From Yuukianura sp. NJ FZ-2021 (Eukaryota): a stretch of 64,000 nucleotides of DNA. Positions within the stretch are counted from its first letter, which is position 1. Each line of letters opens with the position of its first letter. The notes beneath the pieces were generated by a model that saw nothing but the letters and a program-made list of their open reading frames with translations, searched no databases and was not told the origin of the DNA. Positions 1-64,000 of the stretch are shown one piece after another. The stretch spans positions 3,472,001-3,536,000 of the forward strand of contig CM102285.1 in assembly GCA_046563655.1 (NCBI GenBank), given 5' to 3'. The position numbers and the translations under genes are program-made.

Positions 1-937
1 TAAATACTTTTAAACTAAAAATTAAGCCAAAACGATGCTTTGGGCAGTTAGTTATTCCGATACTTTGAAGGACAAATTACTGCTCTTCAGTAATTTGAAT
101 GTTTTTTTTTATAATAGTCAACAACGAGAATTTGACAATCATGGACTCTAATGATAATGAATTCTTTCATATGTTATATTTTAATGGATTTGAGAACTGT
201 TTTTGATGCTGGGATTTGTTTTGGATGGTTCTGACTGTATTTGCCATTTTGATAATTACTTTTGAAATCTCTGTAATTCACACTTGTTGATCTGGGAGTA
301 ACTGAAAAAAACGCAATGATGAGTCATTGCGTCATATTTTGTTTTAAAATTGTTATTTACTTTGGTGTTTTATTTTTAACTTTTGTTCTTTTCCAGCTTT
401 GGATTTTCCTATAGTTTTTACGAGGGACTTTGCATTTGCATTTTTGTGGGAATTAAAACAGCTATTTTATACTGTAATTTTTTTAAGTTCGGGGCTTAAT
501 GATTTGTACCTCCGAGCCCAAAATTTTGTTATCGCTGGCCGCTGGAACCGCTTTTTGACAAATGTTTTTTTTTCAAAATACTTAGAAAAGTTTTTTTTTA
601 TAGAATTTTTTTTTTAGAAAAACAGTTTTTGTTGAAATATTAACCATTTTTTGTCTATATGATGGTTACACATGACGTCCCATCAATGAATTACTTTGTT
701 GGCTTGGATTGCTTCCCTTCTACAAAACGAGCTGGGAATTACATATGATTTCGTTTTGTTGGAAATAAGCTTCTCCTTTGTTGGACTCTGGGAATTTGCT
801 TGAAACGATTATTGTTACTGTGTCTTATTGGTGATTTACTCGGGTATGTTCATTTTTAAAATGCATTGTTTTATTTTAACTTATTGGTTAGTTGATTTGG
901 AAATTTTCAGCTTTTTAATAAGTTTTCTTATTTGCAG

Positions 938-1285
938 GAAGAAGAGGAAGAAATCCGTCGTTTGAAGGCAACGCTGCCACGTCTTTCCAGAGTAATCGTC
1001 GAGAGTGTTGAAGAGGGCGACATGCAGAAAGAAGTTTCAGTTCGAGACGAATTTTTAAAAACGCAAGACCAAATCATTTCATTGGTGGAGGGCCAAAGAC
1101 ATCGACGACGCGCCACAAGTCAAATGGGGATGGCATCGTCTTCGGCCTCTTCCGCTTACGCTTCTTCGTCGCAATCATTGGCTTCCATAGCGAGTTCGAC
1201 GGTCGGACCAACTGCAAAGATGGAGCCAAGAAGATCACATTCTGTTCATTCATATCCATTTATTAGAAAAACTTCCGGAAACTAG
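938..1285 (+). CDS. Probable terminal coding exon of an unidentified gene (acidic/coiled-coil start, Ser-rich tail)
   Basis: Polypyrimidine-rich acceptor tttgcag ending at 937, then an open, GC-richer frame EEEEEIRRLKATLPRL...KTSGN*. Upstream exons were not resolved and no family was recognised. Confidence 0.4.
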   Translation, partial: EEEEEIRRLKATLPRLSRVIVESVEEGDMQKEVSVRDEFLKTQDQIISLVEGQRHRRRATSQMGMASSSASSAYASSSQSLASIASSTVGPTAKMEPRRSHSVHSYPFIRKTSGN

Positions 1286-2073
1286 GTTGACCAAAACTAG
1301 GAAACGTTAGAACAAGCTTTTCACAAAAACTTAACGGCTAGCTTTCACTTTCAGTCCAAATGCACAAGTATTTAGATGAAACTGTTAGTTACTTTGCAGC
1401 ATTTTACAAAGAAAAAATACATTTTATTTCTTCTAATTTTGATTAGAGCACAGCCTAATACAATTTTCCACTCACCGCAACTTATATTTTTTGTAAACAC
1501 TTGTTACATGCCAGTTTCGCTGCAACATGCGTCGGTTACACAAGTTAGTTTATGTTGACCACGTTAGAGGAATGTTCAGACTCGTACATTCGTAACAAAG
1601 TTGTTGTAGTTTCGGATTGAAAAGACTAGCTTTTATTCCGCAAATGACGAATGTTTGGGTAACCTAGCCTAATTTTTTGTAACTTTTGGGTGCTCTAAAA
1701 CATTGTCCTGTGACGCTTTGGTGTAGGATTTCATAATTCTACCATACAAATTGTCTATAATCCTTAAGTGACTACACTTCTTATGTAATGACGTTCTATG
1801 GGCTTTCATTGTCCTTGGCTTTTGCCTTTTAACTCTTCCATTTAAATACTCTCCATTTTAAAGCGTTGAAAATATAAACAATTGAAGTATGATTCGACCA
1901 AGGTCAATGTATTTTTTCTACGTATCATTGCATCAGTCGATCAGTCTACATATCGTCATTCTCAGTCAGTCTGAGTATTAAGAACAAAATACTTGCATAT
2001 ACGGACCAAAGACTCCGTGTAGAAATAGATAGGTGTTGACGGACAGTCGAAAATTGTGTGGATAGCTGGAAAG

Positions 2074-2500
2074 ATGATTTTGGAAATTTTAGCAATAATT
2101 TCAGTAGTAGTTTCCATATGTTTGATTTTGTACGGCAGAAGGAATTATGGTGTGTTGGAAAATTGTGGATTTCCGGTAGCTCCGCTTTTCTTAGGAGGTA
2201 CCCATTCCGTTACGAGGAAATTCAACATCTCAAGGACAACGAGAGATTCAAAAAATATGGACCAATTTAGGGGGTCAATCTGTTTTTCAAATTTGTCAAA
2301 CTTAAAAATTGAGAAACCGTCCTTTAGAAAGCTAGAAGCCTATAAGCCTGTTTCACGAACTTTCGTTTTTTGATTTTTGAAATTTTCAGTTGTACTTTGA
2401 ATCAAACTCCAAGAAAATTCGATAACCTTCGATAACTGGTCAATTCTTATACTACATGGCCCATAATCCAAAGATCCAGAACGATTTGTACCAAGCAATT
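2074..2500 (+). pseudogene. Cytochrome P450 (CYP3-clan-like) pseudogene remnant
   Basis: N-terminal anchor MILEILAIISVVVSICLILYGRRNYGVLENCGFPVAP, then a frameshift into PFRYEEIQHLKDNERFKKYGPI and TAG where Trp is expected. At 2444-2500 an I/J-helix-like fragment FLYYMAHNPKIQNDLYQAI. No heme-binding motif seen. Confidence 0.7.
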
Positions 2501-3022
2501 TATTCGGATCCTAAAAACATGTTTCAACCCTCCTTTTTCTTGAACAATTTTTTTCCGACGCCTATTCCAGTTTGTGGCGCAGCATATCAAATATTAAGAG
2601 AAATTTTAAACAAATAATTATGCTTTATCCAGTGGTTCAGTTCTTGTGTCATTCTTACGCCAAATATTACGCTGTAAATTAAAGCTATGCCTCAATCATG
2701 AAAATATTATATCAGAATTCATAATAAGTGGACAACAAAACGCAACTCACAACTTGTGGAAACCAGAATTTGGGAATTTTATGAGATCTTCATAACCCCG
2801 AGCAGTTTGTTCTTTTCAAATAATGTTTGACCTTGGAATGTTGACTCGATGAGATCTTCCTTGCAGGCAAACGATTGACCTTGAAACGTGTGCACATTAG
2901 GGAAGTTCAGAGCAAAGGGGACACAAATTTTTCTCGAAATGCTGTCCTCCCAATCAAAAAAACTGTTCCACTTCATAAGAAAAAAAATTGGTAAAATTAT
3001 TGAATTTTTATTTTGACTCTAA

Positions 3023-3445
3023 CTATTGCTGCTTTGAGGTCGTAAGTCCAGCATGGGGATCTTAGCAAAAATCAGATGCATATATTTTCGGAAATATTTT
3101 ATTATCCAGGCCCATTTTTGAAAATTATGAAATTTCTTCTCTGAAGGCCCTATAGACCCCTGATAGTAAAAAACAAAAAAAAAATCAAAAAAATTGTTTC
3201 CGGAAATAATATTTGATTTTCAAAAAAGCATTTTTTTTCTTCAAAATTTCGAAAAAAAATTAAAAAAATTTTGTCCAATATGGATGAAAATCGGTTTGTA
3301 GACTAATTTGGGGATGCTGAATACGATTCTGAAAAAAATTTTCAAAAAAAAAGTCAAACTTAACCTAACTAACGTAACCTAACCTTTAGTACCCTAGGGA
3401 GGCCCCAGTTTGCATAGGAAAAAGATTAGCTCGAAGCAGCAATAG
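3023..3445. mobile_element. MITE with ~16-bp TIR and 3-bp TAA target duplication
   Basis: Ends ctattgctgctttgag and ctcgaagcagcaatag (1 mismatch). TAA on both sides (3020-3022, 3446-3448). Internal TAACC repeats. Confidence 0.7.
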
Positions 3446-5249
3446 TAAGACTTGAGCTACCGCTGCAATATTTTTTACCAAACTCCCACTCATACAACTG
3501 AACAGTTTTAGAGGTTGGGACAGGACGTTTCGTAACGTTGTGGAATCTGAACTTCCCTAGTGCACATAAGAGTTCCTTCCTGCATCGCCTCTCTGATCAA
3601 CAGTCTATTCTCTGTTTTTAAGTTCACCATTCACTTCAATTCAGTAAAAAGAATCTAAAGCATTATAGGAAGGAAACTGACGGCATATTTTGTGTTAGAT
3701 TCATTTGAAGCTGTTTCAAAATGGTATTTCCCGTTCAACTTAGGGGTTCCGTTGTGATGAAAATTGTCGGATCAATAATTTCCGAGATCATAGCGGGAAA
3801 AGATGATGACAAAGTTTGGGATCCTGCGTTTGACAATTTTAACGACACGCTACGATGGTAAGTAAAACTAAAAAAAAATGTTGGGTCCATGAATATTGTA
3901 CGATTGTAACTGTACTAAAAGGTTTGATTGGGTAGTTTATTTTAATTTTTGCAGGCCTGTCTAATTCTTTATTACTTTATTTTCACAAAAAAAATGTGTC
4001 CGGCGAAAAAAAGCAAAGTAATGTGTCATTTTCTCTTTTTCAGGGCACTCACCCGTTTCCGGGCGCCTGGTTCTACGTGGATTATTAATCCAAGTTAGAT
4101 ATTTCGAAAACAGGTTCAGGGGAAAACGACTTCTCCGCAGCCCCAACTTGTAAATGGGGACTACAACAGGTATTAAGGGTCGTGGTCAACAGAAGGGACG
4201 CGCGAAGTTTGGCCGTAACACCTCAAGTTCTAAACACAAAACCTTATGATTTTGATAATCAAATACCTTGGATTCAATTCATGTTAAATTTTCAAATCTT
4301 CGAACTAAAAAGGTGAAAGCCAGATTTCGTCCATCATAAGCAGTGATGATGCGGTGGTCCGGATAACTGGACCCCTTCGCCCTCTAATTACTCGCGAGTA
4401 TTTGGCTCAGCTTGAGTGACCACTGAGTGTACAAAGGCAATCACGGTACACTGCTAAAGCCCTTTGCAACGGACGCATCAGTTTTGGCTCAAATATAACC
4501 TAATGAAATGACCTTTATGAGTCAAAATAAAGTTTAAAAAAATTAAAATAAAAGCCTTCAGAATTTGAGTCAAACTTGAGTGTGACTTGCAGAAATCACT
4601 GAGAACCCTACCGTGAAGTCGTTCGTCGATTACAAACCTTTGTACTTTGAGAACTCTCAGTGTCTGCGGATGTATGTATATTCTGGTACTCAATAGCTGC
4701 TGATATATCGATTGAATATGGAAATATTTATAATTAATTCAACGGGCTGCAAAAAATATATTCTGAAGTAGTAAGGATTTTTATCCTTAAAAATTATTCA
4801 GCCATTTTAAAAATGCTTATATTTTTCATTTTTACAATTTTTTCAAATTTTCAAATTTTATTTGTCGTTTGGTAAAACATGCCAAACATCTTTTAAAAAT
4901 ATTTAGCCTATTTTATTTCGAACCAAAATTTGGCCTTTTTGCGTGTGCTTTTGGTTGTAGCGTTACAATTTTAACTTTTATGCTTAAAGTGGTGAAGTAT
5001 CAAAGAAAGATAAGTTTAGTAAAATTTGATGCGTCGTTTACAAAGTTGCTTCACACGACGCTTAAAGTGTCACATTTTATAACCACTGTGTCGAAAACAT
5101 TTTAAAAATTCTTAGAAACTCTTAAATATAATGACATTTCTCGTAAATGTTTCAATAAATATTTAAGGAATTTTTTAGTAAATACTTTTGGCAGCCCTGT
5201 CAATTACGTATAAAACATAATACTTAACCTTATCTATTTTGGGTTGTAG

Positions 5250-6360
5250 GAAATAATCCATCATGGCCGATTTATCGAGATGCAGTTTTAGATGTGTCAA
5301 TTCCAGTCAAGGCCTTGATTCGAAACGACACTCCTGAAATGCTGGCAGCGTTGAAAATGCAGCAAGACGAAAGACAACCACTTAGCTGGTGGATTTCGCA
5401 ACATAGACAAGAATTTGATTCTATTGGGTAGACTATAGTTTTTTTTAAGTTTCATGGGTCATATTTTTGGACGTTTTAAGAATTGTATTTTAAAAAAAAA
5501 ATTAGAGCAACAATTGTCACTACCAGGAACGTGTTGAAGAAAAGCTTTTTGGAAAAATGGCGCAAATGGAACCGGCTTTTTAAAAAGATTGAAGTAGATG
5601 GCGTTACTTTTCTGATTTCAAGGAGTGATCCCATGCCTCAAACTAACACACTAACGACCGGCGATGAATTTGAGGAAATACTTTATCCAACTAATGAAAC
5701 TGCTAATGAAAGTAGTTCAAGTAATTTGTCACTTTAATGAAAAACAAACGCAGAAGTAACACATTTTAATTGTTCAACAAGGAAAAACTAAAACTATACA
5801 AATATCTCTGTTCCTAGCAACAGTAAAACGGAAAACCTAGGGAATATTTTTGCTGCAGCTCGCTGAGGGCATAAAAGTGCTTTATTCTGGAGAAATTGAT
5901 GCGTTCTATGGAAATGACGTTTTGGAGCTGAAAACAGGGGAAATGAGTCAACCCAGGTAAATTAAAAAAAAACCTTCATAATTCATTGCATATGAATTCC
6001 AAGGGTGCAGATATGTAACGATTTTTTTTTCTAAAATCCAACATTAGAAACAAGCTGCAGGCGCTCGTCCAATGTAAACTAAGCGGCTGTGAAACTATAA
6101 TTATTGGAAAAACGGAGAAGACAGGTGGAAATACAAGAATTACTCATGTTGAATTATGGACTACAGAAAAACTGGAACGCGATATGGTACATACCTCAAG
6201 TTAATATAATACCTCAAGTTAACTTAATAAAACACTCGTTTATATAGGTTTGTTTTTTTAGTAATCATTTTTGTTCTTTACAGAAACATCGGTTTGCAGC
6301 ATGTACCAGGCAGGCTAAGCACACACTTCAACGAGTTCTTAAGATTGATCCTCAAGATTA
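5250..6360 (+). pseudogene. Divergent DXO/Rai1-family (PD-(D/E)xK) decapping nuclease-like gene, probably with a premature stop; 5' exons unresolved
   Basis: Exons ~5250-5427, 5506-~5720, 5818-5956, ~6048-6187, ~6284-6360. They encode IVTTRNVLKK, TGDEFEE, VLYSGEID, LELKT and KLQALVQCKLSGCETIIIG in the order of the DXO motifs. In-frame TAG at 5838-5840. Confidence 0.65.
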
Positions 6361-6706
6361 AATGAACCTGCTTTTTTTGCCTTTTGAAATCGTTTTGATC
6401 ATTTTCGTTTTAACTCCATTTTACTGAATTTTCTCAAATAAGGAATGAATTTCTCAGACTCTCTTTTGAGCAGACAAAATTTTGCACTTTATTGATTGCG
6501 CCAATTTTGAAGATGGTGGTGACAAATAAATCGATATTGATGCAAAAAAAAAGTAAGATGTTAAACCCTCTTGCCCAATATTCTTTTTGGTTCCATTGTG
6601 TATAGATACTTGATGAATTCATATAGTATACATAGGTTTTAAACAACAGTTAAATTTGAGAATCTATTATTATGAAAAAATTATGAAAATTTCATTAATA
6701 ACACAA

Positions 6707-9700
6707 ATGAAGGTGGCGGTGCTGTTCCTTTTCGTTTCGATGACTTCAGCTCATGGTAAGAGAAAACTTTTAATAGAAAAATTACAACTTGCAAATTTTT
6801 TTATTTAAAAGTACTTATATTTAAAGATATCTACAATTGTATTGTTACTTGACAGGAAAAGTGTGTCCAGGATTTTGCAACAAGAACCTCACGCAATGTA
6901 CTGCAAACAATGGAAAAATTGATGGATACTGTACTGATGGATTTTCTTATTGTTGTAACAGTAAGGAGTCAATAGACTTAAAAGCTTAAAATTTTAATAT
7001 ATTTTAAATACGAATACTATAACAAATACTAATACAGTGGATTCTCTAAATAAGGGAAAAAATCACGATTGGAGGATTGGTAGTAGGCGCCTCCCCCAGT
7101 ACCGTAAGATTTCTGGTAAACGGTCAGTTATATGGAATTTAAGGCTAGGAACACCATTCTAATGAAAATTTCCTGTTTCGAAGTTCAGAGTATATAATTT
7201 ATATTAATATACATAATATTCATATATTAATGCTAATTATATGTAATATCTATATACTAATCAATATTATATGGTATATTATATGTTACGTTTATTATTA
7301 TTAAACAGGAAATAACTATAATATATTATATACAGTGCGCTGTTGCGCAGGTTGTGCGCTGTTGCGCAGGTTGTGCGCTGTTGTGCAGGTTGTGCGCTGT
7401 TGCGCAGGTTGTGCGCTGTTGTGCAGGTTGTGCGCTGTTGTGCAGGTTGTGCGCTGTTGCGCAGGTTGTGCGCTGTTGTGCAGGTTGTGCGCTGTTGTGC
7501 AGGTAGTCAACCCAGCTGTTGCGCAGGTTGTGCGCCTTGTTGCAGGTAGTGCGCTGTTGCGCATTGTGCCGAATGTGCAGGTAGTCCGCTGTTGCGCAGG
7601 TTGTGCGCTGTTGCGCAGGTTGTGCGCTGTTGCGCAGGTTGTGCGCTGTTGCGCAGGTATGTGCGCTGTTGTGAATGTCACCCTTATTAAACAGGTTATA
7701 TAATATAATATATTATATACAGTGCGCTGTTGCGCAGGTTGTGCGCTGTTGCGCAGGTTGTGCGCTGTTGCGCAGGTTGTGCGCAGATATATATATATAT
7801 AATATATATATATTAATATTAGTTAATTCCATTTAATTATCTAATTACTTTTGTTTCGCACCAAAAAAAAATTAACCAAAAAAAAAGCAATCGTAAAAAA
7901 TAAGCCGATAAACTGAAACATACGTTCCCTCCAAAATTAAAACTTTACGGTACCGCGACTTCGAGTGAAAGTGAGAAAGAGGAGGAGCTCCTGTCCCTTA
8001 TTTAGAGAATCCACTGTACTAGTAATTTATGTTTAGCGGCCTATGGAGTTACTGGAACCTGTGGAGCAAAATTGAGGCTCAACATTGTGAGCTACTTCAA
8101 ATCACCGCAGTTCCCAGCCAATTCCGCTGGAGACCTCATTTGCCAATTCAATCTCAAATTGAGGCATAATTCAGTTGGTGTTCGGTAAGCAAAGTTACTT
8201 TTTAAACGAAAACAAAATTACAAGCACTTTCTTGAAATAGTATCAAAACTTAGTTGTGGAAACGTTTTTTTAAACTGACTATTGACTTAACCTAACTGAG
8301 CATTGAATCATTACTACCAATTGAAGAATGTAGCTTTTAATATTTACCACGCTTTCAACTTTTACATTAAACTAAAAAAGAGAAAAGCACGTAAAGAATT
8401 TAGTAGTAGTTATAGGTACATGAAAATTTCTATTTCGTAAACCATATTAGAATAAGCTTTACAAAAGATTTCCCTTAATAACTATAGTTAGTGTACTTGA
8501 AAATTTTAGTTTTATCGCAAACAAACTACTAAACTACACTATATATTAGTTTCTTGGTGTAGATTATTTTATTTGCTTTTGTTGGGCGGTGCTGTAAAAT
8601 CAAGGCATGTTATAGTAAGGCAGTTGAGATTTTTTTTAAAGAGATTCACTAGCATTTCAAAAAAAAACTATATTTTTCTTTTGAGTATTGCGCACGCTTC
8701 AGTTAGGACGTGACTTCGAATACTGCTTGGCTTTAAATTTAAGACATCATTTGACAGTTAAATCCTGTCCTCATCAAAACTGACTTTTCCACCTCCACTG
8801 ATCCGTGGTAGAGAGACTACGTCTTGGTTAGTATGAACTGCTTTTAGTTGAGCCATCTTGGCTATTCGAGCGTCTTCTTGCACAACGTGGTCTATTCCAA
8901 ATGAACTGATGAGAACATTGAGAACGGAAATGATGAAGATTTTGATGGTGACTACGTTATTGAGTATGTTAGCCAATGACTGGTTCTTGGGCTTGTTCAT
9001 GTTGAGGGATCCTAGAAAAAGCATGCAGATTCCTGCCGTGACCTAAAATAAATTCAAAAGAAAAGTTTCAGTGTCATATCCAACTAATTTGTAAACATTC
9101 AGGAAAAGCCTAATGTTTTTGATTCCCGTGATTCTTGTGACTAAAAATTTTCATACCTAAACAAAACTAAAAGCGCTTTGGGTGGTTCTATGCTCCACCG
9201 AGTGGGACTCCTACTCCAATAATGGAGGGGGTGATGGAAGTGGGATCAAATGCTGAAATGAGGATATTGATGCCGGTTATTCCGAAACTGATTGCAAGTT
9301 GTCCGTAATTGAATAGATGTGCTGACCAAATATTTGAGTCAAGATGAAGTCGACATTCGCGTAGAGCATTTAGCGTTAATGCCATCACACCCGAGACTAC
9401 CTAGAGCAATCAAATACAAAAGGAAATCAGTAACTGTTCTTGGCAATCAAGCGAACAAAGGAAACGTTTCTAAAAATGTTTCGATGTTACAGTAGTTGCT
9501 GTTTTAAAATGAGGTCAAACGACGTTTGGTTAAGATTGAAAGTTACGTTTTTTATGATATACTCCTTAGTAGAATATTTTTCTCGTATTTCTTTTATTAG
9601 AATTTCTGACAATTATTTCCGATTTCCAATTGTAAACGACATGCTCACAAAATTTGATGGACATCAAATTTTGGGTGGTTATTTTGCTTTGGGTGTTGTA

Positions 9701-12700
9701 AAATTGAAAAATGTTCTCACGCCGGCTATTCACCTTTGAAAGAAACGCTTTCTCTGCTACATACGACAGAAAAAAGCATTTTGCGTCCAAATTTTGAAGT
9801 GAATGAACCCTGGACATGCAATATCCTCATCTTGAAATGATTTATGCTACTTTCTACAACCAGTGTCCAGATTTCCATTCCTGCAATGGAAAGTTGCAAA
9901 ACCTATCCCAACATAGCCAAGCTCAAGCTAATAGGTGCTTTTGACATGTGTCCAACGGCTTGAGTGAGGTCAGTTAACTTTGCATGAATGCAACCGGTCA
10001 TAAAATGTGTGAAAACGAATTCTAAATCCATAACTTTCTCTTCTGTTTTCACTTTGTCACCGCTCGGCACAACACACGCCACAGCGATTTCTTTTCTTGC
10101 CTTGCATTTCGTGTTCTTTTGCATCTCGCAATGAAAAACCAAGTTTTGGACTGACTTATATACGAACCATTATAACTTATGATTTAATATTAATTATAAT
10201 TTACTTCTAATATAATGTAACTCACCTGGAGGACAATGGAGATGGAAATGAGGGTGAGCATGACATGGTAGAATGGATGTCTGTTTCCGGCTTGTAGGAC
10301 ATACTTCAACTGACTCGCTAAAAAATTAAAAAACAAAGCTTATACAATTGTGAAAACAATGGCCGTGTGGCAAATGCTCAAAGTTGGTTTTATGTTTACA
10401 ACAAGGTTTCTCAAATTTTACCATTTGCAGTAAGTAGTGCAATGTCGAGCATTCCCTGTGCAATCGTCTTTTTGGTTGCATAGCGATTGACGTTAAGCTG
10501 CTTGCTCTAAAATTCAAAAAAAAAAAATTAAGCATGCTGAACCTTGAAGATTTTATTTGATCCTCAAAACTTGGGCCTAAATTTTTTTCTCCTTTACCTT
10601 CTTAGGAGAATCAATCGAGGATTTGGTCATCATAATTGATTTTAGCAAAATCAAAAATATTATTTCAAATTAAAAAATCGGACATGAACCAAGGCTTATT
10701 CAAATTGAAATTCAAATTCCCAATTTCTTACAGATTGCGATTCGTATGGTTCCACTTCCGTCATTTCTTCTACTTTTCGTTTGACAGTTGAAGTGGTCAT
10801 GCAAGGTTCCGTATCCACTGAAATCAAAATCACACTCGACACTTGTTTTCCGAACGAATTTTGGAAACCGTGTCATCCAAAATCACGAAAGGCTTTCAGC
10901 AGACACGGATTCCAATACTGCTTTGTCTTAAGCCTAAAAGTTGAACAGTCAATGAAATTGGTTTTTGGCAAAGCTCTTTTCTGCTTACTCACGAACGGTG
11001 ACGAAAACTGAGCTTTTGGCTCTACACCGTGGAAGTAGCGTCAAAGACCTTGGCTTCTGAATTCTGAGTATAGGCAAACGTATATGTTTTCCTGCGAAAG
11101 TACACGGATCGATAACTTCTTTTGCCTTGCTAAGTACAGCGTTTGCTCAGAGAAATTTGAACGTACTGAGGAGGGTGTCGTAGTCTATTCTTAGCTGTAA
11201 GAATTCAAAACTTCAATAATTTTTGACAGTGAAGCTTGAGCAGTTTTCAGTTGCCTGGCGGTGTTTATGTATGGAACTGGCAAAAACCTACTGGCATAGG
11301 CTTAAAGATAAAGTATTTTTTGTTTCGAAAAGTCGTGGGATGTCGAAGTATGAACTATGAAGCAAAAAGTTTTTTCAGGTTCCATACCATGGGCATTCTG
11401 AAAGTTTCTGCAGATTTAGGCTTTATGTTTAAGCTTGGGGGTGGTTTCGAATCACGGGGATGAAATTATAGCAACTGTGATACACAAACACACACACATT
11501 TTTTGTTCTTTGTATAACCCAGTGAGTCACTCTGCAAAATATCGAAATCCATAGAATTATGCTTGTGAATAAAAATGAAAATTTTTTTTTTTACATCGCT
11601 CGATCATTGAGTGTTTACACTTCAAGCCACCTTTCTCTTTTAGCCAACTTTTATTTACCTTTAGACCATGATTTAATAAAAATTTTGATCAAGCCATTAG
11701 GCATGGGCGCGGCTGTTTCCTAGTGGCTAAATTTATTCACGAACAATTTCCCCCCACATTTTTCAATCCATCTTCATTTTATTTTCCTTTCAGACTGGAT
11801 TTTTTGCACTTTGAATCTGATGAACGGAGCTTCGGTCCACATCAGCATACATGCGATTCTGACTTGTTCTTTATTCGAGGATTTCAGAGATGGATGCCCC
11901 AAGCAAGATGTGGCAAATTCACTGGCTACTCGAGTGAGCCAGTTGAAACGATTTGAGTTATAATATTATTTATGTCGATTTTTAATTATTTTTTTCGAAA
12001 TTCGAAAACCGAACTACAGCGGTCATTCCAAGACCTGGAATTCAAGATGATGAACTAAAGACGCTGGTTCTCTTGGCCGTCATGTCAAGTCCAGCGTACT
12101 CATGGAACATCAAGATTACACAAATGTTTGAAGTTGGAGTTCAAAATGGTTAGAGATACTCCTATCTTACAATTGCTGAAAACCGGTCTGCATAAGTAAG
12201 AAACGTATTACTTTTTCAGATCAGGAATCCTTGAAATCTGACGATGACGAAGGGATATTAACAAGGAATACCACTGGAAATGCTACGGAGCTGCCAAGGT
12301 CAAGATCAAACCATTTAAAACGCGTGAGGAATATGTTTGCAAGGAACGAAAGCCGGAGTGTCAAATCTACTGCAGAATTCAGCCCAGAGTTTGACACGGG
12401 GAGAAAGTACAAATTCGAAACTTTTTTTCATGAAATCATTTGACATGAATGAAGTTATGCCTGCAAGACATGGACGTTTTTTTTTTCAATTCCTTAGCCC
12501 CCGCCTTTCTTCAATCGTCAATGGTGTTGAAACCGACATCAAGTCGGTGCCATGGCAAGCCAGTCTGCGCATGTTCTACACAGCGGATCAGGTTCCTTTG
12601 CACGCAATCCAAGAAGTGATTGGAGAAAATTGCAGCGTCTCTGAAGGTATCCATTTCTGCGGGGGTTCAGTCATTGACAACCAAAACATCCTTACTGCTG

Positions 12701-14023
12701 CTCATTGTTTCTTTGGATCGTATGTGTCAAATTACTCCAAGTTTTGAGAAATGATATTCCCAAAATTTGAAAAATTTTGTGTTTCAGTTCAAAAATGGCT
12801 ACCATGACTGACCTTAGCATTGCCAAGGTCGTTCTCGGTGACACGAACAAATGCCAAGACGGGAATTCGAGCACGCACAATTCCGTCACCTACGACATTG
12901 AACGAGTTACGTTTCACTACGCCTTTGACACGGCGTCCTTTGCGAACGACGTAGCTATTGTGCATCTCAAGCAGAAAATTCAATTCAATGAAAACATCAA
13001 GGCAATTAGATTGGCAGGCACCAGTAAGTGTTTTGTACACAAGTGAGCCTGCATTTGCCATTTTTTTTCAGTTTTGCTTACATTTTATGTTTTTTGTTTA
13101 AACTTTCAACTCAATTGTTTTCAAATTGAATGAATTTAGATTTCGACCTTGTTCCTGGAATGAAAACACAGGCAAGCGGTTGGGGAACGACAGAATTCGG
13201 CGTAGCTGGAAGACCATCAGATTTGCTTCTGTCCAACGATCACTTCACTGTGCAAAATGAAACTGTTTGTCACGGAATTGTGGAAGACGTATTCGGAGCA
13301 ACGCCAGAAGTAGTGCAAGAGCATGGAAAATATGAACACTACTTTGAAGGAGTATTTTGCACTGGAAGCAAACTGAAAACTTTAAAGACTCGGGAGGGTT
13401 CTAGTGGAAAGGTACAGAAAAAGCGTAAAAGAACGGGAGCACGCCATTGTTTCAAATGAATTGTTTCAAATACGAATTGTTTCAAAAAAAATTGTTTCAA
13501 AACACCAGTTGTTCAGGGTTTAAGGGCTTAGATTAGGTTAATTTGGATTAGAATAATTAAGTTTAGGTTAGTTATGTAATTCTAGGTTAGGTTAGGTTAG
13601 GTTTAGGTATGAAAATTAGGTTTTTGAAACAAATTTTTTTTGAAACATTTCGTATTTGAAACAATTCATTTGAAACAATGGCATGGAACCAAAAGAACTG
13701 GGGAAAAAAGTTTTAAAAAGCTTCACTTTGTTTAAAGAATGTTTTTGATGGACTGTTGACTGTTCCAGGGTGACAGCGGTGGAAGCCTTGTGTTTTATCG
13801 AAATAACACTAGGAACCAACGCTTCCTGCAGGTTGGAATCGTCAGTTTTGAAGTACCACAGAAGTCAAACAGTACCAGCAGCAGCATCCGCAATGATGAA
13901 GAGCATTCTGATGCTAAAAGTACTGCTACTGATCCGAAACGCAACTGTAACGTTAACGAGAAAGTGGACTTCTTTATGTCAATTCCATTTCATCGTCGTT
14001 GGATTGATTTGGTGCTTTATTAA
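6707..14023 (+). CDS. Secreted CUB-like domain plus trypsin-family (S1) serine protease, copy 1 (multi-exon)
   Basis: Signal peptide MKVAVLFLFVSMTSAH. Cys-rich exon CPGFCNKNLTQCTANNGKIDGYCTDGFSYCC. CUB-like motifs YFKSPQFP, RLDFLHF, RCGKFTG, WNIKITQ. Protease IVNG, LTAAHC, NDVAI, GDSGGS. Exons joined by GT-AG signals. Confidence 0.85.
7035..8016. mobile_element. Tc1/mariner/pogo-type MITE in intron 2 of CUB-protease 1
   Basis: 23-bp perfect TIR cagtggattctctaaataaggga / tcccttatttagagaatccactg, flanked by TA on both sides. Confidence 0.9.
7335..7786. repeat. 19-bp GC-rich minisatellite (gcgctgttgYgcaggttgt)n in two blocks
   Basis: Directly visible tandem units at 7335-7670 and 7723-7786, each preceded by the same AT-rich leader (taatatattatatacagt). 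Confidence 0.95.
8758..10800 (-). CDS. Nij: Ninjurin, nested antisense in intron 3 of CUB-protease 1, with two alternative last exons
   Basis: Exons 10800-10732, 10506-10422 and 10317-10226 give MTTSTVKRKVEEMTEVEPYESQS-SKQLNVNRYATKKTIAQGMLDIALLTAN-ASQLKYVLQAGNRHPFYHVMLTLISISIVLQ, the ninjurin signature. This joins in phase 0 to 9400-9188 or 9042-8758. Confidence 0.9.
13435..13690. mobile_element. Foldback/MULE-like MITE in the last intron of CUB-protease 1
   Basis: Long inverted arms of attgtttcaaa subrepeats, GG...CC ends, 8-bp TSD aaaagaac (13427-13434 and 13691-13698), TTAGG tract in the middle. Confidence 0.85.
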
Positions 14024-14699
14024 CACTGAAATTAAAACAAGAAAGCAATAGTCGCCAAAAATCAACAAGTTGACACGTAGAATACTCAAGTTTAAACTTT
14101 GATGTAATTGAAGCCCTCGATCAAGTCCTTTCAGTATAAATTTTTTTCAAATTTCAAACAAACATGTATGTTCTTCTTTACCAATAAATTCTCGATTTCA
14201 GCTTTAAAAAATTTATTTTGGAAATCGTGGATTACAGGATTGCATCGTGATTTTACATTTGGATCTATCAAAACAATTCTCGTCCATTTTCTTCTAAATC
14301 TCAAGGTCAAACTGAGGTCCAACATTTTGAGTTCTGAATTTACAGGAAAAGTAACACGCTATCCGTGACCTTTGAGCCAATTCATGTCGATGTGGCGACG
14401 CGTGTTCCTGAAAAATAGTCCAGAAAAATAATTTTAAAAGCTTAGCCTAACTCCCTACCCTAAAACACGAACACATAAAACCCTTGCACTTTATTTGATT
14501 GCACCAACTTTGAATTCGACATTGACAAACAAATCGATATTTGATGCAAAAATAATGAAGATTTTGAATCCACTTGACCAATCGGCTTTTCGTTCCACTT
14601 TGCATAGACACTTTATGAATTTCATGTAGGTTTTTAGGTCTCCAGAGTCCAAGGCGGACAGAAGTTTTTTGAAAAAAAAAATTCAGTTGCCAACAAACA

Positions 14700-17600
14700 A
14701 TGAATGCGGCGGTGTTGTTCCTTTTCTTGTCGATTACTTCATTGGCTTACGGTAAAAAAAATTTAACGGAAGATTTCAAGTTTAAAAATTTTAATTTTGA
14801 AATACAGGGGCATCGATTTCAATAATATCTATTGATTCTTGCCACTTAACAGGGAAATCATGTCCCGGATTCTGCACCAAAGACTTGGAGCATTGCATAG
14901 CCAACAACGGGAAAATTGTAGGATATTGTTCAGATGGATTGGCTTGTTGTGACAGTAAGCACCAAAATAAACTTATACTTAATTTTCTCAATGAATATGA
15001 AATATTATTACGTTTATTATCTATACAAGTATAATTATTTAATTAATATGTAAAATTAAATAATAAATAATTTATAATTTGTCTACAGCGGTGGCTGGAG
15101 TGACGGGAACTTGTGGAGCTACCTTCAAGCGAAACAACGTGACCTACTTCAAATCACCGCAGTTTCCGGCCAACTCTACAGGTGACCTCAACTGCCAATT
15201 CAATCTGAAGCTGAGCGAAAATTCAATTGGAATTCGGTAAAAAATTTCTTCGAAAGTTTTTCTTAAAAAAAGAAGAAAAATCGACAAAAAAAAATTTTTT
15301 TAAAGTTGTCTTATAATTGCAAACTCAGCCCTTTCTTTTTTTTTCTCTGCTCTATTGAAAAAAAAATTCTTTGAATCTCTGGAAGTTATTCACGTTAGTT
15401 CTGATTTCGAATTGTAAAGGATTTTCATCGAAAAATAGATGAAGCTGAGCTGGCAACTATTTTTTGTATTGTTATTTCCTTTTTGTTCAGTTTCGGAAAG
15501 TGAATGAACTCTTGACATATGGCATGCGATACCCTCATTTTATATTGTCCAGATTTCCATACCGGTAACTGTAAGTTGAAAACCTGCATGTAAAAGAATT
15601 TAACGGTCGGTAACCTGCATCTGACTGAATGCAGCAGCTCAGAAAGTGTTGGAAAGGGAATCCGAGAAAAATCAGGACTTTCTCTACCTCTTTCTTTGCC
15701 TTAAAATGTGAATCACGCCGCACGGATTGCATTTGCTTCCTATTTGCACTTATGCGTCAAACGTCAAACCTTTATTAAGTATCGTCAGATACTTTTAGGG
15801 ATCGTAATGTCCGTCTGTCTGTCCGTCTGTCCGGCCGTCCGTATACTAGCCACAACATCTCTGGAACCGCTGGATCGATTTTCAATCTGTCTTTACAGAT
15901 GAACTTGACATTGTCCAGGGATGATTAATCGGTGTCCAGCTTGACCGGAAGTTGTCCAGGTTCGGGTCAAAGGTCAAGGTCAAATACATTTTTGACGGAA
16001 ATCGGGAAGGTCACCCTTATAAAAGTTGTACGTCTCATCGAGACGAACAACTTTTGTATAGGTGACCTTGACCTCTGATCCGGGGCTCTGGAGATATAGG
16101 CCTTACAAGTTGCATTATGGCGACGCTCATGCAATTCGCGTCTATAACTCCAGAACCACTGGACCGATTTTCAATCTGTCTTCGCGGTTGCGGTTCACAT
16201 GTACCAGGGGTGTATAATCAGTGTGCAGCTTGTCCGGAAGTTATCCAGGTCCGGGCCAAAGGTCAAGGTCAAGTACTCTATTGACGGAAATCGGAAAAAT
16301 TACCTCTACAAAAGTTGTGTATCCCATTGTGCTGAACAACTTTTGTAAAGATGACCTTGAGCTTTGATATACGTTTCCAGAGATACAGACGATAGAAGTT
16401 GCAAAATGGCGTCCCTCGTCCTAGTCGGGGAAGCATGACCTACTTTATGTTTTCTCCCGAGTCTGGCTGTCTGTCTGTCTGTCCGTCTGCCTGTCTGCAC
16501 AATAGTGTCAAAGGTCAAGGTTATGCTTTCTTTACAATACGGAAACGGATGGACAGACTCAGAAGTGGTTTGGGGGATCCGATTTTGATCACTTCGAGTG
16601 ACCTCTAACAGGGTCAACGCTCACGGTCCTCGTTTTTTTTCTACAATTCGGAAACGAATGGACCGATGCGGAAATGGTTTCCGGGGATGGATGTTTGATG
16701 ACGCGAGGACTAAAATTCCGAATGTTCTTTGACCTCAAGTGACCTCTAACCATATCAGAGGTCTACGCGCGGGAACTTTCTATAACTGATCTGACGATAC
16801 TTATTTACATCGTCTTTGCAAGAAGTTTATTTCTGAACATGATTTTCCAACAAAATTTCTAAGCAATGAGTTAATCATTTCTGATGCTGTAAGCACCAGG
16901 TCAACGGTCACGGAGATGCGAAGTTTTTAAAATTTGTTTGAGTTTGCTGTAACCTAACCTTCCAGGTTGGATTTTTTGCAATTTGAGTCTGACGCACTGA
17001 GCTACGGCCAAAATGAGCATACGTGTGACTCTGACTTGTTCTTCATTCGAGGATTTCAGCGATGGATGCCTCAAGCTAGATGTGGACGACTTACGGGCTA
17101 CTCCAGTTAGCAGATTTCAAAACGATTTTTTAAAAATCTGTTTGTTAACGCTTTTAATTTTCTTATGAAATTTCAAATTCCAGCAATCATTCCCAGAACT
17201 GGATCACAAGTAGAGGAACTAAAAACGCTGACTCTCTTTGCTCTCATGTCAAGTCCAGCTTACTTGTGGAACATCAAGATTACACAAATTTATGAAATTG
17301 GCGCCAAAAGTGGTAACAAGAGAAATTTAGTCATAATTATATTTTTGTAAATTGCATATTCACTCTATGCAACTACTATTGCAGATACAGAATCATTGAA
17401 ATCCGATGATGAGGAAGAAGTTTTCACGCAAAGTGCTATTGGAGATATCGAGGAACATCCAAAAGCGAACGTTTTGACACTCTTGATGAAGAATGAAAAC
17501 TGGAGCGCCAAAGCCACTGCAGAACTTTCACCAGAATTTGACACCGAAAGAAAGTAAAAATGCATTTATTGTAAATTTTTGCACAAATGAAGTATTAGAA

Positions 17601-18897
17601 CTACAAGATTCTTTTTCAATAGCTTGAACGCCAGTGTTGGTTCAATTATCAACGGAGTTGAAACGGACATCAAGTTAGTGCCATGGCAAGCCAGTCTGCG
17701 CATGTTCTACACAACTGACCAATTCCCACTGGAAACAATCCAGGAAGCAACTGGAGCAAACTGCAGCGTTACTGAAGGAATCCACTTCTGCGGCGGATCG
17801 ATCATTGACAACCAGCATATCCTCACTGCTGCTCACTGTTTCTTTGGAACGTAAGTCTCAGATATCCAGCTTTCAAAATTTCAAAATTTCGAAATTTTTA
17901 ACTTTTTGTTTCAGTTCAAAAACAGCTAGCATGACTGACCTTAGCTTTGCCAAAGTCGTTCTGGGCGACACGAACAAATGCAAAGATGGAAATACAAGCA
18001 CCTACAATTCCTCTACTTACGACATTGAAAGAGTTACTTTTCACTACGCCTATGACAGCGTGTCCATTGGCAACGACGTGGCCATTGTACATCTCAAGCA
18101 GAAAATTGAATTCAAGGAAAACATAAAGGCAATTGGATTGGCAGACACCAGTGAGAGCTAATTTTTCTACAATTCATATTCCTCGTGCCAAGTTTTTTAT
18201 TTTTGCTTTGCCAAAGCATCGTGTTTTCTTTTCCGCAAATGTTCAATTGTTTTTAATTTGAATGAATTTAGATTTTGAACTTGTTTCTGGCATGAACACA
18301 CTGGTTAGTGGTTGGGGATTGACAGAATTGGGCGAAGCTGGAACTGCACGAGGGACGCCAGACTTGCTTCTGTCCAATGACCACTTTACCATTGAAAATG
18401 AAACTGTTTGTCACGGATTTCTTGAGGAAGCATTTGGAGCAACTTCAGAAGTAATGCAAAAACATGGAAAATATGAACACTACTTTGAAGGAGTGTTTTG
18501 CACCGGAAGTAAACCGAAGAGTGGAAAAGCAGTGGAGGGATTCACTGGACAGGTTTAGAGAAAAAGAAACTCAAAAACCGTTTTTTTGTGTAAAATTTCA
18601 ATTTTCAAAAGCGCTTTCATCGAGAAATGTTTTGATGTCCAGGGTGACAGCGGAGGAAGCCTTGTGCTTCATCGAAATGACACTGGAAAAGACGAATTCG
18701 TGCAAATCGGAATAGTCAGTTTTGCATTACCACACAAATCAAACATCAGCAGCATCAGCAACGAAGAAGTGCAGGTTGATGCTAAGAATGCTGCTAATGA
18801 TCCGAAATGCAACTGCAAGGCTGATGAGGAAGTGGATTACTTCGTATCGATTCCATTTCATCGTCCTTGGATTGACTTGGCGCTTCGTCAACGCTGA
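14700..18897 (+). CDS. Secreted CUB-like domain plus trypsin-family serine protease, copy 2 (tandem paralog)
   Basis: Same exon structure as copy 1: MNAAVLFLFLSITSLAY, CPGFCTKDLEHC..., YFKSPQFP, LDFLQF, WNIKITQ, IING, LTAAHC, NDVAI, GDSGGS. Confidence 0.85.
15771..16832 (+). mobile_element. DINE-1/HINE-like non-autonomous Helentron-type element in intron 3 of CUB-protease 2
   Basis: 5' hairpin aagtatc-gtca-gatactt followed by a (GTCY)n microsatellite. Subterminal inverted repeat atctgacgatactt at ~16789. Internal ~290-bp duplication (15865 vs 16153). T-rich flanks. 3' end approximate. Confidence 0.7.
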
Positions 18898-19120
18898 AAT
18901 CTCAAAAAAATGTTGCACAGAATCAAAGCAGTATCTTCATGTTGCCCATCGAATATATAGTCATTTCAAAAGCTAACGTAACCAAAGCCTAAAATGCATC
19001 ATTATGTTTTTTTTTATTTCGAAAATCTTATTTTTGAAAACCTCGAAAAACCTGAAAAAAGAGTTAAGAATGAGTCGAAGTTTCTGTATTTTTGTTTCCT
19101 TCTGCAGCACGGTTGTTTTT

Positions 19121-19354
19121 CATCGTCAAAATATTTGTTAGCGATAACATTTACACGCAGGGTTCGGGACTGGGAAATACCAGTTGGGAAATAGGGTGGG
19201 AAATACCGGTAAATCCCGTCCTGGGAAATAGTTCTCTTGCCCACTGGAGGCCAACAACCAGACTTTTCGCTATTCTCGATGTGACTGGCCTAGTCACATC
19301 TACTCGGCTTCCCCACATCGTCAAAATATTTGTCAGCGATAACATTTACACGCA
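19121..19354. repeat. 39-bp direct repeat flanking a 156-bp G-rich insert
   Basis: catcgtcaaaatatttgtYagcgataacatttacacgca at 19121-19159 and 19316-19354. Confidence 0.8.
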
Positions 19355-19479
19355 AACCAAGGATGATACTGCGATAACTTAATCTGTTGACGACGGGATA
19401 GTAAAAAGCACTTCAGCACTTGTGTTTTGAGTCAAATCAAATAAAAAAACGGCTGTCGTAGTCCAAAATTTCTCATTCT

Positions 19480-20022
19480 GGTTGAAGTAAACTTGGGTTC
19501 CGCGCCTGTCCCCACCCGTTCAAATTTTCCCGCTGCTTCCATTGTCCCCACAAAATTACTGTTGTAGCACAATCACAGACGTAGTCAGTATTGCGTGCTT
19601 AACCAAACCTAACGCCGCGCCTTCGGCGCGGAAACTGCACTGTACCAAGAAGTTTCGTGCTGAAACTTCACAAAGAAGTTTGTTTGCAGTTTCCGCGCCG
19701 AAGGCGCGGCGTTAGGTTTGGTAAAGCACGCAATAGTGATTACGTCTGTAGGTTTGACTGACTAAAAGTCTCGCAATAGTGATTACATATTCCCTATTCC
19801 CTAGTGGGCTTCTCTACAGCGGCTTTTTTACATTGAAGCAACACTACAACGTTGCCAGCTCGAATTCGTTAGTTCGACACCAACCGCTAGGGGGAGTCGT
19901 TGTTTAAGGCTGGTGGGGACACATTTGTCCCCACTTGGTGGGGACACTGGGTGGGGACAATGGAAGCAGCGCGAAAATTTGAACGGGTGGGGACAGGCGC
20001 GGAACCCAAGTTTACTTCAACC
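19480..20022. mobile_element. MITE with ~70-bp TIR (GGTTGAAGTAAACTT ends) and 8-bp TSD
   Basis: TIRs ggttgaagtaaacttgggttccgcgcctgtccccacccg... and their reverse complement. TSD ctcattct (19472-19479, 20023-20030). Internal long palindrome at ~19575-19750. Confidence 0.92.
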
Positions 20023-20077
20023 CTCATTCTTTTAACAGAAAATATTTCTGAATTTGAAAGTTTTCCAATTTTTCGAA

Positions 20078-22358
20078 ATGAGTTGTTGTTGTTGTGGTTT
20101 ATGGCTGTGGGCCATTCTTACTGCAATTTTTGTTATTGCGTTTCGATATTTTTCGAAAGCTGACCCCCCGAAAATCTTCGGAGTTTATACTCAACCAGGG
20201 AAATCCTACTGGCCCAAACTCGTTGCATTTTACCTGTTGATGAGAATTCGAAAAGTGAGTTGTTCTTTCAATTTCTTAAATACATCTTTTATACCTTAAT
20301 TTTTTTGCAGAAAAAAAATTCTTTATTTTGATTAGATTTCAGTAATTAATGGAGGAATTGATTATAACTAATAATTTCTTTTATAACTTAATTGTTGTGA
20401 CATTTAGTTAGCTTCCAATTTAGTTTTGGTTTAAAGTAAATTTATTTGTGATTTCAATTCATTATGAAAAGTGGAAAGATTCAAGAGACAAGGCCAACGG
20501 TGAGCAAAAGGATTTGTATGAAGCAGGCTATGGAAAGTCGTCCAGAAACAACTTGGACGAAATGGAGAAAGTACAAAAACTTTCCAATGATCCAGGAGCC
20601 ATCGACGCCATTTACTTCAACGGCGCAAACGCGGATGGATTTCAAATCGTTACTGGAACAGCACGACGCCCCAAGGGGGTTGTCAACGGCTTCCTAATTT
20701 TCAGGTTTAAAAAATATCAATACAGACAAGGAACTCTAATGTAACTAAAGTTTGAGAAAAAAAATGCAAGAATTTCAAAAAAACTAAAACTGAAAAATTT
20801 AATTATTTTTGAATTTTTCAGAATTCCAAACATCGGAACTCTTGTTTCTCCTAAGTTTCCAGAAACGACGCTATTCGGTGGGTCTGAAGAATACTGGGGA
20901 GCTGAAGGAATGCGGTACACCAATCAGCTTCCGATGAAACACTGGAAGCTTCACTACGATGGCAATCTTAAGTAATTTTCTGACAAAATAATTTCTGGTT
21001 ACACCAACATTAGCGGATTCGACATCTTAATGTTAACCTAAACTTTTAACGCATAACCTAACAAAAACTAACTTGATTTTAACTAACAACTTGCTATATT
21101 TCAGAATGCATGGAGATGACAGCAGAGTTTTCAAAGTGAAACTGAATGCCGACTGGATCAGTACACTTCCTCACTTTGACTTCGATTGCATGATTCCGCC
21201 ATGGACAATGGCAAGATCAATTGCAAAAGAATCATGGAGTCGCCAGTATTTTGAAATGCTCAGAGAGTACAACTTTTTTTTAATTTATAAAATCTTGTTT
21301 TTTAAATGCTCAACAACTTTATCTTGCATGTTTTTCGAATTTCAGAGGTCATCAAACCCATTACGAGCAGCATGGAAACCTCGAAGGTGAAATTGAAGTG
21401 GACGGGTCAAAGTTCAAGTTCAACATTCCGTCCATGAGAGATCACAGTTACGGTGAGTCAATACTTATATAAAAACTTTTCGTTATCCAGAAAGTACTGA
21501 ATCGTATGGGGGGAGATCACCACCAGCGAAAATATTTGAACAAATCTGCAACGAAAAAAAAATTTTTTTTTTTGACTACGACGACATTCTTTTTGCAACA
21601 ACTGAAAAGTCGTTGCAAAAACAAAAGAGTCAACGCAAAAAAAGTCGACGTACAACAAAAGTAGTTCTAGAAAAAAAGTCGACGAAAATAAAATTGAGTT
21701 GCTTTAATTTTGTATTTCAATAAAAAAAACAGTTTGCTGGTGACCTCCCCCCATATAATCGAGCCTCAAAAATTTTGAAATGTAACAATTCTGAATTCTG
21801 AACTCAAGGCAAAAAGCGAGATTGGAAACTCTTGCATCGTTATATCATCAATATGTTTAACATGGAAGATGGTCGGAGGTTCCAGATCGGTATTGTGTCT
21901 CAACCTGTTACTAACTCTGAGTAAGTTACTAAATAAGCTCCACGTGACCTTGTTTGACGTCTGCCACTTCATAAAGTTGACCTTTGACATTTCTTTTTAG
22001 AGTGGAGTTAGGTTATGTGTATGAAACCGATGGATCGCTCCATGCCCTCGAGTGGGTTACGCCCAACCTGTTTGTGTACGGAGAAAATGGAGTGCCGCCA
22101 ACAGATTATGCTATGCACGTCAAAGCAACCAATGGGAAGCAGTATGTCGTACAAGTTCAAGTGCTGGAAACGCAAGAACTGTTCATTGGCTGGGAATGGG
22201 AAGCCAGACTTATCGAACGACGATGCAAATTTACAATAGATGGAGTCGAAGGCTACGGCGTTTCGGAGTGCATGTACCGAAATACTAGTGGCCGACCAGA
22301 GGAATATGCTAAGAACGATCCTGACTGGGCAAAGGACGCTGCAACATCTAAGAAATGA
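20078..22358 (+). CDS. Uncharacterised membrane-anchored protein with a CrtC/tocopherol-cyclase-like beta-barrel signature (multi-exon)
   Basis: Spliced ORF: MSCCCCGLWLWAILTAIFVIAF (anchor), DAIYFNG...TARR, HYEQHG...MRDHSYG-KRDWKLLHRY, GYGVSECMY. The HYEQxG...RDHSxG...RDW pattern suggests the fold; the function is inferred only. Confidence 0.7.
21507..21755. mobile_element. Small MITE-like element in an intron
   Basis: Imperfect inverted ends atggggggagatcaccaccagc / gctggtgacctccccccat, with internal aaaaaagtcgacg repeats. TSD not clear. Confidence 0.55.
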
Positions 22359-22652
22359 AACAGTTTTTAGAACAACCGTAAACGTTTTTTGAGGAGTAAA
22401 AAGAACATTGCAGGTAAAAAGTGTGTAGAGAATAATATAATTTATTCCGTGGAAGTGAAAAATAAACTAATTAATTAGCTTCTTTTTTTGCTCTAAAGCT
22501 AAAAGTGATTAAGAAAAGAAGAAAACTGGGGTCAGTCAAGAAATATAAAGTCCATTAAAACAGGCGATATTGCGTTTTTGGATGGGGTGGGTGCTGAAAA
22601 GTGAAACAACGAATCACACGACTTGTCCTGCAGCACAGTTGTACTTTTTTCT

Positions 22653-25600
22653 TCAATTTTTCTGGTTTTGAATTCTCTGTTCCAGTTTGGTAACTTCGTT
22701 GTTAATGGCGGACGGGAGATCGGAACCAATGTTGTCGTCAAAGTACTTTCGAATTGCAGAAACCTAAAGAAAAAAATTGTTGTTAAAACATAAAATCAAG
22801 TGCAGAAGAGGTACAATGTGAATGAAAGTTTTTTAATCTGCTTACCTCCTGCGTCCAGAAGTCCTTGGGAGTGCTGAAGAGTTCGTCCCATTTAATATTT
22901 GAAAGCCCGTCCAAATTAAATGACTCTTTCGTTGGGACGTAGCCAATTGGGGATTGGGTGGCAACGTTATTGGCTCCATCAATTCGTTTCAGAATCCAGT
23001 CCAAGACGCGAACGTTGTCTCCGAATCCGGGCCACATGAATTTGCCCTGCAACAAAAACAAAGCACATAAATTGTTGAAACTTCGAAAAGTGTAAACAAA
23101 TCCAAAACTGCTAAGAATTTAATATTGCCAATTGTACCTCAGCATCCTTGCGGAACCAGTTGACATGGAAGACACGAGGAAGCTTGTTGTTTGAATTTCG
23201 GGCAAAGGAGAGCCAGTGATCAAAGTATTGACCGATGTTATAGCCAACGAATGGACGCATGGCAAATGGATCGTGCATCACCATCTTTCCCTGCAAAAGT
23301 TAACATTTTTTTCAGTTTACCCGCCATTATTCAAATTTTCTAGCACTCTGGTTTCAAATCTAACCTTGAACTCAGCTGCAGCGGTGGCTTCAGAACGCAT
23401 AGCAGCACCCATGAAAACAGCATGATTCCAGTCAAGGGCTTCGTAAACGAGGGGAACGCCTTCTGGTCGCCGACCTCCGAAGAGAATGGCGTCAATTGGA
23501 ACTCCTTTAGGATCTTCCCAAGCTGGGTCCTATTCAAACATAAAATTCAAAATTCATAATTTTGTTTAAAAAAAGTCTCAGCAAATTAACTTTTGGAATT
23601 ATGAGAAAAACTTACTTGAATTGGGCACTGAGAAGCTGGAGAACAGAATCGGGAGTTTGGATGAGCTGCAAATTCTCCACAGTCTGGAGTCCATGGCTTT
23701 CCCTTCCAAGATGTAATTTTAACATTAGCATTTGGTTTGTCCATTCCTTCCCAGTAAACTCCTCCATCACTTGTGTAGGCAACGTTGGTGAAGACGGAGT
23801 TCTTGAAAATGGTTTGCATTGCAACTGGATTTGTTTTGTTTCCAGTTCCTGGAGCAACTCCAAAGAATCCATTTTCGGGATTAATTGCACGGAGTTGTCC
23901 ATTCTCATCAAATCGCATCCAGGCAATGTCGTCTCCGACACATTCAACTTTGTATCCAGGCAGTTGTGGTGTCATCATGGCGAGATTGGTTTTGCCACAA
24001 GCACTTGGAAAGGCGGCAGCGATGTATCGCTTGACTCCTTGTGGATTTGTAATACCAAGAATGAGCATGTGCTCGGCCAACCATCCTTCTTTCCTTGCCA
24101 TGTAAGAACCAAGACGAAGAGCCAAACACTTCTTGCCGAGGAGTGAGTTTCCACCGTAGCCTGAACCGTAGCTGATGATCTCGTTTGTCTCTGGTCTGTG
24201 GGTGATGATTGTCTGCTCGGGATTGCATGGCCAATTGTTGATGGCTGGTTTGGACATTGGAAGGGGTTGTCCAACAGAGTGCAAGCATCTAAATTCATCA
24301 TATATTAAATCGTTAGCTATTTTCATACAATCTGATGATACAAAACAAAGTGATGAAATCAAGACATACCGAACAAAGTCATCGTCTCCGAGAGCTTGGA
24401 GAACTTCCGTTCCCATTCTTGTCATGATCTTCATACTTGCTGCAACGTATGGGGAATCTGTCAGCTGAATTCCAATCTTGGACAGATGGGAGCCAACCGG
24501 TCCCATAGAAAATGGAATGACGTACATCGTGCGACCTTATGAAGAAAATTAAGTCATTGTAGAAGCAATTGAAAACATGGACGAAAAGAAGAATTCGACT
24601 ATTGAATGTCCATGGCATTACCCTCCATTGTGTGTGGAAATCGATCTGTCAATTCTTGATCCAATTGCTTTGGTGACATCCAGTTCGGCAAAGCACCTTT
24701 GGTTGGAGCATTTCCTTTGGGCACAACATCGTGTTCATTTTTAGTGCTGATGTAAGTTTTCGATTCGACTCGGGCAACGTCAGCTGGATCAGTATTCACC
24801 AACCAACTGAAAAATCGGAATTAAACAATCGAGTCACGTCAATCCACTCTCAAAATAACGACGAAGAATAGATAAATTCTTTCTATTATTGACACATTTG
24901 TGCCTACCAGTTTTCATATTTTGGAAGTGGATGAGCCATTCCCTGAGCCTCCATAATTTCCATCAATTTATGATGCTCGCGATCGCTTCCATCGCAGACA
25001 TGAATGTCCTTTGGATTGCAAAGGCCGGCACACTCCTCTACAAATCCAATAACCTTGACAAAACAGAAAAGAAATTATAGAAAGTGGTTCCTCCCGGATA
25101 CATCGTACGTCATAAGCCAAAGATGTCATCGTGTCGCAACAGCCATTAGATTAGGAGTGCCATAAGTAGCATTAGATTAGGCACTCGTGACATGGTTGAC
25201 CTCTGTCTCATAGCACGTACCTTCTTGGGCAGTTCCAGCGTATTTGCTTTCGTGGCTGGAACGACGGATAATTTTCTGGCCGCCGCGGCCATTTGGATCC
25301 CAATGGCCGAAAATTGTGGGGAGGAGGAAAGGCATTTTGTAATAGCCAATCCGGTGTTGCTCAATCTGAATTGGAAAAAAAATTCCAGCAATTAGCACAA
25401 GCTATCAAATTGCACAAAAAATAGAAGGGCAAACAAGCACTTGAAAACGAGAGGCAACTTCTGAGTAATTTATATGCGAGGTAACAAGTTGCAAAAATAG
25501 TTATATCACATTAGGGTGGAATAAATTCGCAAAACCTGGAATTATCTAACTATCGTGGAGTAACTACGTTGCAAGGTGATAGAAGGTCACAGAGTATGTC

Positions 25601-26879
25601 GCTATATTTGTTAGAGCAATCCCAGGCTAGGACTCCTAGTGCAAGCCTCTTCAGATAAAAAAAAAACACTTATAGCTTAGGTTAAGTAGATTAATCTTAC
25701 TTCACGTACTACTACTTAAGGCGCAGCTAAGCGCATCGTAAACTTCAAGGTGAGGCACTTTCGCAACTCGGACAACTGCTGATTTAGTTAAAACAAGACA
25801 TATGCCATGCCTCCAGTTTTGACCAATCGGTAAGCTTCATTAGAAGGCTTGGTCTTTTTACCATAAAAAATTTCATTTAGCTTAAGTTACCTAACTAAAA
25901 ACCCGTTTATGGACGGATTGCGCATTCCCTTGTCCTACCACCTCCAGGAAAATTCGGAATCGTAATTTACTAGAAAGAAAAATTTCGCACGAATCATTCT
26001 GTGGCTTGGCATAGGAATTATTGACATGGACACCTCATGCCACCATGCCCATTAAAAATTAACGGTAAAAGGCCGCTGACGAATACTAAGGCGAAGAAGA
26101 TATTCTATGCTGAGTTCTCGTTATGATTTAAACTAATCGCTGCGGAAGTCTTTCAACAATTGCACGAAATAAGTTTTAAACTTTGCAACAACTCCGAAGG
26201 CCTCTACTTTACATTTCTGGAAATTCTGAACTACGTTTTACGTTTACCTTGAGCAAAAATTACCTCTAGGCACGGATTTAACTGGTTCCCTAATTTAGCT
26301 AAACTAGTTTTTACCAAACCAATTCTAACATGACACCATTTCTGGACAACTTCCAAGGTTTCTATTATTCTATTCTGGGGTGTTTTTGTTTCCAGTCTGT
26401 GAGTATGAGAAGCAATGAAAACCTATTTTCGCCCTTAGCATTTACCTATCGATTGTTGCGTAATCAAAATATTGGCAGCGACGTGGCCTATCTCTGGGCA
26501 GAGTAAATGATGATGAAATCTGGTTTGATCTGCATTACACAAGCGTGTAAAGTGAACAGGGGAAACATAAGATGACTTTACTTTGAACAGGAAACAAGAA
26601 TCAAGAATGATTATAAATTATGACGGGCATGGGTTTCGGTGTACGTGACTTGACACACGACTCGCTTTCTACATTCAATTGTACAGCTGTTCCATATTTC
26701 TGAATAACCTACGTTGAGTGCAATGAAAATAGCTTAATTGTTACATCGTAGGGTATGTCTTGTTTTAACAATCAAGAATTTGGTTTGTGTAATAAGCAAA
26801 AGCTTGAAGGTTTTCAAGGAATAAAATCATGAATAATTTAAAAGTTTAGAACTTACGCGGCGTGTCTGACGAGAGCCAT
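22653..26879 (-). CDS. Pepck: Phosphoenolpyruvate carboxykinase [GTP] with putative mitochondrial targeting leader (multi-exon)
   Basis: Motifs [74 protein letters not shown]. First exon MALVRHA at 26879-26857. The leader is Arg/Ser/Ala-rich and lacks acidic residues. Confidence 0.97.
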
Positions 26880-27255
26880 TTCTTGATTTCTGTGGTTTGT
26901 TAGATGAGAATTGACTGTAAAAATTAAATGATTTGTTCAATTAGTAATTGAAAGGAATATGTCAAATCTCAAAATTTAGAATGAAGTTTTGGGGATCCCA
27001 TAAAATTGGGATGTGCACTACCACTTGGGTTAGTGAAAGAGGACGAGTGAAGGTTTCGCTCCAATATTTATACCAAAATGCAAGAGCCAAATACCGTACG
27101 AGTTCCACCCCACTCCCAGGCGGCTACGGTATTTCACAACACTCAGGGGAGAGACTATTCCTGGGATAATACTTATGCACAGGATGTCTATTGTATATGG
27201 AGTGGATTAGATGCGTTTTCCTAAACTACCGTGGTTCAAATTCAAGCCCAGTAAG

Positions 27256-27722
27256 TAGGGATGCCCCGAATATTCGGTGGCCGAATAATTATTCGGCTAA
27301 TATTGGAAATTTTTAATATTCGGCGTATTCGGCCTCCGAGAAATCTGGCCGAATTATCTGGCCAGATATTAGGCCGAATAATTTTGCCTATTTACGCGTG
27401 AAATTTCACTGATTTTATCTGGAATAGGGCCTTAACAACCCTGTTTTTTATCCAGAAACGATGAAAAAGTATTAGCGGACTGAATTATGTCATGCTTAAA
27501 CAAATTATGCTTACATTGTTGTTGATACTCCTGTGAGTGTGAGCGTCTTCTACTCAAATTTCTGCTCAGAAGTGTCAGCATTTCTCTATTTTACCACCTT
27601 TCTACACCGTATTTTATTCGGCCGAATATTCGGCCTAATATTCGGCTTCGGCGAATATTTTTTTTGAAATTATTCGGCTATTCGGTATTCGGCCATTTCA
27701 ATATTCGGGGCATCCCTCCCTA
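27256..27722. mobile_element. hAT-type MITE
   Basis: TAGGGATGCCCCGAATATT...AATATTCGGGGCATCCCT(CCCT)A ends. 8-bp TSD ccagtaag (27248-27255, 27723-27730). Subterminal attcggc/gccgaat repeats. Confidence 0.9.
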
Positions 27723-30700
27723 CCAGTAAGGCCATTGCAAACTTTCTATAATCTCAAACTTTTGATAATTTAATTAAAAAATTTTAATTATGAACATAAT
27801 ATATTAATTAGAGCAGTAAATTTGTTACCCGTGTCAAAAAAATTTGAGCGCAACCGCTGAATTGCTTCACAAACACATTTGGAAGGATTTCGTCGTACAA
27901 TGTAACATATGTATTTTTTTTGAAAAATCTTTTTCAGGTGATGTTGTCCACTAAAAAGAAAAATGACTCAATTTTTGTGAAAAGGTGAGCACTAGGTCAG
28001 ACTACGTAGGTCAGACTACGTGGCAGTTTTAAGATACCATTTGCTAATTGATAATTAATTACGCTAAAAGCAATATACTGAGGCAGTATTTTCTATTAAA
28101 TCAAAAGGTGTCATGATGTAAAGAAAATACTTAGAATGGTATGTAATAGCAATTGATAGTAAAAACTAAAATCTTGAAACAAAACTTAAAAAGTTTAAAG
28201 TATGAACATTGGAAAAAATCGAAAAATAAATAATAACTGGAATACGGCCTGCCGGAAAATTGAAACACTACGGTATGGAAAACTTCTCGAATCTGAAGCT
28301 ACGACGCTATACGCTAAATGCTATTGCACTCAATTCAATTAATGTTTCATAAATACACGTCTAAGTTACGAGTTAAAGAATGTGCATTTTAATTCGACTC
28401 ATAATTTCATTCTGTGTTTTAATTCTTTACGGTGACAATTCCTCGTCTTCGTAAGAAATCTAGCTGAAACTAGAACCTACTACTTCTTTTTAGTAAGTAC
28501 AAGAGGAAACCAACATAATAAAACGCATAGACATAACTGTCAGTTTTCGTCCTTGGAAAATCTGAAATCTAACAAGTTGCTTCCACTTAGTTTTAAACAG
28601 GTTTAAAGTAGTAAGTGGTTTTGCAAACCTCAAATGAAAATTGGCAAGTGCTATGTTTGTGACAGGTTTCAAGAGTCGGCAGGTTCTGTCCTGCCCACAA
28701 ATTCAACCAATGGAAACTAAGCATCAGCAGTTACTGTTTTAGTGTCATCTCTCATGCCACCTTCTCTTGTTCTTGCACAAGCCAAAAAGTTTCAAACTTC
28801 CTATTAGTATAAAAGTTAGCTATAAAATTCTAAAGGTCATGGGGTCCTCACTACTCGTTAGATTTGACGTAAGTTTTTGAGTAACTTTCATCCAGCAACT
28901 GCAGTTACAAGCTCAAAGTCCATCAGTCATTTTCAGTATACTAATTATTTCTGGAAAGCGTCTCAAACTTTCCAACTTTTCGTATGACATGGAAAATTTC
29001 TCCTGACTTTGTAAACTGCAAAATTGGCTACGTGATTAGATTACTCTATAAGAGGACCAAGTTCAAATCAATTGCAAAATTTTTAAACTCGTGTATTAGA
29101 ACAATAAATTAATCTTGCTAAACGTTCGTCTCGCCCTATCATCTCTCTTTTGCAAATTCAAAACAAACTTTTGGAGGTGATGATGAAACGGATTAATCTT
29201 AGGGCTTAAGCCATTTTCATCATCTAGCAACAACATCACAAAAGTTTTCAAGTCACGGGACTTTTTTGATGTTGTTGCTCTGCTTCTTATAAATTTGGAT
29301 TTTGTAGTTATCCCTGCGTCCCCTACTTAGACCCTTTAGAGATTCTTAAAAACTAGGCGAATCTGGTTTTCAAAAAAATTTTGAAAGAAACTTTTCTAAA
29401 CTCACCATTCATTTGAAAGCGTCAGTCGATGAGTCACGTATGCGCTCTTTCTGGAATATTAGAAGTGGAACTTTGCCAAGATGCGACAAAGACGATCAAT
29501 GTGATGTCAAATTTTGAACTAATAAAACAATAGTTTATTTAGTATTGTGGAACTTGAAGATGTTCTTGGTAGAAGAACAATTACAACAATAAACTCCGGA
29601 GAACGAAAGAGGAGATGGTTTTATATGTTCTAAAAGCGTTTGTAAACAGGAAAAATACTTGCAACGCTTGGGGATGTGCCAAGTCTTTAATAAGCCTATA
29701 TTTTCCAAAAGTTAATTTCCTTAAATAACAGCTACAAATTCACCCGCTAACTAATACGCCGTTGAATCCAGAAATGACGCTAAACTATTAAGCAACTACT
29801 CTATTATGTCGACCGACTGTAAACATTTTAAGTAGTCTGAAGCAACCCCCGTGACGCTGACAGCAAATTGGACCATGCTCGACATGGACAGGAAGATCAC
29901 TCGAACTGGACTTTGTTGGTCAATCATTAGGTGAGAGCTGTAACACTTATGTCCAATACAAATTTACGCACTCAACAAGTCCGAGTCAAAGTACAAAGCT
30001 TTCTCTTTTTCGTCATCAAAGGACCTTGGACTTTTAGACATGAAATTCCAAAGGTCACCAGACAGCTTATGTTGTTTACAAAATCCAAATGACGTCTAAG
30101 TCCACTTTGGACACTGGAGTTTTCGGTATTCCAATTTTTAAAACAGGCCATGTGAAACTTGCCAAGTAACTCTGGGGTCAAAAAATTGACCTGTTCCGAT
30201 TGACTTGCATCTATCCAACAATCCAACTTCATTCGAATTTAAAAACTTATACGTATAAAGGAACAAAAAGTTTCGTAAAATTGTTTGTTGTTTGTGTTGT
30301 GTTGTACATTTCCCATAAATATTAATCCTTGACCTTGGTGCTCTAAAAAATACGAAAAGCAGTTGTAAACGAAGCAATTTTGATAAGTATAGGTACCATA
30401 TTCGACATCGCTATTTAATTGTATTGTTCAGCGAAAAGTAGGCACCAAAAACTCAAAAGTTTGTTTCAAAATTGTGGGGGGTGATGAATACCAAATTCAA
30501 AAAAATACTCTGCCCATTAAAAATTCTGCTAAACGTTTTTCGGTTTTTTTTGTCTCCATCTCCCGCCTGAAATCGCAAATTTTGAAAAAAAAATGCCATT
30601 GAAACTATTTGGGGCGTCTACACTTTTCGTTAAACAACAACAACACTGTATGTTATACCATAATGAATTTTTGGTAGAGTTTCTGTTTGGCTGAATTGTG

Positions 30701-31021
30701 GTTTTAGTATCTGAATAACGTTGTGTCCGGCAACGACGGCAGGAAAGAACCGGTTTTATTTTCTGATTTAAAATAGCATCATTGAAAGCATCATTGATCG
30801 GTATATCGGTATATTATAATTATGGTGGCTAACCAGACCGGCTAGGTTCATACCCGAGTTACAACAATGCACTTTAACATTACGTCTCATGGCTGAACCT
30901 TTAAGTTTGCAACAAACTTAAATCAAACGGGATATAAATCATATGTTTAGTGTTGAAACAATAATTCATATTTTTCTTTTGACAAATAATGCATATTTTT
31001 CTTTCTACAAATAATTTTAAT

Positions 31022-33295
31022 TTATCCTTTGACAACACGAGTCATCATTCGATAAGTTGCAAGAACTTGATTGCCGTCTTGGGTTGCTGCAATAAAAACG
31101 ATATACTTTTAAAATCACAATCATGAAGATGAGATGTTGGAAGTATACATTAAGTAAGTACCAACTTTTTTCCGCAAAGCTCGTTGAGCGAGAAAAACTC
31201 AACGGTGGAAGATGAGAAATAATATGAAGTTACACAGTGGTAATAACGTTTGTACTTACTTTATGAACACGTCATATTACGATGTTAAAAACTTTAGAGA
31301 ATTAAAAATACTTACGAAAAAATGGGTTAAGGTATCCAAACCAGTCCCAGCAAGAAGCTAGATTCATTAGGGTAGCTTGAATTTGTGGGAATAGAACAAT
31401 TATATTATTTCGTTCTGCTGCTTCCATGTATCCAGCCTTTGACGCATAAAGGTTCCCCACGTCACCTCTGCAAAAAATTCATAATTAGGAAATACAGTAA
31501 TACCTCTCATTTCGCAACACCTAGCTTTGCGAGTACAGGACTCCACCAGTTTTAGAAACTCGCTCTGATTGGCTCACTCCTCTATTCTCCTCCCACCGTT
31601 ACCGTAAAACTTCAGTTGGTGTGCAAGAAAGTTGTTTTGAGATTGAGATTGGACATACAGAGCAGAGGTGTTTACTTTTTTCCCTCCACTCATCGGAATT
31701 TCGGGGTAGAAGTGGAAGGAGAAAGAGTGGGAGGGTCAGTTTCTATAACTGGTGGAGTCCTGTACAATGTGGTCAGTAGTTTTGCCAGCTTCACTTGGAA
31801 CTTTACTGTAAACAGCGAAAGTTCTCACTCATAGCGAGGTGAGAACGAGTTGCGAAATGAGAGGTTTTACTGTAGTGATTAGTTTCTAAAGTAAGTTTTG
31901 GGTTATCCTTACTTGCTTTGCATACATCCGTGGAATGAAATATGAAATTTACATTGTTGCTCTCCACTCCGGCAAGCAGTTGGTACGTAAACGTAACCAT
32001 CGGTATCCATGCTAGATAAACTTGGATCGAATGAAAAAAATTCACCTTGATCGAAATCGAGTAAATTAGCCAAAATCCCATCTGTCTCCTCAGGTTCAAT
32101 TAATTCACCACCGTACAAATGATTCAAAATGTGATAAGCTCCTTTATATGTACAGTTGTTTAGGTAGCCATGACTAGCAGAGTTGGATCCACAAGGAGCT
32201 CCATAATTATATGTTGGCTGTTAAAGGAAGTATTTAATTCTTATTAATTAATAATTAAATTACTTATAAGTAATATAAATATATTTTGAAAATAAAAATA
32301 TTCATTAGCAAGTTTCCATTAATTTTCTACTTACAAATCCGTGCTGTGCTGCAATAGTAAACTCTGTTTTGACTTCAGAACCATAATGGACATACATTTC
32401 TTCAACGTTTGTGCCAGACGCTGTAGCCCGAAACAAAAAATTAGGGACGATTAGTTGTCTAATATATAAATATATATATATACACCGGTTGTTCATTAAG
32501 TAATTATATTATTGATATAAATATAATATTAATATATGTAAATATATTTTGTGAAATAAATATTAACAAATCTTACCTGGACGAACTGTTATATCTTCAG
32601 TCCCATGAAAAATGAAGACTTTATCACTCTGAACATTTGCTGTTGCATCAATTTTGCCTTTTGACGCTAAAGAATCCGCCTCTGAAATTAATTCTCCAAT
32701 TTTCACGAGGTGAGGAGATGTCATGCACTGTGTAGCAGCAAGAATGCCACCAACTCCGCAACAATAAGGCACTGTAATGGAATAGTTGTGATTGTTAGAA
32801 AGTACTATTACATTAGAAATTACAATTTGGTTTTTACAATAAATGTGACGGAAACGCTGTTTGCATTACGGCTATCATAATCAATAAGTATCGAAAACCC
32901 TCGATTACCGGTAATCGGTAATTGACGCTAATAACAAAAAGTCACCAGTAATGCACACCCTAGATGGATAATAAAAAATTAACCTCCAGCGACAATTCCG
33001 GCTCCAGAAACTTCAGATGAATGAGCAAAATGAAATATTGTGGCCATGGCCCCACCCGAAGATATTCCAGAAACAGTAACTGAACTAGCGTCCACATTGT
33101 AATGTTCTATTACAAAAAAAGTTTCAATAAATGTTTGGTCAACAATAAATTAATAACTTATATAAAAATTATAAATACAATTGAAAGATAAAATTAAAGT
33201 TATTTTCACTTGCCAAGCTTTGGTTGAGCTGCTAGACAAGATTTAGTCACAAGTCCAATAATTAAAATTGACGTAAACATGGTCAAACGAGCCAT
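31022..33295 (-). CDS. Secreted poly(3-hydroxybutyrate) depolymerase-like alpha/beta hydrolase (multi-exon)
   Basis: Signal peptide [22 protein letters not shown]. Motifs [13 protein letters not shown] (lipase box), [23 protein letters not shown] (Asp), AQHGF (His), [19 protein letters not shown] (oxyanion), [16 protein letters not shown]. Last exon 31086-31022 ([20 protein letters not shown]). Confidence 0.88.
31495..31872. mobile_element. Tc1/pogo-type MITE in an intron of the PHB depolymerase-like gene
   Basis: TIR cagtaatacctctcatttcgcaac / gttgcgaaatgagaggttttactg, with TA on both flanks. Confidence 0.88.
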
Positions 33296-34824
33296 TTTAG
33301 CTGTTACAGTCAAAATTAAGTTCAAAATAGCAAGTAATGACTTTAGATACAACTGAGAACTAAATTTCTAATTTTAAAAATTCTGCGATTCAAATGATTT
33401 TAATAGCCCGATATCTATACCCATTATCTTTAGAAGTGGTATTCACAATTAAGTGGAAATCCTATGAACAAAGGTACCACGTTTAAAATACCAAATAAAC
33501 AAAATAACAAAATACTCAATTCAGGACCAAAGATAAATTTTTTGGTGACGTGCTTAACGTTAGATAACAAAAAAAAATCCAACCTCTATTTTTCACTGGA
33601 TTTGTTATAAATTCAAATTAATATAAACTTTGGTTTATTAACTTATATTTATAATTTATCAAACATTCATGGTGGTTATTTTGCCTGATTAAATGTCCCG
33701 TACAACAATGATGTTAATCATGATATTCTGACAATGTTTCCAATTCCACCAAGACAATATTGTATTTTCTAGCGTTCTGAAACACAACCTACCGTTACCT
33801 TTCATACAGCAATACCGTTAAAACAATAGATAAAACATTTCTACAACAATTATCTATGTACAGGACTTGAAGATAATCTACGACGTAATTTCACCAGAGG
33901 TGACTTCAATATTTTATAAAAACACTTGAAACTTTTAAGCATTTATGAACCAAAAAGTTTTCAAATATTTACGTATATTGTATTTAACATTATAGGTAAC
34001 GTCGAACCAATAAATAATTATAACACTCCTGTTCTCCTCAAGAAATTAAAACCAAGCGGATATGCATGGCACGACGCCGCGTAAACTTTTAAGACGAAAC
34101 GGCGGGAAAATGGATCCACAGAAATTTAACTCTACAGTCAATGACAAACATACCATGGAACAAGTCAGTCGCGAGCAATATTTTTTGTTGTGTTGAGCGA
34201 CGTTAATCGGTTTGCGATTAATGTATGTAAACTTTTTATAGTACATATTATATATGTATATGTACTACTATATATTTTTCTAATAGTTGAATTTTATTGC
34301 CTAAATGCATAATTGAGAATACAAGAAATTGACGACATCTCCGTAATTGAATTTATTCGCAGCGAACAAAGAAACGTCTAATCCACGGAATCGCGTATAA
34401 TGCAAAGGGTGGGTTACTTTAGTGAGTAGTCGGGCTTGACTGTAGTAAAAAAAAACGAAAACAGAGAAGGAAGAGACAGACAAAAGAAATCCTCCGAGGA
34501 AACACTTCACACTTCACACACAAGAACAAATTGTTGAAAAGATTCATTTCGGTGGTTCGTAATTAAATAGCAATTACTTGTAATTATTAAACGTATTTGG
34601 TATGACAGTTAACTCCTTCTGATCCGCACTTTTCGCTTTCGGATTCAGCTGACTTCTTTTGCAAGGTGAGTCATGGAAAAGCCGTCCTGCTTCCGGCATT
34701 TAACGTCCAAATAATAGAGCACTTTGTATCTCTATATGTTCATAATCCTCTACTCTCACCGGAATCATCTTCTTGACAGGATTTTACTTTTGGTCAACTG
34801 TTAAAACACAAAACCGAATGTGAG

Positions 34825-37800
34825 ATGAGCAAGCAACTGAAGGTAAAATAAGCACGATGAAGGCCCGTTTTAGAATTGGAGGAACTACAAGTATTCTGTG
34901 AATATGCGTAGGGTGGTAGGGCCCTGCGCTGATTAACTTTCGATTGAGTATTAATGTTGTTTGTTGTTGTTTTTTAGCAAAAAGATATTGCTTCGTTCTT
35001 CAACACTGGTCCTACCTCGTCTACGAGAAAGGGCACAGTTGCCCCCTCAGCGGCAGCATCAACCTCGGTAGGTACCAGTAATAAGACCACTGATAAGTCA
35101 AAACCAGAGACATCGCGGAAGGCCTTGGATAAAAATGGAAACAAAAAAGAAGATGTTAAGAAAACACCACAGAAAGTCAAAACAGCAGCCGCTGATGAAC
35201 GGAAGACCTCGGGCGCAAGTTCCGCCAAAAAATCTGACGCAAAGCCTCCGTCGAAACGGTCTCGTGCTGAAGTAGCCGACGCAGACACCAGTAGTGATTT
35301 CAAATCGCCTGCTAAAAAAGCTCCGAAAGTTGATGACAAGGACAAGACTGTACATGTACAGACTCCGGAAGAAAAGAAAAAGGCACAAGCCTCTAGTTAT
35401 TTCAAGTACCTATCTCGAAGTGGTCCTAAGCATTTAGGTTCCAAAACTGTACCAGTTGGTGCTCCAAAATGCCTCGAAAACCTCACTTTTGTGACTACTG
35501 GAGTCTTGGATTCGTTTGAGCGGGATGACATTGTTTCAATTGTACAAAAATATGGCGGAAGAGTGACCACTGCCGTTAGCGGGAAGACTTCATACCTTCT
35601 GGTGGGCGATGAGCCTGGAGATTCTAAAATCAACAAGGTAAGTTCATATTGTTTTTGCAATAATTTTTTCCTTATGCTAAGGTTTTGCATTTGCATCTCT
35701 TTTATGTTTCAGGCAAATTCACTGAAAATTCCGAAATTGACGGAGGATGAATTTTTGGAACTTATTCGGAAATCAAATCCAAATCAACCAAGTTCCTCGC
35801 AGTCCCAATTCTTCGGTGAAACCGCCGATGACGAAGACGATGACGTTGTAGTTGAAACTTCTGTATCCAAAAAATCAGAGCCTTTGTCCTCCGGTTCAGT
35901 CACGCCAAAACGCGGTTCATCAAAGAAACCCTCGCGTGCCGTTGAGCCACATCCTCTAACGTTTGATAGTTCTGACGATGACTGTGTTGAAGTTCCGGTT
36001 GTCAAAAGCGCCAATGCATCGAAAGCGAGCAAGCGACACAGGGACACCGAGAACCGTGAAGAAGCAAGAAAAGCTAGGGATATAGATGCTGAACCTCCGT
36101 CCAAGGCTGCCAAGGAGGAAAAATCGCCTGAGAAGCCACCAACTTCATCAAATCCAAAGCGTAAAAGCTGGACGGATGACAAGACCCCTTCTCCTAACCG
36201 AAAAAATAGGGAGGACGTGAAGAAGAAAGTAGAAAGAGCAAATTTGACCCGAGCGCAAGGTTGGCCAGTAACGGAGGCATCAACGGAAGCAAAAACAACT
36301 TCCACAACCTCTGTTTCATCTTCATCTTCTTCATCTTCATCTTCTGTCCGACCTTCCCATGTGATGTGGGTGGATAAATACAAACCTGCTCTTTTGAAAA
36401 ATGTTGTTGGACAGCAAGGAGATAAAGGAAATGCCCAGAAACTTCTGAGATGGCTCAAAGCTTGGTTCGCTCTTCATGGAAAAGCAGATGAGAAGGTGAA
36501 ACCAGCTTACTTTGGCGCAAAGGATCCAGATGGAAAGACATTCAAAGCAGTTCTGCTCAGCGGCCCACCAGGAATTGGAAAAACGACTACTGCTCACCTT
36601 TGTTGTAAGGAATTGGGATATGATTACTTTGAGCTCAATGCCTCGGACACACGAAACAAAAAAGGACTACATGATATCCTTGCGGATTCTCTCACATCGG
36701 AAGCACTGACTGGATTTAAGGAAAAATCAAGTAAGTATATTTTTGTAAATAAAGGTGGAACTTCGCAATTTCGTTTAAAACTTCCGTGGCTAATGCTAAA
36801 CCTCTGTTCATCTCTGTTAGGGCGTCATGTTTTGATCATGGATGAAGTTGACGGAATGTCAGGAAACGAAGATCGAGGTGGGATCCAGGAACTCATTGGG
36901 CTCATCAAAACTTCTAGAGTTCCCATCATTTGCATTTGCAACGATCGAATGCATCCAAAGATTCGGTCATTGGCTAACTACTGTTTCGATTTACGGTAAA
37001 TTCACAAATTCGTCACAAAGCAAAACATGATTTAATGGAAATACTCATGTTCAATTGCGTATTTCATGGACGCGGTTAAACTTATATCTGTCACTGTCTA
37101 TCTTTTTTGTTTTGGATTTCAAATTTAGATTTAACAAGCCTACTAACGAACAACTGAAGGCAATGGTTCAGTCTCTTTGCTTCAAGGAAAAAATGAAGCT
37201 TCCGGTGGATTTGGTTCAACAGCTGATTACAAGCTCCGACCATGACGTTCGTCAAATATTACATCAACTCCAATTGATCAAAGAGTCCTCTACTCCATGT
37301 GACTCTCTGTACAATCCACATAAGGATTTACGATTTGGACCGTGGGATGTCTGTCGCAAAGTGTTTTCTGAATCCGAACACCGTGGAATGTCCTTCCAGG
37401 ACAAATCTAGCCTCTTCTTTCATGACTACAGTATTGGTCCACTCTTTGTGCAAGAAAATTATCCAAAGTGGCAACCGACTAAAGCCAGGTAATCAGAGCA
37501 TCGTTCTGCGCTGCTTTTTACATAGTTTAAAACCAGTTTATGTAACTTCAGTATATGTGTTTTTCAGGAACGACAAATACTTGCATATGGACAAACTCAG
37601 AGACACAGCAGGATCCATCGCAACTGGAGACTTGGTGGACACCATAATTCGGCGCTCGAATAATTGGTCGCTTCTTCCAACACAAAGCGTTTTCTCCAGC
37701 GTTTTACCTGGAGAGTACATGGAGGGAAACGAAGTGAGTGGAATTGCTTTTCCTTCTTGGTTGGGCCAGAATTCCCATCGAGGAAAAACGGCTCGCCTTC

Positions 37801-38441
37801 TCCAGCAACTTCACAACCACATGCATCTCCAAGTTTCTGGAAGCTTTGAAGCTCTTAACATGGACTACTTGCCATTCTTATATCGTTTTATTCTCAATCC
37901 ACTGGTTCACGATGAAATTGAAGAATCTGTACAGGTCATGCACGTAAGAACGTATACACTACACTACTACACTACTGAGAAATAAAAATTCAATCTCAAA
38001 TCGAACTCTAGCGTTTGAAACTTTTCGCAGCATTACAGTCTCGTCCGCGAGGATTTGGACAACATTACAGAAGTTGCTATTTGGCCAGGAATGAAAAACC
38101 ACTTGGAGGGCGTGCCCTCGAAAACCAAAGCAGCATTTACCCGACGTGTCAATAAGGAGGGGTTGGTGCCCTACTCTGTTGTAAAGATTACCAAGAAGAA
38201 GGGACAAACGACAGAAGAAGATTTGGAAGGTTATGATGAAGAAGCAGAAGAGGAAGAAGAAGACGAGCAGGAAGATGACGTGGTGGAAAAGGATGCCATG
38301 ATTAAGATCCGATCTTCAAGCAAAACAAGCTCTTCAAAAAGTAGCAAAGATGCTGGAAGTTCAAAGGAGACTTCTCGCAACTCTTCTTCCAAGTCCAACA
38401 AGAGCAGTGGCAGCACCAGTCGATCCACCAAGAAAAAGTAA
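34825..38441 (+). CDS. RFC1: Replication factor C subunit 1 (multi-exon)
   Basis: N-terminal KDIASFF, BRCT domain (LTFVTTGVLDSFERDD...GGRVTTAVSGKTSYLLVG), WVDKYKP, Walker A GPPGIGKTT, Walker B LIMDEVD, PIICICND, FPSWLGQNS, KTKAAFTR. Confidence 0.97.
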
Positions 38442-38794
38442 CTGATTCACTAGACTCAAACCTCATCAAAGAGGCATTTCATATCCTCAACCTCACTACC
38501 TAACTTACTGGTTAATTAATACTAACATTCATTTAAAACTTTCGAAAATTTGTTAAAATTGATTTAAATTCTTCTTGTTTCTGCTTCTGTTACACGAAGT
38601 AACGTTATGTTTTGATCCGCTTCCCGGCTGATAATTTACTTTCAAAGTACCAAACCTGTGCAGCGTAGAACAGCTGAACTAGGAAATAAAAGGTAAGCGT
38701 TTTCCAAAAACTTAAGATAGTTGATCCAAAAACATTTGCCAAGCATCAAATGAATTGATTTACAGTTTTTGCTGTTATTTCCGTTTATGGTAGA

Positions 38795-41400
38795 TTATTC
38801 TTTGGTAGCATCAAATGAAAACTCTATTGTCCCGTTTTTGGACGAAAACGAACCAGTACATAGAATTGACACGGTTCTTCTGCCTTCTGGTTCGTTTTTG
38901 AAGAAGTAAACACCTTGTTTACAGTTTCTGTCCCATGGAAGTGACATGCCTGCCACGATTTTTTCTTCGCTGTTAGGTCCCGTGGAAATGACAATAGTTT
39001 CACCACTCGGAGTGACATGATGCCATTCCATCCAAAGTGATACTCCGTTTGGAGTTTTCGACGTCTCCACTCTGACGCTAGACGACTGTGATTCAATCGG
39101 TCCGGTGAAATCAAAACTTAGCAATGTAATGGCTTCGCTGCATGTTTCAGACGGATATTCCCATAATGGTTGAGCATCTATTTGAGCATCAGAAACTTCT
39201 GAAGAGTTCTGCTGAAAGTAATTCAAAACATTTCGTTAATCATGGACTGATTGAAACAAAGATCCGCTACAAGCTATACAGTGTACGACGTACCTGGATC
39301 AAATTGTCGAAATCCACTATATCGAAATCGCCATTGCAAACTTTCCCGACAGAAGATCGAATCTTCCATAGATCGCGATACTCCACCATAACGAGTTTGA
39401 GAACGGCTTTACTAGGGAATGTTTTCACTGATGAGAAGATATTTTTCAATTTCTGAAGAGAGTACCAGTAAGAAAGGTTGTGCCATGGAAGAACGGAGGA
39501 ATGAAAGCATGGATCACCAGCAACCACATCAATCTGAAAGTACAAGAAAAAATACTTTTGAATTAAAAGTTCCATGTGAAAACGTAGCAAGGCGGGTGCA
39601 AGGCGTTACTTGATTCTCGAGTCCAAGATCTTGCAAATCTTTTACAAAGGTAATACGATTCCGAAACTCAGAGTTCTCCAATAGTTTCTTCATGGCTCGT
39701 TCAGAAAAGTCGTTTTGTTCGAGAACAAAAACGTTCTTGGCTCCAAGTCCTGCCAGAATGAAAGGGAGGGCTGAACTGTCACTGAGGACTAAGCAAGTTG
39801 TCTCCTCATTTACTACAGGAGCGAAGATTCTAAAGTACTTCTGATGACGACTTGTATCATTGAACAGCCCAAGATGAGATCGACTCATGGCAATATGAAT
39901 TCCACAGTTGCAAACTGGAGCTAAAATATTTGGTGGGTCTTCCTTTTCGCTAAGCTGGAACCAAAAGGCATATTCGTCATGGAATGACTTTAAGTAGTAA
40001 ACAGTCATATGCTTCAAATGAAGAGGTCTTGGAATATAGTAGATTGACTGCATCCAGTGATCTCTCCAAAATGTTTCGACGCCCGACGCTCCAGAAACTT
40101 CAGATGTAGCCCAACTTGGTCTCATCGAAATTGTATTGCTAGGAAGGTCTTCACTAGCCGTTGATGACATTTGGAGATCCCACCATGTGAAAATGGCAGT
40201 GGACGGATGGCTGTCGAAAGCACTAAACGCGACTATGCTGGTTTCTTCGTTGGGAATTCTCTTGTGATGCTCGGCAAAGTCGAATCTACAACAGCAAAAT
40301 AACAGAAACAAAAGTAAAGGCACTCGTAATGCTATAAAAAAGTTGGATATATTACAGCGAATGGATTGTAAAGTTGATAGTTGACAACGTACTGAAAGAC
40401 TGCAATTGGAGGTGACAAAGGCTTGAACTCTTCTTTCTTGATTTCACTCAGTTGTACATCATGAACGCAGGGAACGCCAGGGCACTCGCTCACTTCGTTT
40501 GGAAATTCAATCACAGTGCCGTTAGGGCATTGGATTGGGTTCATTTTATTCCAGTTGGTAACGATTGGACAATGGACAACTTGGGCGTAGTAAGTTGCTT
40601 TTGTAGGAATACAAAACGCTCCCTCCTATTATAATTATTCGAGAGTATAACTACACCGTAATAGCTTGGTGTTTTAATATAATTTTTACTTACGGACAGC
40701 AAGAACTGGTGCGCATGGTTGTAGGTTCCAATTGCACCTTCACCTATTAGTTCAGTATCGAATACTTCAGTGACAAGAATATTCGCTCTGGTTTCCAAGT
40801 CCTTGCCAACCCCAACCTCTAATTCCGTTGACCGTTTCGGAATTAATTTTATTCGCTCAGAGAATCCGTTATGTTGCATTACTCTTGCAGCACATTTAGC
40901 CATTGGAGCGAAAGCCTGTAAACGAAAAATTGAATAGACATAAAACAGGCATGTAGGAAAATATCCAATTGGTTTGTACACTTTGTAAAAAACTGTAACT
41001 TGCCTCACAAGCATAAATCGTATCAGCTCCTAGCCTTGCCGCCATCATGGACAATAAGCCGGTTCCGGTGCCAATATCCAAAACAATCACCTTCTGCTGC
41101 TGACGCCTTAGCTCCAGTATTGCTAATCTGAGTCCGTCGTAGTATTTCATGTTCTGAAGGAGTGAGATGAGAAGAAATTATAAGTTAACCCTGATGAACC
41201 CCTTTCGTTTCATGGCGAGGACGAAAAAAACTTTGACCTTGGAAGTTTCAATCGTTGCTACTTACCCTGTCGTGATCGTGCAGCATATCGGCATATGCTG
41301 ACCTTGCAACTTCTTGATGATAATCGTAGTCTTCGGATTCTTGGAGCCATTCCATGGATCCGGTGACGACATTCAATTTCTGAATAAACGTAGATGACAT
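38795..41400 (-). CDS. PRMT7: Protein arginine N-methyltransferase 7 (multi-exon)
   Basis: [63 protein letters not shown], and a second degenerate methyltransferase module (LPWHNL, DLWKIRS, QPLWEYP). Confidence 0.95.
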
Positions 41401-42766
41401 TCTGGAGTCTCTGATCCAACGTAAACGTAATGCTGTATTCCTTTTCAAATTGCAAAAACGTCCTCCTAGAAAAAGCTTCCTGATGATTCTTGCCAGTGTT
41501 GTAGTAGGTGTTCCTGCAAATATATTGTAAATGTCAACTAATTCTTAAATTGATGTACTAATCAATTAATCCAATTGTATAAAGTGATGCAAAAAGATTA
41601 CCTTAACACGTGCGAAAACAGTAAACACAGACTGTACTTGATCACGTGGTAAAACAAAACATTATGGGTGTGACAAATGAGCAGATAACACCAGATAGTT
41701 GAATAGTATGAGGGTGAAAGTGAAATATACCGTATCTAATGCGATCGCAATCCGAAGATGCGGATATCACAAATAACACCTTAGCACATACAACGGAAAC
41801 GGAATGAATATAATTGATTCATATTAGAATTGAATGTACCAATTTCATAAAAGTAAAAGTTTTGTTAACAACGTCCCACATAAAATTATTAATATAAAGT
41901 TTAGTGGTTTTGAAGGTAAGAATTCTTAAAATTTGATAAATTACAAATACCCGTAAGCAAGTAATTTAGTCAAACGTGAAGAAATCAAACATGAAGACAT
42001 GAAAAGTGAAAAGGTCAAAAAGTATGTTTTTTTCATGCAGCAACACAACGTGATGGTGCATATACAAATTTTTTTTAACCACATGGACCGTTTAAATAAA
42101 ACACGAGTAAATTCCGTTGGTAAAAACTGTCGGATGGAAGCGTTGCGTCCAAAATTGTTTTCATTACTATTTCAAATTGACCTTTGACCTTTGCTTCAGG
42201 TTGATTGAATAGCATTTTGATTTCACGTGCTATTTTAAACGTTTTAAACGCTTATTTAAAACCAGGGCTACATCAAGTTTTAAACAAAACATGAACAATT
42301 GACAAAATTGCATCGAAATGGAAAAGCGATTTGCTGATATATTTCCTTGCTTGTCAATAAAAATTCAGGGAAACTGTACCAAATTATAAGAAAGAACCAA
42401 GTAAAGCAACGTAAAGCAAAGTCTTTGTTGTCGAAATTGTGTTTGTTATAGCAAATTGCACGTACGACAACAAAGACTTTCTTGCTTTTACTTTGTTCTT
42501 CCTTTAATTGGCAAGGTTTGCTCTCATGTTCACTCACAAACAAATAAATCATCTTTGAGTGTTTAGATTGACGTGCCACACCCTGCTGGTGTCCTTTTAT
42601 TTGAGTAACATCGAGTGATTGAGTGTGATTAAACGTTTAAATAGACGGCTACGCTGAGTTTCAAGAATAATCTATCTCATTTAATTTAAGTCGTACAACA
42701 GACTGTGTTTCAGGAAAACACACGCAAATCCACTCCAGAACCTAAGAAGCGCACGCAAAGTTCGCC

Positions 42767-44716
42767 ATGTCCTACGTCACACTGCGACTAGCTGCGATAT
42801 TCTTTTTCCTTGCACCAATTTCGGAATTATTTAAAACTGCCACTCCAAATACGAGCTTGCCCTACGACATAATTGATAACAAAATTTCAAAAGTGTCAGC
42901 ATTGCTTACGAAGGTATTATTTAGTGAACCTTGTTCACTGAACATTGTACTCAGGCTTGAACATGTTGTGGTTGACAACCCATGGGAACTGCTGCCAGTA
43001 CATCTACAAACGTTGCCATCAGCTTCTCAAGGAATTTCTCTTCTGACAGTCGACAACATACTGAACTTTGTGGATTTACCGCAAAAGAGACATAATTGTC
43101 TTGTGATTTTGCTCCCAGTGGGGGAACCGCCAGAAAATGTTAACTTCTCAAGAAAATTCGATCAGCAAATGGTATACTTTGTATTCTTGTCAATGACGTC
43201 GCTGGACTCTGATTGGCTAAGTTCACACCAAAAACATCTCAAACACAAACTGTATTTGAGTTTTGATGGACAAAATAACTTAGTCGTTACTTCAACCTTT
43301 CACTCTCCGGAAAAGTCTGGCAGGCTTTTGGCAGCTACTTCGACGACTTCCGTGAAACTTGGTTCTCTATCCGAATACTTTCCAGAATATTTTGAAAATC
43401 ATGGCTTTTTCGGACAAAGGCTTACTGTTTCTGTAGCTACACGCGCGACATGGCTTGTAGAACTTGAGATGTCAAGGGATGGGGCGTGGAACTTTCGGCG
43501 CGGAACTGATGCCGAACTGTTACAAATGCTCATGCGCCGGTTTAACTTCACATCTTCTCTGGAACCATCATCTGGAGGTGGCAGTACAGGTCGTAACATT
43601 AATGGAACCTGGCTTGGATGTGTAGGCGACGTCTACGAAGGTCGAGCTGACATGGGCACATCCGTTGGCATGACACCGGACCGTGTATCGGTGATTTCCT
43701 TTGGTCAGCATAGCAACTACGCTCGGCTTACGTTCGTCACTGGCAATCCCGAAAAGTTCTACACATGGAGGTCTGTTTACAGTCCACTTGCGCCAAGCGC
43801 ATGGGCAATGATTATGCTCGGAATATTTGTGACTCTTGTTGTTTCCTGTGCAATAGCTCGTACGCATGCGCAGTCTGCAACCTTTAGTGCTCTGGCATGG
43901 TATACATTCGACACCCTTGTGGAAAAAGGCTCTACAATTTTAGCATCAAAATTAAACAGCGCCACCTTCCGGCTATACTTTATCACGTGGTTTATGTTTT
44001 CCATTGTAATGACGACTGCTTACCGTTCAAAGCTTATTGGATTTTTGATGTTTCCTAAAACCACGACACTTCCGGAAACGTTTAAAGATCTTGCAGCCTC
44101 TGACTACAAATTGGTTTTACAGTACCTCGGAGGCCTAGCATACGAAAAACTTAGGGTTTCAACAAATCCCAGTCACCGTGAAATTTTTGCAAAGTTGTAT
44201 CTACAAGAAAATGTTATCAAATGCATCAATGAAACGCTAAGTTCCCATGCAGCTTGTATTGTCTGGGGTGAAGTTGTGGAATACTTGAAGTATTCAACAT
44301 TTTCAGATAGATTTGGACGTTTGGCGTTTACGCCTGCGCCAGTCACGATTTTCTTCACCCCTGCTGGACTTGTTCTGCCTAAACACTCTCACATTCTACC
44401 AAGCTTGGACCGAGTCGTTGGGAGAGCCACCAGTATGGGCTTGTTTATTAAGTGGCTAAATATGGATCACAACTTCATCAAGCGGGAAAGTTGGAAGAAT
44501 TTGAATTCAACATATACCGCTCGTCTTGTATTTGAAGAGAGCAGGGACGTGTTAACGTTGAGTCATTTGCAAGGAGCCTTTTTCGTGCTTTTGGCGGGAC
44601 TTATTTTTTCAGCTTGCATATTTGCTGCGAACAAAGCAATTACTAATTTAATTGTTAGAACTTATACAAACATCGTCTTATATCTTATACGACGTATCTC
44701 ATGCAACCTCATGTAA
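42767..44716 (+). CDS. Divergent ionotropic receptor (variant iGluR family), intronless
   Basis: 649-aa single-exon ORF: signal peptide, S1 lobe GTWLGCVGDVYEGRADMG, M1 SPLAPSAWAMI, M3 FSIVMTTAYRSKLIGFL, M4 LTLSHLQGAFFVLLAGL. Confidence 0.9.
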   Translation: MSYVTLRLAAIFFFLAPISELFKTATPNTSLPYDIIDNKISKVSALLTKVLFSEPCSLNIVLRLEHVVVDNPWELLPVHLQTLPSASQGISLLTVDNILNFVDLPQKRHNCLVILLPVGEPPENVNFSRKFDQQMVYFVFLSMTSLDSDWLSSHQKHLKHKLYLSFDGQNNLVVTSTFHSPEKSGRLLAATSTTSVKLGSLSEYFPEYFENHGFFGQRLTVSVATRATWLVELEMSRDGAWNFRRGTDAELLQMLMRRFNFTSSLEPSSGGGSTGRNINGTWLGCVGDVYEGRADMGTSVGMTPDRVSVISFGQHSNYARLTFVTGNPEKFYTWRSVYSPLAPSAWAMIMLGIFVTLVVSCAIARTHAQSATFSALAWYTFDTLVEKGSTILASKLNSATFRLYFITWFMFSIVMTTAYRSKLIGFLMFPKTTTLPETFKDLAASDYKLVLQYLGGLAYEKLRVSTNPSHREIFAKLYLQENVIKCINETLSSHAACIVWGEVVEYLKYSTFSDRFGRLAFTPAPVTIFFTPAGLVLPKHSHILPSLDRVVGRATSMGLFIKWLNMDHNFIKRESWKNLNSTYTARLVFEESRDVLTLSHLQGAFFVLLAGLIFSACIFAANKAITNLIVRTYTNIVLYLIRRISCNLM

Positions 44717-45816
44717 CAAAATTAACGTTGAAAATTAACGGCGGCTGATGCAATGTCACACTTCAGATTTGGTAAAAACGGAACATAGAATTTAAAGGTT
44801 AATACCATTGAATCAAAAAATTAGGTAAACAGAATTTAGATAAGCAGGAAACACGTAAGTCAACATTAGGTAAGCAATGCATTTAGGTAAGCAATTGATT
44901 TAGGTAAGCAGAAAAGATATATAAGTGGAAAATAGGTAAGCGGCATAATTAGGTGAGCTGGCAAATTGCATAAGCAGGAATTAAAGTCCCAACTACATAG
45001 ACAATGAAATTAAGTAAGCAAGTAACTACACAAGGTAAATAGAATACTACTAGGTAGTGCGAATGGGAACTTTGTTTGGTAACTATATAAGAATAGAAAT
45101 TTTAGAGGAATATTTTGTGAATTGGATTTTGACAAGAAAATGTTTTCGGAATAAAAACTGAAACTTGAGGAAAAATAATTCAAATTACTACTACAAGCAT
45201 TAAAAGTAAAATCAAAACATTTTTTTGCTTATTGTTTAGTTGGTTATTGTCCGTGATTGCAAGTCTTGTACACCGCATATTCAGAATGACTGCATTTTTA
45301 AACACACCTAGCATTAACATTAGGATATTTAACAATTTAGTTGTTGAAATCCTTGCTTCCATTATGCAGCAGGACTTCTTATGTTGTCTGTAAATAAAAA
45401 ATTCCGGATTTTTGGGTTGGTTAGCAAAATATATATTACACGATGCGTCACCAAGGAAACGTGTTTCTAAAAATGTTTGTTTAGTTTCTACCTTTTATAG
45501 TATTTTTATGTTCTGCCTGCTACCTTTTTTCTACCTTTTACTATTTCCTTGCGTTTCTAATCTTTTTGTTTTGAAAATTGAAAACTTCGATTTGAAACGG
45601 TTTTGGGACTTTGAACTTTTTTAAACCAATTGAAAAGCGGAACAAAGGTGGTCTGACTCAACCGTAAAGTCATTTTGAATTTCGATTTGAAAAAGGATTC
45701 TGTAGGCTATCCAATCTTTCGTCAAAATCATTTTTCAAAAAATCAAAATTCTAAAATCTGTAATTTTAAATTAACTATTTTATTTCTCCTTTAAGATTAG
45801 AACGCGTTGTTTTGAA

Positions 45817-47456
45817 ATGGACACCAGCACCAGTCACGGAAAACATTTTCACAACTTACCTCCCGAGGTAATTCACATCTAACTTTGTTTGAAAACTGAA
45901 CCACAATTCAATTTTCGTTTTGAAATTTTCAGTTGCTTGATAAGATCTTTGAACACTCCAACCCTACTGACCTTGCACGACACCGGGTCGTTTGTGCCTA
46001 CTGGCGCAACATCATTGAGTCCATGTACACTACACGCCTGGAAATGACCAACGCCAACTGGGAAGCATACGTTAAGAAGTCAACTGCCTCGAAGATCCAT
46101 CTCAAGCTCAACTCCGTCCAGTATCCAATTTACCAAGTGCCAGAATTCATTGACTTTGTGTCACGCGTCACAAATCTGGAATTTACCGGGATCATCTTGG
46201 AAGATAATGTCATCAACATTCTCAAGAGATGTGGCAAAATCCAGTCACTCTCTATTGGTCATGTCAGAGTAGACGCAATTCCACGTCGTCCCGACGTCAA
46301 CAACAACACGGATGATTTGGTGCTTGATTTGACGCAATTGAACATTGGAAATGTAGAGAACGTGCCTGCCCTTTCTACGGTGACCAACCAAGTTGCGGCC
46401 ATGCTCAAACTAAACTGTTTGAAGGAACTCAACCTCAGTTCAAATTTCGACATTACAGACGTTTTGCGTTTGCTTTTCCCCAGAGTTTTGAAAGAACTGG
46501 CACCAACTACTCTGCGTTTTGGTAGTCGCGATGCAACTAAAGCCATTGAGCAGATTTTGGACAAACAACGGCAATCCCTCCAACTCATCAATTTCGGATA
46601 TGTACATGGGATACCGCAGCGGGCGACGCATCAATTTTTTATCAAATTGCATCCGTACGTAGAAGCATCAGGGTCTGCAAATTCTGCGAATGGCATCCAA
46701 AATCCTCAAATCTGCCAATTACAACTTCAAGACTTTATTCTAATCCCAGACATCAACGCAATGCTGCTCAAAATTTTTGAAACGCAATTCAGAATGATGT
46801 ATCTGGACATTGCCTACACTAACCAGGCAGATTTGGATCAAATCCAAAACATCATCAACAACAATTGTCAGACATTGGAGAAAGTTAGAATTCGATCAAC
46901 TGAACCCGCTGAGGACACTTTTCGCCTCTTGAGTTGCTCTCATTTTGCAAAATGTTTGAAATTAAAGAAACTCACACTTCGTTCAGGAAATAGGAATCGG
47001 AAGGTCAAATTGGTTGACCTCTTGCATCTTCCAACTTCTATGGAAAAGTTGTTTCTCACTGGCTTTGTTCCAACTGGATCAGCAGAACTATTCGGAGTCC
47101 CTGGAATGTCGAAGTATCCAAACATGGCCAAAGTGTCACTCGATGAGGTCCCATGGTTCATTCAAGATGAAAATCCAGTTGAAGTTTTTGAAACTACGCA
47201 CCTTCGCTGGCTTTTGAACTTGTTCTCTGGCATTCGAACACTGATACTTAGTGTCAATTGGATCCGTCAATCAAATTCGATCCCCGAAATTCCGGCTTCT
47301 TTTTCACCGGAATTTATGTCGTGGTGTCGCCAGGGTGGAGGAGACAATATCAAAATCGATTCTTGTGTAACTTGCAGCGGTGGCATCAGCAGTCAAAACG
47401 TTACAACACTTCACAACTTCACCGCTTATATCTGCATCGGGACTTTCCCACAATAA
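45817..47456 (+). CDS. F-box protein with LRR-like C-terminus, copy 1 (2 exons)
   Basis: Exon 1 MDTSTSHGKHFHNLPPE spliced to LLDKIFEHSNPTDLARHRVVCAYWRNII (F-box consensus LPxE...IF...VC..W). LxxLxL repeats downstream. Confidence 0.85.
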
Positions 47457-48119
47457 GGTTCAATCTGCTCGAATCTTCACCCTACTTCAATTTTCCGTAC
47501 TTTTCATTTCTACAATAACAATTTTCAAAAAATCTAACGTACCAAAAATACTCAAGGTACATTTGTGCATAAAAGTAGGTAATTATGCAAGAAAAATAAA
47601 AATATGAATTTTCAAAATTAATTTACATGCCCTTCTCTGTTTTGTTGTAACTTATTATTAATACACGTCAAGAGCAAATGCTCTAAAATATTATACATGC
47701 ATAGAGTGGCTATGGGTTCTTACACATGTAAACGTATGATATATTTAACAAAATGGTTGTTTCAAGTCAAGGTAAATTAGAATACCACAGTCAGTGTATT
47801 TCTTTAGTAGGTTTAGTAAAATTTTGAAAAAAATAATGGTTCTTGATTTGTAAGGAAAACTCCAAGATGTCACCAAGGAAATCCTACAACAAGTATGAAT
47901 CTGCCTTTCATTAGTAAATTGTCGTTTATGCACTAAAAAAAGTCAAGAATTTTTTTAAACCAATTTTGAAATTTCGAAAAGTTGGTGTTTTGGAACCGCA
48001 TTTGTGTTCGTCAGTTTAAACTTGGACTGTGTAAGTTTTATTCGGCTATAAATCGTATACGATAAATATATCAGCAATCAATAATTTTTATTTCGTTTAA
48101 GTAAATCTGACCTCTAAAC

Positions 48120-49800
48120 ATGGGAACAACCTCCAGTCACCAAAGACACTTCCAAAACCTTCCTCCACATGTAACTCTAAATGTCTTAACTGAATTAAAC
48201 CACAATTAACTTTACTTTTTAACTGTAGCTACTGAACACGATCTTCGTTCACTTGGATGCATCTGAGCTTGCTCAAGCCCGAGCCGTTTGTGTTTCTTGG
48301 CGCAAAGCCATAGAATCTCTGTTCCACACACGTCTGGACATGTATAACGACAACTGGGAAACATTTGTGAAAAAGTCAACAACATCCAACATTCATCTGA
48401 AGATGATTGATGTCCAGTACCCCATATACATTGCACGAGAATTCAAAAACTTCATCACTCGCGTCAACATTCTGGAGCTGACTGGATATGTTCCAGACTA
48501 TATTCTGGTCAACCTTCTATATAGCTGTCCTCCCCTCCAGGCACTCACTGTCAATCATGTCTCTTGCAACGGTTATGGACGTATTAGCAAGGTTAAAGTT
48601 CACGGCATTGCGGGATCGTATCTTGATGTGACCCAATTGAACATCGGACAGCCAAAGAATGACGAAGAGCATTATGTGTTTGGTTTTACCACTTCCGCTG
48701 CTTCCCTTTTACTCAAACACAATTCTTTAAGAGAATTGAACCTCAGTTCATATTTCAATGTCTCAAACACTTTGAATTGGATTTTCGCCAGTATTTTTGA
48801 ACCAACATTGCCTAATGACATGTCGGATGTAATCATCAAACAGATTCTGCCCGAACATCGTCAATCCCTACAACTCATAAGTTTTCAGTACAAATGCGGT
48901 GAAGTCATACCGAGTACGTCGCCTAAAATTTTCATCAAATTCCATCCGCACGCAGACGCCTCAGGAACACCAGCTGAAGATTTGGCCAATCAGATACCTC
49001 AAATTTGCGAATCACACTTATACGACTCTTATCGCAATTATGATAACCGTCGTCGTGAACTTACTGAAAAACTGCTGAAAATTTTTGAAACGCAGTTCAG
49101 AATGAAGAATCTGGAAATCTATTACAGAGATCAATCAGACTTGGATCAAATTCAAAACATCATCGAAAACAATTGTGGAACTTTGGAAGAAATTTCTATT
49201 ACATCAATGGAGAATGTGCAAGAAACTTATCGCTCATTGAGTTGCTCATGGTTTGCAACATGTTTGACCTTGAAGAAACTAACACTTTGCGCAGACTATG
49301 AAAATCGGAAGGTCAAATTGGTTGACCTCTTGCTTCTTCCAACTTCTTTGAAAAAGTTGTCTCTTACTGGATTTATTCCAACTGGATCTTCGGAACTGCT
49401 CGGTGGAATCACCGAACCATCGCAGTATCCGAACTTGACTGAAGTGGTACTGTGTCAGCTCCCTTGGTTCATTCAAGATGGAAACCCAGTTACAGTTTTT
49501 GAAACCACGCAACTCCGTTGGCTCCTGGACTTGTTTTCCAAAATTCGAAAACTGACACTTAAAGTACTTCCGCTTGACCAAGTCATGTCGCTACAACGGG
49601 TGGCAAGTACTATCGGCTTGGAGGATATTCCAGATTTTGTTTCACCTGAATTCGTAACGTGGTGTCGCCACGGTGGAGATGACAATGTAAAAATCGAATC
49701 AATTGGAGTTTCGCGCGACAACAACAACAACCAGCCAAATGTGTTTCATGTTCGTCGCTTAACTGTGCATGAAATATTTATTCGAAATCACCAACAATGA
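48120..49800 (+). CDS. F-box protein, copy 2 (2 exons)
   Basis: MGTTSSHQRHFQNLPPH spliced to LLNTIFVHLDASELAQARAVCVSWRKAI. Paralogous to copy 1 throughout. Confidence 0.85.
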
Positions 49801-49977
49801 AAATCAATCTGCAACATCCATAACTCACTTTTAGAAAAATCTAAAAAAAATTTTTGAAACTCATTTTGAATACTTTGATATTTCGAAATACTGTTAAAAC
49901 TAAACAGCAATCACACAATTGTGCTTACAATTAACAGTAAATAAAACATAAAAATCTGAATTTTAAAAACTTTGAAT

Positions 49978-50110
49978 GGTTCCATGCCATTGTGTCAATT
50001 GAATTGTATCAACTGCCATTGCATCAACTGAATTGTGTCAATTTGAATTGTATCAACGCTCAATTGTGTCAACGGCTACTTGTATCAACCAACGTAACCT
50101 AACCTAAAAG
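49978..50110. mobile_element. Truncated foldback-MITE arm, related to the element at 13435
   Basis: Starts ggttccatgccattg, identical to the reverse complement of the 13690 end. Then aattgtRtcaa subrepeats and a TAACC tract. No second arm seen. Confidence 0.6.
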
Positions 50111-50502
50111 CTAAACTACCCTTTGAATACCTTTTTGAAAATAGATTTACCAAAATTGTGCAAAAAAGCGTCGTCAAGGAAATCCGGAAAACCTACCTTT
50201 GTTACACAGATTTTGTTTGCAATAAAAATTATTCGATTCACTAAACTTCTTCCTTTCTTTCTAAAAAAGTAATTTTTCACCAATACTTCTGGAACACCGA
50301 GAGGACTTGAATTGCGAAGAGTCTTGGAATTTAATAAAAATTTTGAACAGAGGAATCCGTAAGTTTCTTAATCTGCCGAAATACTTTTCAAATGTACATA
50401 CTGTACATAATTTTGAAATAGACTAAATCGAATTTAGATAAATTTCAAAAATTCGAGAAAATGAAATTTGACTTTTTTTAAAGGTTGGATCACAATTCCA
50501 AA

Positions 50503-52151
50503 ATGGATACCATCGCTAACCACAAACAACGTTTAAACAACCTGCCTCCCGAAGTAAGAAATCAAAACATAGTCATTTGTGTTAAATTAACTGCAATTAA
50601 CATTCAACTTTTTAGCTGCTGAATATCATCTTTGGATACTCGGATTCGGCTGACCTTGCAGAAAACCGGGTCGTTTGTGCCTACTGGCGCAACATCATTG
50701 AGTCCACCCGCAATACCTACTTAGAAATGGACAACAACAATTGGGAAACTTATGTCCAGAAGTCTACTGCACCCAAGATCCATCTGAAGCTAAAGAATGT
50801 CCAGTTCCCAATATACCAAGCACCAGAATTCGGTGACTTCATGTCTCGTGTCAACATTCTGGAGATCACCGGCAACATTCCAGAGTACAACGTCATCAAC
50901 ATTCTCAACGGATGTGGCAAAGTCCAGTCACTCGCAATTGATCGTATCAAACTTGATAGTCTGCGACGTCTTGGCCAATCCAATGTTGAGAATGAGTTGA
51001 ACCTTGATTTGAAGCAATTGAAGATCGGAAAGGCTCGGCGCCACAGGAAGCATACGCAAGACCTTCTTTCAGTGACTGATTATGTTTGCGGTTTGCTCAA
51101 ATCCAATTGCTTGACTGAACTCCATCTGAGTAAAGTTTTCGAAATCGACAGCGTTTTGTCCTTGCTTTTTCCGGAAATTTTTGAAGAAGAGCCGCTTGAA
51201 GAGTTAGAAGACAAAGTCATCCAGCGGATTCTGAATCGACAACGTCAATCTCTCCGACTCATCAAGTTTTACTACAGACACGGTGAAGTTGATGAAGAGC
51301 CTGAAGAGTTCATCAAATTTCATCGGTACGCAGACGCATCAGACACAAATCCGGGGAATCACAACCTACAAATTTTCGAATCACGCCTGCGTTGTTCTTG
51401 GCACTACCGTCATTTTCCTGGATTACTTTTGGGTGTTTTTGGAACGCAATTCCGAATGAGAAACCTTGACGTCACTTACTCTGACCAAGAAGATTTGGAC
51501 CAAGTTGAAAACATTATCAAAAACAATTGTGCAACATTGGAGGAAATTACAATTGGATCAATGGAGAGTACGGAAGACACTTATCGCTCACTCAGTTGCG
51601 CATGTTTTGCAACATGTTTGACCTTGAAGCAACTTAAACTTCGCACTGATAATCGGAAGGTCAAATTGGTTGACCTCTTGCTCCTCCCGACTTCTTTGGA
51701 AAAGTTGTCTCTTATTGGCTTCATTCTAACTGGATCTTCGGAATTGTTTGGAGGAGTCACCGAACCGTCGCGGTATCCGAAATTAACCGAAGTGTCGCTG
51801 GGTAACCTCCCATGGTTCATTCAAGATGGGAAGCCAGTGACAACATTTGAAACTACGAACCTTCGTGGGCTTCTGAATGTGTTTCCAAACATTCGGAAAC
51901 TGAGTCTTAAGTGCATTCGTCTTGACCACTTCCTTACAGTACGTGAGGCAAATGCTATGGGCATGGAGAGTGCACCACGTCCTGTTTCACCTGAATTTGT
52001 AACATGGTGTCGCCAGGGAGGAGGAGACAATGTTGAAATTACTTCGATTGAAATTTCCGGCGACAATGACGACAACCAGCTGAACAGATTTGGACTTCTT
52101 CGCTTTGATGAAACGGTACATGAAATATGTATCGGAAACACCCAACAATGA
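50503..52151 (+). CDS. F-box protein, copy 3 (2 exons)
   Basis: MDTIANHKQRLNNLPPE spliced to LLNIIFGYSDSADLAENRVVCAYWRNII. Paralogous to copies 1 and 2. Confidence 0.85.
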
Positions 52152-53042
52152 ACATCAATCTGCTCAACTTCAATCTACATTCACCTTATTTTTTTTTTCA
52201 AAGATCTTTGAATTTTTGAAACAACTGAATATTTTCAAAATACTTTTCAAATAAGTGAAATCACACAATACTGTAAAAAAAAGAAATGAAGAAATACTAA
52301 ATAAAAAATGAAATCTGAATTTTTGAAAACTATCATTTAATTTATATAGTTATAAAAATGTAGAATTCTTTTATTAGAGAGATACTTTTAATAGAATTTT
52401 AAAGCGAAATTCAGTACTTCGAAAAATTTGTATTGAAGATCCACTTACCAAAAATTGGTAATATGAGAATATAGTACATTTCCTTTTGTCGTGTTAGTAT
52501 TTAGCACCGGAGCTAAATAAAAAAGTGGAAATGATATTTTACGAATCCGAAAACTACAAAATGAAAGACAGTTATAGAAAGAACAAAAAATACAAAATAG
52601 GATTGTCCTAGTTGAAGGACACATACGAAGCGCTTGTACAATTTTATCAATGTAATAATTTTGGGCGTTCTAATTGGAATTTGTGTTCTGGTGAATCAGA
52701 CTATGTTTTCTACACGTTGAAAGTGGCACGTTCTCGACGAAGAATTTAGTTTAGATTTTGTCTAAGCAGTGCCAAAAGCTTTCGGCGTGTATGGAAACGG
52801 AGAGTCATGAAGCCAGCCATAGGAAACTGAAGGGAAAGCATCAAAAATACAACAAGTGAGGACTTGTTTTATTCGTAGACGTGTAAAAAGAAAACGTCAT
52901 AAACTTACGCCGGTGAATTTGAGTTAAAACAAAAGTAATTTGAAACCGTGGACATATTGGCAATTGATTTTGAGGTGTCTTCGAAGCCAAATTGTCACAA
53001 TTAACTGACTGAGAGTTTGAATTATGACTGTTGCATGAAAGT

Positions 53043-54148
53043 TCAAGTAGGCTCGTCTTCAGATTCCTCGGAATCAGTTGGAGGTAGGTCAATTGTATCT
53101 AAGAAATATATTCGATCAAGTACGTAAAGCATGTTGTGGACATTATTGAGTTGAACTTGAGCGAACTCACCCTTCGCTTTGAGTTGCTCTGCTCTGATAC
53201 GTTCGAGCGTTTCTTCTTGAGCAGTAACTACTTCGTCTGAGCTATTACACTTAGAGTATACGTCCAGAAAGTCCTCGTTTAGCGTCAGAAATGTTTTGCC
53301 CCACTTGAACTTGCTCAAATAAGACTCTGCTAATTCAGGCAATCCTAAAATCAAACAATTCAGTTAAATTAACAAAAGTGGCATCACGAGAGCTTACAGA
53401 AACCAGGCCAGGGTTACCACAAATTTGCATGGCGGCAGCAATGGCTTCAACGCATGACAGTTTATATGGCTTTCCAAAGTTGATTGGATTTGCAGCAACG
53501 AGAAACGGAAGGAGACGTCCATGCTTTGGTTTATGCTTCAATATTTGACCTTTGCCTTCTGGAATTTTGGCCCATGAGCAATCAATAACAGCAATTCCGC
53601 CCGCCGACAAAATTTCACTGTCACCTCTACACAACACCTGAAACAAATGTTGAAACAAACGAATACTTAAACCTCCGCTGCTAAAATCGCTGATTACTAA
53701 CTATACAAATGCTGCCACCTCTTTCGCCAGCGGGTCAAGAACAATCCCTCCGAACTTTTCTGCTGGCCTGAGAATTTCAGCCAATCCAAACCTAACCAAC
53801 TTCCTTCCCGTGCACTTTTTCGGGTCGCATTGCTCGAGGTCCCACATGCCCACCGAAAAAGGCACTTCTGCAAGAATGTGACGAATAGTAAGAATTATTA
53901 CGTTCTAGTAACATATAAAACTTATTTGTCAAGTAATTTAGGCAACCTGTTTTATGTCCCCAACTACCATCTTCGTTTGATCCCGATTCTTCTGGCTCTG
54001 ATTCTGATTCCGATGAGTCGTGGAGATCCGTGGACTTCATTGCTTGACAACACTTACTGGAATCTTCCTCAAAGTATTCAGAATTCCCGGATCTTCGTCG
54101 TCCAGTGTCCTTTCTCTTGGAAGTTTGACGCTGACGGCTCTTAGGCAT
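53043..54148 (-). CDS. TSR3: 18S rRNA aminocarboxypropyltransferase TSR3 (multi-exon)
   Basis: [63 protein letters not shown], acidic tail [10 protein letters not shown]. Confidence 0.95.
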
Positions 54149-54515
54149 TCTGCAACCGGCAAATATACAGGTATACACGTAATCTTTTAGTCCATTATTA
54201 AATACGCACGTATTGAATATTGTGTAATGTTAAAATCGTATATAGTAGCTTAGGTACATACATGCCACTACACCGATGTTCTCCCCTTGCTCCGAATATC
54301 AGCTGATCTAACGCTGAAACAAAATCCTGCTAAATTACGTTTAAATTGAACGACGATTTTTACAAATTGTCTCTGGCAATTAGTAATGCTAAAGTTAGAG
54401 CTGATTTATGACTCAATTAAATCTGACTTCTCTATGCAATACTACAGGTTAGGTATAATAGCTTACGAAATTTAAGAAAACAACACGTCGCGTTTCCAAA
54501 AGCAGACAAAAGGAC

Positions 54516-55154
54516 GGTCGAAGTAAACTTTGAGGCAGTCCGTTGTACCCCCCAAATTGCATTGTATTGTACCCCCCCATTATAATCCGTGGCGGCAAAT
54601 TCAAAAAAACAACAAATCGCCCCCTCTACTGTTGATTTGTTCAGTTGCGCATAGATTTATGAACTGTACCCCCCGTCCTTAGTTAGGTTATGTTAACCTA
54701 ACCTAACCTAACCAACAATAGAGGGGGCGATTTGTTGTTTTTTTGAATTTGCCGCCACGGATTATAATGGGGGGGTACAATACAATGCAATTTGGGGGGT
54801 ACAACGGACTGCCTCAAAGTTTACTTCAACCGCGTTGTTGGTCGAAGTAAACTTTGAGGCAGTCCGTTGTACCCCCCAAATTGCATTGTATTGTACCCCC
54901 CCATTATAATCCGTGGCGGCAAATTCAAAAAAACAACAAATCGCCCCCTCTACTGTTGATTTGTTCAGTTGCGCATAGATTTATGAACTGTACCCCCCGT
55001 CCTTAGTTAGGTTATGTTAACCTAACCTAACCTAACCAACAATAGAGGGGGCGATTTGTTGCTTTTTTGAAATTGCCGCCACGGATTATAATGGGGGGTA
55101 CAATACAATGCAATTTGGGGGGTACAACGGACTGCCTCAAAGTTTACTTCAACC
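54516..55154. mobile_element. Head-to-tail dimer of a ~316-bp palindromic MITE (54516-54831 and 54840-55154)
   Basis: Each unit has ~110-bp TIRs (ggtcgaagtaaactttgaggcag... / ...ctcaaagtttacttcaacc). 8-bp spacer gcgttgtt. Outer flanks aaaaggac and aaaaagac. Confidence 0.93.
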
Positions 55155-55769
55155 AAAAAGACAGTTCTTCAAACTTGTAAATTGGAGCAAACTTGAAAAC
55201 TATTTGGGAGACACTAATCCCTTGAACCGTCGGATCTCAGCCCAGCGTTACCTAAAGATTTTTAAACAAAAAATTTAGTAAATAGATCCGACGCGAGGAC
55301 CATTTAACAAAATTTTTGAATCAAATTTTGTAACACTTCTCTTGCCAACTGACTCAATTTCATGACACTTATAAAAAGTAGCGGTGAAGTGAGTTAGATT
55401 TGTTCAAAAAGCATAACTCCTGATTTTAAGGGTACCATCTCGAGCTTTCCAACCATCTCGAGTTTTTCCAAATTTTACTGTTCTCATCGATAAAGAGATT
55501 TTAAACTTGAAGCATCAATTTAAAAAACTTGTTAATTATTATTACTAGTGCTGTAGACGCATAATTACTTCAAAAAAAAACTATACATTGGAAAATGGAA
55601 ATTGCAAATTCAATGTTTTTTGTTGTTGTTGTTTTTCGTTCAATTTCATGACTTTTGTCTAATAAAATCCCAAAAAACGAAAACCAGGTTTTTATTGAAA
55701 AAAAAAACAGTTGGTTTCTTTAAACTATGGTTTAAATCAATTGGTTTAAACCAGCCCACCCTGGCGAAA

Positions 55770-55860
55770 AATGTATATGGACTAGGTAACAAACAAAATG
55801 ATCCTGCGCACAGGAAGAGAGTTTCAATGGAACAGAGCGTTGAAGTTACTAATTTGACTA
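55770..55860 (+). pseudogene. Probable degraded fragment of a fourth terpene synthase copy
   Basis: tatggacta...gatcctgcgca...tttcaatggaacagagc is collinear with TPS copy 1 at ~57462-57557 (IFGL...ILRR...ISMEQS). Confidence 0.55.
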
Positions 55861-56434
55861 AAAGTCTTGAATATAATTCTTTATCCCATTTCAAAAAAAA
55901 AAAGTTGAAGTATTTGAGTTTTGCCCATTGTTGAGCAAAAAAAAAACTTGCGTAATTTGTTCGTGGGGAAGTTTTGTGGTCCACTCAAAATTTTATGGCC
56001 CATTTTTTTTCTAAAAGTATAACCTTTCTGTTATGTTGGTGCTCATCTCAATTTCAAAAGCATTTCGTTTTTTACATTGTAACTTGAGCATTTGTACATT
56101 TTGTGGGTTTAGTTCGAAGGATTTTGAAAGGAAATTGACGGAAATTCGTAAGAGAACGTAATGAGCACAGACATGCAAAAACTTGAACTTCTCATAAAAA
56201 ACATAGCCAAGAGTAAATCATCTGAGATAAATTAAAGCCTTGGAGTTTCCATGATGCCAAGAAGCAAGTACAGAAATCAAATTACATCACCAAAAACCTG
56301 TTTGGAATTTTTACACTGTGGGATTCCTATTTTGATTTAAAAATTTTTGATAAAAGGCCGGAATTTCGTCAGTAGTCGCTTCTTTTACAAAACCTGCCAC
56401 ACTGAGCAAAGAAAGATTGCTGTAAATTATCAAA

Positions 56435-57773
56435 ATGTTTTCAATTAGTGAGGACGAAGGGATTCGCTTTTGCTTGCCACAAATTAAATCTTCCGGGAAA
56501 TATAAAATCAGGTTCAACTTCGAAACAGTTGATCATCCAAGCTTCGGCACTTCAAAATATCTGCAAGGAGAAATACCTCTATTTCATTGCAAACAGTAAG
56601 AGTAACATCAATTAAATAAAAAAAAAATCTAATTCTGTGATTGATTCACAAATTAAAGATGTTAATGTCAAAAAAGCGGAGGATTTGAGTAAATATTTAA
56701 AAAAAAATGCTTGCATAATAACTCATTCGATGGAAATAAAGCTTGTTTTATGATTCCCCAGATCCTTGCCGATATCCAATTTTTTTGCTGTTGATAAAAC
56801 CGAGCAAGACAAATTAATACAAGATTCAATACAACTTTTGCGTCCAATTTTTGAAGATCTAGACGAAGATGACCTAAAAAAGGTTGTGATCGGATTCATT
56901 GTCGGTACGGGACTAACCTTCCCTCGGTTTGACGTGAGCTCCAGCACATTCGACATGGGATTACAGTTTATCGTTGGTGCCTTCTTCATTGACGACAAAT
57001 GGGATGAGAATGGAATTTCTGCTAACGACGGTTTTATGTGCCGTATGATTTGGCGCCAAATTTCTTCAGACAAAGACAAACGATACACGTTGGAAACCTA
57101 CGAACGCGTCGTTGAACACACGGAGGACTTTCATCCTGCACTCTACACACTATGTAAAGGAGTATCGGACAAGCTAAGGGAAAGGTTCCACAACAAGGAG
57201 AACGTTTCTTTGGGGTTAGCTCACCGACTATTTTATGCATTGGAAGGTGCAGAATTGATGCATTTTACTGAGGAAGGACCTCAGGCTTTAAGTGAGGAAA
57301 CGTTAGCATATGTACGAGGCCATGATTCCGGCGTCGAAGTACTGCTAGAATTCTACGTCGCATTTCAGGAAATTCACGTACACGAATTTATAAGGAACAC
57401 AGTCGTTTTCCAGCTGCTTGTTCAGAAAGTGCGGGAATTTGGTGCTCTATTGAATGACATATTTGGACTACCAAAAGATATGCAGATCGAGGGATATGAC
57501 AACAATGCGATCCTGCGCAGAATACTACGGGAGGGAATTTCAATGGAACAGAGCTTCCAAGATGCGCTGAATCGACTTTTAAATATGAGTACAGATTTGA
57601 ATGGTATAATCCAGCGCACTCGACAATCTTTTCCGGGGGAAAAAGATGTTGAAGCCTACATTGTGGCATGTATGGATATGTGTGATGGACAAATTTTGAA
57701 CTACTTGTTCTCTTCCAAGTTCAAAGGAGCTCGATATCCGTCCTTGAAGATTCAACTCGTCGAAATGGATTAG
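56435..57773 (+). CDS. Microbial-type class I terpene synthase, copy 1 (exons 56435-56595 and 56762-57773)
   Basis: DDKWD (DDxxD), RGHDSG (pyrophosphate-sensor Arg region), LLNDIFGLPKD (NSE/DTE-type) and C-terminal RY, with spacing typical of a terpene cyclase alpha domain. GT-AG intron in phase 2. Confidence 0.88.
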
Positions 57774-58595
57774 TTCGATTTATTTCATTTTTTCCCGGCG
57801 TTATCTTACTAAGAAGGTCATAAGGGCTAAACCAAAAATGACTACTATACTTACGTGCTACAAAAAATAAGGGCTACTCCATACTCCAAACATACTCCAT
57901 ACTGGAGAAGGACCAATTGTAGAAAGAACTAAAACTAAACCCAACTTACGTTAAGTTTAATTATAGAAAGTTAGGTTTAATTAGACCAGGTTTATTTTAA
58001 ACTTGGCGTTATTTTATTCAAGCGTGGGCTAGGAATAAGAAAAAAGATATAATAAAATGTAATTAAAAATAAGTACCGGTAATGCAATAAAAAGAATAAG
58101 TTACTTCCAACAATACTGCTGGATATCGACTTTTTCATCCACGGGTGGATATCCAACGGACGAAATGGATGAATCCAACGAGGCGAAACTTTGTCCTCGT
58201 GGTTTGAATTACAATTTGTAATTGAATGCAATAAGATTAAGAAAATGAAAATACTGGGCATAAACGAAATATCGTTTTTTAAATAAAATTTACGTAGTTT
58301 ATTTATTTTATCGGCGAAAGAAACGCTTCTTTAGAAAATTTTATGGCCCATTTTGTGTTTTCCTAAAAGTTCCTACCGTTCTGTTCCTCACAATTTCAAA
58401 AACAACTCAATTTTTAAATTGTAACTATATAAGTTATACCGGAACATTTAAGTAATTTTATTGCTTTAGTTCTATGGAATTTTGAGAGGAAATTGACGGA
58501 AATTCCCAAAAGATAGACAACAACAAGAACCAGTAAACCTTGCTTGAGCTTCTCGTAAACAAAATAACAGGTACGAGTGAATGATCTGAAGATAA

Positions 58596-58878
58596 AATAA
58601 ACCGGTTGTAAACCGCGCATAACGAAATATCTCAAGCCAAAAAGACAGTTTTCCCCCGGGGGGGGGGGGAGTTGGGGTTGGGCTCCCCAACGGAGTAAAA
58701 GGTCACGGATCCGGATGATATTCAATAGTGAACAGGTCCGGGTCATGACATGGTGACTGGTGAAAACCCGGTTGAAATTGGTCCAGTAGTTTCTGAGATA
58801 ATAATTTCGGACAGAGGGACAGACAGACAGACAGACAGACATGAATCAGATTATTAAATAGCTTTCGCTATTTAATAA
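58596..58878 (-). mobile_element. Short DINE-1/HINE-like element inserted upstream of TPS copy 2
   Basis: Terminal hairpin ttattaaatagc-tttc-gctatttaataa, (GACA)n microsatellite, and stem-loop cggtt-gta-aaccg at the other end. It is absent from the paralogous upstream region (gataaattaaagccttggag at ~56226). Confidence 0.8.
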
Positions 58879-60368
58879 ATTAAAGCCTTGGAGTTTCCAT
58901 AATAAGAGTTAAACACTGAGAAGCAATTAGAGAAACCAAATACATGGATATTTTTGTTGTGGAATTCCTATTTTGATGTGCAAATTCTTTATAAAAACAC
59001 AATGGCTGTGTTTACGCACTTCTCACAAAGTATATTTCACTGAAGAAGGTAGGGTTGATACAGAACTAAATTTGTAAAATGTTTTCAATTAGTGAGGACG
59101 GAGCCTTTCACTTTTGTTTGCCAGACACTAAATCCTCTGGAAAATATAAAATTCGATTCAACTTCAAAACAGTTGATCATCCTATTTTCGGCACTTCAAA
59201 ATATCTACAAGGAGAAATACCTCTATTTCATTGCCAACGGTACGCGTAACATGGATTAAATAAATATATTTTAGTTTATTCTTCATTCATATTTTTGAAA
59301 TATATGTACTTAGTTGCTATTACCAAATTATATTGAAAGAAAACAGTTTGAGCAAATATTTAAAAAAAATATTTGCAGAACTACTAATACGATTAAGACA
59401 AACTTTGTTTTATGATTCTTCAGATCCTTGCCGATATCCAACTTTTTTGATGTTTGTAAAACCGAACAAGACAGATTGATACTCAATTCTGTGAAAAGTA
59501 TGCGTCCAATTCTGGAAGATCTAGACGAAGATGACCTTAATAACGTCGTTAGCGGATTCACTGTTTTCACAGCACTATGGTTTCCTCGGTTTGATGTGAA
59601 CTCCAGCATATTCGAAATTGGATCAGAGTTTATCATTGGTGGCTACTCCATTGATGACGTGACCAATGAGCAAGGGGTTCCCGCTAACTTGGGGTTTGTG
59701 TACCGTGTAATTTGGGGCGAAATTTGTTCAAGTAAAGACAAACAATACACATTGGACGTCTACGAACGCGTCCTTGCAAAATATGCCAAAGACTACCATC
59801 CCTCATTCCACGCCTTTGGTCGAGCAATATTTGACAATCTAAAGACTCAATTTGTTAAACCTGAGCATATTCGTATGGGGCTGGCTCACCGTCTATTCTG
59901 TTTAATGGAAGGAGCAGAGCTAATGGATTTTACTGGAGAAGGACCTCTCACTTTAAGTGAAGAAACGTTGGCTTCTGCCCGAGGTCATGATTCTGGAATT
60001 GAACTAATGCTAGAGTTCTATGTCGCACTTCAGGAGATTCATGTACACGAATTTATAAGAAACACCGTCCTGTTTCAGATGCTTGTACAAAAAGTGCGAG
60101 AGTTTGGTGGCCTATTGAATGATATATTTGGACTACCAAAGGATATGCAGATCGAAGGGTATGACAACAATGCGATTCTGCGCAGAATAGTTCGGGAAGG
60201 AATTTCATTGGAACAGAGTTTCCAAGATGCGCTGAATCGGTTGTTAAATATGTGTGCCGATTTAAATGTGCTAATTCAGCGCATGCGCCAAGCCTTTCCA
60301 GCGGAAAAAGATGTCGAAGCCTTCATCTTGGCCTGTATGGATGTTTCTGACGGACAAACTCTGAGCTA

Positions 60369-61279
60369 CCGCTAAACAGCAGAAAACATGGACAAGACTT
60401 TCGAATTTGTTTTTAGAGAAATGAAAAAAGTGGCACGTGATAAAAAGTTGAAGTAAGGCAAAGTTTCCAAAATGTTCCGGTTCACAGCTGTGTCTTGTTA
60501 TTACACAGGTTTCATCTTACAGTAATCACTTCCAGTGGTCACTGAAGAATCATCTGTGATCATTAAACACTTTTTGTTCTAACTGAAAGATCAGCACTGA
60601 TCACTGAAAAGTTTTTGCTGGTCACTGAAAGATCAGCACTGATCACTGAAAAGTTTTTGGTGGTCACTGAAAGATCAGCACTGATCACTGAAAAGTTTTT
60701 GCTGGTCACTGAAAGATCAGCACTGATCACTGAAAAGTTTTTGGTGGTCACTGAAAGATCAGCACTGATCACTGAAAGGTTTTGCAGGTCATCGAAAAAT
60801 TGGCATTCACGGGAAGGTTCTTGGTGGGTGCTGAGAAATCACCAGTAACCACTGGTAATTTCTCAGATTACTGAAAACATTGTAGTCACTGAATAATCAT
60901 CAATGACCATTGTCAATTTTTAGTGGTTACTCAATAATCGATAGTCAACATAGCCTAACCTAATTACTTTATTAATTTTGATTAATTATTTTTAATTGAT
61001 CCATTATTCATTAAAAAAATGTGAGTGGTCACTGAAAAATTTTCAGTGATCAGTGAAAAACGTCGGTTTGATTAATAGTTTGATAGTTGTGATTGTAAAA
61101 TTTACTTAATCGAAACCGTCTGATTTGTTAATTGTCGAGTGGAGGGAACAGAAGTGAGAGGTACAGGATAACTTTGCTCCTCAATTCAACCGTTGTTTAC
61201 TTTTGACTTTTCCAGGCGCCGAAAACTTTTTTGAAAGAAAGGCGCGAAAGTCTTGTCCATGTTTTCTGCTATATAGCGG
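60369..61279. mobile_element. 911-bp TA-targeting MITE inside TPS copy 2
   Basis: 35-bp TIR ccgctaaacagcagaaaacatggacaagactttcg / cgaaagtcttgtccatgttttctgctatatagcgg. TA duplicated at 60367-60368 and 61280-61281. Confidence 0.93.
60581..60782. repeat. 42-bp tandem repeat (~5 copies) inside the MITE
   Basis: Unit ggtcactgaaagatcagcactgatcactgaaaagtttttgSt. Confidence 0.92.
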
Positions 61280-62531
61280 TACTTGTTTTCCTCCAAGTTC
61301 AGAGGAGCTCGTTATCACTCATTGAAGGCTGAACTTGTCGAAACGGAATGATTCGGTTTAAACAAAAATTCTGGCGTTTGGTTTTCTAAAGTTGACTCAT
61401 CCAAGTATTTTCGGTTAGAGCGGAATTCTTTTGCAACAGAATTAAAAGGATAATTGAAAACAATACAAAATAAAAACCGATTATGAAATAAAAAGAATAA
61501 GCGAACTCAAGCAAAATTTGTGACGAATGATTTCCCATGAATAATAACAACCTTCGGCTTAATAGGTTTGATTTGTTGTGCTGTACGATAAGTGTAATTT
61601 TGTTTTAAAATTATTTAATTATGATTTGAGAAGATTGAACAAGATTATGATTTAAACCTGTGAGATCAATGCTCTTGATCTGTACGCTCTAATTTGGTAT
61701 TAAATCATAACATACAGCTTCGATTTGGATAAATTCCAAGGCTCATTTTCCTTGCGTATCATCGCATTTTGTTTAATTTTATTTTGCGTTTGCAGGAAAG
61801 CAAGGAGCTTCTGTCAACTAACGCCATCATCAAGACACAAATTTAACTTTAATTAAAATGAACTAAATTTAAATTAAATATGATTTATTTTATAGAATAA
61901 TTGTGATTTGCTTAACTATTCAGAATGTGTATCCAAAACTCAATTCCTATTCTAGCCTGAAAAAATAATCTTCTTGGTTTGAAGTTAAAAAAACCTTGAC
62001 GACGTTGTGTCATTCTATTTTGTCAATTTAAGTAATTTTTTTTTTATAGGAAACTGAATTTTTTGTAACGAAAAAAGATGCTGGTTGAGTGCTTTTTAAG
62101 GGTGCGCTAGGACTCTCAAAAGAATTTGATGAATAACTGTTTGCGTTTTGTATAATTCAACTTCTTTCTTTTTTTTGTCTTACTCGTGATTTCACGAGCA
62201 AGTCATATTGCATAAAAAACGAATAAATTACATTGTGTTAGATTTCTTATGAGAAAAAGTTGTTTAAATCCAAGCCGAAAACCTTCGACAAAGCAAAAAC
62301 ACAGAACGCTAAAGCAGTATGTTTACGTAGTACATTATATTGCTTTAGTTCCAGGGATTTTTGGAAGTAATTGACGCAAATTCCCGAAGGATAGACGACG
62401 TAAACCTGTTCCGCTGGGAAATCCTCTCATGTAGCAAATTGTTTATAAATTCTTGCACTTGTACCTTGTAAATTTAGTAAATTTACTTCTACTGCACAGT
62501 CACATTCGTAAGAAATCACCAGTGATAAAAA

Positions 62532-63819
62532 ATGGTTACAATTCAAGAGGATGGAGCATTTCGTTTGCATCTGCCTACTACTAAACATTCCGGGAAATTT
62601 AAAATCAAGTTCAGTTTTGAACCGTTTGATCATCCCCGTTTCGGAACTTCAAAAGTCCTGTCGGGAGAGATCCCATTACTTCATTCACAAAAGTAAGTCG
62701 TTTTTAACACTCGTTTCTTTTTCAAACACATTATTGAAGCATTTCTAGATACACAAAATGAGAATTCACAAATTTCAGTGAAATTGAATAAACCTTAAAT
62801 CTTTCAGGTCTTTGCCGATTTCAAATTTCTTCGATCTGCCCCAAACCGATCAGGAGAAAGTTATACTTGATTCAGCAAAACGTCTGCGGTCACTTACGGA
62901 AGAACTGGATGAAGATGACATCAAAAAAGTCAGCACCGGATATGTCGCTTTTACAACACTTTGTTACCCACGCCTGGATGTAAAGACCGCTAAATTCGAA
63001 GTTGGATGTGACGCTATGAGCACAGCGTTCTACATGGACGACATGTACGAGGAGCGATATTCCCAAGAATTCAGCTACTTGTACCGTACCTTGTGGGGAG
63101 GAATTATGGCCAGTGACGAAAAACAATTTACAATGGAGGTTTTCGACAGGCTATTTGCCAAATTTCTCAATGAATTTCATCCGCCTCTGTACTCGTTACT
63201 TCACTCAGTTGCGGAATATGCGAAGGTCGAAAAGGCAATCGAAGATAGCGCCTTGTTGAGACTGGCGTACTTGTTCATTAATGCGGTAGAGGGAGCAGGG
63301 ATGTGCGAATTCAAGGCAGAGGAACCTTTGACTTTGAGTGAAGACACTTTGCCGGCTGTGCGAGGTCATGACTCTGGTCTAGAACTTATGCTAGAATTCT
63401 ACGTCGAACTACAAGGGATAAAAGTACATGAATTTATTAGGAAGACAGTTCTATTCCAGTTTCTCAGTCAGAAAGCCCGTGAGTTTGGAGCCCTTTTGAA
63501 TGACATCTTGGGACTGCCGAAGGATATGGACCAAGAAGGACTTGGCAACAATGTCATTTTGCGCAGAGTAGTCCGAGAGGGAATTTCTGTTGAACAAAGC
63601 TTCCAGGATGAACTCGACCGAATTCAAAAATTAAGAGCGGATTTGGAAGTGTTGATCGAGCGCATGCGCCAAGCATTTCCGGCTGAAAAGGAAGTTGAAG
63701 CCTACGTCCTATCCTGTATGGACATGTGTGATGGACAAGTCCTGAGCTACGTCTTTACTTCGATGTTCAAAGGGCTACGCTATAGACCCATGACTATTCA
63801 ACTCCTAGCAGTAGATTAA
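62532..63819 (+). CDS. Microbial-type class I terpene synthase, copy 3 (exons 62532-62692 and 62808-63819)
   Basis: DDMYE (DDxxE), RGHDSG, LLNDILGLPKD, LRY. Same 161-nt first exon and intron phase as copies 1 and 2. Confidence 0.88.
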
Positions 63820-64000
63820 GTTCAACAAATGAAAATGTATTGATCTTATTCCTATTTTCCCAATCTAAAAGAGTGTTTGGAATAAACTGTTGCAATTGCA
63901 AACGCGCTATGTAAGTAGTGATACGGGCACTAAGGCTTGTTAGGATGGCATTACATATACAAAGCGGTATGCAGTAAAAGCAGTAAGTGAAAGGTCAAGG

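What the first reader, a model, noticed from the sequence alone, without database searches (positions are those of the whole stretch)
31022..33295. Intron-containing secreted PHB-depolymerase-like gene in an animal
Seen: a signal peptide, then Ser (GISSG), Asp (GTED), His (AQHGF) and a C-terminal oxyanion FHGC, in the permuted order of the type II/fungal extracellular PHA depolymerase catalytic domain. It is split by about seven introns and has no substrate-binding tail. Established: these enzymes degrade microbial storage polyester and are mainly known from bacteria and fungi; animal homologs have been noted only in some invertebrates. Inference: a gut enzyme that lets a microbivore digest bacterial PHA, and a candidate bioplastic-degrading enzyme.
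Basis: partly seen in the sequence, partly recalled or inferred. Interest (0 to 1): 0.75.

Follow-up and report, generated by a model that had tools for sequence, protein, structure and literature searches.

The report
Secreted animal PHA depolymerase gene
An intact seven-exon animal gene encodes a secreted enzyme of the family that breaks down the bacterial storage polyester PHB. Such animal enzymes were described and shown to be active in a 2026 paper, so this is an ordinary new member of a known kind.

Summary
On the minus strand, 33295 to 31022 is exactly the start-to-stop span of a 335-aa gene. It has seven exons and six introns, not seven. All four motifs are present in the permuted order: Ser43 in GISSG, Asp128 in GTED, His160 in AQHGF, then His258-Gly-Cys260.

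Three of five exon frames tested match the Penicillium funiculosum PHB depolymerase 2D80 collinearly. Four exons match NCBIfam NF050059, the type 2 short-chain PHA depolymerase model, in model order. The closest relative found, P0161 (73% identical), passes that model's cutoff. Its predicted fold matches 2D81 with TM 0.81/0.86.

In a 54-row tree the gene sits inside animal sequences. It is sister to fungus-gnat (Sciaridae) copies and next to springtail copies. Introns and flanking animal genes rule out contamination.

Zeidler et al. 2026 (PMC13642032) report 195 such enzymes in 66 animal species and show activity for five, including two from a springtail.

Not shown here: activity, expression and the host species. 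One oddity is an Ile at a column that is Gln in 141 of 154 relatives.

The parts
33214..33295 (-). Exon 1: start codon, signal-peptide-like N-terminus (residues 1-27). It ends in phase 1 at a GC donor (G|GCAAGT).
   Evidence: The junction is continuous in the alignment with P0161.
32984..33106 (-). Exon 2: lipase box SGISSGG with nucleophile Ser43 (33062-33060). It also holds the unusual Ile51 (33038-33036).
   Evidence: 2D80 residues 5-46, E = 0.016. (NF050059 positions 2-43, 45.9 bits)..
32577..32771 (-). Exon 3: VPYCCG to [11 protein letters not shown], with catalytic Asp128 (32595-32593).
   Evidence: NF050059 positions 44-110, 43.1 bits. (aligned with Asp at chain position 101 of 2D80). 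Alone it gave no 2D80 match.
32335..32420 (-). Exon 4: ASGTNVEE to AAQHGF, with catalytic His160 (32343-32341).
   Evidence: Too short to score alone.
31913..32217 (-). Exon 5: the largest exon, ending in [11 protein letters not shown] with the oxyanion-hole His258-Gly259-Cys260 (31932-31924).
   Evidence: 2D80 residues 144-233, E = 9.4e-13. (NF050059 positions 141-233, 87.5 bits)..
31316..31467 (-). Exon 6: KGDVGNLY to [12 protein letters not shown], with Trp306 (31343-31341) in the conserved CWDW motif.
   Evidence: 2D80 residues 236-291, E = 0.0056. (NF050059 positions 236-285, 56.2 bits).
31022..31086 (-). Exon 7: C-terminal helix and TAA stop. No extra domain follows.
   Evidence: aligned to the C-terminus of P0161. 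No family hit alone.
31493..31874 (.). Inverted-repeat element inside intron 5, resembling a miniature transposon. It has outer arms of 26 nt and inner arms of 28 nt, both 96% complementary. It is not part of the coding sequence and explains why intron 5 is the longest (445 nt).
   Evidence: No other copy in the window.

Best explanation
This is an intact, single-copy animal gene for a secreted, single-domain serine hydrolase. It belongs to the extracellular domain type 2 short-chain-length PHA depolymerase family, the animal PHADs of Zeidler et al. 2026.

Shown here:
- The gene structure.
- The family placement.
- Conservation of every catalytic position.

Inferred mechanism:
- The signal peptide is cleaved near Ala22/Ala23 and the roughly 313-residue enzyme is secreted, most likely into the gut lumen.
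- Ser43, activated by His160 and Asp128, attacks the ester bond of denatured PHB or PHBV released from lysed microbes.
- The tetrahedral intermediate is stabilised by backbone amides of Ser44 and Cys260. The roles of these residues are recalled from the literature on 2D80, not taken from a call.
- As in the single-domain fungal enzyme, the polymer would be held by the catalytic domain's own surface, not by a separate binding module. That is also inferred.
- The products, hydroxybutyrate monomers and oligomers, would be absorbed as food.
For: Gene model:
- Seven exons and six introns with canonical boundaries give 335 aa with no frame break.
- The model is collinear with P0161 across all six junctions.
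- CDS GC is 40.7% against 31.2% in the introns.

Family:
- Exons 2, 5 and 6 hit PDB 2D80 collinearly, at residues 5-46, 144-233 and 236-291.
- Exons 2, 3, 5 and 6 hit NCBIfam NF050059 (type 2 scl-PHA depolymerase) in model order.
- P0161 scores 313.4 bits and Bradysia P0159 scores 317.1 bits, both above its 280-bit cutoff.
- Against a profile built from 44 of the 46 rows of A1, the window protein scores 422.5 bits. The two rows left out score 424.8 (P0161) and 429.0 (P0159).

Residues:
- 14 of 15 invariant columns of the 46-sequence alignment are kept, including Ser, Asp, His and HGC.
- In a set of 154 relatives, the window's residue is shared by S 134, D 152, H 152, H 153, G 154 and C 154.

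Fold (of P0161, not of the window protein):
- pLDDT is 95.9.
- Foldseek finds 2D81 at E = 2.9e-31, TM 0.81/0.86. The next entry scores TM 0.39/0.44.

Phylogeny and context:
- The gene falls inside animal sequences, paired with P0161 (99) and then with the sciarid clade (96).
- Animal genes flank it: RFC1-like, PRMT, PEPCK and an ionotropic glutamate receptor-like gene.

Function in homologues:
- PHADs from O. algarvensis, a sponge, an earthworm and two from the springtail F. candida degraded PHB and PHB/PHV (PMC13642032, sections 6 and 9).
Against: - There are no activity or expression data for this gene.
- The whole spliced protein could not be given to NCBIfam, PDB, AlphaFold or the big searches. 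The cutoff and fold tests therefore rest on relatives. The four scoring exons sum to 232.7 bits, below 280, and exons 4 and 7 scored nothing alone.
- Pfam found nothing above cutoff in 0 of 6 exon frames and no PF10503 hit in 0 of 5 full-length relatives.
- Ile51 replaces a Gln that is present in 141 of 154 relatives; only 2 others have Ile. The effect is unknown.
- Arthropods carry many paralogues (14 listed for F. candida), so substrates may have diverged.
- Gut localisation is inferred only.
Confidence: 0.78

Rival explanations
1. It has the same fold and chemistry but a different natural substrate. It would be one of several arthropod paralogues that has shifted to other esters or polyesters, such as plant or fungal cell-wall esters, cutin-like polyesters or lipids, and PHA would not be its food.
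For: - The gene family is expanded in soil arthropods: Supplementary Table 2 of PMC13642032 lists 14 entries for F. candida, 9 for O. cincta and 4 for B. coprophila.
- A near-invariant Gln is replaced by Ile near the nucleophile helix.
- Distant, order-shifted similarity exists to a feruloyl esterase (8IY8, E = 7.1e-8) and to a promiscuous PHB esterase (8DAJ).
Against: - All catalytic and oxyanion positions are kept, as is the CWDW tryptophan. The substrate-contact role of that tryptophan is recalled, not tested.
- The profile score equals that of relatives that pass the type 2 PHA depolymerase cutoff.
- Both springtail paralogues tested in PMC13642032 degraded PHB.
Confidence: 0.15
2. It is a decaying or non-catalytic paralogue. 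The reading frame is still open but the enzyme is impaired, with Ile51 as the first sign.
For: - Ile sits at a column that is Gln in 141 of 154 relatives.
- No expression evidence is available.
Against: - There is no stop or frameshift, and all six splice boundaries are intact.
- 14 of 15 invariant columns and 25 of 26 near-invariant columns carry the consensus residue.
- The profile score is indistinguishable from that of named relatives.
Confidence: 0.05
3. It is microbial contamination of the assembly, or a very recent unspliced transfer from a fungus or bacterium.
For: The family was long known only from bacteria and fungi. The named bacterial type 2 enzymes in the set are homologous (33-36% identity to P0003).
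Against: - It has six spliceosomal introns with an AT-rich composition.
- Animal genes lie on both sides within the same 64 kb.
- It is nested among animal sequences, far from the two bacterial rows.
Confidence: 0.02

Closest known systems
Animal PHA depolymerases (PHADs) of Zeidler et al. 2026, Nat Ecol Evol (PMC13642032). Nearest named ones: Bradysia coprophila LOC119080854 (P0159) and an Orchesella dallaii protein (P0164).
   Same: - Domain type 2 order, with the lipase box before the oxyanion hole.
- Signal peptide and a length of about 330 aa.
- A split gene: ten exons in O. algarvensis, seven here.
- Triad positions almost the same as in O. algarvensis (S42, D127, H167 and C259, against S43, D128, H160 and C260 here).
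- Placement in the arthropod part of the tree.
   Different: - Identity is only 59% to P0159 and 60% to P0164. The best match of all is the unnamed P0161 at 73%, so it is not one of the named proteins I could compare.
- Ile replaces the near-invariant Gln.
- Some springtail relatives carry a C-terminal chitin-binding CBM_14 domain. This one does not.
Penicillium funiculosum PHB depolymerase, PDB 2D80/2D81
   Same: - A single-domain secreted enzyme with the permuted alpha/beta-hydrolase order.
- Ser, Asp and His, the HGC oxyanion motif and the CWDW motif all align.
- The fold of the 73% relative superposes at TM 0.81/0.86.
   Different: - About 30% sequence identity.
- It is a fungal enzyme.
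- It has a longer loop before the CWDW motif than the window protein has.
Bacterial extracellular catalytic domain type 2 scl-PHA depolymerases (NCBIfam NF050059)
   Same: The catalytic domain matches over the whole model for the close relatives (positions 1-305). The window's exons match it in order.
   Different: - From recalled knowledge, the classical bacterial enzymes add a linker and a C-terminal substrate-binding domain. None is present here.
- Identity is in the low 30s per cent.
Canonical-order PHB depolymerase family esterases and feruloyl esterases (TIGR01840 / PF10503; PDB 8DAJ, 8IY8)
   Same: Same superfamily and the same GxSxG serine hydrolase chemistry. Local matches are found.
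   Different: - The order is circularly permuted. The window's last catalytic exon (exon 6) matches 8DAJ residues 56-83, while its exon 2 matches residues 105-143.
- Scores are far below cutoff: 64.5 against 107.85 bits for P0161.
- TM is only 0.39/0.44.

Membership tests
Extracellular domain type 2 scl-PHA depolymerase (animal PHAD sensu PMC13642032; NCBIfam NF050059) | The lipase box G-x-S-x-G precedes the oxyanion-hole motif in the sequence (permuted order). | tested here: met
   GISSG is at residues 41-45 and HGC at 258-260. The definition comes from PMC13642032, section 6.
Extracellular domain type 2 scl-PHA depolymerase | The catalytic triad Ser-Asp-His aligns with that of P. funiculosum 2D80. 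| tested here: met
   Ser43 aligns directly. Asp128 and His160 align through P0161, at chain positions 19, 101 and 135. These correspond to S39, D121 and H155 only if a +20 numbering offset is applied; that offset is recalled, and it is consistent with the title 'S39A' of 2D81.
Extracellular domain type 2 scl-PHA depolymerase | The oxyanion-hole cysteine lies in a conserved H-G-C motif. | tested here: met
   Exon 5 aligns FHGC with LHGC of 2D80. H, G and C are kept in 153, 154 and 154 of 154 relatives.
Extracellular domain type 2 scl-PHA depolymerase | An N-terminal signal peptide. | tested here: met
   Arg3, a hydrophobic core at residues 4-17, and small residues at -3 and -1 (Cys20, Ala22). 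This rests on hydropathy and the -3/-1 rule only, because no SignalP was on hand. SignalP calls for the Bradysia relatives are in Supplementary Table 2.
Extracellular domain type 2 scl-PHA depolymerase | A whole-protein score above the curated cutoff of NF050059 (280 bits). | tested here: inconclusive
   The spliced protein could not be submitted. Four exons give 45.9, 43.1, 87.5 and 56.2 bits in model order, and exons 4 and 7 give none. Relatives P0161 and P0159 pass (313.4 and 317.1 bits). The window protein scores like them on a home-made profile.
Extracellular domain type 2 scl-PHA depolymerase | The fold matches 2D80/2D81 and not other alpha/beta hydrolases. | tested here: met
   Tested on P0161 (73% identical), not on the window's own protein. 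pLDDT is 95.9. 2D81 scores TM 0.81/0.86 and the next entry 0.39/0.44.
Extracellular domain type 2 scl-PHA depolymerase | Phylogenetic placement within the PHAD clade, among animal sequences. | tested here: met
   A 54-row tree rooted on 2 bacterial type 2 enzymes. The window pairs with P0161 (99), then with the sciarid clade (96), then with an Orchesella row (98). No cutinase or lipase outgroups were included.
Extracellular domain type 2 scl-PHA depolymerase | Hydrolysis of PHB or PHBV to hydroxybutyrate. | not testable with these tools
   Shown for five animal homologues in PMC13642032 (sections 6 and 9). Not shown for this gene.
Multi-domain bacterial dPHAscl depolymerases | A linker plus a C-terminal substrate-binding domain. 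| tested here: not met
   The protein ends with the catalytic domain. That this feature defines the classical bacterial enzymes is recalled knowledge.
Canonical-order PHB depolymerase family esterase / feruloyl esterase (TIGR01840, PF10503) | The oxyanion region comes before the nucleophile, and the score is above the family cutoff. | tested here: not met
   The order is reversed relative to 8DAJ. TIGR01840 gives 64.5 bits against a 107.85 cutoff for P0161. No PF10503 hit was found in 0 of 5 relatives or in 0 of 6 exon frames.

The most novel reading that the evidence does not exclude
The window comes from a soil micro-arthropod lineage such as a springtail, and this PHAD lineage marks the donor side of an arthropod-to-arthropod gene transfer into fungus gnats.

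Evidence in line with this reading:
- In Supplementary Table 2 of PMC13642032, Sciaridae are the only insects with PHADs.
- Their copies are nested among springtail-type sequences, with the window's gene as sister.
- An AU test rejects a tree that holds the 16 non-sciarid rows together, with p = 0.003. That group was named after the tree had been seen.
- The window also holds three tandem canonical terpene synthase genes 23 kb away. That family is already proposed to have reached Sciaridae from other arthropods (PMC11665903).
- 28 'alien' P450 genes of B. coprophila are attributed to springtails (17), mites (10) and a fungus (1) (PMC12051294, passage read).

Under this reading PHADs would be another digestive trait that moved among soil arthropods. 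They would not be a purely vertical inheritance from the first animals.
Probability: 0.2. Interest if true: 0.5.

Novelty: new member of a known kind. Interest (0 to 1): 0.25.

Why it matters
On its own it matters little now. The idea that animals carry their own PHA depolymerases and use them on microbial storage polyester was published with enzyme assays in August 2026 (PMC13642032).

The gene adds one more well-supported, intron-bearing genomic copy. Its exon map is clean, it has a single-domain architecture, and it carries a rare Gln-to-Ile change that could be informative for structure-function work.

It remains a reasonable candidate for bioplastic-degrading enzyme screens.

The more interesting angle is evolutionary. 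It lies close to a terpene synthase cluster and is sister to the fungus-gnat copies. That makes it a useful data point for testing whether soil arthropods exchanged digestive and chemical-ecology genes among themselves.

Tried and rejected
- **Pfam on exon frames.** Nothing reached a cutoff in 0 of 6 frames. Pfam on 5 full-length relatives gave no PF10503 hit.
- **The search for homologous proteins with exon 5, 'longer'.** None of 24 candidates scored. The word index missed relatives that the full HMMER scan then found.
- **PDB searches with the exon 3 and exon 4 frames alone.** Neither matched 2D80. NCBIfam on exons 4 and 7 alone gave no hit.
- **Octocoral hypothesis.** I first took the three terpene-synthase-like ORFs as a sign of an octocoral. 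That would have made this a PHAD from a phylum missing in the 2026 paper. I rejected it. The PHAD groups with sciarid and springtail sequences, and canonical terpene synthases are reported in Sciaridae, Collembola and mites (PMC11665903, passages read).
- **Host species: not resolved.**
  - The terpene synthase ORF gave no PDB hit and no hit among 2516 candidates.
  - The Atlas search with the PEPCK exon gave no useful taxa.
  - Short peptide motifs were not found in the readable supplements of either paper.
  - In PMC13642032, one supplementary PDF has no text, two PDFs are too large and the two FASTA files are unreadable here. Supplementary Table 7 and the sequence sets could therefore not be checked, and this gene or species may already be listed there.
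- **Paralogues in the window.** None found.
- **tRNA and Rfam scans.** Nothing found.
Full report
**What is there.** Reading the minus strand of 31022-33295 gives a start codon at 33295 in an AAAATGG context and a stop ending at 31022. Seven exons (33295-33214, 33106-32984, 32771-32577, 32420-32335, 32217-31913, 31467-31316, 31086-31022) join into 1008 nt, which is 335 codons plus the stop. The six introns are 107, 212, 156, 117, 445 and 229 nt. Five are GT-AG. Intron 1 uses a GC donor (G|GCAAGT), which is the only boundary that keeps the frame. The CDS is 40.7% GC and the introns 31.2%. Its estimate of about seven introns is one too many.

**Support for the gene model.** The spliced protein aligns end to end with P0161, a 338-aa protein found in the searches. 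BLASTP gives 73.4% identity over 316 aa. The global alignment has one single-residue gap outside the N-terminus and none at any of the six junctions. P0161 sits on a 1390-nt contig, which fits an mRNA-sized, intron-free copy of the same kind of gene. tblastn of the protein against the window finds only this locus.

**Family assignment.**
- Pfam did not recognise the separate exon frames: 0 of 6 were above cutoff.
- Against PDB sequences, 3 of 5 exon frames hit the Penicillium funiculosum PHB depolymerase 2D80 in collinear order. Exon 2 matches residues 5-46 (E = 0.016), exon 5 matches 144-233 (E = 9.4e-13) and exon 6 matches 236-291 (E = 0.0056). Exons 3 and 4 alone did not match.
- The thermophilic esterase 8DAJ, which has the canonical order, matched exon 6 at its residues 56-83 and exon 2 at 105-143. 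This shows the circular permutation directly.
- NCBIfam NF050059 ('extracellular catalytic domain type 2 short-chain-length polyhydroxyalkanoate depolymerase') matched exons 2, 3, 5 and 6 at model positions 2-43, 44-110, 141-233 and 236-285. Exons 4 and 7 are too short to score.
- P0161 and Bradysia coprophila LOC119080854 (P0159) pass the 280-bit cutoff, with 313.4 and 317.1 bits. They stay far below the cutoffs of the type 1 model and of TIGR01840.
- I could not submit the spliced protein to those tools. On a profile built from 44 of the 46 rows of alignment A1 it scores 422.5 bits, against 424.8 and 429.0 for the two rows left out.

**Catalytic residues.**
- P0161 aligns with 2D80 over residues 31-337 against 3-315 (E = 1.8e-32).
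- Through that alignment and the window-to-P0161 alignment, Ser43, Asp128, His160 and His258-Gly259-Cys260 correspond to the Ser, Asp, His and HGC of the fungal enzyme.
- The window keeps 14 of the 15 invariant columns of the 46-sequence alignment. It carries the consensus residue at 25 of 26 near-invariant columns.
- In a wider set of 154 relatives of 270-600 aa, the window's residue is shared by 134 (Ser), 152 (Asp), 152 (His), 153, 154 and 154 (H, G, C).
- The one departure is Ile51. That column is Gln in 141 of 154, Ile in 2 and Gly in 1, with 10 gaps. I have no explanation for it.

**Fold.** AlphaFold2 on P0161 with alignment A1 gave pLDDT 95.9 and pTM 0.91. Foldseek against the PDB put 2D81 and 2D80 first (E = 2.9e-31 and 2.3e-30, TM 0.81/0.86 and 0.79/0.84). 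The next entries, 9BYU and 8DAJ, score TM 0.39/0.44. This is the fold of a 73%-identical relative, not of the window's own protein.

**Secretion and architecture.** The N-terminus has Arg3, a hydrophobic core at residues 4-17, and Cys20 and Ala22 at -3 and -1. The protein ends with the catalytic domain. Some springtail relatives add a chitin-binding CBM_14 domain, and others carry fibronectin type III or trefoil domains. This one has none.

**Whose gene is it.**
- The window carries ordinary animal genes: GTP-PEPCK, closest in the PDB to vertebrate cytosolic PEPCK at E = 5.1e-142 against about 1e-99 for the lowest-scoring PEPCK entries listed; an RFC1-like gene; a PRMT; a TSR3-like gene; an ionotropic glutamate receptor-like gene; and F-box proteins.
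- The PHAD's named relatives are sciarid fungus gnats (Bradysia, Pseudolycoriella), springtails (Orchesella), a shrimp, amphibians, an annelid, the sponge Amphimedon and bacterial type 2 enzymes.
- In a 54-row maximum-likelihood tree (quick search, SH-aLRT support only) the window pairs with P0161 (99). That pair is sister to 14 sciarid-type rows (96). The 16 rows then join an Orchesella row plus P0163 (98).
- Three tandem ORFs at 56.7-63.8 kb match Pfam Terpene_syn_C_2. Canonical terpene synthases in arthropods are reported for Sciaridae, two springtails and acariform mites (PMC11665903, passages read).
- Together this points to a soil arthropod, but the species is unresolved.

**Comparison with what is known.**
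- Zeidler et al. 2026 (PMC13642032; abstract, sections 6 part 1, 9 and 10, and Supplementary Tables 1-2 read) describe exactly this kind of gene. They report 195 PHADs in 66 animal species of nine phyla.
- These PHADs have domain type 2 order and a conserved triad and oxyanion hole. About 75% have signal peptides. The O. algarvensis gene has nine introns.
- PHB and PHB/PHV degradation was shown for enzymes from O. algarvensis, a sponge, an earthworm and two from the springtail Folsomia candida.
- Their Supplementary Table 2 lists Bradysia, Folsomia, Orchesella and Allacma entries.
This particular sequence has no identical or near-identical match among the proteins I could reach (best 73%).
- Two further literature searches found no other paper linking these enzymes to springtails, and none proposing transfer of PHADs into Sciaridae.

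**Bolder reading.**
- Sciaridae are the only insects in that table, and their PHADs are nested among springtail-type sequences.
- A tree that forces the 16 non-sciarid rows into one clade is rejected (log-likelihood difference 33.8, p-AU 0.003). The group was chosen after seeing the tree.
- B. coprophila is already credited with P450 genes from springtails and mites and terpene synthases from mites (PMC12051294, passage read; PMC11665903).
- PHADs may have travelled the same road, and this window holds both gene families.
- Ancient duplication with loss in other insects explains the same tree. The window's host is also unknown, so I give this reading about 0.2.

**Verdict.** This is a real, intact, probably secreted member of the animal type 2 PHA depolymerase family.

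Noticed in passing
window 56754-57773, 59416-60375, 62788-63819 (+): Three tandem ORFs, each one long open frame of 319-343 aa without a start codon near its beginning. Each matches Pfam Terpene_syn_C_2 above cutoff and carries DDxx[D/E/N] and NDxxGxxxD motifs. They are 51-68% identical to each other. There was no PDB hit and no hit in the word-indexed protein search. Canonical terpene synthases in animals are rare; in arthropods they are reported for Sciaridae, springtails and mites (PMC11665903).
   Followed up: partly
window 33038-33036 (codon of Ile51 in the PHAD): Ile at a column that is Gln in 141 of 154 family members. The closest relative, P0161, keeps Gln. The functional meaning is unknown.
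   Followed up: partly
window 33107-33213: Intron 1 of the PHAD gene has a GC donor (GCAAGT) where GT is usual. It is the only boundary that keeps the frame.
   Followed up: yes
window 31493-31874: A nested inverted-repeat element resembling a miniature transposon lies inside intron 5, with arms of 26 and 28 nt at 96% complementarity. There is no second copy in the window.
   Followed up: partly
window 45924-47456, 48229-49800, 50616-52151 (+): Three tandem single-exon ORFs of about 510 aa. The first has an N-terminal F-box. They are 50-55% identical to each other, which suggests a lineage-specific expansion.
   Followed up: partly
window 12328-13459 and 17679-18897 (+): Two neighbouring multi-exon genes whose frames read like trypsin-type serine proteases (TAAHC and GDSGG-type motifs). 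Matching exons are 70-80% identical. Pfam gave nothing for the one short exon tested.
   Followed up: partly
window 7335-7815; 60536-60791; 15864-16411: Minisatellites: a 19-nt unit in about 17.6 copies, a 42-nt unit in about 6 copies, and a 289-nt unit in about 1.9 copies. The first two create long spurious ORFs on both strands.
   Followed up: no
window 23586-24536 (-), 34978-36999 (+), 38795-41544 (-), 42746-44716 (+), 53335-53700 (-), 21981-22358 (+): Neighbouring genes: GTP-PEPCK, an RFC1-like clamp-loader subunit (BRCT plus AAA), a protein arginine methyltransferase, an ionotropic glutamate receptor-like channel in one 656-aa ORF, a TSR3-like ribosome biogenesis protein, and a DUF7064 protein.
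   Followed up: partly
proteins P0173, P0165-P0171, P0020 (relatives, not in the window): Springtail-type PHAD relatives of 420-430 aa carry a C-terminal chitin-binding Peritrophin-A (CBM_14) domain. This hints at anchoring to a chitinous gut lining. P0001 shows an internal duplication of the exon-5-like segment.
   Followed up: no
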